This document shows positions 1 to 64,000 of a stretch of DNA of 64,000 bases, in pieces. Source of the stretch: Candidatus Eiseniibacteriota bacterium (lineage in GTDB: Bacteria > Eisenbacteria > RBG-16-71-46); contig OY970178.1 in assembly GCA_963707915.1 (NCBI GenBank), positions 2,144,001-2,208,000 of the forward strand, read 5' to 3'. The notes under the pieces are model-generated. The model saw only the letters and a program-made list of their open reading frames with translations, was not told where the DNA came from and ran no database searches. Each line of letters starts with the position of its first letter. Position 1 is the stretch's first letter. The position numbers were made by a program, and so were the translations under genes.

Positions 1-1488
1 CTTGCGGCAGCGGTTCGCCTGGGTGACGATCTTCTGCAGCGACGAGCGCGTCGAGCCCTCGCCCGGGTTCTTCTCGAGCAGCAGCTGCGAGTAGGTCACG
101 ATGCCGGTCAGCGGATTGTTGATCTCGTGGGCCACGCCGGCGGCCAGCTGCCCAATGAGGGCGAGCCGCTCCGACTCCATGACCTTGCGCGCGGCCTGCT
201 CCTTGAGCTGCTCGTCCCGCCGCTTCAGGGCCGCGGCCATGCTGTTGAAGCTCTCGGCCAGCTCCTGGAACTCGTCCCCCGAGCGGATCTCGACCCGCTG
301 GTCCAGGTTCCCGCGGGCGAGCTGGTCCGCGCCGGAGACCAGCTGCTTCAGCGAGCCGGAGATGCGCTGCGACAGGTAGTGGGACAGCGTGAGCGCCAGC
401 AGCGAGCCGATCAGCGTGACCGCCAGGAACACGATCACGGTGCGGCGGCGGACCTCGACGTACTTCCCCTCCAGCAGCCCCACGTACAGCATGCCGATGA
501 TGGCGCCGCCGTAGTCGCGGATCGGTTCGTAGGCGGTGATGCGCCAGTCGCGAACGACGTAGGCGCGGCGGATCCACTTCTCGCCGCGCAGCACGACCGC
601 GTCGTAGACGTTCCGGGCGGCGCGCGTGCCGATCGCCCGCGAGCCGTCCGGGTTCAGGACGTTGGTCGCGATCCGCATGTCGCCCTGGAAGATGGTCGCC
701 GTCCCCATGTCGCGCCCGCGGTACTGCAGGCCCTGGAACACGGTCTGCTTGATCTTGTCGACGATCTCGTGGTTGCGGTTCAACAGCACGCCGCCGTAGA
801 CGACACCGATGAAGCGGTGCTCGAAGTCGAACACCGGCGCGGCCGCCTTGAGCGCCATGCCGGTGGTGGAGTACCGCTCGGTCCGCGGCCGGGCCATCTC
901 GGTCGGGACCAGCTCGATCGTCGCCCGCGCCGCGAGCTCGGGCGAAGTCAGGACCAGCTCCTGGTGAGGGATCAGCACCGTCGCGGCGACCGTCTCGTGC
1001 CGCTCCAGCACCGCCCGCACCAGCTGCTGACGGCTCTGGTCGTCGCCGTACACCCCCGGGTTCGAGGTCCGCAGGATCACGACCCCGCGGGCGTCGGTCA
1101 GGGTCAGGGCGTCGAGGTGCTCCTCCTTGCAGATGCCCGAGAGCCGGCGCAGCAGCCGGTCCCGGCTGCCGGCGTACACGGGCGAGCGGACGAAGTCCCG
1201 GTCCGAGACGAACCGGACCGCGTCGCTGATCCGCAGCAGGTTGTTCTGGTAGATCTCGCGCGCGGAGTTGAGGTCGGTGCCCACCTTCTCCTGGGCCTGC
1301 TCCACGAACCGGTCGCCGATGACCCACGTCCCCACCAGGCTGAGGATCACGCTGATCAGGATGATGATCAGCAGGAAGCTCAGCTCCAGCTTGGCGCCGA
1401 TGCGCAGCCGGAACAGCCGCGCCAGGCCGCCGCCTTCGAGCGGCGGCCCGTTGCGCAGCTTCCCCAGGATGGCGGGCAGGAGGCTCAC
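1..1488 (-). CDS. Membrane sensor histidine kinase (TM - Cache-type sensor - TM - HAMP - HisKA), NtrB-like; runs off the left edge
   Basis: Not in the ORF track; read by hand. GTG at 1488 overlaps the mvhG stop (GTGA). Translation begins MSLLPAILGK...IGAKLELSFLLIIILISVILSLVGTW, contains ATIFQGDMRIATNV and IIGMLYVG (Cache-3-like) and the H-box ESERLALIGQLAAGVAHEINNPLTGI. Confidence 0.9.
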   Translation of the reverse strand, partial: MSLLPAILGKLRNGPPLEGGGLARLFRLRIGAKLELSFLLIIILISVILSLVGTWVIGDRFVEQAQEKVGTDLNSAREIYQNNLLRISDAVRFVSDRDFVRSPVYAGSRDRLLRRLSGICKEEHLDALTLTDARGVVILRTSNPGVYGDDQSRQQLVRAVLERHETVAATVLIPHQELVLTSPELAARATIELVPTEMARPRTERYSTTGMALKAAAPVFDFEHRFIGVVYGGVLLNRNHEIVDKIKQTVFQGLQYRGRDMGTATIFQGDMRIATNVLNPDGSRAIGTRAARNVYDAVVLRGEKWIRRAYVVRDWRITAYEPIRDYGGAIIGMLYVGLLEGKYVEVRRRTVIVFLAVTLIGSLLALTLSHYLSQRISGSLKQLVSGADQLARGNLDQRVEIRSGDEFQELAESFNSMAAALKRRDEQLKEQAARKVMESERLALIGQLAAGVAHEINNPLTGIVTYSQLLLEKNPGEGSTRSSLQKIVTQANRCRK

Positions 1489-2456
1489 CCTCGCTTCGGC
1501 ACCTTTCTGCGGAGCAGGGACTTGGCCAGTCCGTAACGGTTGAACGTCCCGACCGGGTCCGGGATGCCCGCGAGGACCAGGTCGATCGCCGCCGCGTCCC
1601 GGGGGCCGACGTTCGAGGCCACCGAGGAGAGGATCTTCGCGCCCTGGTCCTTCACCCGCGAGGTCGCGCCGAAGCAGCCGGTGCACGGCATGTTCCCCTG
1701 GATGCAGACCGCCTCGCAGCCGCCCCGCGTCGCGGGGCCCATGCAGATCACGCCCTGCGCCAGGACGCACTTCTCCGGGTCGATCACCACCTGGTGGGGC
1801 CGCTTGAACTCGGTGAACGCCAGGTCGGTGGGCTTGCTCGCCTTGCGCGGGCACTCGTCGCACAGCGCGATGTCGGGCGCCAGCACGGTCCCCTTCGGCG
1901 GCAACTTGCCCTCCAACAGCGCCCCGACCGCGGCCTTGGTGAGCTTGGGAGTGGGCGGGCAGCCCGGGATGGTGTAGTCGACGTCCACCACCTGGTCGAG
2001 CGACCGCACCATCTCGCGCAACACCGGCAGGTGGAGCGGGTGCCCCGCCTGCGTGGACGAGGACAGCGGGCGCGTCCCCGCCTCGTTCGCCGTGGACGGG
2101 CTGTCGCCGTAGGCGAAGCGGAGGATCTGCTCGAGCGGGAACTGGTTCGCCAGGCCCGGGATGCCGCCCGAGGCGGCGCACGAACCGTAGGCGATCAGGA
2201 CCTGGCTCTTGCGCCGCAGCAGGTGCGCCATCTCCTCCTGCTCGGAGGTGCGCACGGCGCCGTTCAGGAACGTGGCGACGATGGACTTGTCCGCCATCGC
2301 CTCGACGTCCTTCTTCTTGAAGTCCATCGCGCACGGCCAGAAGATGATGTCCACCGCCTCGACCACGCCGAGGATGTCCTCGGCCAGGTCCACGATGGCC
2401 TCTTCGCAGCCACCGCAGGAGGCGCACCAGTAGAACGCGACCTTGGGCTTGCTCAT
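1485..2456 (-). CDS. mvhG: F420-non-reducing [NiFe]-hydrogenase small subunit (MvhG-like)
   Basis: True start MSKPKVAFYWCASCGGCEE at 2456 (ATGA overlap with mvhD). Motifs YGSCA..GGIPGL, PGCPP, CDECP and CMGPATRGGCEAVC..NMPCTGCFG. Confidence 0.88.
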   Translation of the reverse strand: MSKPKVAFYWCASCGGCEEAIVDLAEDILGVVEAVDIIFWPCAMDFKKKDVEAMADKSIVATFLNGAVRTSEQEEMAHLLRRKSQVLIAYGSCAASGGIPGLANQFPLEQILRFAYGDSPSTANEAGTRPLSSSTQAGHPLHLPVLREMVRSLDQVVDVDYTIPGCPPTPKLTKAAVGALLEGKLPPKGTVLAPDIALCDECPRKASKPTDLAFTEFKRPHQVVIDPEKCVLAQGVICMGPATRGGCEAVCIQGNMPCTGCFGATSRVKDQGAKILSSVASNVGPRDAAAIDLVLAGIPDPVGTFNRYGLAKSLLRRKVPKRG

Positions 2457-2944
2457 CGGGCCTCCTGCTGTGCGGCGTGGGCGTGAGCCTCCGCTTCGCT
2501 CATCACCTCGCCGTCCCACGACTGGAACTTCCCGGGCAGGTCGAGCGGACCGAGGACCTTGACCTTCTCCACCATGTCGTTGATCACCGACTTGACCTTG
2601 TCGCCCTCGGCGGCCGAGATCCACTCCAGCCGCAGCCGCTCCGGCTCGATGCCCATGTCGGCGAGCATCCGCTGGAGGATCTGGAACCGGCGCAGCATCT
2701 TGTAGTTGCCCTCCCCGTAGTGACAGTCGCCGGGGTGGCATCCGCCGATGAGCACGCCGTCGGCGCCCTTGGCGAAGGCGTCCAGGATGAACTGCGGGTC
2801 CACGCGGCCCGAGCACATCAGCCGGATGGTCCGGACGTTGGCCGCGTACTTCATGCGCGACACGCCGGCCAGGTCCGCCGCCGTGTAGGTGCACCAGTTG
2901 CAGAAGAACGCGACGATCCGCGGCTCCCAGGGTTTGTCATTCAT
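2453..2944 (-). CDS. mvhD: Hydrogenase iron-sulfur subunit MvhD/FlxD ([2Fe-2S])
   Basis: FFCNWCTYTAADLAG, MCSGRVDP, GCHPGDCHY and RLRLEWISAAEG are typical MvhD motifs. Confidence 0.93.
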   Translation of the reverse strand: MNDKPWEPRIVAFFCNWCTYTAADLAGVSRMKYAANVRTIRLMCSGRVDPQFILDAFAKGADGVLIGGCHPGDCHYGEGNYKMLRRFQILQRMLADMGIEPERLRLEWISAAEGDKVKSVINDMVEKVKVLGPLDLPGKFQSWDGEVMSEAEAHAHAAQQEAR

Positions 2945-4920
2945 TGGCCAGGATCCCTTCGATCTCGCTGTAGATCTCTTCGTCCTCGAACAGGTTCTGG
3001 ACGATCGAACCGGACGGACAGGAGGCCACGCAGGTCCCGCAGCCCTTGCAGAGCGCTTCGTTGATGACCGCCTTCTTCGTGCTCTCGGCGAACGTGATCG
3101 CGGTGTACGGGCAGAGCGGGATGCAGGACTTGCAGCCCGAGCAGTCCTCCTCGCGGACGTAGGCGGTGTTCGGCTCCTGCTCGATGTGCCCGCGGCAGAT
3201 CAGCGAGTAGGCCTCCGCCGCCGCCGCGCCCGCCTGGGCCACGGTGTCCGGGATGTCCTTCGGCCCCTGGCAGCAGCCCGCCAGGAACACACCGTCGGTG
3301 AAGGTGCTGACCGGCGCCAGCTTCGGGTGCCGCTCGAGGAAGAAGCCCTCGGTGCCGCAGCTCATGTTGAGCATCCGGCGCACGTCCTGCGCGTCGGCCT
3401 GCGGCTCCAGCCCGGTCGCGAGCACCAGCATGTCCACCGGGAACTTGAGCACGCGGCCGAGCAGCGTGTCCTCCGCCTGCAGCAGCAGCCGGTCGCCCTC
3501 GGGGTCGCTCGGGTCGGGGAACACGTCCGCCACCTTGCCGCGGACCATGTGCACGCCCTCGCCGGCGATGCGGTTGTAGAACTCCTCCATGCTCTTCCCC
3601 GGGGTCCGCATGTCGATGTAGAAGTTGTAGACCTCGGCGTGCGTGTGCTCCTTGATCAGGTGCGCGAGCTTCAGCGAGTACAGGCAGCACACCCGCGAGC
3701 ACCACTTGTTGTTGTTCTCGTCGCGCGAGCCGACGCAGTGGACGATGCCCACCGTCTGCGGCTTCTTGCCCTTGCGCGTCACCAGCTCGCCGCCGGTGGG
3801 CCCCGAAGCGTTGACCAGGCGCTCGATCTCGAGCGCGTTGTAGACGTTCGGGTAGCGGCCGTAGCCGTAGAAGGGCATGCGCTTCGCGTCGAAGGTCTTG
3901 AACCCGGTCGCCACGATCACCGTGCCGACCTTGATCTCCTTGAGCTCTTCCTTCTGCGAGAAGTCGATGGCCTTGCGGTCGCCGCAGGCCTTGACGCACG
4001 GCTCCTTGCAGTTCCCGTGCGTCCACACGCGGCAGGTGCCCGGGTCGATCATGACGATCGGCGGCACCGCCTGCGGGAACGGCATGAACACCGGCTTGCG
4101 CTTGCCCAGCCCCTCGTTGAACTCGTCGGCGAAGCGCGGCTCGCGATAGACGCAGGCCTCCACGCACTCGCCGCAGCCGGTGCACAGGTCCTCGACGATG
4201 TAGCGCGGCTTGCGCCGGATCGTGACGTCGTAGTTGCCCACGAAGCCGCTCACCTGGGCGACCTCGGAGTACGATCCACAGCGTGATGTTGGGGTGCGCG
4301 TTCACCTGCGACATCTTGGGCGTGAGGATGCAGGCGGCGCAGTCGAGCGTGGGGAAGGTCTTGTCGAACTTCGCCATGTGCCCGCCGATCGTGGCCTCAC
4401 GCTCGACGAGGTAGACCTTCTGGCCGCCGTCGGCCAGGGTCAGCGCGGCGTGGATGCCGGCGATCCCGCCGCCGACCACCAGCACGGCCGGGTGGATCGG
4501 GACCTTCTTGATCTCGAGCGGCTTGTGGAACGGCACGCGCCGGATGGCGGCCCGGACCAGGGCAAGCGCCTTGCGCGTCGCCTCCGCACCGTCGGTGTGG
4601 ACCCAGGCGTCGTGCTCGCGGATGTTCACCATCTGGAAGAAGAACGGGCTCAGGCCGCCCTTCATGGTGGCCGTGCGGAACGTGCGCTCGTGCAGCAGCG
4701 GCGAGCACGCCGCGACGACCACGCGGTTCAGCTTGTGCTCCTTGATGTCCTGCTGGATCAGCTCCTGGCCCGGATCGGAGCACATGTACTTGTAGTTCCG
4801 GGAGACGGCCACCCCGGGCAACTTGGCCGCGTACTTGGCCACCGCCTCCACGTCCACCATGGCGGCGATGTTGGTGCCGCAGTGACAAACGTAGAACCCG
4901 ATTCTAACGGGCTCGCTCAT
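2937..4920 (-). CDS. hdrA: Heterodisulfide reductase subunit A (FAD/Fe-S); one frameshift near 4275
   Basis: N-terminal part GFYVCHCGTNI, VVGGGIAG, FDKTFPTLDCAACILTPKM (ORF 2941-4920) continues in ORF 2937-4253 with HCVGSRD, WCSRVCCLYS, GCCQGPKDIP and two ferredoxin motifs. One extra base near 4275 joins them. Confidence 0.93.
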
Positions 4921-4923
4921 CGG

Positions 4924-6129
4924 TCAACCCTCCAGTGACTCGGCCAGCAGTTCGACCACGTCCCGGACCACCAGCTGTTTGTCGTGGCCGAGCGTCTTCA
5001 CGGCGTCTTCGAAACGGAACAGCTCCAGCGGACAGGAGACGGCCAGCACGTCCGCGCCGGCGGCGACGGCTTCCTTCACCCGCCGTTCGGACAACCGGTC
5101 CATCCCCTTCGACTTGTAGTAGGTGTCCAGCCACATCCCGCCACCGCCGCCGCCACAGCACAGCGAGTTGGCCCGGCTGTGGGCCATCTCGACCAGCGTC
5201 ACGCCCGGGATGGCGCCGAGCAGCTCGCGCGGCTCGTCGTAGCAGCCCATGCCCCGCCCGAGGCAGCAGTTGTCGTGGTAGGCGACCTTGACCTCGAGCT
5301 TCTTCGTGAGCCGGGGCCGCAACGACTCGAGGTACCGCGCCAGGAACGGCGTGGTGTGTTCGACCTCCCAGCCGGCCTCGGCGAACGGGTAGCGGCTGCG
5401 GAAGGCGTTGAAGGCGTGTGGATCCCCGGTCACGACGCGCTTGAACGAGTGCTTGCGCAGCGCCTTCAGGTTCGCCTCGCTGAGCTTCTCGAACAGGCCG
5501 GGCTCCCAGGTCAGGCGCCCGCACTCGCCGGCGCACTGCTCCTCGTGCCCGAGGATGGCGAAGTCCACGCCCAGCGCGTTGAACAGCTTCGCCGTGGCCT
5601 TGCTGTTCGCCTGGCCGCGGGGATAGAAGGAGGTGTAGCACTCCACGAACCACAGCACGTCCACCGGGCCGGGCTTCTCCGCCAGGCTGCGCACCGGCAC
5701 GCCCGCGGTGGCCGCCCAGGCGGCCCGCTTCCGCCCCGACTCGCCCATCGGGTTGCCGTAGCGCGACATGTTCTCGAGCGACTTCTGCAGCTCGCCCGGC
5801 AGCTCCTTCAGGTTGGCCAGCGTCTGCTCCTTGACCAGCGGCAGCAGGACGTCGGTGAGCCGGATGCCGCGCGGGCACTTGCTCAGGCAGGCGTAGCAGG
5901 AGACGCAGCGCAGCAGGCTGCCGGAGGCGATGACCTCGTCGAGCAGGCCCCGCCACAGCATGTTGATGATCGCCCGCGGCGGGTACTCCATGTCCTCCCC
6001 GTACGGGCACGTGCCCGCGCACGTCCCGCACTGCAGACAGGTCATGATCTGCTGGCCCTCGGGTGTGGCCATGAGGGTTTCCAGCGTGGTGTCGGTCGGA
6101 CAGGTGACAGCGCGTTCGACGATGGCCAT
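4924..6129 (-). CDS. Soluble HdrD/GlpC-like Fe-S oxidoreductase (2x[4Fe-4S] plus CCG domains)
   Basis: CLQCGTCAGTCP, CVSCYACLSKCP, YHDNCCLGR and SLCCGGGGG. Confidence 0.88.
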   Translation of the reverse strand: MAIVERAVTCPTDTTLETLMATPEGQQIMTCLQCGTCAGTCPYGEDMEYPPRAIINMLWRGLLDEVIASGSLLRCVSCYACLSKCPRGIRLTDVLLPLVKEQTLANLKELPGELQKSLENMSRYGNPMGESGRKRAAWAATAGVPVRSLAEKPGPVDVLWFVECYTSFYPRGQANSKATAKLFNALGVDFAILGHEEQCAGECGRLTWEPGLFEKLSEANLKALRKHSFKRVVTGDPHAFNAFRSRYPFAEAGWEVEHTTPFLARYLESLRPRLTKKLEVKVAYHDNCCLGRGMGCYDEPRELLGAIPGVTLVEMAHSRANSLCCGGGGGGMWLDTYYKSKGMDRLSERRVKEAVAAGADVLAVSCPLELFRFEDAVKTLGHDKQLVVRDVVELLAESLEG

Positions 6130-6142
6130 GGATCGTCCCTTC

Positions 6143-8142
6143 CTATCCCTGCATCGCTTCCCAAACCAGTTCGGCGAGGTCTTTGACCACGATCTTCCCC
6201 TCGTTGTCGGTGGTCTTCACGGCATCGCGGAACATGGCGATGTCCTTCGGACAGCTGACCACCAGCGTCGAGACCCCCGGCAGCCCGGCAACCTCGCGGA
6301 TGCGGCTTTCGGCGGGACGCTCCTTGATGCCAGGCACGTCCTCCATCCAGATCCGGCCGCCGCCCGCGCCGCAGCAGTAGCTGCGGTTGCGGCTGCGCGG
6401 CATCTCCACCAGCTCGAGCCCCAGCCCGGCGAGCACGCGGCGCGGCGGGTCGTAGACGCCGTTGTAGCGACCGAGGTAGCAGGGATCGTGATAGGTGACC
6501 CGTCCGGCGAGGCGCTGCTTCAGCGGCAGCCGCCCCTGCGTCAGCAGCTGGTCCAGCAGTTCGGTGTAGTGCAGGACCGGGACCGCGCGGCCGTTCCAGC
6601 GATACTCGTTCTTCAGCGTGTTGTAGGTGTGCGGGTCGGTCGTCACCAGCGTCTTGAACTGGGCCTTCTCCATGACCTGCAGGTTCTTCTCCCGCAGCAT
6701 CTCGAAGAGCCCCTCCTCCCCGATGCGGCGCACGTCGTTGCCGGCGTTGCGCTCGCCCTCGTAGAGCAGGCCGAAGTCCACGCCCGACCGCTGGAGGATC
6801 TCCGCGGTCTTGCGGGTGATGTCCTCGAGCCGCGGGTCGTACGAGGCGTAGTCGCCCACGTACCACAGGACCTCGGCCGGTTCCTTGCGCGCGTCCTTGA
6901 TCTTGGTGGCCAGCGGCTGGGTCCACTTCGCCCGCATCCGGTCCGACTTGCCGAAGGAATTGCCGTAGCGGTTCAGGTTGGCCAGCATGTCCTGGAGCGT
7001 CTTCTCGACCGCGCCCTCGCCGACCAGGTGACGGCGCATCTGCACGACGGTGGGGATCTGCTCGTTCAGGACCGCGCAGCGCTCCATGCAGGACATGCAG
7101 GTCGTGCAGGCCCAGATCTCGGCCTCGGCCACCACGCCGCCGATGAGCGCGGGAGCGGCCTTGCCGGGCTTCGCCAGGCCCGCTTCGAGCGTGTGCTTCT
7201 TGAGCTTCTGGATGATCTGCTGGGGCTCGAGCGGGAAGCCCGAGGTCGTGGCCGGGCAGGCACGGTCGCAGCGGCCGCACTCCGCGCAGGAGAAGCCCCC
7301 GAGCAGCTGCTTCCAGGTGAAGTCGTCCCACTTCGCCGCGCCCGCCGCCGACTCCTCCGTCCCGCCGGCGATGTCCAGGTCGCCCGCTGGGCGGAGGCTG
7401 CCGAAGAGCACGTTGAACGGCGAGGCCAGCAGGTGCAGGTGCTTGGAGTACGGCAGGTAGACGAGGAAGCACAGCACGCCGAAGGTGTGCACCCACCACA
7501 TCGACTTGGCCAGCCCCTCGGCCCGCTCCGCCGTCAGCCCGGAGACCAGCGGGACGAGCAGGCTGGCGAACGGGGCCCAGGCGCTCGACGGGGCGCCCTC
7601 GGCGATCAGCCGGAACGCGCCGCCGAACAGCGAGCTGAGCATCAGGATGCCGATCCAGACCAGGATCAGGTTCGCGTCGATGCTGAGGTGCAGGTGCGGC
7701 GGCGCGAAGAATGCGCGCCGCAGCGCGGAAACGACCAGCGCGGCCAGCACGACGACCGCGAACACGTCCAGGAACAGGGCGACCACGCCGACCGTGTCGG
7801 GGTACGGGAGCGGCAGCCCGGGGAACAGGCCGCGCACCAGCCCCCAGTTGAAGCAGACGACGTAGAGCACGAAGCCCCAGAAGATCAGGAAGTGGGGCAG
7901 CCCGATGGCTCGGCTCGTTGAAGATGCGCGGCTGGAGGAAGACGTGCTTGACCACGTTCAGCGACGCGCTTCGCCGGCTGGTCGAAGCGGTTCTCGGGGC
8001 GGCCCCTGCGCACCAGCCCGACGAGCTGGCTCACCCGCCATCCGAACACGCCGAAGGCCACCAGCGTCGACACCCACAGCACGACGAGCCCCGGCAACCC
8101 CAGGAACGAGACCACGACGGGATCCTGCCCCATGGCGCTCAT
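6143..8142 (-). CDS. Membrane-anchored Fe-S/CCG oxidoreductase (DUF224/FadF/HdrF/EMO family); frameshifts near 7960 and 7905
   Basis: ATG at 8142 overlaps the etfA stop. Reconstructed N-terminal TM region has candidate heme His in PHFLIFWGF, WWVH and SKHLH, followed by CAECGRCDRACP, CTTCMSCMERC, YHDPCYLGR and YCCGAGGG. Confidence 0.87.
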
Positions 8143-9110
8143 CCCTTGCGCGCCTTGATCTTCTCGGTCAGCACCGGCAGCAGCTCGAGCACGTCCGCGC
8201 ACACCCCGTACTTCGCGACGTCGAAGATCGGGGCGGCCGCGTCGGTGTTGACCGCCACGATGGTCTGGGAGGCCTGCATCCCCTCGACGTGTTCGGGCGC
8301 GCCGCTGATGCCCAGCGCCAGGTACAGCCGCGGCTTCACGCTCATGCCGGACTTGCCGACCTGGCGGCTCAGGGCCAGCCAGCCCTGGTCGACCACCGGC
8401 CGCGAGCCGCACACCGCCCCGCCCAGCGCCGCCGCCAGCTCCTCGGCCAGCTCGATGTTGTCCTGGGTCTGGATGCCGCGCCCCACCGCCACCAGCACGT
8501 CCTGCTTGGTGATGTCGACGTCGCCGGCCTCGGGCTCGATGAAGCGCTCGAACTTCGACCGCCGGGGCCTCGACCGGCAGCGCGACGGTCTCGACCGTCG
8601 CGGCCTTGTCGGTGCGGCCGGCGTCCGCCGGGAACGCGCCGGCGGAGACGCTGACGATGCCGCGCCCGTCGGCGAGCGCGACGTCGGAGAGGATCTTGCC
8701 GCCGAACAGCTGGCTGGTGACCACCACGCCGCCGCCCTCGGCCCGCAGGCCGCGGCAGAAGTTGACGAACGGCAGGCCGGCCCGCGCCGAGAGCACGGAG
8801 CCCACGCCCATCGCCAGGTTGGTCCAGCCGAGGAACAGCGAGCCCGTCCTGCTTCTGCTCGACCAGCGTCTTGAGCAGGCCCGCCACCGTGCCGGCCGGC
8901 GGGATCTCGGCCGGGAGTCTCGACCGCGAACACCGCGTCCGCCAGGCCGAGCTTCGCCGCCACCGCCGCCGCGTCCTTGCCGATCACCGCCGCGTGCAGG
9001 GGGACCTTCAGCTCGTCGGCCAGCTTGCGGCCCGCGCCCAGCATCTCGAAGGTGATGTCCGCGACCTCGCCCTTGAGGTGCTCCGCGAGGATGAGGATTC
9101 CGTTTGCCAT
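8139..9110 (-). CDS. etfA: Electron transfer flavoprotein alpha subunit; several frameshifts between about 8560 and 8920
   Basis: N-terminus MANGILILAEH. C-terminal FAD motifs VAVGRGI, GSRPVVDQGW, RQVGKSG, YLALGISGAPEH and AVNTDAAAPIF. Confidence 0.92.
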   Translation of the reverse strand: MANGILILAEHLKGEVADITFEMLGAGRKLADELKVPLHAAVIGKDAAAVAAKLGLADAVFAVETPGRDPAGRHGGGPAQDAGRAEAGRARCSSAGPTWRWAWAPCSRRGPACRSSTSAAACGPRAAAWWSPASCSAARSSPTSRSPTGAASSASPPARSRRTPAAPTRPRRSRPSRCRSRPRRSKFERFIEPEAGDVDITKQDVLVAVGRGIQTQDNIELAEELAAALGGAVCGSRPVVDQGWLALSRQVGKSGMSVKPRLYLALGISGAPEHVEGMQASQTIVAVNTDAAAPIFDVAKYGVCADVLELLPVLTEKIKARKG

Positions 9111-9122
9111 GGTCGTCACCCC

Positions 9123-9892
9123 CTAGATCAGGCTCTGGTTGGCGAGCAGGTCCACGATGCGGTCCGCCACGTCCTCCGGCGAGCCCTCCAGCATCTCCGC
9201 GCGTCCCGCGGACTCGGGCTTGTACATGCGCTCGATCGCATAGCGGGCCGGGGCGTCGGTCGAGACGTCCACGGTCTCGAGCTTGGAGGACTTCATCGCC
9301 GCGCGGACCTTGGCGATCGGCACGTAGCGCGGCGGCTTCTCGGCCGACTGGATCCCGAGCACCGCGGGCATCGGGCAGGAGAACTCGCCGCGCAGGCCGC
9401 CGGCGAACTCCTTGGTGACCACCACGCCGGCGCCGTCGGGCGCCACACCGGTCACGACGCCGACGTAGGGCAGGCCGAGCTGGTCGGCGAGGTACGGGCC
9501 GATCTCGCCCTCGAGGTCGTCGATCGCCTGGCTGCGGACCAGGATCAGCGTGTCGGCGGGCAGCGGGGCGGCCTTGAGGAAGTCGGCGAACAGCTGCGCG
9601 GCCGCAGAAGCTCTGGACGCCCGGCCAGGTCGCCGGTGAGCTTGACGACGCGGTCGGCGCCCTTGGCGAACGCCATGAACAGCGACTCGTCCAGCTCGGG
9701 GGCGTCCATCGCCACCACCGTGACCGTGCCGCCGTGCTTCTCCTTCAGCAGCAGGGCCTGCTCGAGCGCGTGCTCATCGGCGTCGCTGAGCTTGAACCTC
9801 AGCCACTCCGCGTCCAGCGACTTCTGGTCCGCGGCGACCGTCAGCTCCTCGACCGTATCGGGAACCGTCTTCAGCAGGACGAACAGGTTCAT
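9123..9892 (-). CDS. etfB: Electron transfer flavoprotein beta subunit; frameshifts near 9610 and 9535
   Basis: MNLFVLLKTVPD, DEHALEQALLLKEKHGGTVTVV, QAIDDLEGEIGPYLA (read by hand) and PAVLGIQSAEKPPRY. Confidence 0.9.
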
Positions 9893-10175
9893 GAGCCGAT
9901 ACCTCGCTTTGGCGATCCTTCTGCGACGTGGTCCGTCGAACGACCTGCGGTGTCACGGTCTCGCGCCGCTCCTGGTGCGGACGGAGGCCGGAACGCGAAG
10001 CGACGGCGACGGACCCGTGCTGCCGTCGCCGGCTCGCGACCGGACACTAGCAGCGCAGGCCGCGACGCCCTACCGGCGCGAAGCCGACCCGGGCATCGAG
10101 CCCCGGTCGGCATCTGATCGGCGGCACCGCTCAGCCTGCACCTCGAAGCGGGACAACAGTTCCGCGCTCTCGCCC

Positions 10176-10192
10176 TGCATGGAGGGTGCCAA
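10176..10192 (-). promoter_or_regulatory. Putative sigma-54 (-24/-12) promoter for the etf-hdr-mvh operon
   Basis: Minus strand reads TTGGCACCCTCCATGCA, with GG-N10-GC spacing (consensus YTGGCAC-N5-TTGCW), about 285 nt upstream of etfB. The operon ends in an NtrB-like kinase. Confidence 0.5.
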
Positions 10193-10768
10193 CGTCGGGC
10201 GAGTCTCGTGGGCTCCAGAATCGCGCGCCGGACGGCTTCGAATCGGCCGGACGGTAGCCCTGGAGCTGATCGGACGAAGGCCCGGTCGGCCACCACTTCG
10301 GCCCGGCCGGGGCCGTCCGGACGACATCCCGGCCCGAGGACCCGGCCGGAAACCGGTCGTGTACGCAATAGATTGCCGTTCATCAAGTTACAAGCTCGGT
10401 CCATGCCACGGACCCGCGCTCCGCCTCTTCGGGGTCGGCCGCCCCGGAGCCGACCGCAGAAGAGCCCGCTCGAGACGCTCCCGCCTACCGTGGCCGGGTG
10501 GAACCGAGGCGCCACGGCATGACGCCCCTGACAGGCATGACAGCCAGACCGACCGGATCCGCGGGCTCTCCGGGACCGGCCGAACGCGCGTGACGCGAGA
10601 CATGGCGCGCCCTGGGGGCGCCTCTCCCGCGCGAAACGAATCCGCCGCGCGACCCGCGGGGAGCGCCCGAGCACGCAGCCTGGTCGCGGCGTTCCACACA
10701 CGCTCGACGCGCGCGCTGGCGCGGCGAAGAGCGGAAACGAATAATGCGCCGGAGCGCTGCACGTGGGC

Positions 10769-10793
10769 GCAACTTCCCGCCGGCTCGCGCGTC
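10769..10793 (+). promoter_or_regulatory. Putative ECF-sigma autoregulatory promoter
   Basis: GCAAC-N16-CGTC immediately upstream of the ECF sigma gene, matching the AAC/CGT pattern of SigW-like promoters. Confidence 0.4.
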
Positions 10794-10842
10794 CTTGGAG
10801 GGAGCCCGGCGGACGGGCGGCGAATCGGGGGATCTTCGAGCG

Positions 10843-11395
10843 ATGAGTTCGGACGAGGAGCTCGCGGAAGCCTTCCGCAGCGGGGACGACGGAGCGTTCT
10901 CCACGCTGTACGAGCGCCATCGCCGGTCGCTCTTCGTCTTCGGCGCCCGCATGCTCGGGAGCGCCGAGGCGGCCGGCGACCTGGTGCAGGACACCTTCCT
11001 CGGGATCTACGAGCGGCGGCGCGAGTTGCCGGGCCTGCAGAGCTTCCGCGGCTGGCTCTTCACCGTGGGGCGGAACCGCTGCCTGACGCTGCTGCGCCAG
11101 CAGAAGACACGCGGGCGGCTGATCGACGGCGCGGCCCCCGCGCCGTTGCCGGACGGTCCGGCGACCGCGCTCGAGAACGAGGAGGAGTCGCGGCTGGTGC
11201 GCCGGGCGCTGGCGGCGATGCCGCCCGGAGCACCGGGAGGTCCTGGTCCTGCGCGAGTACCAGGAGCTTTCGTACCGCGAGATCGCGGAAATCACCGGGG
11301 CGACCGAGAGCGCGGTGAAGTCCAGGCTGTTCCGGGCCAGGCAGTCGCTCGCCGACCGGCTGAGACCCGCGTTGACCGGAGGAGACGAGTCATGA
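10843..11395 (+). CDS. ECF-type RNA polymerase sigma factor; frameshift near 11225
   Basis: Region 2: DEELAEAFRSGDDGAFSTLYERH, DLVQDTFL, FRGWLFTVGRNRCL. After the shift, region 4: HREVLVLREYQELSYREIAEITGATESAVKSRLFRAR. Stop at 11393-11395. May start at an in-frame TTG at 10795. Confidence 0.9.
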
Positions 11396-11883
11396 GCTGC
11401 GAAGCGCACCGGCAGCACCTGAGCCTGATGATGGACGCCGAGACCGAAGACGCGGTGCCGGCCGGACTCTTCGGCCACCTCGAGGGCTGCGCGGAGTGCC
11501 GGCACTTCCTCGACGCGCTGATCCGCTTCCGCGGCGCGGCGCGGCGGGACCGCGAGGAGATCCTGCGGCTGGCGGACGAGTCGCTGCCCGCGAGGTTCCC
11601 GCTGCCCGGGAGGCCGGGAGCCCGGCAGACGCCGCGGACCGGACGGACGGCCTGGTGGCGGCCGGGTCTCCCCGCGCCCGCGGCGGTCGCGCTCGCGGTC
11701 CTGCTGCTCGCGGCGGGTGTCGCCATCGGCACGGGCCTGGGGGTCCGCATCGGCCGCGCGCCGCGCGGCGCTCCCGACGCCGAGGTGGCGAAGCAGCCGC
11801 CCGGCGGAACCACCTACGTCTACGTCTGTTCGATGCCGCAGGTCGACGTCATCGGGAGCCCGATTCCGGCTTCCGGCCAGTGA
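11392..11883 (+). CDS. Zinc-binding anti-sigma factor (zf-HC2) with one TM helix
   Basis: ATGA overlap with the sigma gene; MSCE...HLEGCAECR (HxxxCxxC); hydrophobic segment AAVALAVLLLAAGVAIG. Confidence 0.85.
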   Translation: MSCEAHRQHLSLMMDAETEDAVPAGLFGHLEGCAECRHFLDALIRFRGAARRDREEILRLADESLPARFPLPGRPGARQTPRTGRTAWWRPGLPAPAAVALAVLLLAAGVAIGTGLGVRIGRAPRGAPDAEVAKQPPGGTTYVYVCSMPQVDVIGSPIPASGQ

Positions 11884-11917
11884 CCGGGTCGTGAGGATCC
11901 AACCAGGGGAGGAGAGG

Positions 11918-12355
11918 ATGCGAAACCGGAGATGGTTCGTGCTCGTGCTCTGCGCCGGAGCGTTCGCCTGCCTGCTCGCGGGCGCCGCGCGCGCCGGTGG
12001 TGCCCCGGTCGACGCCGGGCAGGCCCCGGACGCCAAGGCCGCCCCCGCCGAGGTGGAGGGGACGGATGGCATGCGGGTCGTGGACGAGCTGCCGAAGATG
12101 CTGAAGCAGGTCGCGCCCCGGTACCCGGCCGGCGCCCGCAAGCGCGGCGAGCAGGGGACCGTCCACGTCCGGGCGCTGGTGAAGAAGGACGGGATGCCGA
12201 CCCGGGTGCAGGTCCCCTCCGGGAAGGGCGTCACGCCCGAGTTGGACCGGGCGGCGATCGAGGCCGTGAGACAGTGGACGTTCGTGCCGGCGCAGAGCGA
12301 GGGCAAGCCGGTCGCCGTCTACGTCGTGATCCCCGTCAAGTTCCAGTTGAAGTAG
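11918..12355 (+). CDS. Small TonB C-terminal domain protein with signal peptide
   Basis: Purine-rich RBS; PRYPAGARKRGEQGTVHVRALV, DRAAIEAVRQWTFVPA and VIPVKFQL form a TonB_C domain. Confidence 0.85.
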   Translation: MRNRRWFVLVLCAGAFACLLAGAARAGGAPVDAGQAPDAKAAPAEVEGTDGMRVVDELPKMLKQVAPRYPAGARKRGEQGTVHVRALVKKDGMPTRVQVPSGKGVTPELDRAAIEAVRQWTFVPAQSEGKPVAVYVVIPVKFQLK

Positions 12356-12452
12356 CCCCGCCCTGCCGGGAGGGCGGAGACGCCACGACCCGGGTCGAAC
12401 GACGCGCACGGCGCGGGCCCGGCCCGGGTCGCTCCTCCAGGACCGCCGCGGG

Positions 12453-12920
12453 CTACCCGGACTGGCCGGCGAGGTAGACCTGCAGGCCCATCTGCCCGAT
12501 CTGCGCCCGCTGCACCTCGGCCCAGTCCACGTGCTCCTCCTCCATCTTGAGGATCTTGGTGAGCAGGTCCGCGGTGGCCTGGTCCTCGGCCTCGCGCGCG
12601 ACACGGATCGCGGCGTTGTAGGCGCGCACCGCGTTCAACTCGGCCTCCTCGTCGTTCGCGACCATCTGCGGGACGTCCTTGCCGATCTTCATGGCGTTGA
12701 GCTTGGAGACGACCGGGACGCCGTCGAAGAACAGGATGCGCGCGATGAGCCACTCGGCGTGCTTCATCTCATCCACGGCCTGCTTCTCGATGGCCTTGTG
12801 AAGCTTCTCGTAGCCCCAGCTGTCGCACATCTCGGAGTGCACCATGTACTGGCTGATGGCGGTCAACTCCTCGGCCAGCAGCTCGTTGAGGACGGACAGC
12901 ACCTTGTCGTTGCCCTTCAT
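12453..12920 (-). CDS. bfr: Bacterioferritin
   Basis: MKGNDKVLSVLNELLAEELTAISQYMVH, DEMKHAEWLIARILF, EEEHVDW (ferroxidase centre and heme Met). Confidence 0.95.
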   Translation of the reverse strand: MKGNDKVLSVLNELLAEELTAISQYMVHSEMCDSWGYEKLHKAIEKQAVDEMKHAEWLIARILFFDGVPVVSKLNAMKIGKDVPQMVANDEEAELNAVRAYNAAIRVAREAEDQATADLLTKILKMEEEHVDWAEVQRAQIGQMGLQVYLAGQSG

Positions 12921-13003
12921 CGTTCATTCCCTCCTGGCAATGGGAGCGGATCCCGCCCGGTACGGTGCCCGTCCGTGCCCCCGCCGTCAAGACGGCCGGG
13001 CAC

Positions 13004-13585
13004 CTACGACTGCAGGAACGGAGCGCCCAGGGGCAGCACGGCCCGCCCGAACGTGCCGTTGGTCACCTCCGCGATGGCGACATACATCGCGTTGAGACCA
13101 CAGGCCAGCCCGATCCAGCCGCCGAGCCGGCCGCTGCCCAAGCCGAGGTCCCCGCCCGCGAGCAGGAAGAAGGTGATCCAGAGCAGCAGGAACACGCTCC
13201 ACACCGCGCGGTTCGAACGGAACGTGGAGATCCACAGGCCGAAGGTGAAGACGCCCCACATCAGCAGCGTCACCCCCAGGCCGGCGGCGGACGGCGCGGC
13301 GATCAGGCCCGCGCCGACGGTCCACTGCAACAGCGCCCACCACCACCAGAACAGTCCGTAGGACGTGAACGCCACCGCGCCGAAGGTGTTCCCGTTGCGG
13401 TATTCCATCGCGCCGGTCAGGATCTGCGCCACCCCCCCGAACGCGAACGCGAGCGGCACGACCGCCGGCAGGGCGTCCTTCGGCAGCAACCCCGCGTTGA
13501 TCGAACTCAGCACGACCGTCGTCAGCCCGAACCCGGCCAGCCCCAGCGGCGCGGGGTTCGCGACTCTCACCTGTGCGTCTGCCAT
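13004..13585 (-). CDS. satP: Acetate/succinate channel, SatP/YaaH (GPR1/FUN34) family
   Basis: ANPAPLGLAGFGLTT, FGGVAQ, GNTFGAVAFTSYGLFW; six hydrophobic helices. Confidence 0.92.
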   Translation of the reverse strand: MADAQVRVANPAPLGLAGFGLTTVVLSSINAGLLPKDALPAVVPLAFAFGGVAQILTGAMEYRNGNTFGAVAFTSYGLFWWWWALLQWTVGAGLIAAPSAAGLGVTLLMWGVFTFGLWISTFRSNRAVWSVFLLLWITFFLLAGGDLGLGSGRLGGWIGLACGLNAMYVAIAEVTNGTFGRAVLPLGAPFLQS

Positions 13586-13745
13586 TTCGCGGCCTCCCGT
13601 GGATCCACCTCTCCTCGACTCCGGCGCCGGGTCGGCGCCGGCTCACCGCTGTTCCGCACCTCCGCGGTGCGCCGCGTCCCCGCCGGGCAGAAACCGGGGG
13701 CGGAGCCGGAGCCCCGCCCCCTGGCCACGCCGGCGTCACGCGCCT

Positions 13746-14249
13746 TCAGCGTGCCGGGCGCTCCATCAGCAGCCGGCGCGCGTACGGGATCAGGCCGCCC
13801 GCGTCGATGATGGCCTGCCGCGCCTGCGGCAGGGGCTCGATCGCGAACGACTTGCCCGAGGTGCGATTCCAGACCTTGCCATCCTTGATCTCGAGCTCGT
13901 CGCCCTCCGCCGCCTCGATGGCCGGGCAGATCACCATGGCGAGCCCGACGTTGATCGAGTTCTGCAGGAAGATGCGCGCGAAGTTCCGCGCGACGACCGT
14001 GATCTCGTAGCCCTTGATGCACGACGCGGCCTGCTCGCGCGACGAGCCGCAGCCGAAGTTGCCCCCCGCCACGATGAACGAGCCGGGCGGGACCTCCTTC
14101 GCCTTCAGCCGGCGGTTGAACTCCGCGTCGTCCACGAAGGCGAACTGCGGCGTCTCGGTCGGCAGCACCGTCGCCATGAAGCGGCCCGGGTAGATGATGT
14201 CGGTCGAGACGTCGTCGCCGAGCTTGCGCACGACCTTGCCGGTGGCCAT
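13746..14249 (-). CDS. Isopropylmalate/homoaconitate dehydratase family small subunit (LeuD/HacB-like)
   Basis: GDDVSTDIIYPG, AGGNFGCGSSREQA and FARIFLQNSINVGL. Confidence 0.92.
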   Translation of the reverse strand: MATGKVVRKLGDDVSTDIIYPGRFMATVLPTETPQFAFVDDAEFNRRLKAKEVPPGSFIVAGGNFGCGSSREQAASCIKGYEITVVARNFARIFLQNSINVGLAMVICPAIEAAEGDELEIKDGKVWNRTSGKSFAIEPLPQARQAIIDAGGLIPYARRLLMERPAR

Positions 14250-14250
14250 C

Positions 14251-15545
14251 TCAGTCCACTCCTCTCGGGTCGGAGATCACGCCGGTGATCGCGCTGGCCG
14301 CGGCGACCGCGGTCGAGCACAGGTAGACCTCGGCATTCGGGTTGCCCATCCGTCCCTTGAAATTGCGGTTGGTGGTGGCGAGCGCCATCTCGCCGTCGCC
14401 CAGCGCCCCCTGGTGCACGCCCAGGCACGGGCCGCAGCCCGGGTTGCACACCACCGCGCCGGCCGTGACGAGGTCGCGCAGGTAGCCCAGGCGCAGCGCC
14501 TCGGAGTAGATGCGCCACGAGGCCGGGAACACCAGCATGCGCGTGCTGTCCGCCACGCGCTTGCCCTTGAGGATCCTCGCCGCCACCTCGAGGTCGTCGA
14601 GCCGGCCGTTGGTGCACGAGCCGACCACGATCTGCTGCACCTTCTTGCCCTCCACCTCGTCGATCGGCTTGACGTTGTCCACCGTGTGCGGGCAGGCGAT
14701 CTGCGGCCCCAGCGCCGCCGCGTCGATCTCGACCACCCGCTCGTAGACCGCGTCCGCGTCCGGCCCGAACAGGTCGAGCGGCGTCCTTCACGCCGGCCTC
14801 CTCGCGCAGGTAGCGCTCGGTCTCGTCGTCGGGCGGCACGACGCCCGCGGTGGCGCCGGCCTCGACCGTCATGTTGCACAGCACCAGCCGGCCCGAGGTC
14901 GACATGGTCGCTGATGGTCTCGCCGTGGAACTCGATCGACCTTGTAGTTCGCGCCCTCGGCCGTGAGCTTGCCGATGAGGTGGAGGATCAGGTCCTTCGG
15001 GTAGACGCCCGGGGCGAAGCGGCCGTTCACCACGACCTTGATGGTGCCCGGCACCTCGACGTTGAGGATGCTGCCCAGCGCCCAGACCGCCGCCATCTCG
15101 GTGGCGCCGATGCCGAAGGCGAAGGCGCCCAGCGCGCCGTGGGTGGTCGTGTGGCTGTCGGTGCCCACCACCACGTGAGCCCGGCCGCACGTAGCCGTTC
15201 TCGGGCAGGATCTGGTGGCAGATGCCGCCCACGTCGCCGCGGATGTCGTGGAACTTGGTGATGCCCTGCTTCGCGACGAACTCGCGGATCTTCTTCTGGT
15301 TGGTCGCCGTCTTCGAGCGACTCCGCCGGCACGCGGTGGTCGAAGATGATGGCGATGCGCGAGGGGTCCCAGACCTTCGGCTCGCGGCCGGTGCCCTGGA
15401 AGATCTCGTGGAATTGGTTGATGACGAGCGCGCCGTTCTCGTGCGACATCGCCAGGTGGACCGGCGGCTCGAGGACGTCGCCGACCGCCACCGCGGGCTT
15501 GCCGCAGGCGCGGGCCAGCAGTTTCTGCACGTAGGTCATGCCCAT
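14251..15545 (-). CDS. Isopropylmalate/homoaconitate dehydratase family large subunit (LeuC/HacA-like); about 5 frameshifts
   Basis: Across frames: MGMTYVQKLLA, IFDHRVPA, GGICHQ, GTDSHTTTHGALG, LCNMTVEAGA, GSCTNGR, PGCGPCLG and TTNRNFKGRMG. Confidence 0.9.
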
Positions 15546-15574
15546 CGTGTTCCCTTCCTCCCTCAGCGGCCGTG

Positions 15575-16776
15575 TCAGACGATGCCCTTCGACTTGAGCG
15601 CTGCCAGCTCCTCCGGCGTCACCCCGACGCCCGCCAGCACCTCCGCGGTGTGCGCGGAGAGGCGCGGCGGCGCCGACGTGATGTCACCCGGGGTCTTCTC
15701 GAACTTCGCGGTCAGCCCGAAGAGCGGCAACGTGCCGAGCCCCTCCACGGGCACCTCCTTGCAGCGTGCCGCGGTGCCTGATCTGCGGCTGCCGCAGCGC
15801 CTCCTCGAGGCTCAGGATCTCCCCGCTCGGGACGTCCTTCGCGTTGAGCAGCTCCACCCACTCCTTCGTGGGGCGTTCGGCGAGCTTCACCTCGAGCAGC
15901 GGGGTCAGCGCCTTGCGGTTCTTCTTGCGGATGTCGCGCTTCTGGAAGCGCGGGTCGGTCTTGAGCTCGGGCACGCCGAGCACGTCGCAGACCGCCTCCC
16001 ACTGCTCCTGCTTGTTCGCGGCGATGTTGATGTAGCCGTCCTGGGTGCGGAACGTGCCCGACGGCGCCGCGGTGAAGTTGTCGTTGCCCATGAGCACCGG
16101 CTGCTGCTTGCCGATCAGCAGGTTCGCCGCGACCCAGCCCATCAGCGGCATGATGGAGTCGAGCATCGCGACGTCGATGAACTGCCCCTCGCCCGTGCGC
16201 TCGCGGTGGTAGAGCGCGGCCATGACGGCGAAGGCCGCGTTGAGCCCGCCCACCGTGTCGCACACCGGGAAGCCGGCGCGCAGCGGGTTCAGGCGCTCGT
16301 CGCCGTTCACCGCCATCTCGCCGCTCAGGCCCTGGATGATCTGGTCGTAGGCCGGCTTGAACGCGTCCGGCCCGGTCTGCGCCGAAGCCGGAGATGGCGC
16401 AGTAGACCAGCCGCGGGTTGATCTGCCTGAGCACGTCGTAGCCGAGCCCGAGGCGGCCCATCACGTCGGGCCGGAAGTTCTCCACCAGCACGTCGGCGTC
16501 CTGCACCAGCTTCTTGAAGATCTCCTTGCCCTCGGGCGTCTTGGTGTTGAGCGTCACCGACTTCTTGTTGGCGTTCTGGGCCAGGAAGCTGGTGCCCATC
16601 AGCTGCTCGTTCAGCTCGGGCACGATGCCGAGCTTGCGCGCCAGGTCGCCGTCCTTCGGGTTCTCGATCTTGATGACCTCGGCGCCGAGCAGCGCCAGGT
16701 GCAGCGTGGCGAACGGCCCCGCCAGCACGTTGGTGAGGTCGAGCACCCGCATGCCCGAGAGGATGGATCGGCTCAT
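15575..16776 (-). CDS. Family III (CaiB/BaiF) CoA-transferase; frameshifts near 16375, 15760 and 15650
   Basis: RVLDLTNVLAGPFAT, NANKKSVTLN, DVLVENFRP, KPAYDQIIQG (active-site Asp) and GEGQFIDVAM. Ends ...HTAEVLAGVGVTPEELAALKSKGIV*. Confidence 0.9.
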
Positions 16777-17689
16777 GATGGCTCCTTCGTCGCGATCGGC
16801 CCCGTCCGGTAGACGTAGCCCTGCATGTCACGTCCGAAATGCGCCGCCACGTCCCGCGCGACCGCGACCAGGCGGTCGAGGCCCACGTCGGTGCGCAGGC
16901 CCTGGCGCTGCAGGGCGTGCACGAAGTCCTCCGTGGCCACGTTGCCGGCCGCCACCTTCGTGAAGGGGCAGCCGCCGAGGCCGGCGAACGGAGGTCTCGA
17001 ACGACGTCACGCCCGCGCGCATGGCGGCGTAGATGTTGGCCATGCCCAGGCCGTAGGTGTTGTGGAAATGACAGGCGCACTCGACCGCGGGGTCGAGCTT
17101 CGAAGACCGCGCCGAACAGCCGCTCGACCTGCGCCGGGTCGGCGTGCCCGGCGGTGTCGGCCAGGCTGATGCTGCGCAGCCCCGCCTCCAGGTAGGCGCG
17201 CACCATGCCGAGCACGCGCTCCTCGGGGACCGGGCCCTCGAAGCCGCAGCCGAAGGCCGACTGCACCGAGACCTGCACCTTCTTCCCCGCCGCCACCGCC
17301 TGCTTCGCCGCGCCGACGATGCGCTGCGTGGCCTCCTCGGTGCCCATGCCGGTGTTCTTGCGGCTGTGGGTCTCGCTCGCCGAGACGCCCATGCAGAACA
17401 TCTCGACGCCGCAGGCCAGCCCGCGCTCGAGCCCCTTCTCGTTCAGCACCAGGCCCGAGAGCGCGGTCGCCGACGTCTTGCCCGCCGTGAGTCGGCGGAA
17501 CAGCTCGTCGGTGTCGGCCATCTGCGGGACCTTCTCCGGGTGGACGAACGAGCCCACCTGGACGATGTCCACGCCGGCCGTCCATCGCGCCGCGGATCCA
17601 GCGCTTCCTTCTGTCTCGAGCGGGACGACCTGCTTCTCCATCTGCAGCCCGTCCCGCGGGCCGACTTCGTGGATGACGATGCGCGTCAT
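16773..17689 (-). CDS. HMG-CoA lyase family (DRE-TIM) acyl-CoA lyase; about 3 frameshifts
   Basis: MTRIVIHEVGPRDGLQ, VPQMADT, SASETHSRKN, AFGCGFEG, SLADTAG, HFHNTYG, GLGGCPF and GNVATED. Confidence 0.9.
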
Positions 17690-17706
17690 GGTCTCCTCGG
17701 CCGCCC

Positions 17707-18831
17707 CTACAGCTTCGCCGCGATGGCCTGCGCCATCTCCAGGGTCTTCGCCGTGCCGCCCATGTCGTAGGTGCGGACCTTGCCCTCGCGCGACCACCTC
17801 GGCCACCGCCTTCTCGATCCGCGCGCCGGCCTCGGCCAGTCGCCGAGCCAGTCGAGCATCATCTTGGCGGCGAGGATCGTGGCGATCGGGTTGACCTTGT
17901 ACTGCCCGGCGTACTTGGGCGCCGAGCCGTGCGTGGGCTCGAAGACCGCGAGCTTCTCGCCGATGTTGCCCGAGCAGCCGAAGCCCAGCCCGCCGACCAT
18001 CTGGGCGCACAGGTCGGAGATGATGTCGCCGTAGAGGTTCGGCGCCACCAGCACGTCGTAGTTGAACGGGTTCTTGAGCAGCCACATCGTCATGGCGTCG
18101 ATGTTGGCGTCGTCCATGGCGATGCCGGGGAAGTCCTTCGCCACCGCCTTCGCCGTCTCGAGGAACAGCCCGTCGGTGGCGCGCACCACGTTCGCCTTGT
18201 GGACCACCGTGACCTTCTTGCGGCCGAACTTCTGCGCGAACTCGAACGCCGCGCGGACGATGCGCTCCGAGCCCTTGCGCGTGTTGATCTTGCAGGAGAT
18301 CGCGTACTGGTCGCCCGGCAGGTCCTTGAACGCCTTGAACGGCGGCGACAGCTCGGCGAGCGTGTCGCGCAGCTTGTCCGGCACGGTGTTGAACTCGACG
18401 CCGGCGTAGAGGTCCTCGGTGTTCTCGCGGAACACGACGAGGTCGATGCCCTCCTTGAAGTTGAGCGGGTTCTGCGGGTACGCCTTGCAGGGGCGCAGGC
18501 AGATGTAGAGATCGAAGAGCTGCCGCATGCGCACGATCGGCGAGCGGTAGACCAGGCCCTTGCCCTGCAGCTCGGGGACCAGCTCCTTCTCGGCCGCCTT
18601 CACCGGCTTCGAGGTGATGGCGCCGAACATCGCGGCGTCCACGCTCTTCAGCAGTTCGATGGTGCGCTGCGGGAAGGCGTCGCCCTCCTTGCACCAGAAC
18701 TCCCAGCCGATGTCGCCGTGGATGTACTCGGCGTCGAGCCCGACCTTGTCGAGCACGAGCTTCGCCGCTTCCATCACTTCGATGCCGACGCCGTCGCCGG
18801 GCAACCACGCGATCTTGAACTTCCTGGCCAC
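17707..18831 (-). CDS. Isocitrate/isopropylmalate/homoisocitrate dehydrogenase family; compensating frameshifts near the C-terminus
   Basis: GTG start after a GAGGAGG RBS; LPGDGVGIEV, YRSPIVRMRQ, RENTEDLY, VHKANV, NLYGDIISD and FEPTHGSAP. Confidence 0.92.
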   Translation of the reverse strand: MARKFKIAWLPGDGVGIEVMEAAKLVLDKVGLDAEYIHGDIGWEFWCKEGDAFPQRTIELLKSVDAAMFGAITSKPVKAAEKELVPELQGKGLVYRSPIVRMRQLFDLYICLRPCKAYPQNPLNFKEGIDLVVFRENTEDLYAGVEFNTVPDKLRDTLAELSPPFKAFKDLPGDQYAISCKINTRKGSERIVRAAFEFAQKFGRKKVTVVHKANVVRATDGLFLETAKAVAKDFPGIAMDDANIDAMTMWLLKNPFNYDVLVAPNLYGDIISDLCAQMVGGLGFGCSGNIGEKLAVFEPTHGSAPKYAGQYKVNPIATILAAKMMLDWLGDWPRPARGSRRRWPRWSREGKVRTYDMGGTAKTLEMAQAIAAKL

Positions 18832-19092
18832 GGGGTGACCTCCTCGTTGGGCTCTGCGCTGCCGTTCCGGACACATCCACGGGTGCTGCGGGCCGGGCGG
18901 GACCTGGACGCCCCGCCCGCAATCGAGTGCGGGGGACTCTAAGGCCTCGGACGACCGGTGGACAATGCGCCGAGCGGGCCAGGAGGCCGTATTTCATTCG
19001 GTCCAAGCGGGCCCGGCACGGGGGCGCCGCGGGGGAGCCACAAGCCCGGCAAGGACCTGCGGGAGCGGGCCCGCACCGCGCCGGCAGCCCGG

Positions 19093-19560
19093 CTACCGGT
19101 CCCCGCCGATCTTCCGGCTCCGGTACGACTCGTAGTCGGGCACGAGCCGCTCGTAGTCGCCGTCCATCAGCGGGGAGGAGACCATGAAGTCGGCGGTCGC
19201 CCGGTTGCAGGCGGTCGGGATGTTCCACACCACCGCCATCCGCAGGAGCGCCTTGACGTCCGGATCGTGGGGCTGCGGTTCGAGCGGGTCCCAGAAGAAG
19301 ACCAGGAAGTCGACCTCGTTGTCGGCGATCTTGGCGCCGATCTGCTGGTCGCCTCCCAGCGGCCCGCTGTGGAGGACGTTCACCTCGAGGCCCACTTCCC
19401 GGGCCAGCAGCTCGCCGGTGGTCCCCGTCGCGTAGATCCTGTGGTGCGCCAGCAGCACGCGGTTGTACTTCGCCCAATCGAGCAGGTCGCGCTTCATGTT
19501 GTCGTGCGCGACCAGGGCGATCCGCTTGTCGTTCTCCATCGCGATCTTGCGGTGCTTCAC
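19093..19560 (-). CDS. mgsA: Methylglyoxal synthase
   Basis: IALVAHDNMK, ATGTTG, SGPLGGDQQIGA, PHDPDVKALLR and PTACNRATADF. Confidence 0.96.
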   Translation of the reverse strand: MKHRKIAMENDKRIALVAHDNMKRDLLDWAKYNRVLLAHHRIYATGTTGELLAREVGLEVNVLHSGPLGGDQQIGAKIADNEVDFLVFFWDPLEPQPHDPDVKALLRMAVVWNIPTACNRATADFMVSSPLMDGDYERLVPDYESYRSRKIGGDR

Positions 19561-19600
19561 GAGTCCTCCTCCTCTTCCGTGCGACGGTGATCGGTCCTGG

Positions 19601-19987
19601 TCAGGCGAGGTCCGCTCCGTGCTCCAGCAACAGCGCCCTCAGCACCGAGCGGTGGCAGCGCGCCTCTTCCGCACAGTAGCAGCCCACGGAGAGGTCGGTC
19701 CGGTGCGAGAGCGCCGCCAGGAGCGCGAGCAGGCGCGCGGCCTCGGGTCGCTTCATCTCGGCGCGGTAGCGCGTCACGAAGCGGCGCCACGCCCGCTCGT
19801 CGGCCGCGTGCAGCCCCTCCTTGACCAGGCCTTCCGAGGGCGCGAGGTCCGGGAGCCACGCGTCGTAGAAGTCGCGCGACGCATGCTCGGTCCGGGGCAC
19901 ACCGCGCGGCGGACGACGCACGGTGCCCACGCGCAGGCCTTCGCCGCGTGTCCTCGGGCTTCCCAGCCGAACGATACGGATCGACAT
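19601..19987 (-). CDS. DUF488 family protein
   Basis: GLRVGTVRRPPRGV, DAWLPDLAPS, RYRAEM and CYCAEEARCHRSVL. Confidence 0.8.
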   Translation of the reverse strand: MSIRIVRLGSPRTRGEGLRVGTVRRPPRGVPRTEHASRDFYDAWLPDLAPSEGLVKEGLHAADERAWRRFVTRYRAEMKRPEAARLLALLAALSHRTDLSVGCYCAEEARCHRSVLRALLLEHGADLA

Positions 19988-20035
19988 TCGAACCACCTCC
20001 CTCCTCGCCGCACCCGCGGCGGCGGTCCCCGAGGA

Positions 20036-20377
20036 CTAGCGGTAGCCCCGCTCGCCCGGCCGGCCGAGCTTCTCGAGCCACATCCGCTCCAGCGTCCGCA
20101 GGTCCGCGGCCGGGTCATGGCCCGGTTCCTTCGACGCGTCGAGCGTGTCGAGCGTCTCGAACTCGAAGGCCGCCGGGCCGAGGTCCTTCCAGTCCTGCTG
20201 GAGCGCCCGATCGGGATGCCCGCCGGCCACCAGCTGGAAGCGCTGCCGGTTGAGCATCGCCGGCACGTCCACGCTCGTGCCGATCAGCGACCTCCCGTTC
20301 ACCGTGTTCCGCACGCGGAAGACCCCCATCGGCCGCGGGGCTTCCTTGTACGCGCGGATCCGTGCCTTGCGGTCCAT
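20036..20377 (-). CDS. Small GIY-YIG nuclease-like protein
   Basis: MDRKARIRAYKEAPRPMGVFRVRNTVNGRSLIG...HPDRALQQDWKDLGPAAFEFETL (degenerate GIY..YIG pattern). Confidence 0.7.
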   Translation of the reverse strand: MDRKARIRAYKEAPRPMGVFRVRNTVNGRSLIGTSVDVPAMLNRQRFQLVAGGHPDRALQQDWKDLGPAAFEFETLDTLDASKEPGHDPAADLRTLERMWLEKLGRPGERGYR

Positions 20378-20384
20378 GCAGCGA
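20315..20384. repeat. Direct repeat copy A (5' end of the intact GIY-YIG gene)
   Basis: 61 of 70 nt identical to 24238-24307 by hand alignment; the first 26 nt are identical. Confidence 0.9.
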
Positions 20385-20799
20385 ATGTCCCCCTTCCGCG
20401 GCGGCAGCGCCAGCAGGACGGCCGGAGACCATCGCGGAGCGGGGTGCCGTCCCTGCGGCCCGTCAGGACGCACCCCGCCCGCAGGACGTCACCCGGACCG
20501 TCCCGGGGCCGCGAGCCGCCTTGAAGTTCGCGGCCCGGGCATCGAAACGGCACCTGCGGACCCCCGCGGAAGTCCCCTTGCGCGGGGCAGGGCGAGTGAA
20601 TAGGCTCCGTTCGGATTCTGGAACTGCCTCCAGGGCTGCATCGAGACTGAGCGAGCCCATTCCGAGTGTGGCGATTCCGCGAGTTCCCTCCCCCCGCTCG
20701 CGTCGCCCCCGATGAGGACGGGCCTCGTCTTGGCCCATCCGAACCCGTTCCGCGAACCGGATGCTCCCCAGTACGTGGCCCGACACCTTCGAGGAGACC

Positions 20800-23145
20800 A
20801 TGGGACCTGGACATGATGCGAACACCATCGACGATGGGACCGCCCTGATGCCGACCTGCAGCCGGTCCTCGAGGGGACTGCGGACCTCGTGGCTCGCGGT
20901 GCCGGCTCTTGCTGCGATGCTCGCGGCGGCACCGGTGCTCGCACAGGTGAGGACTGCGACGTTGGCGCCGGTGTCGCTGACGCTGCCGGCGGATCTCAGC
21001 TTCAATCCGGCGAGCATCCGGCTGGTCGCGGGCGCGAGCCCCACGGTCGTCGCCCTGGGTGGGACGGCGGCGCTGCCCATCACGGCCGTCGCGGTGGCGC
21101 GCGGCGGCGTGCGGGACACCATGGTCACGGCGACGCTCGTGCAGCCGTGGCCCGCCTCGCGCAAGATCGCGTTCCAGGCCCGCAGGGGCGCGACCCTCGC
21201 CGCCGACTACCAGCTCCGTGCCCTGGGGTCGGTGAGGGGGCGCCCCGTCAGTGTCGACGTTCCGAGGGCGCTGCTGGGCATCGCGGTCGCAGGCACCGCG
21301 GTGACGGGCCCGGCGCAGGGGGGCCGGCCGCCCTTGTCCGGGACGGCCACGGCACCGCAAGGCTCCACGCCGGGAGCGGGCACTTCCACGCCGCCCCAGA
21401 CCACGCCCGTCATCCGCGCGGTTCGTCCGTCCTGCGACCGCTACGAGATCGCGGGTGCCGGTTTCGGCAGCAACCCGAGCCTCGTGACGGTGCGGGAGTA
21501 CTGCTCCACCACTCCCAACTCCGCCACCGTCGCGGTGCCGGCGACTGCCGTCACGCTCGTCAGCGACACGGTCATTCGCGTGAACCGTCTGCCGGCGTCA
21601 TCGGCCAACTCCAGCAGATTCGACCTCACCGTCCGGGTCGGAACGCTGTCCGCGGGCATGACAGGAACGTGGTTCTACTTCGCCCCGGTCATCAGCGCCC
21701 TGACCTTCGACCCGAACGGCTGGACCGTGCGCGGATCGCATCTGGATGCCGGCCGGTATCTGGTCGATGGAGTCCCCGACCCGGTCGCCAGCTCCGCCGC
21801 AAGCCCCGACTCGATCCGTGTCCTCCGTCATCTTCCCCCCGGGCCTCACGTTCACCGGGTGGAGCTGCTCAATCCCGCCCCGAATCCCGGTGGATGCGCG
21901 ACGTTCAACTCCTTCACCGCGACCCATCCGGAGCCGGAGCCGGGAGCCATCGGCGGCTTCGGCATCCGGCTCCCGCCGCCGGGGACCACGTCACCGGGGA
22001 AGATGGCGGCCATCACGTTCTCCGGCGGCAATCGGCTGGGGCCCTGGCGTGAACTGCTCTCGCTGCGGCTCGTGGAGGCGAACCGCCCCCTGCCGGTCCT
22101 TCCCAACGGCCTCACCGTCGGGCCCGCGGACATCCTGCAGGCTGCGGTCCAGATCCCGGCGGATCTGCCCTTCGGTCCGCACACCGTCGAGGCGACCGTC
22201 GGGTATCAGTCCGCGCGCGGCGGGATGTACGTCGTGCCCAATCCCGCGCCGGCGCTGGTCGTCGCGCCTTCGCGCCGGGTCAAGGCCGGCGATCACGTGG
22301 CCCTCGCCACCACCGGGCGATTCGATTACGCCAGGGTCGCGATCACGGTAAAGGACCCGACGAACGGCCGCGGCACTTCGAGCGAGGCCACGCTGAGGCC
22401 GGATGCGAACGGCGTGCTCGACTACCAGGTGGCGAGCTTCAACACGGTCAAGCCGCTGGCCGGCCCGTCCACGATCGACGTGGTGTTCTACCTGGACGCT
22501 CCGCCCCCGGCGGGGCTCGGCGCCCCGCCTTACCAGGCGGTCGGCGGGACACCTGCGGACTACGTGAACGTGCCCATCCTGGCTTCCGCCGGAACGCCGG
22601 GCAAACCGGTCATCCCGGGATACGAGGACGTCGTATTCCCCAGCGTGCCTTTCGAGATCATCGGCAGTCAACTCATGGTGCCGGGGGTCGCGGGGACGGT
22701 CGGCGTGCTCAACGCTCAGCCGTTCGAGATCCTCCCCGGAAGCACCCCGACCAAGCTCATCGTGCGCGTGCCGCCCTCGTCTTCGTCGACGGGCGGGTCC
22801 CTGACCGTGAACAACGGGTTCCTCTCGAGCCTGGGGCCCAGCTCTGCCTGGGGATCGAACGTGTATGTGAACGTGCGCCGTCCTGACATCCAGAGCATCG
22901 AGCCGGATATCATCAGCCGCGCGGGCACCCGTCCCACCGTGAAGATCAACGGAATGTTCCTCGGCTTCCTTGCGGACTCGGCAAGCCTCAACGGCGTCGA
23001 GGGGACCATCGAGAGCCGTGCGACGACATCCATCACCGTGAGCTTCCCCAGCTCGATCGTGACCGGCAGCATCCTGCTGAAGACCCGGGCGGGAGAAGCG
23101 ACCCCGATCACCCAGTCCTCGAACTACCTCAAGGTGATCCCCTAG
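20800..23145 (+). CDS. Large secreted Pro/Thr/Val-rich protein with probable IPT/TIG (Ig-like) repeats
   Basis: GAGGAG RBS before ATG 20800; signal-like AVPALAAMLAAAPVLAQ; IPT-like segments PVIRAVRPS..EIAGAGFG and PDIQSIEP..VKINGMFLG. Function unknown. Confidence 0.65.
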   Translation: MGPGHDANTIDDGTALMPTCSRSSRGLRTSWLAVPALAAMLAAAPVLAQVRTATLAPVSLTLPADLSFNPASIRLVAGASPTVVALGGTAALPITAVAVARGGVRDTMVTATLVQPWPASRKIAFQARRGATLAADYQLRALGSVRGRPVSVDVPRALLGIAVAGTAVTGPAQGGRPPLSGTATAPQGSTPGAGTSTPPQTTPVIRAVRPSCDRYEIAGAGFGSNPSLVTVREYCSTTPNSATVAVPATAVTLVSDTVIRVNRLPASSANSSRFDLTVRVGTLSAGMTGTWFYFAPVISALTFDPNGWTVRGSHLDAGRYLVDGVPDPVASSAASPDSIRVLRHLPPGPHVHRVELLNPAPNPGGCATFNSFTATHPEPEPGAIGGFGIRLPPPGTTSPGKMAAITFSGGNRLGPWRELLSLRLVEANRPLPVLPNGLTVGPADILQAAVQIPADLPFGPHTVEATVGYQSARGGMYVVPNPAPALVVAPSRRVKAGDHVALATTGRFDYARVAITVKDPTNGRGTSSEATLRPDANGVLDYQVASFNTVKPLAGPSTIDVVFYLDAPPPAGLGAPPYQAVGGTPADYVNVPILASAGTPGKPVIPGYEDVVFPSVPFEIIGSQLMVPGVAGTVGVLNAQPFEILPGSTPTKLIVRVPPSSSSTGGSLTVNNGFLSSLGPSSAWGSNVYVNVRRPDIQSIEPDIISRAGTRPTVKINGMFLGFLADSASLNGVEGTIESRATTSITVSFPSSIVTGSILLKTRAGEATPITQSSNYLKVIP

Positions 23146-23206
23146 CCCGAGCCCGCGAACCACGCGATTCGCCGTCCCGTCAGACCCGCCCAAAGGAGAG
23201 GTGATC

Positions 23207-24232
23207 ATGCGTTCCCGCCTGACCTTGTCATTCGCCGTGGCTGTCCTGTTCTGCGGTTCCGTCGCGCACGCCCAGGTCCAGGCGGCGCGGCCATCGGCCC
23301 CGCCGACCATCCAGAAGCCCGTCGCGCCTTCGAAGGTCGATGGGTTCCTCAAGATCGTCCAGAACGCGGCCACTCTGGCGGAGGTCCAGAAGGCGTTCGA
23401 CGGGGCCGGCTTCACCAAGGCCGAGGTCGAACAGGTGAAGAAGCGGACCGACGAGTCTCCGCAGCTCAAGGCGAAGCTGGAAGATCTCCTGAAGCAATCT
23501 CAGGCTGCAAGGAAGGCACAGGTCGCCGAGTTCGAACGGGGGTCGGGCGTCAGGATGGCAGCCCTCTCGAAGAAGCTGAACGAGCAACGCATCGCGAAGT
23601 TCAAGACGACCATCGCCTCCGCCAGACAGCAGATCGGTACGAAGCCGCCCGACCCGGCGACGACGTGCAAGGCGGACGCCCCGGCGGTCAAGTCGGTGTC
23701 CTCCGTGACGCCAGGTGTCGAATTCGCCGTCCAGGGGGTCGGGTTCGGGGAATACCCCGGGACCGTCGAGCTGAGCACCGGCGGGAAGGTGTTCGGCGCC
23801 CGCGTCAACGGATGGAACTCGTGCGTCATCTACGCCGTGGTGGGGGACGACGTCTCTGGCGTTGGTGCCAACGCGCAGGCTTCCGTCTCCGTCAGAACCA
23901 CCGAGGGCAAACTGACCCGCGGGCTGACCGGCTTCACGCCGAGCCTCGAGACGGCCGAACAGTCCGCGAACGACGCAGCCGTCGGCTACTACCTGGGCCG
24001 CAGCAAGGACTGGAAGTACTGGGACTACGTGTTGAAGAACGACTGGTACGTCGTGGATACGAAGCTCGAACACTTCCACATGGGTCACGCGGAGATCACT
24101 TCGGCGCCGCCGAACAACGTCCCGAATGCCTTCGCCCGGACGTACGTGCACGCCGGGGTCGCCGGGCTCGGGGCCAGCGAGTTCACCGTGACCCAGTCGC
24201 TCGCGGGCCCGAAGGGACTGCAGTACAAGTGA
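23207..24232 (+). CDS. Secreted hypothetical protein with helical N-domain and an IPT/TIG-like domain
   Basis: AAGGAG RBS; signal peptide ending AHA-Q; PGVEFAVQGVGFGEYPGTV...NGWNSCVI. Confidence 0.65.
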   Translation: MRSRLTLSFAVAVLFCGSVAHAQVQAARPSAPPTIQKPVAPSKVDGFLKIVQNAATLAEVQKAFDGAGFTKAEVEQVKKRTDESPQLKAKLEDLLKQSQAARKAQVAEFERGSGVRMAALSKKLNEQRIAKFKTTIASARQQIGTKPPDPATTCKADAPAVKSVSSVTPGVEFAVQGVGFGEYPGTVELSTGGKVFGARVNGWNSCVIYAVVGDDVSGVGANAQASVSVRTTEGKLTRGLTGFTPSLETAEQSANDAAVGYYLGRSKDWKYWDYVLKNDWYVVDTKLEHFHMGHAEITSAPPNNVPNAFARTYVHAGVAGLGASEFTVTQSLAGPKGLQYK

Positions 24233-24237
24233 CGCTG

Positions 24238-24307
24238 GCGGAAGACCCCCATCGGCCGCGGGGATTCCTTGTAGGCGCACGTCAGCGCTTTGCGGTCCAT
24301 GCCGCGA
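24238..24307 (-). pseudogene. Truncated duplicate of the GIY-YIG gene start (direct repeat copy B)
   Basis: MDRKALTCAYKESPRPMGVFR versus MDRKARIRAYKEAPRPMGVFR; homology stops 5 nt from the stop codon of the convergent 23207-24232 gene. Confidence 0.85.
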
Positions 24308-24352
24308 GTCTCTCCCGTCTCTCGAACATCCACCAGCCGGACGATGCGCCCC

Positions 24353-25003
24353 TCAGCCCGAGTACCTCAGGACGGCGACGAAGTGGCACGCCGTGCCCGT
24401 CAGCACGAACAGGTGCCAGACGAAGTGGGCGTAGCGCATCCGGCGCGCCACGTAGAACCCCACGCCCGCCGTGTACGCGACCCCGCCGGCCGCGAGCCAG
24501 AAGAGCCCCCACGGCGGCATCGCGTGCCACAGCGGCCGTGCCGCGGCCAGGATCAGCCACCCCATCGCCACGTACAGCGCGGTCGACAGCCGCGGGTGTC
24601 GCACGCCACCGACCGCCTTGAGGACGATCCCCGCCACGGCGAGGGCCCAGATCGACCCGAAGAGCGTCCACCCCCATGGCCCCCGCAGCACGCCCAGCGT
24701 GAAGGGCGTGTAGGTCCCGGCGATGAGCAGGTAGATCGCCCCGTGGTCGAGGACGTGGAACACCCGCTTGGCGCGATTCGGGGCCAGCGCATGGTAGAGC
24801 GTCGACGTGAGATAGAGGAGTGCCATCGTCGCGGCGAAGACCGCCGCCCCCACGATCGCCGCCGCGCCGTGTCCGACCGCGCCGTGCACCAGCACCGGCA
24901 GGGCGATCAGCGCAGCGAGGAAGCCCGTGCCATGACTGATGCTGTTGGCGATCTCCTCCCCGGCGGATTGTGCCCGGTGCCAGGCGGCCGGCGTTTCGGC
25001 CAT
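24353..25003 (-). CDS. Hemolysin III / PAQR family membrane protein
   Basis: EEIANSISHG, STLYHAL, LDHGAIYLLIAGTYTPF and HFVWHLFVL. Confidence 0.93.
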   Translation of the reverse strand: MAETPAAWHRAQSAGEEIANSISHGTGFLAALIALPVLVHGAVGHGAAAIVGAAVFAATMALLYLTSTLYHALAPNRAKRVFHVLDHGAIYLLIAGTYTPFTLGVLRGPWGWTLFGSIWALAVAGIVLKAVGGVRHPRLSTALYVAMGWLILAAARPLWHAMPPWGLFWLAAGGVAYTAGVGFYVARRMRYAHFVWHLFVLTGTACHFVAVLRYSG

Positions 25004-25231
25004 GGGGTCTCCTTCGACGCGCGAAGCGACGCGCACCGCTCACAAGGTCGTCCGTGGACGGAGATTGCGGCAGGCTCCCGGGTTCCGCAAGACGGGGTCG
25101 CGCGCCCCTCCTCGCGGGCGTCGCCCGCTCGGGACGGGTCCACGGCCCGCCGCCGGGGACGTGGTTCCCGGAGGGCCCCGGCTTGCCGTACCATGCGGCG
25201 GTCGCCCGCCGTCCACCCGGAGGAGGTCCCC

Positions 25232-26374
25232 GTGCGCTTCGCGCTCACGTTGTCCCTGGCGCTCGCGGCGTGTCCGCCCGCGTTCGGCCAGGCCGCGCTG
25301 CAACCGCAGGCCGCGGCCCCGCCCACGCTCGAGCAGGTCCGCGCCGGGATGAACATCCCATCGCGCTCGCTCGACCTGCGCGGCCAGATGGACTCCGTCG
25401 GCTTCGCCTCGACCGCCGCGCAGATGGCGAAGGTCTGGGAGCTCTCGGCCACGCCGCCCGCGCCCGACACGTTCGCCGTGCTCCCCGCCCCCGGCGTGGC
25501 GGCGGTCGTCTGCCCGCACGACGACTACCTCTACGCCGGGCGCGTCTACCGGCGCGTGCTGCCGCTGGTCACCGCGCGCCGCGTGATCCTGGTGGGCGTG
25601 TTCCACCGCTACCGGCGATTCGGCGCGCACGACCGGCTGGTCTTCGACGACTACCGGGCGTGGCGCACGCCCGACGGTCCGGTGCCGGTCTCGAGCCTGC
25701 GCGAGGCGCTGCTCGCCCACCTCTCGCCCGACGACTTCGTGCGGAGCGCCGCCATGTACGATTCCGAGCACTCGCTCGAGGCGCCGCTGTACTGGCTGCG
25801 GCACCTCCGCCCCGACCTGGAGATCGTGCCGATCATCGTCCCGGCCGCGCCGTTCGACCGCCTCGAGGAGCTGGCCGGCCACCTCGCCGCGGCGCTCGGC
25901 ACCACGATGATGGCGCGCGACTGGCGACTGGGGCGCGATGTGGCCGTCGTGATCTCCACCGACGGCGTGCACTACGGGACGGACTTCAAGTACGCGCCCT
26001 ACGGCGACGGCGGGATCACGGCCTACCAGCGGGCGACGGAGCGGGACCGCGCGCTGCTGGCCGGACCGTTGAGCGGCACGCTCACGACCGGGAAGGTGCG
26101 CGACCTCTACGCGGCCTTCGTGAATCCCGCGCGACCGGACGAGTACCGCCTGACGTGGTGCGGCCGCTTCGCCCTGCCGCTGGGCCTGCTGCTGCTCGAG
26201 CGCCTGTCGCGCGACCTGGGCCCGCTCGCCGGCCACCCGGTCGCCTACGCGACGTCGGTCGGCTGGCCCGAGCTGCCGGTGCGCGACCTCGGCATGGGCG
26301 CCACGGCTCCGGCCAGCCTGTACCACTTCGTCTCGTACCCGGCCGTGGCGTTCACTCCGGGGCGCGGGAAGTAG
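25232..26374 (+). CDS. MEMO1 / AmmeMemoRadiSam protein B family, with signal peptide
   Basis: GGAGG RBS and GTG start MRFALTLSLALAA; VCPHDDYLYAG, ILVGVFH, WRTPDG, EHSLE, ISTDGVHYG and TWCG. Confidence 0.8.
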   Translation: MRFALTLSLALAACPPAFGQAALQPQAAAPPTLEQVRAGMNIPSRSLDLRGQMDSVGFASTAAQMAKVWELSATPPAPDTFAVLPAPGVAAVVCPHDDYLYAGRVYRRVLPLVTARRVILVGVFHRYRRFGAHDRLVFDDYRAWRTPDGPVPVSSLREALLAHLSPDDFVRSAAMYDSEHSLEAPLYWLRHLRPDLEIVPIIVPAAPFDRLEELAGHLAAALGTTMMARDWRLGRDVAVVISTDGVHYGTDFKYAPYGDGGITAYQRATERDRALLAGPLSGTLTTGKVRDLYAAFVNPARPDEYRLTWCGRFALPLGLLLLERLSRDLGPLAGHPVAYATSVGWPELPVRDLGMGATAPASLYHFVSYPAVAFTPGRGK

Positions 26375-26534
26375 CGCGGACGGGCGCGGGGCGCGCCGAC
26401 GTGCCGGCCTGGCCACGCCCACCTCGTCCCCCGGCTTCCCGCGTTCGTCACGTTCGGCTCGGGACCCCGGCCCCGAAGGACTAAGGTCGCGCGGCTTCGC
26501 ACCGTCCCACCTCCCACCCCGTCAGGAGCCCGAT

Positions 26535-28571
26535 ATGAACCGGCTGACCCGTCTCACGCTCGTCTCGACGCTGCTGGTCCTCGGCCTGCCCGCCCTCGCA
26601 GCGGCGCAGGACCCGGGACCACGGCGGGCCTACATGGACACCACCTGCGCGCCCTGCAAGGACTTCTTCCAGTACGCCAACGGCACCTGGCTCGCCACCG
26701 TGCAGATCCCGCCCGCCTACCCCGCCATGGGCATGGGCCGGGAGATCTTCGACCGCAACCAGGAGACGCTCACCCGCGTGCTCGGGCGGCTGGCCTCCGA
26801 GGCCGGCGAGCAGAAGGACGCCACGCTGCAGAAGGTCGGGTGGCTCTACGCGGCGCTCATGGACTCCGCCCGCGCCGACCGCGAGGGGCTCGCGCCCGTC
26901 CAGGCGGACCTGGCGCGGATCGACGGCCTCCGCACGAAGGAGGACCTGCGCCGCGAGTTCGCGCGGGTGAGCGGGTTCTCGCCGTTCGCGTTCTCCACCG
27001 AGGCGGACCCCGGGCAGAGCACGATGAACATCGGCCAGGTGTCGCAGGGCGGCCTCGGCCTGCCCGACCGCGACTACTACTTCCGCACCGACGCCAAGTC
27101 GGAGGACCTGCGCACGTTCTACGTGGGCCACGTCGCCCGCGTGCTGGAACTGCAGGGGATGGCGCCCGACCAGGCGAAGGACGCCGCCGGCCGGATCATG
27201 AAGCTCGAGACCGCGCTGGCCGAGTCGTCGCTCTCCGTCACCGAGCAGCGCGAGCCCGAGAAGCTCTACCACAAGATGACCGTGAAGCAGCTCCAGGCGC
27301 TCGCGCCGGCGATCGACTGGGTGGCGTTCTTCAGCGAGTCGGGGGTGAAGTCGATGGCCGGCCCGTCCGCGCCGGTGGACGTCTCGATGCCGGCGTTCAC
27401 GCGCCGGCTGAGCCGGCTGATCGAGACCACGCCGATCGCGGACTGGCGCCTCTACCTGCGTTTCCACACCGTGCGCGGCGACCTGCCGTGGCTGGGGCAG
27501 GCCGCCTACGCCGAGGCGTTCGCGTACAGCGCGAAGCTCACCGGGCAGAAGGCGCCCAGCCCGCGCTGGAAGCGCGCCGCCAACATCATGGACAACGCCA
27601 TGGGCGAGGCGCTGGGCAAGGCCTACGTCGCGACCGAGTTCCCGCCGTCGTCCAAGGCGCGCATGGTCGAGCTGGTGAACAACCTGCGCGCCGCCCTCAA
27701 GGAGCGCATCGAGACGCGGCCCTGGATGGGCGAGGCGACCCGGAAGCAGGCGCTGGTCAAGCTGGACGCCATCCTCCAGAAGATCGGCTACCCGGACAAG
27801 TGGCTCGACTACTCCGCGCTGAAGATCGACCCGCAGGGGTCGGCGGACGCCGGCCTGCGCCGCGCGCAGGAGTTCGAGCGCGTGCGCCAGCTGGCCAAGA
27901 TCGGCAAGCGCGTGGATCGCAACGAGTGGCAGATGAGCGCGGCCACGGTGAACGCCTACTACAACCCGCCGACCAACGAGATCTGCTTCCCCGCCGGCAT
28001 CCTGCAGCCGCCCATGTTCGACCCGAAGGCCGACGACGCCGCGAACTACGGGGCCATCGGCGCCGTGATCGGGCACGAACTGACCCACGGCTTCGACGAC
28101 CAGGGGCGCAAGTACGACGCGCAGGGCAACCTCAAGGACTGGTGGACCGAGCAGGACGGCAAGGAGTTCGAGGCGCGCACCCAGAAGCTCGTCGACCAGT
28201 ACGACGGCTACGTCGTCGAGGACACCCTCCACGTGAACGGCAGGTTCACGCTGGGCGAGAACCTGGGCGACCTGGGCGGCATCACCGTGGCCTACGAGGC
28301 CTGGAAGCTGTCGCTCAAGGGCAAGCCGGCGCCACCGACCATCGGCGGCTTCACGCCCGAGCAGCGCTTCTTCCTCAGCTTCGCCCAGATCTGGCGGAAC
28401 GTGTACCGTCCGGAGCTGACGCGGCTCGTCTCCCTGACCGACCCGCACTCGCTGCCGCGGTGGCGCGTCGTCGGCACGCTCGGGAACGTGCCCGAGTTCG
28501 CCAGGGCGTTCGGCTGCCAGTCCGGCGACGCGATGATCATCACCCCGGAGAAGCGCACCGACGTGTGGTAG
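26535..28571 (+). CDS. Secreted M13 (neprilysin/PepO-like) zinc endopeptidase
   Basis: PCKDFFQYANG, GLGLPDRDYY, VNAYYNP, GHELTHGFD and GENLGD. Confidence 0.95.
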   Translation: MNRLTRLTLVSTLLVLGLPALAAAQDPGPRRAYMDTTCAPCKDFFQYANGTWLATVQIPPAYPAMGMGREIFDRNQETLTRVLGRLASEAGEQKDATLQKVGWLYAALMDSARADREGLAPVQADLARIDGLRTKEDLRREFARVSGFSPFAFSTEADPGQSTMNIGQVSQGGLGLPDRDYYFRTDAKSEDLRTFYVGHVARVLELQGMAPDQAKDAAGRIMKLETALAESSLSVTEQREPEKLYHKMTVKQLQALAPAIDWVAFFSESGVKSMAGPSAPVDVSMPAFTRRLSRLIETTPIADWRLYLRFHTVRGDLPWLGQAAYAEAFAYSAKLTGQKAPSPRWKRAANIMDNAMGEALGKAYVATEFPPSSKARMVELVNNLRAALKERIETRPWMGEATRKQALVKLDAILQKIGYPDKWLDYSALKIDPQGSADAGLRRAQEFERVRQLAKIGKRVDRNEWQMSAATVNAYYNPPTNEICFPAGILQPPMFDPKADDAANYGAIGAVIGHELTHGFDDQGRKYDAQGNLKDWWTEQDGKEFEARTQKLVDQYDGYVVEDTLHVNGRFTLGENLGDLGGITVAYEAWKLSLKGKPAPPTIGGFTPEQRFFLSFAQIWRNVYRPELTRLVSLTDPHSLPRWRVVGTLGNVPEFARAFGCQSGDAMIITPEKRTDVW

Positions 28572-28766
28572 GGACGGAAGACGGGGCCTGCACGGGGCGG
28601 AGGGCGACACGCGGTTCGCGGCGCCCTCCGCCCGGTCCGAGCCCCGCCACTCCTGCACGAGACGAGGACGGGGCCACCGACGCGACCGTCGATGCCCGGC
28701 ACCGCTCGACGCTCGAGTCCAGCGGCCGCCGGCGGCCGTCCGCTGGGGGGTTGGAGCGCCGCCCGG

Positions 28767-29213
28767 CTACCCCGGGATCTCGGGTTCGACCAGCGTCGCA
28801 AGCTGCGCCAGCGACTCCTGCCAACCGAGATGGCACATCTCGACGGGGATCACCTCCGGCAACCCTTCCTGCACGACGGTCAAGTCGGTTCCGCAGGACA
28901 CCCGCTTCAAGGACACCGTCGTCTGCATTCCTCCGGACAGGTTCGGATCCTCGAACCGGTCCGTGTAGCGAATGAGCTCGTTCGGGACCAGTTCCAGGTA
29001 CTCCCCGGCGAAGGAGTGCCCCTGCCCCGTCCCGAAGTTCGCGAACGACATCCGGTAGGTTCCGCCGACCTTCGCGTCCATGTGATGGACCTTGCAGGTG
29101 AAGCCGTACGGCGGAAGCCACTTGGCCATCGCATCGGCATCGAGGAACGCCCGGTAGACGCGTTCCGGCGCTGCGCGGAGGATGCGGTGAAGCCGGACGG
29201 CACCCGTGGCCAT
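28767..29213 (-). CDS. SRPBCC/AHSA1 (START-like) ligand-binding protein
   Basis: VRLHRILRAAPERVYRAFLD, DAKVGGTYRMSF, YLELVP and GWQESLAQL. Confidence 0.88.
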   Translation of the reverse strand: MATGAVRLHRILRAAPERVYRAFLDADAMAKWLPPYGFTCKVHHMDAKVGGTYRMSFANFGTGQGHSFAGEYLELVPNELIRYTDRFEDPNLSGGMQTTVSLKRVSCGTDLTVVQEGLPEVIPVEMCHLGWQESLAQLATLVEPEIPG

Positions 29214-29619
29214 GATCGTGTCTCCTTTCGATTCCCGGCGGGCAGGGAGCCGCGCGCGCGAACCGGCGCGTCCCCCCCATCGGTGCGTCGTGTCGCCCGG
29301 CATGAAGCGGGCGGTTCCACGTGTTCGGATGCGGTCCGGGGCGTCGTCGATGCGGCGATGGCCGCCGGGCGCTTCGGCCGCGCGCTCACGCCCCCTTCCC
29401 TGCCCCCGGCCGAGGCGGGGTCGCCCCGGACCGTCCGCGGGCGCTCGCGCTCCACGCGGTCCGCCGCTGCGAAGCACTCGACCGTTGACGCCCCCCACCG
29501 CGGTCATTATGGTCTGCTCGCCCTCACGGGACCCGCGGTCGCGATCGGCCCGAGCCCGGTCCTGGCCCGCGAGGCGATCCGGCAGTCCGCGCCCACGCAG
29601 AAGCCATCCGGGAGCATCC

Positions 29620-31122
29620 ATGGCCCACCCGCTCTTCGCGACCAAGCCGCTCAGCCTGCTGCTCGAGGAGATGAGGGGCGAGAACCGGCTCCGCCGCGTC
29701 CTCGGCCCCATCCAGCTCACCAGCCTCGGCGTCGGCGCCGTCATCGGGGCCGGCATCTTCGTGGCCACCGGCGCGGCCGCCCACAACGTGGCCGGCCCCG
29801 CGCTGATGCTCTCGTACGTGATCGCGGGCATCACCTGCATCTTCGCCGCGCTGTGCTACGCCGAGTTCGCCTCGATGGTCCCGGTCGCCGGCTCGGCCTA
29901 CACCTACGCCTACGCCACGCTCGGGGAGCTCTTCGCCTGGATCATCGGCTGGGACCTGGTGCTGGAGTACGCCGTCGGCAGCGCCACCGTCGCCACCGGC
30001 TGGTCGGGCTACTTCCAGAACGTGCTGCTCAAGCTGAACGTCCAGCTCCCGCTGGCCCTGCGCGAGTCCCCGTGGAAGTACGACGTCGTCACCGGCAACT
30101 TCATCGCCACGAACTCGCTGATCAACCTGCCCGCCATCATCATCGTCTGCATCGTCACCGCCGTCCTGGTCAAGGGCATCCAGGAGAGCGCCAACTTCAA
30201 CGCGACCATGGTGGGCATCAAGCTGGCGGCGGTGCTGTTCGTCATCGGGGTCGGCGTGTTCTACCTGAACCCGGCGAACTGGCACCCGTTCGCGCCCTAC
30301 GGCTGGACCGGCCTGAACTTCTTCGGCCACCACGTGTCGGGCCAGACCGACCCGCAGGGGGCGCCGCTCGGCATGCTCGCGGGGGCGGCGATCATCTTCT
30401 TCGCCTACATCGGCTTCGATTCGGTCTCGACCCACGCCGAGGAGGCGCGCGTCCCGCAGCGCGACGTGCCGATCGGCATCATCGCCTCGCTGCTGATCTG
30501 CACCGTGCTCTACATCCTGGTCGTCGCGATCCTCACCGGCATGGTGCGCTACGACCAGCTCGACACCGCCGCCCCGGTCAGCATGGCTTTCCGGCAGGCG
30601 GGCCTGGGCTGGGCGGAAGGCATCATCGCCGCCGCCGGCGTGGCCGGCATCACCTCGGTGCTGCTGGTGATGATGCTCTCCGGCCCGCGCGTGTTCCTGG
30701 CGATGGCGCGCGACGGCCTCGTCCCCCCGAGCTTCTTCGGCGCCGTGCACCCGCGGTTCCGCACCCCCTACAAGACGACGATGCTGATCGGCGTGTTCGT
30801 CGCGGTGCTCGCCGGCCTGCTGCCGATCGACGCGCTCCTGCACCTGACCAACATCGGCACGCTGCTCGCCTTCGTGATCGTGTGCGCCGCCGTGCTGATC
30901 ATGCGCGTCAAGCACCCCGAGGCCGAGCGTCCGTTCAAGGCGCCCTTCTACCCGTTCGTCCCCATCCTCGGCATCCTCTGCTGCCTGCTGCTGATGTTCT
31001 CGCTGCCGGTCGCCAACTGGTGGCGGCTGTTCGTCTGGCTGGGGATCGGCTTCGTCATCTACTTCGCCTACGGACGGCGCCACAGCGTCATGGCGAAGGC
31101 CCGCGCCGCCGCCGGGCGCTGA
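29620..31122 (+). CDS. APC-superfamily amino acid permease (CAT/YfnA-like)
   Basis: LGVGAVIGAGIF, CYAEFASMVPVAGSAYTY and FFAYIGFD. Confidence 0.93.
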   Translation: MAHPLFATKPLSLLLEEMRGENRLRRVLGPIQLTSLGVGAVIGAGIFVATGAAAHNVAGPALMLSYVIAGITCIFAALCYAEFASMVPVAGSAYTYAYATLGELFAWIIGWDLVLEYAVGSATVATGWSGYFQNVLLKLNVQLPLALRESPWKYDVVTGNFIATNSLINLPAIIIVCIVTAVLVKGIQESANFNATMVGIKLAAVLFVIGVGVFYLNPANWHPFAPYGWTGLNFFGHHVSGQTDPQGAPLGMLAGAAIIFFAYIGFDSVSTHAEEARVPQRDVPIGIIASLLICTVLYILVVAILTGMVRYDQLDTAAPVSMAFRQAGLGWAEGIIAAAGVAGITSVLLVMMLSGPRVFLAMARDGLVPPSFFGAVHPRFRTPYKTTMLIGVFVAVLAGLLPIDALLHLTNIGTLLAFVIVCAAVLIMRVKHPEAERPFKAPFYPFVPILGILCCLLLMFSLPVANWWRLFVWLGIGFVIYFAYGRRHSVMAKARAAAGR

Positions 31123-31129
31123 GCGCGTG

Positions 31130-32614
31130 ATGGAGACCGTCCGCGAGTTCAAGCGGGAGCTCCGGCTGCTCGACTCGACCATGATCGTGATCGGATCCAT
31201 GATCGGGTCGGGCATCTTCATCGTCAGCGCCGACATCGCCCGCACCGTCGGCGGGCCCGGCTGGATGCTGATGTCCTGGCTGGTCGCCGGGGTCATCACG
31301 ATCATCGGCGCCCTCTCCTACGGCGAGCTCGCCGGCATGATGCCGCGCGCCGGCGGGCAGTACGTCTACCTGCGCGAGGCCTACAACCCGCTCGTCGCCT
31401 TCCTCTACGGCTGGACCCTGTTCACGGTGATCCAGACCGGCACCATCGCGGCCGTGGCCGTGGCCTTCGCCAAGTTCACGGCCGTGCTGCTGCCCGGGCT
31501 GGGCGAGAACGTCGTGGTCTTCGACGCCGGGCTCTTCCAGGTGACCGCCGCGCGCCTCGTCGCCATCGCCAGCATCGTGGTGCTGACCGCGGTCAACCTT
31601 CGCGGGCTGCACGGCGGCCGGCTGGTGCAGAACGTCTTCACGGTCGCCAAGATCGCCGCCGTGCTCGGCCTGGTCGTGCTGGGGCTCGCGCTCGGGCGCA
31701 ACGCGCAGGCCATCGCGGCCAACTTCGCCGACTTCTGGCGCGCGAGCTGGACGCACGTCGCGGACGGCGTGGTCACGTCGGTCGAGCCGCTGGCCGGCCT
31801 CGCGCTGCTCGGCGCGCTGGGGGCCTCGATGGTCGGATCGCTGTTCGCCAGCGACGCCTGGAACAACATCACCTTCACCGCCGGCGAGGTGGTCGAGCCC
31901 AGGCGGAACGTCCCGCGGAGCCTCGCGCTGGGGACCGGCGCGGTCGTCCTGCTCTACCTGCTCGCGAACGTCGCCTACATCCGCATGCTGCCCGTGGGGG
32001 GCCTGCCCGGCGCGGCCGACGTGATCGGGCGCGGCATCCAGTTCGCGACCTCCGACCGCGTCGGCGTGGCCGCCGCCACCATGCTGTTCGGCGCGCCGGC
32101 CGCGGTCTTCATGGCGGTGCTCATCATGGTCTCGACCTTCGGCTGCAACAACGGCCTCATCCTGGCCGGCGCGCGCGTCACCTACGCGATGGCGCGGGAC
32201 GGGCTGTTCTTCGCGCGGGCCGGGCGGCTGAACCGCAAGGCCGTCCCGGGCGCGGCGCTGGTCGTCCAGGCCGCCTGGGCGAGCCTGCTCTGCCTCACCG
32301 GCACCTACGGCAACCTGCTCGACTACGTCGTCTTCGCGGTGCTGATCTTCTACGGCCTCACGGTCGCCGGGCTGTTCATCCTGCGGCGCAGGCGCCCCGA
32401 CGCCGAGCGGCCCTACCGCGCGTTCGGCTACCCGCTCGTGCCGGCCCTCTACATCCTCGCCGCCGCCGCGATCGCCGTGGACCTGCTCGTCCTCAAGCCC
32501 GCCTACACCTGGCCCGGGCTCGGCATCGTCCTGCTCGGCGTGCCGGTGTACTTCGCCTGGACGGGGTGGACGAGGACGAGGCGCCCGGGCCCGGACAGGG
32601 GCACGAAGGCATAA
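31130..32614 (+). CDS. APC-superfamily amino acid permease (LAT/SteT-like)
   Basis: GSMIGSGIF, YGELAGMMPRAGGQYVYLREAY, DAWNNITF and RPYRAFGYP. Confidence 0.93.
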   Translation: METVREFKRELRLLDSTMIVIGSMIGSGIFIVSADIARTVGGPGWMLMSWLVAGVITIIGALSYGELAGMMPRAGGQYVYLREAYNPLVAFLYGWTLFTVIQTGTIAAVAVAFAKFTAVLLPGLGENVVVFDAGLFQVTAARLVAIASIVVLTAVNLRGLHGGRLVQNVFTVAKIAAVLGLVVLGLALGRNAQAIAANFADFWRASWTHVADGVVTSVEPLAGLALLGALGASMVGSLFASDAWNNITFTAGEVVEPRRNVPRSLALGTGAVVLLYLLANVAYIRMLPVGGLPGAADVIGRGIQFATSDRVGVAAATMLFGAPAAVFMAVLIMVSTFGCNNGLILAGARVTYAMARDGLFFARAGRLNRKAVPGAALVVQAAWASLLCLTGTYGNLLDYVVFAVLIFYGLTVAGLFILRRRRPDAERPYRAFGYPLVPALYILAAAAIAVDLLVLKPAYTWPGLGIVLLGVPVYFAWTGWTRTRRPGPDRGTKA

Positions 32615-32675
32615 ACGAAGGGCCGGCGCGCGATCGCAGGTGTCGAACCGGTGATACGCGGCAGAGGAAGGCGAC

Positions 32676-33551
32676 CTACTCCTCCGCGGGGCGCCGCCCA
32701 CACGGCGACGACCACGGCCGCGATCGCCGCGGCAGCGCACCCGGCCGCACGCCCGCCAGCGTGTCGCGAATGGCCGCGAGCATCAGGGGGTCCACGACCC
32801 GCTCGGCCTCGGCCATGGTCTCGGCCCACTCGCGCGACCGGTGGCAGTAGGCCGCGATCACCGCGTTCTCGAACAGCGCCGCAACGCGGCCGAAGTCGTT
32901 CGTCCGCCCGGCCGGTGCGCTGCGCCACAGTCGCTCGTTGCCCTGGTAGAGGGGCTGCGACCGCTCCCAAGTATGGGCCAGGTCTGCAACCAACGCCCCC
33001 GCAGAATCGCGCAGGACCAGCTCCACTTTGGGGGCGCCGGCGTGGCCGGTGAAGGCCGATTCCCAGTCGGCGGCGAGGTCGAGGAACTCGCCGTTGCGGT
33101 AGCACGTGTCGGGTGCGTACGACTCGAAATCCCGCTCACCCAGCCACCCGAGCGGAATGAGGCGTCCGGCCCGCAGTCCAATCACCTCGGTGCCGTCGCC
33201 CTTCCAGTGGTTGCCGCCCGGCCCCGAGGTGGCGATGAACAGGTACTCGCCGCGCTGGAGCACGGTACCCTCGAGGCCCTGGCGCGCCTCGGTGCGGTCG
33301 TCGGCCATCGTGTAGGAGAGCATCGAGAGGCACTCGCCACCGCGCGTGATCCGCCAGTCCACCTCCCAGCCGAAGGGCGCACCGTCCGTGCGTGGCCGCA
33401 CGCGCGCGCGCACCTCGACGGGCGCGCGCTGCAGGACGATCCAGGTCGGGCCTAGCGGCACGCCAGGTTTGGTGCCAGCGGCAGAGGCACACACGACCAT
33501 GGTGGCGACCATGATGGCGCTACACATCATGACTTGCGGGGCGTTCGCCTT
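32676..33551 (-). CDS. Hypothetical exported protein
   Basis: GGAGG before ATG 33551; hydrophobic N-terminus; no recognisable motif; fills the intergenic space. Confidence 0.5.
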   Translation of the reverse strand, partial: KANAPQVMMCSAIMVATMVVCASAAGTKPGVPLGPTWIVLQRAPVEVRARVRPRTDGAPFGWEVDWRITRGGECLSMLSYTMADDRTEARQGLEGTVLQRGEYLFIATSGPGGNHWKGDGTEVIGLRAGRLIPLGWLGERDFESYAPDTCYRNGEFLDLAADWESAFTGHAGAPKVELVLRDSAGALVADLAHTWERSQPLYQGNERLWRSAPAGRTNDFGRVAALFENAVIAAYCHRSREWAETMAEAERVVDPLMLAAIRDTLAGVRPGALPRRSRPWSSPCGRRPAEE

Positions 33552-33610
33552 CATCCCGGCCTCCTTGGGCATTACGCAACGGACCAGCGCCGTACACCGG
33601 TCGGGTGCGC

Positions 33611-33967
33611 TCAGGCGCGGTGAGGTTTCGTGCTCGCCTTCGGGCTGATCTCTCTCGCGCGGGTCCGCCGCCGCGGCGCGGACCGCTCGCGCACCGTCGC
33701 GGGTGCGGCCCGGCTGACGAGCGGGTAGCGCTCCGGGTGCTCGATGGACTCCACCGCGAGATCGACGTCAAGCTCCGGCCACCAGAGGTGGTGCTTCTGC
33801 GGACGCTGGACGTTCAGCAGGGCATCGATCGGCGCCTTCCGGAACCACGGGAACTGCTCGAACGGGAGGAAGAGCTCCCGCTCATCGAGCAGCAGCCACA
33901 GACCGTTGGGAGAAATGTTGCTCACCTCAACGGCCGAAGTGCGCTTTCCATGCCTGGCGGATCTCAT
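33611..33967 (-). CDS. DUF2442 protein (putative DhiA-type antitoxin)
   Basis: AVEVSNISPNGLWLLL, LPFEQFPWFR, HLWWPELDVDLAVESIEHPERYPL; overlaps the upstream DUF4160 gene. Confidence 0.8.
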   Translation of the reverse strand: MRSARHGKRTSAVEVSNISPNGLWLLLDERELFLPFEQFPWFRKAPIDALLNVQRPQKHHLWWPELDVDLAVESIEHPERYPLVSRAAPATVRERSAPRRRTRAREISPKASTKPHRA

Positions 33968-34166
33968 CTTCATGCTCCCGGATGAGGCGAAGCGCGATCG
34001 ATACCTGGCGGGCGCTGAGTCCGTAGTTCTCGAAGATCACGATCTCCGGGGTGAGCCAGAACTTGGCTTCGCCCCGGGTCCCCTGCACGTGGACATGCAG
34101 GCGGGGTTCCTCGCGCGAGAAGAAATAGAACCGCAGGCCGCCCGCCCGAAAGATCGTCGGACTCAT
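33927..34166 (-). CDS. DUF4160 protein (putative DhiT-type toxin)
   Basis: MSPTIFRAGGLRFYFFSREEPRLHVHV..EAKFWL...IRQAWKAHFG. Confidence 0.85.
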   Translation of the reverse strand: MSPTIFRAGGLRFYFFSREEPRLHVHVQGTRGEAKFWLTPEIVIFENYGLSARQVSIALRLIREHEDEIRQAWKAHFGR

Positions 34167-34298
34167 GACCGGATGCTACCACCGACCCGTGGATCACGGC
34201 ACGTCCGGTCCCGATCGGCTGCGCACCGTCGCGACGGGCGCTGTAACGGAGCGACCCCGGCGCCGCGAAGGCCCCGGGGTCGCGGTCGAGGACGGCGC

Positions 34299-35435
34299 TC
34301 AGTCGCCGAAGCTGATGCCGAGGTCGCGCGCGGTGTCGACGGTGTCGCTGTCGAGCGGCACCGTCTTCATGCGCTTGACCGCTTCCTTGAGCGGCTCGTA
34401 GCGCACGGTCGGCGGGTTCAGCGAGACCATCACCGCCGACTGGCCCTCGTCGAGCGCGCGCACCGCGGCCGCGCCGAAGCGCAGGGCCACCAGCCGGTCG
34501 AAACTGGTGGGCGAGCCGCCGCGCAGCAGGTGCCCGAGCACCACGGTGCGCGCCTCCTTGCCGGTCAGCGCCTCGAGCTGGTGGGCGACCTTGTCGCCGA
34601 CGCCCCCGAGCTTCTCGGCCTGCCCGACCGCCTTGCCGGTCACCGAGACCCCGCCGCCCATGGCCTTCGCGCCCTCGGCCACCACCACGACCGTGTAGGT
34701 GCGGCCCTTGCGCTCGCGCTCCCGGATGACCTCCGCCACCTTCTCGATGTCGTAGGGGATCTCGGGGATGAGGATGATGTCGGCGTTCCCGGCGATCCCG
34801 GTGTGCAGCGCGATCCAGCCGGCGTAACGGCCCATCACCTCGACCACCATGATGCGGCGGTGCGAGGTGGCCGTGGTGTGCAGGCGGTCCATGCACTCGG
34901 TGGCGAACGACACGGCGGTGTCGAAACCGAACGTCATGAAGGTGCGGTCGAGGTCGTTGTCGATGGTCTTCGGCACGCCGACCACGCGCAGCCCCTTCTG
35001 CGCCAGCGCATAGCCGATCGACAGCGAGCCGTCGCCGCCGACCGTGATGAGCGCGTCCAGTCCGGCCGCGTTGAAGCGCTCGACCAGCTCGTCGGTGCGG
35101 TCGACTTCGATGAACGAGCCGTCGGGCTGCCGCACCGGGTACGCCGTCGGACTGCCGCGGTTCGTCGTGCCGAGGATCGTGCCACCGAGGTGCGTGATGC
35201 CGGCGACCGATGCGGGCGTCAGGAGGAAGAGACCGCCCGCCGGGTAGTTCTCGGGCGAGAGCAGGCCGTTGTAGCCCTCGCGGATGCCGTAGCACTCCCA
35301 GCCCTTGTGAACCGAGGCGAGCACGACGGCCCGGATCACCGCATTGAGGCCCGGAGCATCACCGCCCCCAGTGCTGATGGCGATCTTCCTGATCTTCTGG
35401 ATGGGCAAAGGGCACTCCGCCGTCCGTGGAGGCAT
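34299..35435 (-). CDS. pfkA: 6-phosphofructokinase (PfkA family, probably ATP-dependent)
   Basis: TGGGDAPGLNAVIR, GGTILGT, GGDGS, PKTIDND, EVMGR and LGHLLRGG. Gly in GGDG favours ATP over PPi. Start uncertain. Confidence 0.92.
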   Translation of the reverse strand: MPPRTAECPLPIQKIRKIAISTGGGDAPGLNAVIRAVVLASVHKGWECYGIREGYNGLLSPENYPAGGLFLLTPASVAGITHLGGTILGTTNRGSPTAYPVRQPDGSFIEVDRTDELVERFNAAGLDALITVGGDGSLSIGYALAQKGLRVVGVPKTIDNDLDRTFMTFGFDTAVSFATECMDRLHTTATSHRRIMVVEVMGRYAGWIALHTGIAGNADIILIPEIPYDIEKVAEVIRERERKGRTYTVVVVAEGAKAMGGGVSVTGKAVGQAEKLGGVGDKVAHQLEALTGKEARTVVLGHLLRGGSPTSFDRLVALRFGAAAVRALDEGQSAVMVSLNPPTVRYEPLKEAVKRMKTVPLDSDTVDTARDLGISFGD

Positions 35436-35611
35436 ACCAGGGGCGATGAATACTCCGTGCCCTCATTGTCGGCACGGCCGGGCCGGACTGAAGGGGTGCC
35501 CGGGGGCGAGCGCAGGCCCGGGGTGATGCGAGGCGGGGAAGTGGCGGGGGGCGGGGAGCGGCGGGCCCCGTGCCGGGCATCGTTCCCGGGCACCCCGGCC
35601 GTCGGGCGCAC

Positions 35612-35956
35612 CTACCCCGGCGGCCACCTCAGCGAGCGCCCGCCGAGCAGGTGGACGTGGAGGTGGTAGACGGACTGGCCCGCCTCCGGCCCCACGTTGG
35701 TGACCAGCCGCCAGCCCAGCTCGAGCCGCTCGTCGCGCGCGATCTTCGCGGCCAGCCCGAACAGCTCCGTCAGCATGACGGCGTGCTGCGGGCCCAGGTC
35801 GGCCGCGGAGTCGGCGACGTGCTCCCTGGGGACCAGCAGGACGTGGGTCGGCGCCTGCGGGTTGTTGTCGCGGAAGGCGTAGACGTGCGTGGTCTCGCCC
35901 ACCTTCTTCGCGGGGATCTTCCCGGCGACGATCTGGCAGAAGATGCAGTCGGACAA
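35612..35956 (-). CDS. Histidine triad (HIT/HinT) nucleotide-binding protein
   Basis: DCIFCQI, PQAPTHVLLVP and GQSVYHLHVHLLGGR. Confidence 0.93.
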   Translation of the reverse strand: MSDCIFCQIVAGKIPAKKVGETTHVYAFRDNNPQAPTHVLLVPREHVADSAADLGPQHAVMLTELFGLAAKIARDERLELGWRLVTNVGPEAGQSVYHLHVHLLGGRSLRWPPG

Positions 35957-36125
35957 GCGGGCCTCCTTCGGGTCGGATCGGAGTCTGCCCCGACCCTATC
36001 ACTTCGCCCCGCCGCCGGTGAAGGCGCGGCACGGGTCACGCACCCGGATGGACTTCGTGTAGCATGGCGGGACGGGACCGGCCCGCGGCCGCCCCGCGCC
36101 CGCCGCACAGGAGGACCTCGTCGCG

Positions 36126-37085
36126 ATGAAGCGGATCCTGGCCGTGCTGCTCGTGCTGCTCGCCGGCGCGGCCATGGTGCTGCTGCGCCCCGCCGCGCAG
36201 CGCTTCCCCTCGCACCCCCGCCCGGCCACCAGCTACGCGGACGCGCTGCGGCGCGTCTCGGCGGTCGGGGCCCGCGACGACGCCACGATCGCGCCCGAGT
36301 GCCGCACCCTGCTCCTCACCCACGGCGCCCGCACGGCGCGTGCGGTGGTGCTGCTGCACGGCCTGACGAACTGCCCGGAGCAGTTCCGGGTGCTGGGCGA
36401 GCGGCTCTACGGGCGCGGCGCCAACGTCTACATCCCGCGCCTGCCGGAGCACGGCCTGGCGGACCGCATGACCGGGGCGCTGGCGCGGCTCGACGCGCGG
36501 GCGATGTGCGCCGCCACCGACGAGGCGGTGGACATCGGCCGCGGCCTGGGCGACAGCGTCATCGTGGTGGGGCTCTCGATCGGCGGCGTGATGGCCGAGT
36601 GGGCCGCGCAGGAGCGCGCCGACGTGGTCCGCGCGGTGCCCATCGCCCCGCTGCACGGCCTCGCCCGGGCGCCCGGGGCGCTCGCCGGGCCGGCGATGAA
36701 CCTGCTGCTGACGCTGCCCAACCAGTTCGTGTGGTGGGACGACAAGCGGAAGGCCGACCTGCCCGGGCCGAAGCACGTCTACCCGCGCTTCTCGACCCGG
36801 GCCGCCGGCGAGACCGTGCTGCTGGGCGCCGCGGTCGAGGCCGAGGCGCGCCGCGCCCCGCCCGCCGCGCGCTCGATCGTGGTGATCACGGTGGGCGGCG
36901 ACGTCGCGGTGGACAACCCCGCGGTCGCCCGGCTGACCCAGGTCTGGCGCGCGCACGGCGCGCACGTCATCGCCCGCGAGTTCCCCGCGCGCCTGCGCCT
37001 CAACCACGACATCATCGATCCCGTGCAGGTCGGCGGGAACCCGGCGCTCGTCTACCCGGTGCTCCTGGACCTGATCGCGCCCTGA
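36126..37085 (+). CDS. Exported alpha/beta hydrolase (esterase-like)
   Basis: VLLHGLT, nucleophile elbow GLSIGG, C-terminal Asp and His; N-terminal signal or anchor. Confidence 0.85.
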   Translation: MKRILAVLLVLLAGAAMVLLRPAAQRFPSHPRPATSYADALRRVSAVGARDDATIAPECRTLLLTHGARTARAVVLLHGLTNCPEQFRVLGERLYGRGANVYIPRLPEHGLADRMTGALARLDARAMCAATDEAVDIGRGLGDSVIVVGLSIGGVMAEWAAQERADVVRAVPIAPLHGLARAPGALAGPAMNLLLTLPNQFVWWDDKRKADLPGPKHVYPRFSTRAAGETVLLGAAVEAEARRAPPAARSIVVITVGGDVAVDNPAVARLTQVWRAHGAHVIAREFPARLRLNHDIIDPVQVGGNPALVYPVLLDLIAP

Positions 37086-37131
37086 GGCCGGCGTGGTGGA
37101 CACGCGAACCGTCGGGCGCGCTCCGCGAGGG

Positions 37132-37935
37132 TCAGGCCTGCGCCACCCGTTCCAGCACGGCACGGATCCCGCGCAGCGTGTCGGCGCCCGAGCGGTGGCC
37201 GACGGCGAGCAGCGCGGCGACCGCCCGTCCCAGCACCTTCGCTCCCGGTTTCGGCAACGCCAGCGTCTCCAGCAGCCCCAGCACCGGCTCGGCGTAGAAA
37301 CCCGCCGCTGCGGCGTCGAGCATCTGCGCGGCGAGGCGCGTGGTCCGGGACGTGCCGCGCTCGAGTTCCGCGCTCAGCCGCCGGCGCAGGGTCGCCGCGG
37401 CGCCGGACGCCTCGCTCGCTGCGTCGAGCCCGGCCAGCACGCCCACGATCACGTCGTCGCCCGAGGGCGTGAGCCCCTCGCCCAGCCCGACGAGCGCCGC
37501 GAGCCCGCGGATCTCGCCGCCCGCCCGGAAGCGCGCCAGCGCGGCCTCGATCACCGGTTCGAACGGCCCGGCCGGCGGCGCCGCGCCCGCGTGCCGCGCG
37601 AGAGCGGCCGCCGATGCCGGCAGCGCGCGCAGCCGGCGCCGCAGCCGCAGCTCCACGACCTCGAGCCCGGCGAGTTCGATCTTCAGGGCCCCCACCTGGA
37701 TGACGCCCTGCGAGACGCGCAGCGGCGCGCCCTCGCAGATGCCCGCGAGCTCCGGCACGGCGAGCGGCACGGCGACCGCCCAGGGGTGCAGCGGCGTCTC
37801 CGCGGGCAGGAGTGCGACCAGCGGCCCGTCGTCCAGCAGCAGGTTCACGGCCCGCGCGTGGACCGAGACGACGGAGCCGCGCCGGTCGCCCATCAGCGCC
37901 TCGGCGGCGAAGGGTCCGGCGCGGCGTGCGCTCAT
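37132..37935 (-). CDS. DUF2877 protein (YlbF/AllH/YahE-like)
   Basis: GSVVSVHARAVNL, LVGLGEGLTPSGDD and VGHRSGADTLRG. Confidence 0.85.
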   Translation of the reverse strand: MSARRAGPFAAEALMGDRRGSVVSVHARAVNLLLDDGPLVALLPAETPLHPWAVAVPLAVPELAGICEGAPLRVSQGVIQVGALKIELAGLEVVELRLRRRLRALPASAAALARHAGAAPPAGPFEPVIEAALARFRAGGEIRGLAALVGLGEGLTPSGDDVIVGVLAGLDAASEASGAAATLRRRLSAELERGTSRTTRLAAQMLDAAAAGFYAEPVLGLLETLALPKPGAKVLGRAVAALLAVGHRSGADTLRGIRAVLERVAQA

Positions 37936-37948
37936 CGGCTGCGACTCG

Positions 37949-38854
37949 CTAGCGCTTCAGCCTGCGCTTCGCCGTCGTCCGCCGGGCCGCGGGATTGCGG
38001 CCGTGCAGTTGCGGCGCGAGCGCCCCGGCGATGTCGCCGTACTTCGTCAGCTTGCACTTCGCCTTGATCTTCATGAGCTTCGCGTAGCGGGCGTCGTCCA
38101 CGAACGCCACGATGCGGGCGATCGAGGACTCGCCGTCCACGAAGCGCCAGGGGAAGCAGCCGATCTGCACGCGCTGGTTGAGCAGCAGGTCGATGTCGCC
38201 GCCCAGGCACTCGGCGTGGATGATGCCGTGGTTGAACATCTCCAGGTGCATCAGCTGGTACTTGCCGTCGTCGAAGAACTCGGCCAGCGGCTTGCCGTAC
38301 TTCGCGCGGAAGTGCGCGTCCGCCTGGCGCGCCTGGCGCGGCATCCAGTCGCGGATGATGGTGTTCATCGGGTGGTCGGCGCTGCCGCAGTCCACGCCGA
38401 TCCAGCGCAGCTTCTTGCGCTTGGCCCACTGGGCGAACTCCCGGTCGGGACCGGGGTGCTTGACCATGTAGGCGATCTCGTCGGCCGTGGGCTGGTCCCA
38501 GCCGTGGTGGTGGAAGCCGGTGTGGATGATGAGGATGTCGCCGGTCCGCACCTCGACCCGCTCCTCGACCATCTTCGAGGTGTAGACGTCGTAGGCGCCG
38601 CACACGTCCGAGAGATCGACCACCGCCGCGTCGTGCACCAGGAAGTCCATGTCGAGCGAGGCGATGTCCTTGCCCGGCGTGTAGAAGTGGATCTCGCCGT
38701 CGAGGTGCGTGCCGAGGTGGTTCGAGTGCGTGAGCAACTGGCCGTTGGCGCCGTTGGGCGCGAGCCGCTTGAAGTACTTGATCTGCAGCGGCTCGTAGGT
38801 CGGCCACGCCGGGGTGGCGATGCCGAGGGGGATGGTCAGGTCGATGAGCTTCAT
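37949..38854 (-). CDS. Cyclase-family metal amidohydrolase (kynurenine formamidase/isatin hydrolase fold)
   Basis: MKLIDLTIP, HLGTHLDG (HxGTHxD), GDILIIHTG and IGVDCGSADHP. Confidence 0.9.
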   Translation of the reverse strand: MKLIDLTIPLGIATPAWPTYEPLQIKYFKRLAPNGANGQLLTHSNHLGTHLDGEIHFYTPGKDIASLDMDFLVHDAAVVDLSDVCGAYDVYTSKMVEERVEVRTGDILIIHTGFHHHGWDQPTADEIAYMVKHPGPDREFAQWAKRKKLRWIGVDCGSADHPMNTIIRDWMPRQARQADAHFRAKYGKPLAEFFDDGKYQLMHLEMFNHGIIHAECLGGDIDLLLNQRVQIGCFPWRFVDGESSIARIVAFVDDARYAKLMKIKAKCKLTKYGDIAGALAPQLHGRNPAARRTTAKRRLKR

Positions 38855-38880
38855 GTTCTCCTCCGGGACGTGACGGCGCG

Positions 38881-40334
38881 TCAGGCCTGCGGGGCCGGTG
38901 CGCCGAGCGACTCTGCGAACGCGAGCAGCGCCTGGCGGAAGCACGCGATCGGCGGCTTCACCAGGCCGGCACCGACCATGCCGATGCCGGGCTGCTTGTG
39001 CGCGATGCCGGTGTTGACGACCGGCACGACGCCGCTCTCGACCACCTTGAGCAGGTCGATGCCGGACGCCGTGCCGCGGAAATCGAGCGCCGGGATCTTG
39101 TAGACCGGGTGCTCGGCGAGCGTGATGTCGTACATGCGACGGGTGTAGCCGAGCGCCTGCGCGGCGCTGCCGCCCACGAACTGGACGATGGCGGGCGCGG
39201 CGGCCATGGCCATGCCCCCGAGCCCGGCGGTCTCGGTGATGACCGAGTCGCCGATGTCGGGCGCGGCGTCGGCGGCGCCGAAGCCAGGCAGGTAGAGCCC
39301 GTCCACCATGGGCGCGGGAGCGGTGAACCAGCGGCCCGGCAGGGCCGACACCTGGATGCCGAAGTCGGTGCCGTTGCGCGCCATGACGCTGATCATCGAG
39401 TCGAGCGCGGGATGCCGGCCGCCGGGTCGAGCGAGCACTTGCTCGCCGCCATCGAGAGGTTGAGGAAGAAGTGATCGTTGCCGTCGAGGAAGCGCAGGAC
39501 CGCGGCGATGTCGTCCGTGGCCGCCCGGATGCCGACCAGGTGCGGCGCCAGCGTGCGGATGAGCAGCGAGGTGGCCGCGCGGTTGCGGTTGTGCACCTCG
39601 TCGCCCATCTGCAGCGCCTGGGCGATCACGTTGCGCAGGTCGAGCGGCCCGTGCGCGGCCAGCGCCTCGCGCAGCGCCGGGGCCAGCACCTGCTCCATCC
39701 AGCGCAGGCGGGTGAGCACCTCGTCGTCGTAGGCGCCGTAGCGCAGCACCTTGCCCAGCCCCTCGTTCAGCGTGGAGTAGGCGCGGTTGCCGAACGCCGT
39801 GTTCTCGAGGATCCAGACCGGCATCGAGGCGGTGACCACGCCGGCCATCGGCCCGACGGCGGCGTGGTGGTGGCAGGGCGCGAACGCGACCTTTCCCGAG
39901 GCGGCGAGCCGCGCGGCCTCCTCGGGCGTCCGCGCCAGGCCCTCGTAGACCAGCCCGCCCATCACCGCGCCGCGGGTCGGCCCGCTCATGCGCTCCCACT
40001 CGACCGGCGGACCGGCGTGGAGCACCAGGTCCTTGCGCATGCCGGGGACGACGTCGAGCGCGGTGCCGATGCCGACGATGGTCGGCCGCGCCGCCAGCAG
40101 CCGCTCGACCGACTGGCGGGTCGCCGCGGCGATGTCGGCGCGCACCGCGCCGTCCGCGCCCAGGCAGGCGTCGAGCGCCGCGAGCAGGGCGGGGTCGCCG
40201 CCCGCGGGCGGGCGCCAGTCCACGTCCACCGCGCTGCCTCCGGCGCTGCGCAGGTCGGCCGCGAACGAGGCCAGGCCGACGTTCACCACCGACAACTCCG
40301 CGCCGAAGAGCGCGAGCACCTTCTCGACGTTCAT
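38881..40334 (-). CDS. DUF1116 protein (YlbE/AllG/YahG-like) with an FdrA-tail-like N-terminal segment; frameshift near 39400
   Basis: N-terminus VVNVGLASFAADL..VDWRPPAGG; LHAGPP, PCHHHAAVGPMAG, NEGLGKVLRYGA, MGDEVHNRN, NDHFFLNL, MARNG, DIGDSVITE and NTGIAHK. Confidence 0.9.
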
Positions 40335-41868
40335 CGCGCCGCCCTCCCCAGCACCGCCGCGGCGAACCGCGCGGCGCGCCGGTTGTCGGTCTCGACGGTG
40401 ACCCCGGCATCCGCGAGCCGGCGCACCTGCGCGTCGTAGTCCTGCGGGTCCCCGTCGCGTGCCCGTGACCGAGGCGATGGCCACCAGTTCGCGGCCGGGC
40501 GCGCGGCGCCGCGCCTGTTCCACGCCGGCCGCCAGCACGCCCGCCGGGTCCGGGTGCGAGCCGTAGCCGATCACGCAGTCGAAGAGCAGCACGCCGGCCG
40601 CCGCGTCGGCCATCTCGACCGCGAGCCGCTCGTTGCGCAGCCCGGGCTCGATCATCGGGTGCGGCCGCCCGCGCGTGAACACGTCGTCGCCGAGGTCGAG
40701 CAGGACGTGGCCGGCGACGGGCGCCACGCCGTCCACCCGCAGCGCGCCCCTCTTGTGCAGGTTCGAGCGCACCTCGAGCCCGGCGCGGGTCGAGCAGCGC
40801 GAGCGCCTCCTGGCCGGTGGTGCCCCCGCAGAAGAGCGCCTTGAGCGCCGCGCCCGGCCGCAGCAGGGCGGCCGCCGCCGCGACGCAGGACTCGTCCGCG
40901 ATCGCCGGCGGCGGTGCGGAGGCCAGGCCGCTGCGCCGGCACGCCAGCTCCGCCGCGTCGGCCAGCGAGTCGGCGAAGACGATCCCTCGGGCCGCATCCT
41001 CCGCGCGCGGAACGTCTCCGACGAAGTGGACCACGCACGGCTTGCGCGTGGCCGCCAGCGCGTCGACCACCCGCTGCGCCACCTCCGCCGCCGGCGGCTT
41101 CGAGACGACGACGATCACCTTCGTCTCCGGGTCGGCCGCGAGCGCCTCGATGCCGAGCAGCATCATCAGCCCGCCGACCTCGGCCGAGAGATCGCGCCCG
41201 CCCGTGCCGATGGCCTGCGAGACTCCGCCGCCCAGGCGGTGGATGACGCTCGAGACCTCCTGGATGCCCGTGCCCGCCGCGCCCACGATGCCGATCGGCC
41301 CGCGCCGCACGGCGTTGGCGAAGGCCAGCGGCCGGCCGCCCAGGATGGCGGTGCCGCAGTCGGGGCCCATCAGCAGCAACCCGCGCCCGGCCGCCTCCTG
41401 CTTGAGCGCGACCTCGTCGGCGAGCGACACGTTGTCCGAGAAGAGCATCACGTGCCGGCCCAGCGCGAGCGCGCGCCGCGCCTCGCGGGCGGCGTGCTCG
41501 CCGGGCACGGAGATGAGCACCAGGTTCGCCGCAGGGTGGGACGCGACCGCCGCCGCGAGCGACGACGGCCGGGCCTCCTCGCCCGCGCCGGCGTGCGACT
41601 GCGCCTTCAGCAGCCGCTCCAGCTCCGCCTCGACCGCCGCCGGCGAGTCCGCCGCGCCCTTCACCGCGATGAGCAGGTCGTTGGGCGTGGCGCTCGCCAG
41701 CTCGGCGCCGCCGTAGCCCTGCGCGCCGAGCAGGTCGCGGTTCTGCGGCGTGCCCATGGCGACCACCGCGTCCTCGACGCCCGCGAGGCCGCGCAGCGCC
41801 TGCGAGACGCGCATCAGCAGGACCGAGTCGTGATACGAGTCCCTGCGGACCAGGACGAAGGCGGCCAC
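40331..41868 (-). CDS. fdrA: FdrA (AllF/YahF)-like protein, succinyl-CoA-synthetase fold; frameshifts near 40790 and 40450
   Basis: YHDSVLLM, ISVPG, FSDNV, MGPDCGT, GAAGTGIQE, GTGGRDLS, DLGDDVFTRGRPHPMI and GYGSHPDPA. Confidence 0.88.
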
Positions 41869-41878
41869 GTCGCCCCCG

Positions 41879-44759
41879 CTACTTCCGGCTCGCGTCCGTC
41901 GCGGACCCGGCCGGCCGCGCCTTCGCCTCCGCGGCGCGCTTGAGCGTCAGGAAGACGCGCTCCGGATCGAGCGGCAGCTCGAAGAACTCGACGCCGGTGG
42001 CGTTCGCGACCGCGTTGCCCACCGCGCCCGGCACCGAGATCATCGGGTGCTCGGCCACGCCGCGCGCGCCGTAGGGCCCCTGCGGATGCGGCGTCTCGAC
42101 GAAGAACTGCCGCATCTCGGCCGGGATGTCCTTGGCGGTCGGGATCTTGTAGTCGGTGAACGAGTTGTTGAGCAGCCGGCCGTTCTGGAACACGAACTTC
42201 TCCATGACCGCCGAGCCCAGCCCCTGCACCACGCCGCCGATCACCTGCATGCGGCACTGCTGCGCGTTCAGCACCTTGCCCGCGTCGAAGGCCGAGACGA
42301 GCCGGAGCACGCGGATGTGGCCGGTGTCGGTGTCCACCTCGAGCTCGACGGCGTGCGCGCCGTAGGTCCAGTTGAGCGCCGGCAGCCCCTGGCCGGTCTC
42401 GCGGGTCGAGGTTGGTGAGGCCGGTCGCGATGTAGCGGCCCTTGCCGATCACCGGCCCGCCGATGCTGCTGCCGTCGGGGTAGGTGTAGCCCAGCACGAG
42501 CTGGCTGTAGTCGAGCGTGCGGGCGGGCTTGCCCTTCACCCAGACCTTGCCCTCGTCGCACTCGATCTGGTCGGGCGGGGCGTGCAGCGCCTGCCCGGCG
42601 ACATCGCGGATCTGGTCGAGGCACTCCTTCGCCGCCTGGATGACGGCGTTGCCGCCCATCACCGAGAAGCGGCTCGCCACCGTCTGCCAGTCGTAGGGCG
42701 TGTAGTCGGTGTCGCTGTCCCACGGCACGCGCACCTTCTCGAGCGGGAGCCGCAGCTCGTCCGCCGCGATCTGCGCGAGCGCGGTGTAGGTGCCCTGGCC
42801 GTAGTCCACGCCGCTCACCAGCACGTTGGCCGAGCCGTCGCCGTTGAACAGGATGGTGACCGAGCACGAGGTGTAGGTCGGCATGGCCGGCGCCTTGTGC
42901 AGCATCGCCACGCCCTTCGCCCGCACCTTGCCGGAGCCCGGCGCGACCGGCTTCGCCGCGCGCGCCTTCGGATCCCAGCCGATCGCCTCGCTGACCAGCC
43001 GCAGGCACTCCTCGGGCCGGCCGTGGCCCGTCGGTGAACGGCTCGCCGGTGATGGTGGTCTCGCCCACGCGCAGCAGGTTCTTGCGGCGGAACTCGACCG
43101 GGTCGATGCCCAGCGCGCGCGCCACCATGTCCATGTTGCGCTCGATGCCCCACAGCACCTCGAGGTGGCCGAAGCCGCGGTAGGCGGTGCCGTGGATCTT
43201 GTTGGTGTAGACCACCAGGGAGTCGAGTCTTGCAGTTCGGGCACCACGTAGGGCCCGGCGCCGGAGTAGGCCGCCGCGCGCCCGACGTTGACGCCGTAGT
43301 CGGCGAAGGCGCCCGCGTCCCACAGGTAGGTGAGGTCGAGCGCGGTGATGCGGCCGTCCTTCGTCACCCCGGTCTTGATGGTGCTCTGCAGGCCCTGGCG
43401 CGAGGGCAGGGTGTTGAACTCCTCCTCGCGCGTGGCGCTGATCTTCACCGGGCGCCCGCCGGCCGCCTTCGACAGGCAGTAGACCAGCGGCTCGAGGTGG
43501 ATGCCGGCCTTGCCGCCGAAGCCGCCGCCGACGTAGGGCACCCGCACGCGCACCTTGCTCGGGGGCCATGCCGAAGGTGCGGCAGAACAGCGTGCGCACG
43601 GTGAACGGCGACTGGGCCGAGGTGATGATCTCGACCTCGCCGTCGGCCCGCGCGGTGGCGATGGCGACGTGCGTCTCCATCGGCACGTGCTGGACCGGCG
43701 GGTTCTGGAAGCGCGAACTCGAACACGCGGTCCGCCTCGGCCATGCCCTTCTCGACGTCGCCCTTGCGGATCTTCTGGTGGTGGGCGGTGTTGCGGCCCG
43801 GCTGCGGGAAGAACACGCCCTTCATCCACGAGTAGTCCGCCAGGCCGGGGTGCACCTGCGGCGCGCCCTCCTTCAGCGCGGCGTGCACGTCGAGCACCGG
43901 CTCCAGCACCTCGTAGTCGATCTCGATCGCCAGCGTGGCGAGCTTGGCCTGGATCCAGGTCTCCGCCGCCACCGCCGCCACCGCCTCGCCCTGGTGGTGC
44001 ACCACGCCGCGGGCGAGGATGTCCTTGTCCTCCATGTAGAGCCCGAGCTTGTAGGGCAGGTCGGCGCCGGTGAGCACCGCCTTCACCCCCGGCATCGCCT
44101 TCGCCTTCGACACGTCGATGCGCCGGATGCGCGCCGAGGGGTGCGGCGAGGTGAGGATGCGGCCGTGCAGCATGCCCGTCCAGCACCATGTCGTGCACGA
44201 ACGTCGCCGAGCCCGTCACCTTGGCCGCGGCGTCCACGCGGTTGACCTCGCCGCCCACGTAGGGCGCGGTGGGCGCCGCCTTCGCGCGGTAGTTCCCCTT
44301 CGCCACCGCCTCGACCGCTTCGATGATGGGCTGGTAGCCGGTGCAGCGACAGTAGTTCCCCGAGAGCGCCTCGACGATCTCGTCGCGCGTCGGGTTGGGC
44401 TTGCGCTTCAGCAGCGCGCGCGCGGAGGCCAGCATGCCCGGCGTGCAGAAGCCGCACTGGATCGCGCCGTGGTCCACGAACGCCTGCTGCAGGGCGGAGA
44501 GCGTGCCCGGCTCGCCGTTCTCGGCCTCGGCGGTCTCGATGACCGCGCCGTCGGCCTCGACCGCGAACACCAGGCAGGAGTTCACCGGCTTGCCGTCCAG
44601 GATCACCGTGCACAGCCCGCACTCGCCGATGTAGCAGCCCGACTTCACGCTGTGCTGGTGCAGGTCCTCCGACAGCAGCTGGTGCAGCGTGCGGTCGGCC
44701 GGGACCTCGAGCGTCGAGGTCTCGCCGTTCACCGTCAGGGTGATGCGGTGGAGGCTCAT
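41879..44759 (-). CDS. Xanthine-dehydrogenase-family molybdoenzyme with fused 2x[2Fe-2S] and Mo-binding domains; about 6 frameshifts
   Basis: GCYIGECGLCTV, QCGFCTPG and NYCRCTGY run in frame into RVDAAAKVTG. Later frames give SPHPSA, HVPMET, YVGGGFGGK, AYRGFG, GQGTYT and GPYGARGVAE. Confidence 0.9.
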
Positions 44760-45608
44760 GACGGCCTCCCCGTCGCCGAGCAGCCGGCGCGCGAGCCGGC
44801 GGCACAGCACGGCGGTCATCTCGCGCCGGTACTCGGCCGAGGCCCGCACGTCGTCGATCGGCAGGATGTGCTCCAGGGCCAGCGCGGCGAGGCGCTCGCC
44901 CACGTCCTTCGGGTCCGACCGGGGCCCCACCCCGGCGAGCGCCGGCACCAGCGCCGGCCGCACCGCGCACGAGCCGATCGCCACGCGCAGCGTGCCCGCG
45001 ACCGGGTCCCAGGCGGCGGCCGAGTTCACGATCGCCAGGTCGTGCCCGTACGAGCGCTTGATCTTGTCGAACGCGCTGGTCAGCCCCGCCGGCCGGCTTC
45101 GGCACGACCACCGCCGTCACCAGCTCGCCGGGGGCGAGCGCGGTCTGCTTGACGCCCAGGAAGAAGTCCGCGAGCGGCGCCTCGCGCGTCCCCTGCGGGC
45201 CCGCGACCCGCAGCCGTCCGTTCAGCACCAGCAGCGGCGGGGCGGTGTCCATGCAGGGCGAGGCGTTCGAGAGGTTCCCGGCGACGGTGGCCCGCCAGCG
45301 GATCTGCAGCGAGCCGATCGCCTCCGCGCCCTCCGCGAGCGCGGTGAAGGCCTCGCGGATGCGCCGTCCTCGGCCACGTCCTGCACCCGCACGCAGGCGC
45401 CGATCTCCAGCTCGCCCGCCGGCGTCCAGGTGATCCTCCCCAGCTCGGGGATGCGCTTGATGTCCACCAGCACGTCGGGTCGCGGACCGCCGCGCAGCGC
45501 GATCATCAGGTCGGTCCCGCCGGCCAGGATCCTCGCGCCCGCCGGCCCGGCCAGCAGCGCGGTGGCCTCGGCCACCGTGCCCGGTCTCTCGTAGCGGAAG
45601 CCACTCAT
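44756..45608 (-). CDS. Xanthine-dehydrogenase-family FAD-binding subunit; frameshifts near 45360 and 45090
   Basis: MSGFRYERPGTV, LAGGTDL, LVDIKRI, IGSLQIRWRATVAGNLSNASP and PIDDVRASAEYR. As assembled it reads in frame into the next gene. Confidence 0.88.
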
Positions 45609-45693
45609 GGTCTCTTCTCCCCTGCGGTCCACGGTCCGGAACGCCGGTGCGCCCGCGGTCGCGAGCGCGCCGCGGGGCACCGGGCGCTTCCGG

Positions 45694-46033
45694 CTAGACG
45701 GCGGTGAAAACCAGCCCGGTGATGTCCTTGCCGTTGGTCTCGCGCACCTTGCCGACGTGCGCCCGCACGCGCGCGCCGGTCTTCGGCTCGGCGATCTCCA
45801 GCCGGCCGGTCGCCCGCACCCCCATGTCCAGCTCGACGATGCCGAGCGTGACGTAGAGCTGGGCGTAGTCCAGCGGCAGCGCGTAGACGCGCGTCCAGGT
45901 CAGCAGCTTGCCCTCGCCCTCGACCGGGACCGGCTCGAACTGGGTGCCGCGGCAGGACGGGCAGTAGAAGTGCGTCGGATACGACGAGCTTGCCGCAGTT
46001 CTTGCACTTGGCGGCTTCGACGTTCATGGCCAT
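45694..46033 (-). CDS. DUF35 Zn-ribbon/OB-fold protein (thiolase partner); frameshift near 45982
   Basis: Reconstructed: AKCKNCGKLVYPTHFYCPSCRG...GEGKLLTWTRV...LGIVELDMGVRATG. Confidence 0.85.
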
Positions 46034-46034
46034 G

Positions 46035-47222
46035 TCACACCCCCCGCTTGAGCACGGTGGCGACGACGTTGTTGCCGAAGCCGCCGAAGTTCACGGCGAA
46101 GCCGTGCTTCGGCTGGTTCGGCACCTGGTAGTCGCCCGCCTCGCCGCGCAGCTGCAGCACCAGCTCCACGATCTGCGACACGCCGGTGTTGCCCACGGGA
46201 TGCCCGCGCGACTTGAGCCCGCCCGACGGGTTGATGGGCAGCTTCCCGCCGATCTTCGTCTCGCCCCGCTCGAGCGCCTTGTGGCCCTCGCCCTTCTTGA
46301 AGAAGCCGCACTCCTCGCTCTCGGCGATCTCGAGGATGGTGAAGGCGTCGTGCAGCTCGGCCACGTCGATGTCCTTCGGCTTGAGCTTCGCCATGGCGAA
46401 CGCCCGCTCCGCCGCCATCCGCACCGCGGTCAGCTCGGTCGGGTCGGGCCGGTCCTGCACCGCCTGCGAGTCGGTCGCCTGGCCCATGCCGGCGATCAGC
46501 ACCGGCGTCTTCTTGAACTCCTTCACCATGTCGGCCGGGGCCAGCAGCACCGCCGAGGAGCCGTCGCTCACCGGGCAGCAGTCGAAGAAGCGCAGCGGCT
46601 CGGCGATCCACGGGTTGTTGTTGAGCGCGTCCGGCCCGGTCAGGATGCCCTCCATCGTGACCGGGATGCGCAGGTGCGCCTTCTTGTTCTTCGCGCCGTT
46701 GAGGTGGTTCTTGATCGCCACCATCGCCAGGTGCCGGGCCTCGACCCCGTAGCGCTCCATGTACAGGCGCGTGAACATCCCCGCCAGCGCGGGCAGCGTC
46801 ACGCCGTAGACGTACTCGGCGTAGCGGTGCGAGAGGTACGAGACGAACTCGGTCGCCTCGAAGTTGTTGACCTCCTGCATGCGCTCGCCGCCGCACACCA
46901 GCACCAGGTCGCAGTAGCCCGAGGCCACGGAGTGCACGCCGTGCTTGATGGCCGAGGCGCCCGAGGCCGGGCCGTTCTCGATGGTCTCGGAGACCGCGTG
47001 CGGGTACAGGTTCATCCGGTCGACGAGCCCGCTGGACAGGCCGGCCATGCGGTTGTTGCGCGGGGCGCCCATGTTGGCGACGTAGACCGCGTCGATCTTC
47101 CGCTCGCCGATGCCGGCGTCCACGATGGCGTCGTGCGAGGCCTCGCACATCATCTTGAGCAGGCTCCACTGGGCCCGCCCGAACTGCGTCGAGCCCACGC
47201 CGACGATGGCCACGTCCCTCAT
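46035..47222 (-). CDS. SCP2/archaeal-type thiolase-family protein lacking the catalytic Cys
   Basis: VAIVGVGSTQFG, KNHLNGAKN, DCCPVSDGSSA, AELHDAF and INPSGGLKSRGHPVG. The nucleophile position reads IENGPASG instead of xExACASG. Confidence 0.9.
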   Translation of the reverse strand: MRDVAIVGVGSTQFGRAQWSLLKMMCEASHDAIVDAGIGERKIDAVYVANMGAPRNNRMAGLSSGLVDRMNLYPHAVSETIENGPASGASAIKHGVHSVASGYCDLVLVCGGERMQEVNNFEATEFVSYLSHRYAEYVYGVTLPALAGMFTRLYMERYGVEARHLAMVAIKNHLNGAKNKKAHLRIPVTMEGILTGPDALNNNPWIAEPLRFFDCCPVSDGSSAVLLAPADMVKEFKKTPVLIAGMGQATDSQAVQDRPDPTELTAVRMAAERAFAMAKLKPKDIDVAELHDAFTILEIAESEECGFFKKGEGHKALERGETKIGGKLPINPSGGLKSRGHPVGNTGVSQIVELVLQLRGEAGDYQVPNQPKHGFAVNFGGFGNNVVATVLKRGV

Positions 47223-47968
47223 ATGCGGGCCTCCAGCGTGTTCTCGATCTGGGTCAGCATCACGCGCAGGTCCGGCTCGCGCAGCGGGTAGGACGAGGCC
47301 AGCAGCTCGGCGGAGACCGGGCGCGTGCCCGTGACCAGCCGCGACTTGGCCTTGAAGTAGGTGTCGCGGGTCAGCACCCAGGCCGGCGCGCCGCCCAGCT
47401 CGTGCTGCACCTCGAACTTCTTGTCGAGCGGGTACTCGATCATCCAGCGACGGTGGCCGATCGGGCTCTCGGCCACGATCCAGACCTCGTCCTGGCCCAG
47501 GTACTCGATGTGGTGCTCCATCTTCGAGGCGAACAGGTGCGAGCCCACCCGCAGCCCGCGCTTGAGCGTCAGCGTGTGGAACGAGACGCCGTGCTTCTCG
47601 TCGAACAGCCGGCCGTTCACGATGCCGGCCAGCACGCCGTCGATCACCCCGACCAGGCAGTACTCGTTGCGCACGCGGTAGGTCTTCCAGCCCAGCAGCT
47701 CGGCGAACAGGCGGGCCGAGACGATGTCGTAGAAGTCGCGGCTCAGCCAGGAGAGCGGCTGGATGACCTTGAGCATCAGGTCCACCTCGTCCACCGAGGC
47801 CTGGCGCACGACCATGGTCTCGCCGCTCGCGAGCAGGACGGCCTTGGGGGGATAGGGGGCCATGGGCAGCACCGGTGGCCGCAACATGGCCTCGAGTTCG
47901 TCGATCATGCGCTCCTCCTCGGAGGTGAGGTACTCGTCGGCATCCCAGTCGTAGACAGGGGGGCTCAT
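47219..47968 (-). CDS. Conserved hypothetical protein, probable GNAT-like fold
   Basis: 249 aa; ATGA overlap with the thiolase. MVVRQAS, YCLVGVIDGVLAGIV and LKRGLRVGSHLF resemble GNAT strands and the R/Q-x-x-G-x-G/A loop. The fold call is inference. Confidence 0.6.
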   Translation of the reverse strand: MSPPVYDWDADEYLTSEEERMIDELEAMLRPPVLPMAPYPPKAVLLASGETMVVRQASVDEVDLMLKVIQPLSWLSRDFYDIVSARLFAELLGWKTYRVRNEYCLVGVIDGVLAGIVNGRLFDEKHGVSFHTLTLKRGLRVGSHLFASKMEHHIEYLGQDEVWIVAESPIGHRRWMIEYPLDKKFEVQHELGGAPAWVLTRDTYFKAKSRLVTGTRPVSAELLASSYPLREPDLRVMLTQIENTLEARI

Positions 47969-48028
47969 CGAAGGCTCCAGGCTGAAACGGGTCGCCCGCC
48001 GGACAGGAAACGGTGGGCAGAACCCGAT

Positions 48029-48057
48029 TCGATACCACTTTCGCGCGGTTCCAGCAA
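48029..48057 (-). promoter_or_regulatory. Possible sigma-70 promoter of the GNAT-thiolase-XDH operon
   Basis: Minus strand TTGCTG-N17-TATCGA with an extended -10 TG, about 60 nt upstream of ATG 47968. The match is weak. Confidence 0.25.
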
Positions 48058-48231
48058 CGAAGTGAGGACTTTCGGGCCATTCGACGGGACCGAAGGACGG
48101 GCGGAACCGCGGATCCCGGTGGGAAGAATCCCGCAGCGGGTCGGGATCGAGGAAGCCACGGGCGGAGAGCGTCGAGCGAGGCGGCCACCCCGGTGTCGAG
48201 GTGGCCGCCCCGTGAACGACCCCTCCCGGTC

Positions 48232-51200
48232 TCAGCGAACGATCACGGCCCGGGCCGTCAACCTGCGGCTGCCCCTTGCCAGGCGCACCAGGTACACGCC
48301 CGGTGCCAGCGAGCGTCTCTCTCCCAACTGCACCACGTGACTGCCGCCACCGAGCGGTCCGACCTCCCGCACCGCCACCCGGCGTCCGGCCAGGTCGAAC
48401 GCCTCCAGCCGCGCCGGCGCGGCATCGGGCAGCGAGAACGCCACCGCCAGCGCCACCGTCGCCGGGTTCGGGCACACCCCGGCGAGCGCCAACTCCGCGA
48501 CGCGCGGCACGTCCACCCAGGTCTCGCCCGCGAAGACCTCCCGTCCCTGGTCGAGCACGCCGAGCCGGTAGCCGTATCGCGTGCCCGGGGTCACCTGCCG
48601 GTCCTCGTAGACGACCAGCCCGGTCCCGTCCGCGGAGACGCTGCCAAGCGCGCTCCACGCTGCGTCGGCCACGCGCCGGTACACCGTCACGGCGCCACCA
48701 TCGCCGCCCGCCGTGTACCACGTCAGGCGCACCCGGTCCGGGTCGGCCAGCGCGCTCACCAGCGAGAGCAGCACCGGCGTGGACACGTCGTGGAGGTTGT
48801 GAGAGCAGGTGACGTGCTGCGGCAGGCCGCGCAGCGTCACGCGGAAGACCAGCGGGTTCAGGCCGTTCGCCGCGCTGTCCGGCACCGGGACCGAGAGGGG
48901 GACCGGCGCCGTGCCGTCCGCGCCGACCACGACGCTCCCCGAGACCGGGAAGCCGGGCCAGTCGCGTCCGCTCGCGAGCGTGTAGTCGGCGGTCTGCGCG
49001 AAGGCGTAGGGGTTGGTGACGCCGTAGCCGAGGTCACTGCTCGCTCCCGCCGTCCACACGACGTCCGCAGGGCAGGTCACGCCGGCCAGGGCGGGCGCGC
49101 CCCAGGTCAGCGACCGGATCTCGCTGCATGGGTTCGCGACCCAGCCGCCGACGAGCATCATGCGATCGCGCAGCGGATCGTAGATCGCGCTGTGGCCGTA
49201 CCGCGCGTTCGGCGGTGAGCCGGAGGGAGTCAGTTGCGTCCACTCGGGCGTGCCCGCCAGCGAGAGGGCCCAGACGTCGTCGAGGGGGTGCTCGCCGCCG
49301 CCCCCGAACACCACCATGCGGTCGCGCACCGGGTCGTAGATCGCGCTGTGGCACATTCGCGCGCCCGGCGGCGTGCCGGTGGGCGTCAACTGCATCCAGG
49401 CCGGCGCGCCGGCCAGCGAGAGGGCCCAGACGTCGTTGAGGCGGTAGTCGCCGTAGCCCCCGAACACCACCATGCGGTCGCGCACCGGGTCGTAGATCGC
49501 GCTGTGGCACATTCGCGCGCCCGGCGACGTGCTGTAGGGAGTCAGGTCCGTCCACCTGGGTGTGCCCGCCAGTGACAACGCCCAGACATCGTCGAGGCGG
49601 ATGTCCCCGCTGTCGTCGCCCCCGAACACCACCATGCGATCGCGCACCGGGTCGTAGATCGCGACGAGGCCGACCCGGCCGACCGGGGGCGCGCCCGTGG
49701 GCGTCAGTCTCGTCCAGGCCGGGGTGTCCCCCATGGACAGTGACCATACGTCGTTCCGGAATTCGGCCGATCCGTCGAGGCCCCCGAACACGACCATTCG
49801 CTCGCGCACCGGGTCGTAGATCGCGCTGTGGAGGCACCGCGCGCTCGGCCGCGTGCCCGTCGGTTCCAGCGCCGTCCAGGTCGGCTTGTCCGCCGGCGAC
49901 AGCGACCAGACGTCATTGAAGGTGGCCGAGGCCCCATCACCTCCGAACACGACCATGCGGTCGCGCACCGGATCGTAGATCGTGCTGTGGAGGAACACCC
50001 CGGGCTGGGAATGGGAACCGGTCCAGGCCAGCGTGTCCGCCAGCGACAATGCCATGACGTCGTTGTAGTAGGCGTACCAAGGGGAGAGCCTGGCGACGCC
50101 CGCGAACACCAGCATGCGGTCGCGCACCGGATCGTAGATGGCGCCGTGACCGGCCCGCGCACCCGGCAACGTGCCGTCGGGTGCCAGCGCCGTCCACGCC
50201 GACGTGCCTGCGAGTGGGAACGCCCAGGTGTCTTCGAGCAGGCCGTCGAGGCCCGTACCCCCGAACACGATCATGCGGTCACGCACCGGGTCGTACACGG
50301 CGCTGTGGGCAAGCCGTGCGCCCGGCGAGGCTCCGTTCGGCGACAGCATCGTCCAGGCCGCCGTGCCCGCCAGCGGCAATGCCCAGGCGTCCCCGTAGGA
50401 GTAGTTCGCAGGGTAGGCGCCGGCGCCACCCCCGAACACCACCATGCGGTCACGCACCGGGTCGTAGATCGCGCTGTGGAGGTACCGTCCGCCCGGCGTG
50501 GTCGGGGAGTTCGGCAGCGCCGTCCAGCCCGGCGTGCCCCCCAGTGACAGCGCCCAGACGTCGTTGTACCAGCGCCAATCGTCATAGCCCCCGAACACCA
50601 CCATGCGGTCGCGCACCGGGTCGTAGATCGCGCTGTGCCCGTAACGCGCGTTCGGCAGCGAACCGGACGGGGTCAACAGCGTCCACTCGGTCGTGTCCCC
50701 CAGCGACAACGTCCAGACGTCGTTGCGGCGGTAGCCGTCGAAGCCTCCGAACACCACCATGCGGTCGCGCACCGGGTCGTAGATGGCGGTGTGGGAATAG
50801 CGCGCGCTCGGCGGCGTGCCGTCGGGCGTCAACTGGGTCCAGGCCGGCGCGCCCGCCAGCGTGAGCGCCCAGACGTCGTTGCGGGCGGAACCGTCGTAGC
50901 CCCCGAACACCACCATGCGGTCGCGCACCGGATCGTAGACCGCGCTCGGGTAGTCCCGCGCGCTCATCGGGCTGACCGGGATGATTCCCGGGTCGGGCTC
51001 GGACCACGAACCGTCGTCCGCCGCCGGAGCGCGGGTCGGGGGGGCCGGGCGGGTGTCGGTCGCAGGAGGACGGAGCGCCGACGGATCGCTCCCGCGCGCC
51101 AGGCGCATCATGAGTGCGCGCTGCCAGCGCGGCAGCAGCGTGTCGGCCGCTGCTAGCGCCAGTCCCTGGCGCGCTTCGGGCGCCAGCGACGGCACGCCCG

Positions 51201-51300
51201 GGAGTCCGGGCTGGCCGGAAGCGGCGACCGGGACCGCCAGGAAGAGGAGGAGGAGCGCGAGGACCCGGGCGGGGGCGCGGAACGGATGCGGCGGCCTCAT
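48232..51300 (-). CDS. Secreted kelch-repeat protein (12 blades) with a C-terminal FlgD/T9SS-like sorting domain
   Basis: Signal peptide; 12 copies of H-S-A-I-YDPVRDRMVVFGG...DVW; C-terminus FSLPDAAPARLEAFDLAGRRV...PGVYLVRL. Confidence 0.9.
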   Translation of the reverse strand: MRPPHPFRAPARVLALLLLFLAVPVAASGQPGLPGVPSLAPEARQGLALAAADTLLPRWQRALMMRLARGSDPSALRPPATDTRPAPPTRAPAADDGSWSEPDPGIIPVSPMSARDYPSAVYDPVRDRMVVFGGYDGSARNDVWALTLAGAPAWTQLTPDGTPPSARYSHTAIYDPVRDRMVVFGGFDGYRRNDVWTLSLGDTTEWTLLTPSGSLPNARYGHSAIYDPVRDRMVVFGGYDDWRWYNDVWALSLGGTPGWTALPNSPTTPGGRYLHSAIYDPVRDRMVVFGGGAGAYPANYSYGDAWALPLAGTAAWTMLSPNGASPGARLAHSAVYDPVRDRMIVFGGTGLDGLLEDTWAFPLAGTSAWTALAPDGTLPGARAGHGAIYDPVRDRMLVFAGVARLSPWYAYYNDVMALSLADTLAWTGSHSQPGVFLHSTIYDPVRDRMVVFGGDGASATFNDVWSLSPADKPTWTALEPTGTRPSARCLHSAIYDPVRERMVVFGGLDGSAEFRNDVWSLSMGDTPAWTRLTPTGAPPVGRVGLVAIYDPVRDRMVVFGGDDSGDIRLDDVWALSLAGTPRWTDLTPYSTSPGARMCHSAIYDPVRDRMVVFGGYGDYRLNDVWALSLAGAPAWMQLTPTGTPPGARMCHSAIYDPVRDRMVVFGGGGEHPLDDVWALSLAGTPEWTQLTPSGSPPNARYGHSAIYDPLRDRMMLVGGWVANPCSEIRSLTWGAPALAGVTCPADVVWTAGASSDLGYGVTNPYAFAQTADYTLASGRDWPGFPVSGSVVVGADGTAPVPLSVPVPDSAANGLNPLVFRVTLRGLPQHVTCSHNLHDVSTPVLLSLVSALADPDRVRLTWYTAGGDGGAVTVYRRVADAAWSALGSVSADGTGLVVYEDRQVTPGTRYGYRLGVLDQGREVFAGETWVDVPRVAELALAGVCPNPATVALAVAFSLPDAAPARLEAFDLAGRRVAVREVGPLGGGSHVVQLGERRSLAPGVYLVRLARGSRRLTARAVIVR
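49150..50945. repeat. Intragenic repeat array (about 12 units, 150-180 bp period) encoding kelch blades
   Basis: Near-identical core gaacaccaccatgcggtcgcgcaccgggtcgtagatcgcgctgtg recurs throughout. Confidence 0.9.
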
Positions 51301-51435
51301 GGGCAGTCTCTCGGGTGACGACTGGGACTCTCGGAGCCGGCGTGGAATCGGCGCCTATCATATAGCGAACGGCGCTCCATATCACCCTATTCCAGCGCAC
51401 GGCTCCCGGACCCGGCCGGCCGGGCCACCGCCCCC

Positions 51436-52332
51436 CTACCGCAGGAACAGCACCACCACCCCCGCCACCGCCACCAGCGCGCCGGCGAGGGTCCGCAGGC
51501 TCAGGCGTTCGCCGTGGAAGCGCGCCGAGAGCAGCAGGGTCAGCACCGGGTAGATGGCGGTGATCGAGGCGGCCACGCCGGCCTCGATGTACTTGAGCGC
51601 GGTGAGCGACAGGGTGACGCCCATGAACGGCCCGAAGAAGGCCCCGCCCACCATGAAGCCCGAGGCCCGGCCGTCGCGCAGGGCGCCCAGCGTGCGGCGC
51701 ACGTCGCGCTGGAGCGCGGCCAGCAACCAGATCCCGACCGCGGCCGCCACGATGCGGACCACGGTCGCCGAGAGCGGATCGAGATCCGAACGCAGCGCCA
51801 TCTTCGACAGCACGTAGCCGCCCGCCTGCCCCACCGCGGCCAGCACCCCCGCCACCACGCCGACGAGCGCCGAGCCTTCGACGTGCGCCTTCGCCGGTTG
51901 CTCGCGCTCCCAGATCACCCAGCCGATGCCGCCCAGCGTGAGCGCCATCCCGAGCAGGATGAGCGGCCCGGGGTGCTCGCCCAGCAGCGGCCACGCGAGC
52001 AACGCCGTGAAGATGGGCGCCGTCGAGGTGACCAGCGCCGCCCGCCCGGGGCCGATGATGACGAGCGAGCGGAAGTAGTAGGTGTCGCCGAAGACAAAAC
52101 CCACGAGACCGCTCAGCGCGAGCAGCCCGACCTGCCACGGGGTCGCCCACACCGGCCAGGGGGAGCCGCGCAGCACCAGCAGCGCCGTGCACAGCAGCAG
52201 CGCGGCCACGCTGATGCGCAGCCGGTTGAGCACCACCGATCCCATGCGCTGCCCGGCGGCGGCGAAGAAGTTGGAGCCGGCCGCCCAGCACACGGCGGTG
52301 CCGAGCGCGGCGAATTCGCCAGCGAATCTCAC
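51436..52332 (-). CDS. DMT/EamA family transporter
   Basis: GTG start after AGGAG; about 10 TM helices in two EamA repeats (GDTYYFRSL..GPGRA; ALKYIEAGVA). Confidence 0.9.
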   Translation of the reverse strand: MRFAGEFAALGTAVCWAAGSNFFAAAGQRMGSVVLNRLRISVAALLLCTALLVLRGSPWPVWATPWQVGLLALSGLVGFVFGDTYYFRSLVIIGPGRAALVTSTAPIFTALLAWPLLGEHPGPLILLGMALTLGGIGWVIWEREQPAKAHVEGSALVGVVAGVLAAVGQAGGYVLSKMALRSDLDPLSATVVRIVAAAVGIWLLAALQRDVRRTLGALRDGRASGFMVGGAFFGPFMGVTLSLTALKYIEAGVAASITAIYPVLTLLLSARFHGERLSLRTLAGALVAVAGVVVLFLR

Positions 52333-52538
52333 GGGGCGCTCCTCCTGCGAAGGGGAGAGGCAAGGTACCCGAGCGGGAGCTTCGGAGGCCAGTCGGCGCG
52401 CGGCCGTGCGACCGGGGCGCGAGAGAGAGCGCGCTGGTCGCGCGTTCCGCGGCGTTCGCCCGATGACCCGCCGCTTGCCGCTGCGCACGTGGGAGGATGG
52501 AGCCCTCATCCAGCCGGGCGGAGATCCACGGAACCCAT

Positions 52539-53531
52539 ATGCCCGGTGGCGCCGCATCGCAGGTCGACAAGTCGAGGCACGTGCTCGCGACCCCGAGGGT
52601 CGTCGCGATCGCGCTCGTCGTCGCCACCGCGGCCTCCCTGGGCTTCCTGCCCCGCGCCACCCCCGACGCCATCGTGTTCTCCTCGGATTGCTGCACCCGC
52701 TCGGCCGAGATCTACCGGGTCCGTCCCGACGGCTCGGGCCTCGCACGGCTCACGGTCAACTCGACCGACGAGCGCGATCCGGCGGTCTCCCCGGACGGCA
52801 GGCGCATCGCCTACGCCTCCGACGCCTCCGGCTTCTCCCAGATCTACTTGATGGACGCCGACGGGACCGGCTCGCGGTGCGTCTTCCACAGCACCTCGTG
52901 GGACGAGAGCCCGCGCTGGTCGCCCGACGGAACGAAGCTCGTCTTCACGAGGCTGTCGCGGTTCGCGGACGTCTCCGGCATCTGGGTCGTGAACGTGGAC
53001 GGGACCGGACTGCGGGGGCTCACGCCGCGCCGGGGCAGCGACTGGGACCCCGACTGGTCCCCCGACGGGACGCGGATCGTCTTCGCGACCCGCAACGGCG
53101 CCCTGCGCCAGGTCCACACCATGCGGGCCGACGGCCGGGACCGGCGCTGCCTCACCCGCGACGCGTCCGACAAGCGCTTCCCGCGGTGGTCCCCGGACGG
53201 CAGGCGGATCGCCTATTCCGCGGTGGGCACCGCGCCGGCCCGCGCGAGCATCCACGTCGTGCGCGCCGACGGCACCGGTGACGTGGCGCTGACCACGGGC
53301 GCCACCGAGGACGGCCGCCCGACGTGGTCGCCGGACGGCGCGAGGATCGTGTTCCAGTCGGGCCGCGGCGGGGCCCGCTCGATCCGCACCATGAGCGCCG
53401 ACGGCTCGGACCTCCGCCGCGTGACGTCCGGCGATTGCCCCGGGAGCGACCGGAGCCTGGACTGGGGACCGACCGAGCCGGTCGGCCTCCTCCGCGGCGG
53501 CCCGTGGCCCGCCACGCGGGCCGTGCTGTGA
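52539..53531 (+). CDS. TolB-like PD40 beta-propeller protein
   Basis: Repeats PAVSPDGRRIAY, PRWSPDGTKLVF, PDWSPDG and PTWSPDG. Start uncertain. Confidence 0.85.
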   Translation: MPGGAASQVDKSRHVLATPRVVAIALVVATAASLGFLPRATPDAIVFSSDCCTRSAEIYRVRPDGSGLARLTVNSTDERDPAVSPDGRRIAYASDASGFSQIYLMDADGTGSRCVFHSTSWDESPRWSPDGTKLVFTRLSRFADVSGIWVVNVDGTGLRGLTPRRGSDWDPDWSPDGTRIVFATRNGALRQVHTMRADGRDRRCLTRDASDKRFPRWSPDGRRIAYSAVGTAPARASIHVVRADGTGDVALTTGATEDGRPTWSPDGARIVFQSGRGGARSIRTMSADGSDLRRVTSGDCPGSDRSLDWGPTEPVGLLRGGPWPATRAVL

Positions 53532-53647
53532 ACTGACCGGCGGCGCCCGCGGCACGGAGAGCCGCCGCGCCGCCGCACGAAGCCGAGGGGCCGGGCGCAT
53601 CAGCGCCCGGCCCCGCTCTCACGCCCCGCGGATCGCGCGAGGGCCGC

Positions 53648-54904
53648 CTACGCCCGCTCTTCCCACACCCGCGCGAGGTTGACGATCATCTCGACCGCCT
53701 TGGCCATGTCCTGGACCGAGATCCACTCCAGTCGCGAATGGAAGTTGTGCTCGCCGGCGAAGATGTTCGGAGTCGGCAGGCCCATGAACGAGAGCCGCGA
53801 ACCGTCGGTGCCGCCGCGGATCGCGGCCTCGCGCAGCTCGAGCCCGGTGCGGCGCACCGCCTCGCGCGCGTTCTCGACCACCTGCGGGTAGTGGTCGAGC
53901 ACTTCCTTCATGTTGCGGTAGGACTCCTCGACCTTGCAGGTGACGGACGCGCCCGGCCAGGCCGCGACGGTCTCCTTCGCCAGCTTCTCGAGGAAGTCCT
54001 CCTTGGTCTTCAGCTCCGCGGTGACGAAGTCGCGGATCAGGAACTTGACCGAGGTCTTCTCGACCGCGGCGTCCACGACGTACGGGTGGACGAAGCCCTC
54101 GCGCTTCTCGGTGGTCTCGGGCGACAGCCCGACCTTGGGCAGCCGCGAGAGGAAGTCGGCCGCGATCTTGATGGAGTTGATCAGCTTGCCCTTGCCGAAG
54201 CCGGGGTGGGTGTTGAAGCCCTCGAACGTGATGGTCATCGAGTCGGCCGAGAAGGTCTCCATCTCGACCTCGCCGAGGTCCTCGCCGTCCACGGTGTAGG
54301 CGCAATAGGCGCCGAACTTCTTCACGTCGAAGTACTTGGTCCCGCCGCCCACTTCCTCGTCCGGCGTGAAGCCGACGCGGATCGCCCCGTGCGCGATCTC
54401 CGGGTGCTGCACCAGGTACTCGGCCGCGGCCACGACCTCCGCCACGCCCGCCTTGTTGTCCGCGCCCAGCAGCGTCTTGCCCGAGGCCGTGACGATGTCG
54501 TGGCCCTTCTTCCCGGCGAGCACCGGGCTGTCGTTCGCCTTGAGCACCGTGGACGGGTCGTCGGGCAGCACGATGTCGCCGCCCTGCCAGTTGCGGTGGA
54601 TGATCGGCTTCACGTTCGCGCCGTCCGCCTCGGGCGAGGTGTCCACGTGCGCGATGAAGCCGACCACCGGCACGTTCGGCTTCTTCGTCGTCGCCGGCAC
54701 GGTCGCGAAGACGTAGCCGTACTCGTCGCGTGCCGCGTCCTTGAGCCCGATCGCCTTCAGCTCCTCGACCAGCTTGTCGATCAGCACGAACTGCTTCGCC
54801 GTGCTCGGGTAGGTCTCGGAGTTCTCGTCCGACTGGGTGTCGTACGTGACGTAGCGCAGGAAGCGCTCGAGCTCGGTGGTCTTGAGCGGCGGGTTCGGCG
54901 ACAT
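53648..54904 (-). CDS. pepT: Peptidase T (tripeptide aminopeptidase, M20)
   Basis: ERFLRYVTYDTQS, FIAHVDTSP, LLGADNKAG, FTPDEEVG, IRGGTDG and HNFHS. Confidence 0.96.
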   Translation of the reverse strand: MSPNPPLKTTELERFLRYVTYDTQSDENSETYPSTAKQFVLIDKLVEELKAIGLKDAARDEYGYVFATVPATTKKPNVPVVGFIAHVDTSPEADGANVKPIIHRNWQGGDIVLPDDPSTVLKANDSPVLAGKKGHDIVTASGKTLLGADNKAGVAEVVAAAEYLVQHPEIAHGAIRVGFTPDEEVGGGTKYFDVKKFGAYCAYTVDGEDLGEVEMETFSADSMTITFEGFNTHPGFGKGKLINSIKIAADFLSRLPKVGLSPETTEKREGFVHPYVVDAAVEKTSVKFLIRDFVTAELKTKEDFLEKLAKETVAAWPGASVTCKVEESYRNMKEVLDHYPQVVENAREAVRRTGLELREAAIRGGTDGSRLSFMGLPTPNIFAGEHNFHSRLEWISVQDMAKAVEMIVNLARVWEERA

Positions 54905-55016
54905 GACGGGCTCCTGGGTTGGCCGGAACGTTCGTGGAGAGACGAGCGTGAGGCTAGTCGAGCCCCCCGGTCGAGGCAAACACCGGGCCGAGCCGCCACC
55001 CGCGTGCGCCGCGCGG

Positions 55017-55454
55017 CTAGAGCAGTTCCTCGAGGATCTCCGCGGCGCTCCGCACGAAGGCGGGACAACGGCGCTTGAACAGGTCCTGGGCGCGCGCGCG
55101 CTCGAGCCCCTCGGGGGTGCCGATGTCGCAACCGAGCAACTCCCGGCACACGATCGTCCCGTGCCGCGCCTGGAACCGGGCCAGGAACTCCCGCACCGGC
55201 GGATAGGCCTGCTGCTTGCCCAGCGGATCCGCCTCCGCCGGGACGCCGCAGTGCCGCAGCCCGAGCGCCATGATCGCGCCGGTGACCGCACCGCAGGTCT
55301 CTCCCGCGCGCCCGAAGCCGCCGCCGAAGCCGGCGGCCACGCGCAGCGCGGTCTCGCGCGGCAGGTCCGCGGGGTCGGCGAACGCGGCGAACACCGACTG
55401 GGAACAGGCGAACTCCTGCTCGAACATCCGTACTGCCGTCTCGATGCGGTCCAC
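55017..55454 (-). CDS. C_GCAxxG_C_C family putative redox protein
   Basis: ACSQSV, GFGGG, TCGAVTGA, GTIVCRELLG and RCPAFV. Confidence 0.9.
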   Translation of the reverse strand: MDRIETAVRMFEQEFACSQSVFAAFADPADLPRETALRVAAGFGGGFGRAGETCGAVTGAIMALGLRHCGVPAEADPLGKQQAYPPVREFLARFQARHGTIVCRELLGCDIGTPEGLERARAQDLFKRRCPAFVRSAAEILEELL

Positions 55455-55563
55455 GGAGCGTCTCCCGGATCGGGTTGACCTGCCTGGCCTGGCCCATTCA
55501 CGACGCGTCGCTGCGAACGCGGGAGGACCGCGCTCGCAGGCGGCGCGCCACGAACCGTCCAGG

Positions 55564-56811
55564 CTAGATCATCCGCCGCAGGGTAACCGAACGCTCGGCG
55601 CGGGTCCCATCCCGCTCCACGGTCAGGCGAAGCGTGGCGCCCTCCTGCTTGAACAGGTCCAGCAGGCCTTCCTGACGGGTGCTGTCGAGTTCCCGTCCAT
55701 CGATGGCGACGATGCGGTCGCCGGGCGCGATGCTGGCTTCGGCCGCGGACGAACCCTCCATCACGGTGCGGACGGACAAGGAACCATCTCTCCGCGGCCG
55801 CAGGACCAGGCCCGCCATGTTGTGCTCGAAGGGCCGATCGTAGCCGGGCCGGGGGGAGAGCAGCATCCGCTGATGGGGGTAGTCGATGACCACGCGGAAT
55901 CTCCTCAGGACCTGGTTTCCCAGGTTCCCATCTGCGCCCGTGCCCAGGCCAGCGCAGGTCGTTCCGGTCTCCTTGCCGGCGAAGGAACTGACGACGCTCG
56001 GGAGGGTGAACGGCCCGAGGCGCAGGTTCCGGATGCGCCCGATCCGCCCTTTGACTTCCCCCTGGACCCCCTTCCCGACGATGGACGTGATCGTCTTCGC
56101 GGGAAGCGTGAGACGCTTCGTCTCCGGCTGGAGGGAGAGCGCATGCGCGGCCCCCAGATCGACCACGAGACGGACCGCGACCTTCTCCTGATCCTCGTTC
56201 TCGACCTGCGCTTCCACGGTCGGGAACCCGGCGGCCAACTCCACGGGGATGCTCTCGAAGCCCCGCGCCTGGAACGATCCGCTCTCGTAGAGCGAGAGGA
56301 CCGAGCGCTCGAAGTCGAGGTCGACGACGTACCGGTCGAAGATCGACTTGCCGATGACCCCGTCCCACTCCCAGGAGGACGTGTCTCGTGCCTCGGCCAT
56401 GGCGATGACCGTCTGCTCCGGCAACTCGATCCCCCCGAAGGCGACGGTGGCGCCCATGTAGAGCAGGCCCTCCGGAGGGGCCTGCCCGCCTGCTCCGCCG
56501 ATCTGCACGGGCTGACCATCCTCGAGCCGAAGCTCATCGCCGAGTTCCCGGTGCATCAGCAGGACGATCGGGGCGGACATGCCGGTGTCCAGTACCATGT
56601 CCAATTCCCGCGACCCGTTGATCCGGACGGGGACCATGATCATGCCGTTGACGCTGTGGAAGGGGATCCGCGCCACCGGAGCCGGCGACATCGTCGGCAC
56701 GGAGGCGTGGCCTCCCCGGGTGTGGTTGTCTGCCCCGGCCGAAGATGCGCTCACCGCGGCCAGAGCCAGCCCGGTGGCCAGCAGGATCCCGACAAATGGC
56801 TGCCTGATCAT
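55564..56811 (-). CDS. Secreted double retropepsin-like aspartyl protease with a PDZ domain
   Basis: Signal peptide; VLDTGMS..DGVIG; VVDLGA..DGNLG; C-terminal PDZ (GSSAAEASIAPGDRIVAIDG). Confidence 0.85.
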   Translation of the reverse strand: MIRQPFVGILLATGLALAAVSASSAGADNHTRGGHASVPTMSPAPVARIPFHSVNGMIMVPVRINGSRELDMVLDTGMSAPIVLLMHRELGDELRLEDGQPVQIGGAGGQAPPEGLLYMGATVAFGGIELPEQTVIAMAEARDTSSWEWDGVIGKSIFDRYVVDLDFERSVLSLYESGSFQARGFESIPVELAAGFPTVEAQVENEDQEKVAVRLVVDLGAAHALSLQPETKRLTLPAKTITSIVGKGVQGEVKGRIGRIRNLRLGPFTLPSVVSSFAGKETGTTCAGLGTGADGNLGNQVLRRFRVVIDYPHQRMLLSPRPGYDRPFEHNMAGLVLRPRRDGSLSVRTVMEGSSAAEASIAPGDRIVAIDGRELDSTRQEGLLDLFKQEGATLRLTVERDGTRAERSVTLRRMI

Positions 56812-56888
56812 GGCTTCCTCCCCTGTCTTCCGGTCGTCCCTCTGTCGCACATGCGCGAGCGAGTCCCGGACTCCCGGCGGGCGGTTCG

Positions 56889-58027
56889 CTACCGCCGGAT
56901 GATCCTCAGTCCCGCGGGCGGATCGACCGGATCGGGCGGCGTCCTGCGGGCGGCGTCGAGCGACCGTGCGAGCCGCGTCTTCTCCTCGTCGTTCGCCGCC
57001 TTCCCGAGCAATCGCTCCACCGCCATGACGTGGGCCACGCGGAGCGCGGTGTCGGCAGCGGCCGCGACGTCGGGCTTCACGCCGACGCCCTCCCAGTTCG
57101 TCCCGGTGACCGGGCTCATGACGCGGCCCGTCGCCACAAAGGCGCTGAAGCCTCCTGGCAACTGGACCATCCCGTTGCCGGGGTTGCCCGCGCCGGCGGT
57201 CTGCTCACCGACGAGCGTGGCGCGCTTCTCGGCCTGCAGGGCGTAGGCAAAACTCTCAGCGGCCGAGCCCGTGAATCGCCCGGTCAGCACGTAGACGTCC
57301 TTGCCCGCGAAGCGCGGGCCCGGCACGTAGGGAAGCGTCCAGTCCGACCTCAGGCCGGCTTCCGGCCCCCCCGGTAGCGGAAGTCGAACAGGTGCAATTG
57401 CTCCGCCGGATCGAGCAGGTACGTGATCAGGAGATTGACCATGCTCGCGAAGCCGCCGCCGTTGCGCCGCACGTCGATGATGAGCGCATCGCTGTGGGCC
57501 AGGAAGCCCATGGCTGCCGCCGCGACCTCGCCCGCCCCGGTCGCGGGGTCGTCGAACACGCGCAAGTCGAGATAGCCGACGTTGCCCGCAAGGCGCTGGA
57601 GCTTCTCGAAGCCGAAGTTGCGCTGCCCCGCCATGGCCCGCATCCGCTCCATGTCGACGGCCGCTCCGCCCCCGCAGCCGATCTGCATCCGGCTGGTCGG
57701 ATCGTAGTGCACGCGCAGGTGCAGATCATGGGCGACGGCATAGAGGTGATCGTTCAGCGTGTCCGCGAAGGCCCGGGCGCTCGTGATGCGGGCGTACTCG
57801 CCGCGGGCGACGTGCCGGCGCAGCGCCTTGACGACATCCTTCGCCACGTCCGGGAACACATAGAGCTCCTCGATCCGCGACGCGAGCGTATCGAGCACGG
57901 CGGTGCGCGTGGCGGCGGAGACCGGGCTGTCGGGAGCGGGAGCGGCCGCGTTCTGCGCGCGGACCGGTGCGGACGCGAGGACCAGGAACAGCGAGAGCAG
58001 GCAGATCGGTGGGACGAGCTTCCTCAT
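56889..58027 (-). CDS. S41 family peptidase (IRBP-like); frameshift in the homopolymer near 57365
   Basis: YVFPDVA, DLHLRV, NVGYLDL, ALIIDVRRNGGG, then VYVLTGRFTGSAAESFAY, VGEQTAG and NWEGVGVKPD. Confidence 0.9.
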
Positions 58028-58100
58028 GGACGTCTTCCTCCGGACGGTGGGTCCATACGGCGCTGCGCAGGGGGCCGACAAGAGGAGTGTCGCGGGCGGC

Positions 58101-58120
58101 GATGAAGAAGGTGTGAAGGC
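58101..58120 (-). promoter_or_regulatory. Direct-repeat box (CTTCAY, 11-nt period) upstream of the S41 peptidase
   Basis: Minus strand GCCTTCACACCTTCTTCATC; 15 of 20 nt identical to 60281-60300. Confidence 0.55.
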
Positions 58121-58125
58121 GGTGG

Positions 58126-59532
58126 CTACGCCTGCGGCGAGAGGGGCAGCGTGAAGGCGAAGGTCGACCCCTTCCCCACCTCGCTCTCGGCCCGGACCGT
58201 GCCGCCGTGGGCCTCGACCAGCCGCCGCACGATGGCGAGCCCCAGGCCCGCCCCGCCCGTCGCGCGGGCGCGCGACGGGTCGACCCGGTGGAAGCGCTCG
58301 AAGACGAACGCCAGGTGCTCCGCGGGGATGCCCTGGCCGGTGTCGCGCACCGCGAACTCGACGGCACCGTCCACCGGGCGCGCGCTCAGCGTGACGGAGC
58401 CGCCCGCGGGAGTGTGCTGGAGCGCGTTGGTGAGCAGGTTGCGAAGGACCTGCGCAATGCGTTCGCGGTCGGCCAGGACCGGCGGCAGCGGCGGGACCTG
58501 CGATCCCAGGACCACGCCCGCCCCGGCGGCGGCGGGCCGCGACGCCGCGAGCACCGACTCGACCAGCTCCGCCGGGGCCAGCGGCTCCAGCGTCAGCCGC
58601 AGGGCTCCCGCTTCGGCGAGCGACAACTCCTGCAGGTCCCCGACCAGGCGCGCGAGCAGCAGCGTCTCCTCCCGCAGGGAACGGAGCGTCGGGGCGTCGG
58701 GCTGCGCCAGCCCGTCCTCGAGCGCCTCGATCTGGCAGCGCAGGTTCGTGAGCGGCGTACGCAGCTCGTGCGCGACATCGCTGACCATGGTGCGGCGCAG
58801 CGTCTCCTGTTGCGCCACGGCGTCGGCCATCGCATTGAACGAGCGCGCCAGGTGCCCGATCTCGTCCCTGGCGCCGGTGGCCACGCGCGCCGAGAGGTCG
58901 CCGCGCGCCATGCGCTGGGCCGCGGCGGTCAGATCCCGGACCGGCCGCAATACCGCCCGGCTCAGCGTCAGGATGAGGACGAGCGCCAGCGCGCCGCCCA
59001 GCGCCAGCGCCAGAGCCAGCCCCGAGGACATGCCGCGCCGCATGCGGTCCCGGTCGAGCATCTGGCCCACGTCCGGCAGGACGATGGCGTGGAGCGTGCC
59101 GACCACGCGGCCATCGGACACGACCGGGGCGCTGGGGTTGCTCTGCAGCCGCATCATCGATCGCCGCCCGCCGGGCAGACGCATGGAGATGGTGATCGCG
59201 CCGTCGGGGCCGGTGCGCAGCGCGCTCTCGCGCAGCGGGACGCTGGTGGCCGCGACGACCGACCCGGAGCCGCCCGTCAGGAGCAGCTCGAACCCCGCCG
59301 GCTGGTGCCGGCGCAGCACCTCGTCCACCCCGCTCCAGCCGCGTCGTGCGTCCCAGCAGCGCTGCAGAGCCCGGGCCGCGGTGCCCAGATCGGGGCACGC
59401 GCTGGGGACGTTCACCCGCATCATCGACATCTCGAGGTTCACGGTCCGCTGGGTGACCAGCCCGACCACGCCCAGGGCCAGCCCCGCGACCAGCAGGCTC
59501 GCCACCAGGAGGCGGGCGCGCAGGCTGATCAC
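58126..59532 (-). CDS. HAMP sensor histidine kinase (BaeS-like)
   Basis: [48 protein letters not shown]. Confidence 0.95.
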
Positions 59533-60215
59533 TCCGACGCCTCCCCGGCGAAGCGGTAGCCGACGCCGGGCACGGTGACGACGAACCGGGGCACGGCCGG
59601 ATCCGCCTCGAGCTTGCGCCGGAGGTTCATCACGTGCGCGTCCACCGTGCGCTCGAGCACGTCCGAGTCGGCGCCGAAGGCCACCTCCACCAGCCGCGCC
59701 CGCGTGAAGGCGCGGCCCGGGGCCCGCGCCAGGGCGGCGAGCAGATCGAACTCGCGCGGGGTGAGGGGGACCGGCTCGCCCCGCCGACGCACCTCGTGGC
59801 GCTCGCCGTCGATCTCGAGCAGCCCGAAGCGCAGCGGTGCCCCCGCGGGCGGGGCTCGTCGCAGGATCGCACGCACGCGCGCCACCAGCTCGCGCGGGCT
59901 GAAGGGCTTGGTCAGGTAGTCGTCCGCGCCCAGGTTCAGGCCGGCAAGCTTGTCCGCTTCCGTCGAGAGCGCCGAGAGCATCAGGATCGGCACCTGCGAA
60001 TCGGCGCGCAGCCGGCGGCAGACCTCGAGGCCGTCCACGCGGGGAAGCATGAGGTCCAGCACGACCAGATCGGGCCGCGACTCGCGCGCCTCGTCGAGCG
60101 CCTGCTCGCCGTTGTAGGCGCAGACGACCTCGAAGCCGGCGTGCTCGAGATAGAGCCGGCAGCTTTCGACGATCTTCTTCTCGTCGTCCACGACCAGGAT
60201 GCGGCCTTCAGGCAT
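59529..60215 (-). CDS. OmpR/PhoB-family response regulator
   Basis: [31 protein letters not shown] and [14 protein letters not shown]. Confidence 0.95.
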
Positions 60216-60280
60216 CCGGCAGCCCTCCGGACTTCGTCGGTGGAACCCGGTCCACTTCCTCTACGAGCATCGGCCGGCGC

Positions 60281-60300
60281 GATGAAGCATCCATGAAGGC
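60281..60300 (-). promoter_or_regulatory. Direct-repeat box (CTTCAT, 11-nt period) upstream of the response regulator
   Basis: Minus strand GCCTTCATGGATGCTTCATC, the same motif as 58101-58120. Confidence 0.55.
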
Positions 60301-60330
60301 CGGGGCCGGTCCTTCGGCCCCGCCGCCGGC

Positions 60331-61806
60331 TCACTCCCTCCGCGCCGGACGCAGCGCCTCGAGGAAGGACGCCTCCATCCAGTAGATGTCGCTGTTTCCG
60401 TTGCCGGCCCGGCTCTGGGCGTCCCGCAGGGCCCGGAGGGTCAGGGGCTTCTCCGGCGCGGGCGCGGCCTCGCGCGACCGGGTGGAGCCGAAGAAGAGGT
60501 ACTTCCCATCCGGCGACGCGTACGCGGACCCCGCATTGCCGCCGACCGGGCTCACGTCCTTCCCCAGGCACACGCCCTCGCTCCAGCGATCCTGCGGATC
60601 ACGGAAGAAGACGAAGTACTGCGGCCGTCCCGGCTCGGCGCCGTCGGTGCGTCCGTCCACGCAGGCGATCAGGTAGCTCTCGTCGGGCGCGACGAAGGCG
60701 TTGTAGGGCGTGCCCCGGCCGTTCACGGCCGCCGGCAGCGTGTCGGGGGGCTGGTAGCGGCCGCCCACCAGGCGCGATCGCACGATCCTCAGCCGGCCGC
60801 TGCGCGGCGGCCCGCACGTGTAGTAGAGCGTGCCGTCGCGCGTGAGCGACGGGAAGAACTCGCTGCCGGTGGTGTTGATCGGCGCGCCGAGGTCGTAGGG
60901 TTCGCTCCAGGTGCCGTCCGCCCGGCGGTCGGCGGCGAAGATGTTCTGGTTGGCCCAGCCCGGCCGGGTCTCCTCCCCCGCCGTGGGCCGCGTGGTCAGG
61001 AAGAGCATCCGCTTCCCGTCCGCCGACAGGCACGGCTCGAAGTGGAAGTAGCGCAGGTCCGCGGCGAAGGGCGCCACGACCGGCTCAGTCCAGCGGCCCC
61101 CCTCGAGCCGCGTGACCATGATGGTGTTGACCGGCCCCGTCATGACGCCGAAGTAGATCTCGCGGCCGTCGGGCGCGATCGCGACGTCACGCTCGCTCAT
61201 CCCGGTGCAGACCCGTCCGGGAGCGAACAACTCCGGCGCCGCGCCCGGCGGCGCCTGGCCCAGGTACGGGCCCGAGAGCGCGGAGAAGCGCCCGCCGCCG
61301 CGGGCCTTCGCTTCCACCTCGTCGGAGGCCAGCGAGAAGTGCATCTGCGCGATGAGCCACTTCCCGCCGCGCTTCTCGAGCACGCCGGTCCAGCGCGCGT
61401 CGTCCCAGCCGGTCTTGCGGCCGTCCCACTCGCCGTGGTCGTCCAGCCGGCAGGTGTACCAGGCCACGTCGCCGGACTTCGAGAGGTGGATCCGCAGGTC
61501 CTCGAAGCGCGATCCCGCGGCCTTGAACTTCGGGTTCATGAACACGTCTTCGGTGAGCTTCCGGAACGCCTCGAACCCGTCGATCGTGCCCTTCGAGGAA
61601 GGGTCGAAGATGAAGAAGGTCGAGTCCTGCACGAAGCAGTCGTAGAGCGCCGCCTGGTCCTTGGTGAGCGCCCACTCGATCGAGGTGCGGACCACCTTCG
61701 CGATCCTCGCCTTCTCGGCGTCGTCCCGCCCCGCGCCGCGGGCGGCCGGGACGATCGCCAGGCACACCAGGCAGGCGGACAGCGCTCCACGGTTCCTCGC
61801 GTTCAC
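60331..61806 (-). CDS. Exported SnoaL/NTF2-like domain fused to a PD40 beta-propeller
   Basis: GTG start after GGAGGAG; NTF2-like DLRIHLSKSGDVAWY..RWTGVLEKRGGKWLIAQMHFS; then GPYLGQAPPG, APDGREIYF and SPDGKYLFF. Confidence 0.8.
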   Translation of the reverse strand: MNARNRGALSACLVCLAIVPAARGAGRDDAEKARIAKVVRTSIEWALTKDQAALYDCFVQDSTFFIFDPSSKGTIDGFEAFRKLTEDVFMNPKFKAAGSRFEDLRIHLSKSGDVAWYTCRLDDHGEWDGRKTGWDDARWTGVLEKRGGKWLIAQMHFSLASDEVEAKARGGGRFSALSGPYLGQAPPGAAPELFAPGRVCTGMSERDVAIAPDGREIYFGVMTGPVNTIMVTRLEGGRWTEPVVAPFAADLRYFHFEPCLSADGKRMLFLTTRPTAGEETRPGWANQNIFAADRRADGTWSEPYDLGAPINTTGSEFFPSLTRDGTLYYTCGPPRSGRLRIVRSRLVGGRYQPPDTLPAAVNGRGTPYNAFVAPDESYLIACVDGRTDGAEPGRPQYFVFFRDPQDRWSEGVCLGKDVSPVGGNAGSAYASPDGKYLFFGSTRSREAAPAPEKPLTLRALRDAQSRAGNGNSDIYWMEASFLEALRPARRE

Positions 61807-62018
61807 GAGCCCCTCCTCCGGTGGATGGCGGCGGTGCGTTCCGGCCGGGCCGCGGCGGGCGGCGGTGCGGACCGGCAGCGAGCGTACCGGCGCCGCGCCG
61901 GCCCCGGTGGGCGCGGTCGAACCTGCGCGGGAAACCGCGCCCCGGACGCGGGCCGGCGAGCACTCCAGCGCGGAGGTCCCCGCACCGCGCCTCGGCCCGG
62001 GAACGGGCCCGGACCCTT

Positions 62019-63854
62019 CTACCGGCCCAGCAGCTCCAGGATGCCGGTGGTCATCCACGGCATGTAGGTGATCAACAGCACGCCGATGCCGAGGATGAGC
62101 AGGAAGGGCAGGACGTGCCGGTAGAGCTCGGGCAGGGGCTTGTCGAATCGCGACGACGACAGGAAGAGGTTGAGTCCGACCGGGGGGAACAGGAACCCCA
62201 GCTCGAGGTTCGCCAGGAACACGACGCCGAGGTGGATGGGGTTGATGCCGAACGCGGCCCCGATCGGGGCCACCAGCGGCGCCAGGATGATGATCGCCGA
62301 GTAGATCTCGAGCACGCTGCCCAGCACCAGCAGCACGACGTTGAGGACCAGCAGGAAGACGACCGGCGAGTGGATGTGGGTCCGCACGCCGTTCAACAGC
62401 GCCATCGGGATCTGCGCGTCCACCAGCCAGCTGGTGAGCCCCATCGCGCTCGCCAGCAGGATGAGCACGGCGCCGCACAGCACGCCGGCCTTGAGCAGCA
62501 CGCCCGGCAGGTCGCGCACCGGGTGGATGTCGCGCTTGATGAAGCATTCGACCACGATGGCGTAGGCGAAGGCCACCGCCGCGGCCTCGACCATGGTGGC
62601 CATCCCCGTGGCGAACAGCACCACCACGACCGCCGGCACCGACAACTCCCACACCGCGGCCCAGCCCGAGACCAGCGCCTCCTTGAGCGAGAACGACTGC
62701 CGCGGCGCGCCGACCTTGCCGCCGACGCGCATGCCGTAGAGCGCGACGATCAGCACCAGCAGCGTGCCGGGCAGCAGCCCCGCGAGGTACAGCGAGTCGG
62801 CGGGCACGCTGGCCACGACCGCGTAGAGGATGACCGGCAGGCTGGGCGGGAACAGCAGGCCGAGGCTGCCCGAGGCGGTCACCAGCCCGAGCGAGAACCC
62901 CTCGGGATACTTCTCCTCGCGCAGGATCGGGTAGAGCAGCCCGCCCAGCGCCATGATGGTGATGCCCGAGCCGCCGGTGAAGGTGGTGAACAACGCGCAC
63001 ACCGCGGCCACCAGCACCGCCACGCCGCCCGGCATCCAGCCGAACAGCGCGCGGAAGAAGCGCACCAGGCGCAGCGAAGCGTGCGACTCGGCCAGCACGT
63101 AGCCGCAGGCGGTCAGCAGCGGGATGGCCGGCAGGGTCGGCGAGAGCATCAGCCGGTAGACCTCCGCCGTCACCGACGCGACCGGCACCGCGTCCTTGAA
63201 GAACAGCAGCAGCGCGATGCCGCCCATGGCGACGAAGACCGGCGCGCCGACCAGCGCGGCCAGCACGATCACCGCCAGCACCGGCACCCAGATCGCGTGC
63301 CCGAGCGCGGGGACGGCGCCGAGCCCGAAGGCGGAGGCCATGGCGGCGAACGCCAGCGCCCGGCCCTTCCAGCCGTCCGAAGCGCCCCAGGCCAGCCGCA
63401 CCGCGATGAGCGCGAGCGCGACCGGCATGACGCACTCGCTGATCCAGACCGGCAGCCCGATCGCCAGCACCTCGCCCTGCGCGCGGTCGGCGAGCACCAC
63501 GCCCCAGGCCGAGTACGCCAGCACGCCGCAGACCGCGGCCGCGACCGCGGAGGAGAACAGGCGCGCGACGTCCCGCGCCTTCGCGTGCCCGAGCGCCTCG
63601 GCGGTCGAGAGGGTGAGGTGCCGGCGCTCGCGCGTCGCCAGCAGGCCGCCGAGGAAGGCGAGCCAGAGCGTCAACTGCGCGCGGTAGGTGGCCGAGCCCG
63701 GGACCGAGAAGCCGCCCAGCGGGCGGCCCACGGCGTCGATGAGCGGCAGCGCCATCGAGAGCAGGAAGGCGACCACCAGCACCCCGCCCTCGAGGCTCCC
63801 CAGGGCCGCGAGCACGCGCCCCGGCCGCGGCTGCGGCGGCGAAGCTTCAGGCAT
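62019..63854 (-). CDS. TRAP transporter fused small and large permease (DctQ-DctM)
   Basis: About 4-TM DctQ-like N-terminus; AIPLLTACG, FTGGSG, SGSLGLLFPPS and LGFLFPPVGLNLF. Confidence 0.92.
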   Translation of the reverse strand: MPEASPPQPRPGRVLAALGSLEGGVLVVAFLLSMALPLIDAVGRPLGGFSVPGSATYRAQLTLWLAFLGGLLATRERRHLTLSTAEALGHAKARDVARLFSSAVAAAVCGVLAYSAWGVVLADRAQGEVLAIGLPVWISECVMPVALALIAVRLAWGASDGWKGRALAFAAMASAFGLGAVPALGHAIWVPVLAVIVLAALVGAPVFVAMGGIALLLFFKDAVPVASVTAEVYRLMLSPTLPAIPLLTACGYVLAESHASLRLVRFFRALFGWMPGGVAVLVAAVCALFTTFTGGSGITIMALGGLLYPILREEKYPEGFSLGLVTASGSLGLLFPPSLPVILYAVVASVPADSLYLAGLLPGTLLVLIVALYGMRVGGKVGAPRQSFSLKEALVSGWAAVWELSVPAVVVVLFATGMATMVEAAAVAFAYAIVVECFIKRDIHPVRDLPGVLLKAGVLCGAVLILLASAMGLTSWLVDAQIPMALLNGVRTHIHSPVVFLLVLNVVLLVLGSVLEIYSAIIILAPLVAPIGAAFGINPIHLGVVFLANLELGFLFPPVGLNLFLSSSRFDKPLPELYRHVLPFLLILGIGVLLITYMPWMTTGILELLGR

Positions 63855-63860
63855 CTTGGC

Positions 63861-64000
63861 TCAGCGCGCGCCGCCGGTCTTCTGGCGGTAGGCGTCGCGC
63901 GCGCGGCGCGCCAGGTCGAGGATGTCGGGCGGCACGCGGATGCCCTTCATCCCGTTGGCGAACTCCTCCGCCGCCTGGCGGAACTGGGTGGCGCTCGCCC
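63861..64000 (-). CDS. C-terminus of a probable TRAP substrate-binding protein (DctP); partial
   Basis: ...QFRQAAEEFANGMKGIRVPPDILDLARRARDAYRQKTGGAR* ends 6 nt before dctQM. The call rests mainly on position. Confidence 0.6.
   Translation of the reverse strand, partial: ASATQFRQAAEEFANGMKGIRVPPDILDLARRARDAYRQKTGGAR

Follow-up and report, generated by a model that had tools for sequence, protein, structure and literature searches.

Which compound is broken down by a gene cluster that joins a GNAT-fold protein, a thiolase-fold/DUF35 pair and a molybdenum hydroxylase to relatives of the E. coli oxamate carbamoyltransferase? We addressed this question in a window of 64,000 nucleotides from a Candidatus Eiseniibacteriota bacterium (contig OY970178.1, positions 2,144,001 to 2,208,000), whose nine-gene cluster is common to hundreds of oxygen-avoiding bacterial species. 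Reading each step from the sequences, we propose that the cluster probably specifies a version of the oxidative pyrimidine pathway that needs no oxygen and conserves energy. The genes, in order of transcription, are:

47219..47968, minus strand: U, GNAT-fold protein of 249 aa (P0001), from the translation; intact; unnamed, tightly conserved family
46035..47222, minus strand: T, thiolase-fold protein with Pro for the nucleophilic Cys (P0002; Pfam Thiolase_C_1/Thiolase_N); intact; ATGA overlap with U
45694..46033, minus strand: D, DUF35 protein, zinc ribbon and OB fold (Pfam, tblastn); one frame break near 45985
44760..45608, minus strand: Mo-hydroxylase FAD subunit, FAD_binding_5 and CO_deh_flav_C (Pfam, tblastn); two frame breaks; 3' end approximate
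41879..44806, minus strand: Mo-hydroxylase fused [2Fe-2S] and molybdopterin subunit (Pfam, tblastn); four frame changes; start approximate
40331..41868, minus strand: FdrA/AllF-like subunit, CoA_binding and Ligase_CoA (Pfam, tblastn); two frame breaks; homology up to 41889, start uncertain
38881..40334, minus strand: AllG/YlbE-like subunit, PF06545 (Pfam, tblastn); one 2-base frame break near 39398
37949..38854, minus strand: cyclase-family metal hydrolase, PF04199 (Pfam, tblastn); intact; HxGTHxDxxxH motif retained
37132..37935, minus strand: AllH/YlbF-like subunit, PF11392 (Pfam, tblastn); intact

Gene content and order

A Pfam scan of 55 minus-strand frames (35.3-52.1 kb of the window) and tblastn searches of the window with the intact homologues from locus L013 found all nine co-oriented genes where an initial annotation, made from the letters alone, had placed them, with the junctions it had described (ATGA overlap at 47222-47219, AllG start at 40334, gaps of 1, 85, 10, 26 and 13 nt). 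Its gene order, FdrA-YlbE-YlbF followed by the cyclase, has to be corrected to FdrA-AllG-cyclase-AllH. The convergent gene that it described is present (36126-37085, plus strand), but its product, called a hydrolase there, resembles alpha/beta-hydrolases only weakly (Hydrolase_4, 25.9 bits, under the cut-off of 27). The cluster in the window contains neither a transporter nor a regulator, and none of the 91 window frames scanned has a domain of allantoinase, allantoate amidohydrolase or ureidoglycolate dehydrogenase, in line with the earlier remark that the usual allantoin genes are missing. Since L013 carries the identical nine-gene set in the same order, all intact, and since the linkage recurs across phyla, the arrangement goes beyond chance.

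Proposed pathway

In the first step, the Mo-hydroxylase (FAD, two [2Fe-2S] clusters, molybdenum cofactor) would use water to convert uracil or thymine, the likely substrates judging from gene content, into barbiturate or 5-methylbarbiturate. The order of the three following steps is provisional. The cyclase-family metal hydrolase, standing in for barbiturase, would open the ring to ureidomalonate (N-carbamoylmalonamate). FdrA-AllG-AllH, a putative paralogue of the E. coli oxamate carbamoyltransferase acting on an acyl-urea longer by one carbon, would cleave ureidomalonate phosphorolytically to malonamate and carbamoyl phosphate, and from the latter a carbamate kinase whose gene lies at another place in this genome would make ATP, NH3 and CO2. 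The C3 remainder would be taken up by a U-T-D complex, in which the GNAT-fold U may transfer the malonyl group to CoA, as an N-acyltransferase working in reverse, and the Cys-less T, held by DUF35, may decarboxylate malonyl-CoA to acetyl-CoA and thereby pull the uphill malonyl transfer. KS-Q type domains carry out decarboxylations of this kind; for amide-to-thioester transfer by a GNAT enzyme we know of no precedent.

The initial annotation had proposed that a ring is hydroxylated and opened by hydrolysis, that an acyl-urea undergoes phosphorolysis and that the carbon skeleton is processed in CoA-linked form. This chemistry fits both the carbamate kinase found inside the cluster in four genomes and the (methyl)malonyl-CoA decarboxylase that replaces T-D in two. 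To it we add the likely substrate and a proposed role for the thiolase/DUF35 pair, malonyl-CoA decarboxylation. Our literature search returned no paper on this cluster and, as had been anticipated, matched no characterised pathway that combines these modules. If true, the proposal describes a new, energy-yielding anaerobic breakdown of uracil-type bases.

The U-T-D trio

A U homologue gave no Pfam or NCBIfam match, and 'hypothetical protein' is the source-given name of every one among the 120 listed of 1940 homologues found. The AF2 model of U (pLDDT 83.9) has a GNAT fold, as had been read from its sequence (Foldseek probability 1.00 against GNAT structures; VIA Z 13.0, rmsd 3.4, 165 residues aligned to 1yre_A). 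In T, 'ENGPASG' aligns opposite 'ACASG' of 7yvy/6esq, which bears out the earlier description of a thiolase without its nucleophilic Cys; Pro is invariant at this position in 21 of 21 homologues, so that no acyl-enzyme is possible. Four Cys of D are likewise invariant (21/21).

Among evaluable loci, T is adjacent in all but one (72 of 73), as is D (69 of 70); U-T-D is a fixed trio, with one exception at L093, where U occurs without T-D. Co-folding of the subunits, a check suggested with the initial annotation, seats U on T and D with an ipSAE of 0.74 for U-T, against 0.00 for the best of three controls. Of 157 solved complexes, 116 come up to this U-T value, as do 2 of 215 mismatched pairs. 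Contacts agree between runs by at least 71%, partner pLDDT is at least 83, and we are aware of no solved complex between a GNAT and a thiolase from which the model could have drawn. The model supports binding of U to T.

Neighbouring genes and the substrate

In L126 and L127, where no T orthologue was found in the genomes, the place of T-D beside a diverged U is taken by a full set of Na+-translocating methylmalonyl-CoA decarboxylase genes of the mmdA type (carboxyltransferase, biotin carrier, OAD_gamma and OAD_beta). This set, which is not in the window and serves here only to deduce the role of T-D, suggests by its position that T-D handles malonyl-CoA. An mmdA-like carboxyltransferase and a biotin carrier also adjoin the cluster in L096. 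Carbamate kinase genes above the cut-off lie inside the cluster in L127, L128, L130 and L131 and elsewhere in the genome in 5 of 5 genomes from the order to which the window belongs; urease alpha was found in 0 of 10 genomes. Carbamate kinase without urease is also the pattern described, in the available part of that source, for urease-negative enterobacteria (Kim and Kim, PMC11326118).

Uracil or thymine as the substrate is further suggested by transport and salvage genes, most of whose permease, deaminase and phosphorylase scores lie below curated cut-offs. The in-cluster NCS2 permease of L121 matches uracil permease with 657.7 bits (cut-off 477), and those of L126, L127, L128, L129, L131, L014, L025 and L106 score higher as uracil permease or RutG than as xanthine permease, with pyrimidine-type scores under the cut-off. 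A uracil-permease-type gene was not found in the window genome and two relatives. Cytosine-deaminase-like genes occur in L029, L085 and L091, a uridine-phosphorylase-like gene in L085, and PucR-type regulators in L121-L127. The PucR and NCS2 families have roles in purine catabolism as well.

Those purine roles would also suit the same chemistry on another ring, either that of a purine, xanthine or urate, or that of a different N-heterocycle bearing a ureido group, which we consider unlikely. Such a substrate would agree with the best NCBIfam matches of the Mo subunit, which are XdhA-type (531 bits; cut-off 780), with 8-oxoguanine deaminase among the near-top matches of the TRZ/ATZ-type deaminase of L029, and with XDH homologues active in anaerobic urate breakdown (bioRxiv 10.1101/2025.05.19.654654, in the portion available). 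It is opposed by the preference for uracil permease or RutG in nine of nine permeases scanned, one of them above the uracil-permease cut-off, and by the pyrimidine salvage genes. The exchange of T-D for a decarboxylase implies a C3 unit of malonyl type, which is expected from a pyrimidine ring, not from a purine. Moreover, the Mo subunit keeps the catalytic Glu and has Ala at the positions of bovine XDH E802 (Glu) and R880 (Arg), which we take to be the purine-binding residues. The published urate route, as far as its available text goes, also has a different gene set (XdhD, YgfK, SsnA, YgeW, YgeX).

We give little credence to a route entirely through CoA esters, in which FdrA-AllG-AllH would activate a heteroaromatic acid as an ADP-forming acyl-CoA synthetase, the Mo enzyme would act on the CoA thioester, the cyclase would open the ring and U-T-D would cleave the chain. 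It draws on the CoA_binding and Ligase_CoA domains of FdrA, whose L013 homologue matches NCBIfam PRK06091 (487 bits, cut-off 433), named acyl-CoA synthetase, and on the CoA-binding folds of both U and T. 4-Hydroxybenzoyl-CoA reductase, which with furoyl-CoA dehydrogenase is a model for such a Mo enzyme, ranks third among the solved relatives of the Mo subunit (alpha subunit, E 1.5e-88), and C-C bond cutting is possible for cyclase-family enzymes according to the accessible part of PMC10470551. However, the sole tested FdrA-AllG-AllH complex is, in the portion of PMC11326118 available, a carbamoyltransferase that needs no CoA, and the in-cluster carbamate kinases point to carbamoyl phosphate. 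The uracil-type permeases and pyrimidine salvage genes likewise argue for the pyrimidine route.

Frame breaks in the window copy

The frameshifts hinted at earlier are borne out by tblastn as ten frame changes in five genes (DUF35 1, FAD subunit 2, FeS/Mo subunit 4, FdrA 2, AllG 1), while four genes (U, T, AllH and the cyclase) have unbroken reading frames. The frame changes fall where the window has one or two letters more than L018, a locus from the same genus. Intact homologues in L013 include the FAD subunit (L013:10606-11466) and the FeS/Mo subunit (972 aa). ETF, aconitase-family and CoA-transferase genes are split likewise, as is the carbamate kinase gene elsewhere in the genome. The breaks look like assembly errors and not like gene decay, since splits also affect housekeeping genes and intact copies of the cluster genes exist in relatives.

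It is highly improbable that the cluster is a decaying pseudogene array whose window copy does nothing. Five of nine genes are broken, the extra letters lie mostly outside long homopolymers, and the RNA-library contig X15 is without the deletion at 43714 (0 of 28.5), all of which would speak for decay. Against decay, the broken fragments retain 64-92% identity to L013, as the intact same-genus copy does, their frames carry no stop-codon litter, and GC3 is close to 1.0 over the whole length. The extra base at 43714 is missing from relatives' short-read contigs X1, X2 and X17, and that at 40458 from X2 (in part) and X15.

Distribution across genomes

Recurrent linkage of GNAT/thiolase/DUF35 genes to fdrA, DUF1116 and XDH, on which the initial annotation had staked its reading beforehand, is present in other genomes. 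The trio co-occurs with the hydroxylase-FdrA-AllG-cyclase-AllH block in more than 10 labelled phyla, and the way in which the two are joined varies between phyla, with four or more gene orders. Among the 20 loci whose flanks extend for 9 kb or more in each direction, FdrA, AllG and cyclase lie near U in 14, and XDH too in 12 of those; in the other six, U-T-D stands apart from the block, among housekeeping genes. Where the trio is alone, AllG is found elsewhere in the genome (5/5), inside an XDH-FdrA-AllG-cyclase block in four and an FdrA-AllG-cyclase-AllH block in the fifth. Of 41 relatives, 12 hold U and 11 hold AllG; all 11 are U-holders, and AllG occurs in 0 of 29 U-less genomes. A second phylum has the cyclase in 11 of 11 loci and AllG in 10.

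AllG is present in 19 of 22 U-holding genomes searched whole; it was missed in G005, whose contig ends within the cluster, and was not found in G046 and G049, so that the trio and hydroxylase may work without the FdrA-AllG-AllH step. Although the separate trios and these two genomes would suit two unrelated units side by side, an AllFGH-type oxalurate/allantoin branch and a separate acyl-CoA module, such a reading is hardly credible in view of the genome-wide co-occurrence, the different joint gene orders and the missing allantoin-pathway domains. RNA-library contigs of a relative bridge the cluster junctions, which is weak evidence for co-transcription.

Comparison with known systems

In aerobic actinobacteria, the oxidative pyrimidine pathway runs through uracil/thymine dehydrogenase, barbiturase and ureidomalonase. 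The route proposed here would share its first intermediates (barbiturate, ureidomalonate) and a Mo/FAD/FeS first enzyme. In contrast, ring opening is assigned to the cyclase-family enzyme, and the products would be carbamoyl phosphate instead of urea from the ureido group and a CoA ester instead of free malonate from the malonyl part. A barbiturase-family gene was not found in five genomes, in a search whose control likewise had no match anywhere.

With E. coli AllF-AllG-AllH and the carbamate kinase AllK (Kim and Kim 2024, PMC11326118, from the part available), the cluster shares three families (FdrA PRK06091, PF06545, PF11392), a carbamate kinase in the genome, urease-lacking hosts and, as predicted from the genes, probably the phosphorolysis of an N-acyl-urea to carbamoyl phosphate. 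It differs in having no allantoin genes nearby, in a cyclase-family gene that always lies between AllG and AllH or adjoins them, in the coupling to the Mo-hydroxylase and U-T-D, and in its proposed substrate, ureidomalonate, one carbon longer than oxalurate.

Like the archaeal thiolase-HMGCS-DUF35 complex (6esq/6et9), PhlACB (5m3k), BbsAB (7pxp) and Ltp2-ChsH2 (6ok1), U-T-D places an SCP2-type thiolase-fold protein beside a DUF35 zinc-ribbon/OB protein, with a third subunit joining. Here this subunit is GNAT-fold and not a second thiolase-fold enzyme, Pro replaces the nucleophilic Cys, and the proposed task of T is decarboxylation. A further anaerobic nucleobase route with an XDH-family start and ureido release is the reductive uric acid pathway, described for E. 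coli and C. difficile (XdhD, YgfK, SsnA, HyuA, YgeW, YgeX; bioRxiv 10.1101/2025.05.19.654654). In its available description, however, only the XDH family is shared, and FdrA, AllG, AllH, the cyclase and U-T-D are absent.

Dihydrophloroglucinol cyclohydrolase, as described in the accessible part of PMC10470551, is a cyclase-family opener of a six-membered 1,3-dicarbonyl ring that cuts a carbocycle C-C bond; the present enzyme resembles it in Pfam family and conserved metal site, a likeness at family level only. The cyclase of L094 is more distant (49% identity) and may be of the dihydrophloroglucinol cyclohydrolase type. It lies beside a BKACE of 3,5-dioxohexanoate type, with a CoA-transferase and a true thiolase as further neighbours, a gene set that would suit a beta-diketone route and not pyrimidine breakdown.

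Cluster layout and integrity of the frames

The initial annotation had described nine co-oriented genes on the minus strand of this stretch, and we confirm that cluster. Third-position GC, together with 55 frames of that strand scanned against Pfam (35.3-52.1 kb), delimits a single run of genes from 47968 down to 37132. The junctions agree with those first reported: two pairs of genes share an ATGA (47222-47219 and 40334-40331), and the remaining spacings include 1, 85, 10, 26 and 13 nt. Raw ORF lists are noisy because the G+C content of the window is about 70%. The main features are as follows.

47968-37132, minus strand: nine-gene cluster, in the order U (249-aa GNAT-fold protein), T (thiolase-fold protein), D (DUF35 protein), XDH-family FAD subunit, fused [2Fe-2S]/molybdopterin subunit, FdrA, AllG, cyclase-family protein, AllH
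48235-51354, minus strand: Kelch-repeat protein of 1,040 aa, almost wholly Kelch/beta-propeller repeats (576 bits to PF24681)
8142-9952, 13749-14787 and 15687-16460: split or truncated genes for ETF alpha/beta, an aconitase-family protein and a family III CoA-transferase
G000:C1:1655259-1656183: split or truncated carbamate kinase gene, 0.5 Mb from the window

The Kelch-repeat gene lies directly upstream of the cluster and is not conserved beside it in relatives. The 3' neighbour, a convergent gene whose product is weakly alpha/beta-hydrolase-like, does not recur in relatives either.

Searches by tblastn with intact proteins of a relative located ten frame changes in the window copy: one in the DUF35 gene, two in the FAD subunit, four in the FeS/Mo subunit, two in FdrA and one in AllG. 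Every one coincides with a stretch of one or two extra bases relative to L018, a locus of the same genus with 92.8% identity across 10,761 aligned bases. We read these breaks as assembly errors, because the ETF alpha/beta, aconitase-family, family III CoA-transferase and carbamate kinase genes are split in the same manner, because the fragments retain 64-92% identity to the intact relative copy L013, because third-position GC stays near 1.0 throughout, and because the extra bases at 43714 and 40458 are missing from contigs of related populations. This comparison used four runs, all of them contigs from relatives with a likeness of at least 88%, and covered these two of the ten positions, among the 12 of 66 indel rows listed. 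The extra base at 43714 is absent from 18.5/18.5 in contig set X1, 39.2/42.5 in X2 and 2.02/2.02 in X17, and only X15 departs from this (0/28.5); the one at 40458 is absent from 34/34 in X15, 15.1/35.5 in X2 and 0/7.78 in X1. Frame-breaking indels seem to occur genome-wide in this assembly, at about one per kb within the cluster, and in the living organism itself the genes of the window copy are probably unbroken.

Genome G025 has an unbroken copy of all nine genes, in unchanged order, at L013.

Proteins of the intact copy L013 and their best family matches
U: no family (Pfam/NCBIfam)
T: PRK06064-type thiolase domain, 403.6 bits (cut-off 420)
D: zinc ribbon and OB fold
FAD subunit: FAD_binding_5 and CO_deh_flav_C
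FeS/Mo subunit, 972 aa: Fer2, Fer2_2, Ald_Xan_dh_C, MoCoBD_1, MoCoBD_2
FdrA: 487 bits (cut-off 433)
AllG (PF06545): 330.6 bits (cut-off 27)
Cyclase-family protein: 111 bits
AllH (PF11392): 63.4 bits (cut-off 25)

Metatranscriptome contigs of X15, from a relative with about 94% identity, cover 42025-47380, 39444-40787 and 37140-39473 and bridge seven of the eight gene junctions; they may derive from DNA and do not imply a single transcript, and we take them as a weak hint of expression. A scan of 36800-48400 returned no promoter-like site and a single terminator-like site, which is on the wrong strand and no more than shuffled sequence would give; both results are uninformative on operon structure in this organism.

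The U-T-D trio

The first three genes are predicted to encode a three-subunit enzyme for which no precedent is known. At E <= 0.001 we count 1,940 homologues of U, and every name that sources give among the 120 listed is 'hypothetical protein'; identity is 70-96% across labels including Riflebacteria, Actinomycetota, Sumerlaeota and Hydrogenedentota. A profile search recovered 203 representatives of 1.84 billion, all from its own family, and U has no Pfam or NCBIfam match at E <= 0.01, the GNAT profiles included. Its fold is nevertheless that of a GNAT in the AF2 model (pLDDT 83.9, pTM 0.79), as judged by Foldseek (probability 1.00; 136 matches at E <= 0.001) and by VIA (Z 13.0 and rmsd 3.4 over 165 residues aligned to 1yre_A; 184 chains at Z >= 8). 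An invariant 'RGLRVG' follows strand 4, at the position where GNATs bind the CoA pyrophosphate.

T can be aligned end to end with archaeal thiolases and has both the Thiolase_N and the thiolase C-terminal domain, and a Pro stands opposite the nucleophilic Cys ('CxSG' motif) of 7yvy and 6esq, where the catalytic residue of a thiolase would be. All 21 homologues compared, drawn from many phyla, have this Pro, and 'HDAF', 'GHPVG' and 'NFGGFGN' are likewise invariant. As in decarboxylating KS-Q domains, T retains the pocket His residues and has no Cys. PhlC keeps its Cys, and a PhlACB-like, CoA-independent acyl transfer by T-D was set aside since T has none. D keeps the four-Cys ribbon of DUF35 (ChsH2-type) together with an OB domain, and its gene adjoins the thiolase-fold gene.

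In a species-level genome collection we count at least 578 cluster loci among confirmed relatives, 80 of which were inspected. The gene after U is T in 72 of 73 evaluable loci, and D accompanies them in 69 of 70. The single evaluable locus without T-D after U is L093:9932-10660, where a large FlgD_ig-type gene lies downstream instead.

A complex model seats U on T and D with a score of 0.74 (best of three controls, 0.00). Among solved complexes 116 of 157 score this high, against 2 of 215 among mismatched pairs, a calibration that is only rough because custom alignments and three chains instead of a pair were used. The runs agree in at least 71% of contacts with a partner pLDDT of at least 83, and the modelled contacts include the invariant 'PIGHRRWMIEY' segment of U; the predicted interface on U comprises residues 24-29, 118-124, 149-160 and 190-195, facing T 183-203. 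The modelling supports binding of U to T and D.

Linkage of the trio to the hydroxylase, FdrA, AllG and cyclase genes

The proposal that these genes form an undescribed N-heterocycle or acyl-ureide pathway finds support in their distribution, since the GNAT/thiolase/DUF35 genes are recurrently linked to hydroxylase-FdrA-AllG-cyclase genes across genomes. Twenty loci have 9 kb or more on either side; of these, 14 contain FdrA/AllG/cyclase and 12 of the 14 also XDH, in gene orders that are collinear downstream, divergent or collinear upstream. The trio lies amid housekeeping genes in the other six, five of which are of the Thermotogae or Bipolaricaulota type and one of Spirochaetota. AllG was found elsewhere in all five genomes searched in which the trio stands separately, within an XDH-FdrA-AllG-cyclase block in four (one of them also with AllH) and as FdrA-AllG-cyclase-AllH in the fifth.

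Of the window's 41 relatives, 12 hold U and 11 hold AllG, all 11 within the 12; in G005, the one U-holder without AllG, the contig ends inside the cluster. None of the 29 relatives without U has AllG, which matched in 1 of 14 control genomes. In a second phylum, U was found in 12 of 401 sampled genomes, and the loci fetched there carry the cyclase in 11 of 11 cases and AllG beside U in 10 of 11. AllG was not found in G046 of that phylum (titled Neomoorella stamsii; the genome of L094) or in G049 (the genome of L085), and in both genomes the hydroxylase adjoins U-T-D.

Comparison with characterised families and pathways

The cluster resembles parts of known systems and is a member of no characterised pathway, because FdrA-AllG-AllH stand outside an allantoin context, the hydroxylase lacks the purine-binding residues and T lacks the thiolase Cys. 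The hydroxylase has the XDH-family architecture (FAD_binding_5/CO_deh_flav_C, two [2Fe-2S], Ald_Xan_dh_C, MoCoBD_1, MoCoBD_2) and keeps the catalytic Glu, 'GIAEHP' opposite bovine 'AVGEPP'. The positions of bovine Glu802 and Arg880, the substrate-binding residues of the purine hydroxylase, are both Ala in the L013 homologue, and every score of the XDH equivalog profiles against the L013 hydroxylase falls below cut-off.

FdrA, AllG (PF06545) and AllH (PF11392) are encoded together in the window, as in the AllFGH family. AllFGH oxamate carbamoyltransferase interconverts oxalurate plus Pi and oxamate plus carbamoyl phosphate. Oxalurate is the substrate of E. coli AllFGH (PMC11326118). Whereas the AllFGH operon includes carbamate kinase and has allB, allC, allD and allE upstream, the window cluster has neither, and no carbamate kinase or allantoin-type domain appears among the 91 window frames scanned; a carbamate kinase is encoded elsewhere in the same genome. 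The cyclase-family protein matches PF04199 (100.8 bits in the window) and keeps the HxGTHxDxxxH metal motif, 'HLGTHLDGEIH' opposite 'HTGTHIDAPFH' of kynurenine formamidase. This family includes openers of amide rings and of 1,3-diketone rings (PMC10470551).

Two known routes differ from the cluster. The aerobic barbiturate pathway, the known oxidative route for pyrimidines, shares the proposed intermediates but not the enzymes for ring opening, phosphorolysis and the CoA-linked steps. Its barbiturase is of the AtzD/TrzD family; PF09663 matched none of five genomes here and none of 14 controls, and we do not count this result as evidence. The published anaerobic urate route relies on other genes (bioRxiv 10.1101/2025.05.19.654654). 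Full-text searches of largely non-subscription literature found no paper on the cluster.

Genomic neighbours and the likely substrate

The window's own cluster contains no transporter or regulator. Elsewhere, PucR-type regulators occur in L121-L127 and NCS2 permeases in L121 and L126-L131. The L121 permease scores as a uracil permease (657.7 bits, cut-off 477), the sole match in that genome; permeases at other loci, including the Eisenbacteria-labelled L014 and L025, score higher as uracil permease or RutG than as xanthine permease, yet below cut-off. Cytosine-deaminase-like genes flank the cluster in L029, L085 and L091 (259-407 bits, cut-off 438), and a uridine-phosphorylase-like gene flanks it in L085 (265 bits, cut-off 280). 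When 574 flanking ORFs from 80 loci were clustered all against all, the cytosine-deaminase-like gene was the sole cross-phylum extra and everything else was lineage-specific synteny; in the second phylum, 30 of 78 unassigned neighbouring ORFs were scanned with Pfam and the results extended by BLAST. Carbamate kinase is present in all five genomes of the window's order and scores above cut-off inside the cluster only in L127, L128, L130 and L131. Urease alpha was found in none of ten holder genomes, its control matching in 5 of 14. At L096 the neighbours also include a CN-hydrolase, an ABC transporter of the BMP type, and a biotin carrier alongside an mmdA-like carboxyltransferase.

The system probably belongs to nucleobase catabolism. 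Uracil-type permeases, salvage genes and absent purine-binding residues together point to uracil or thymine as the substrate, and we consider it reasonably probable that the pathway first proposed narrows to these two pyrimidines. A purine substrate ranks lower.

Proposed mechanism

From gene context and protein families we infer the following scheme. The hydroxylase would hydroxylate C6 to give barbiturate, which the cyclase-family enzyme would open to ureidomalonate, the one-carbon homologue of oxalurate. FdrA-AllG-AllH would then carry out a phosphorolysis of ureidomalonate to carbamoyl phosphate and malonamate; carbamoyl phosphate as a product is consistent with the presence of carbamate kinases and the failure to find urease.

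A low-GC variant bears on the CoA steps. At L126:9694-14266 and L127:9638-14193, a full Na+-translocating biotin decarboxylase stands in place of T-D, made up of OAD_beta, OAD_gamma, a biotin carrier and a carboxyltransferase of the mmdA type (885 bits). It follows a diverged U, which has 38% identity and an altered T-contact stretch. The T family has no match in one genome of this variant (G334) and only a distant one in the other (G360; 299 bits versus 683 for orthologues). Because T-D is exchanged for a Na+-pumping decarboxylase specific for CoA esters, (methyl)malonyl-CoA would be formed in the pathway and T-D would decarboxylate it; the His residues that T retains form the enolate-stabilising pocket in thiolases. 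U is the candidate malonyl loader onto CoA, as the only remaining CoA-fold protein always beside the decarboxylase. Such a transfer would be uphill from an amide, which would account for the docking of U on the decarboxylase. In genomes without AllG, U may take the malonyl group straight from the acyl-urea, and the scheme leaves free the sequence among ring opening, phosphorolysis and the CoA steps.

We put forward only tentatively, and with more doubt than confidence, that U-T-D is a new kind of enzyme, a reverse GNAT that transfers malonyl from an amide or acyl-urea to CoA while docked on a Cys-less, thiolase-fold decarboxylase that draws the transfer forward by making acetyl-CoA, and that it acts with a ureidomalonate-specific FdrA-AllG-AllH, by which anaerobes would ferment uracil with two substrate-level ATP per ring. 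Barbiturate-pathway steps so far geneless in anaerobes would then also have their genes.

In strict anaerobes, pyrimidine breakdown is known mainly by the reductive route, which yields no ATP. The records holding the cluster are labelled Eisenbacteria, Sumerlaeota, Acidobacteriota, Actinomycetota, Chloroflexota, Bipolaricaulota, Thermotogota, Spirochaetota and the Moorella group. If true, the scheme would provide a widespread, energy-yielding alternative to the reductive route, through which carbon and nitrogen from nucleic acids could be consumed in sediments. The FdrA/DUF1116/DUF2877 families would gain a second substrate and the cyclase family another type of ring opening, and a GNAT/thiolase-fold/DUF35 complex without described counterpart would be defined. 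Bench tests of every step are feasible, since sources name U homologues in cultured Moorella and Clostridium species.

Additional observations

L094:1-12216 carries the XDH subunits, 3-oxoacid CoA-transferase B, a cupin regulator, a BKACE of the 3,5-dioxohexanoate type, a distant cyclase (49% identity) and a true thiolase ahead of U-T-D, and may put the trio to another purpose, with a beta-diketone as a possible substrate. A second cyclase-family gene at L096:16258-17925 (556 aa, with an N-terminal extension of about 300 aa) adjoins FdrA-AllG. Loci labelled Bipolaricaulota or Thermotogae, such as L052, L057, L062 and L049 (about 7900-10100, minus strand), always have a pyridine-nucleotide disulfide oxidoreductase divergent from U-T-D, beside ribosomal protein S9 and DUF1385; the arrangement is conserved in 13 loci and probably reflects lineage synteny. 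Finally, one run of window genes looks like an electron-transfer module:

2940-9952, minus strand: a 4Fe-4S protein, two CCG/4Fe-4S (HdrD-like) proteins, ETF alpha and ETF beta
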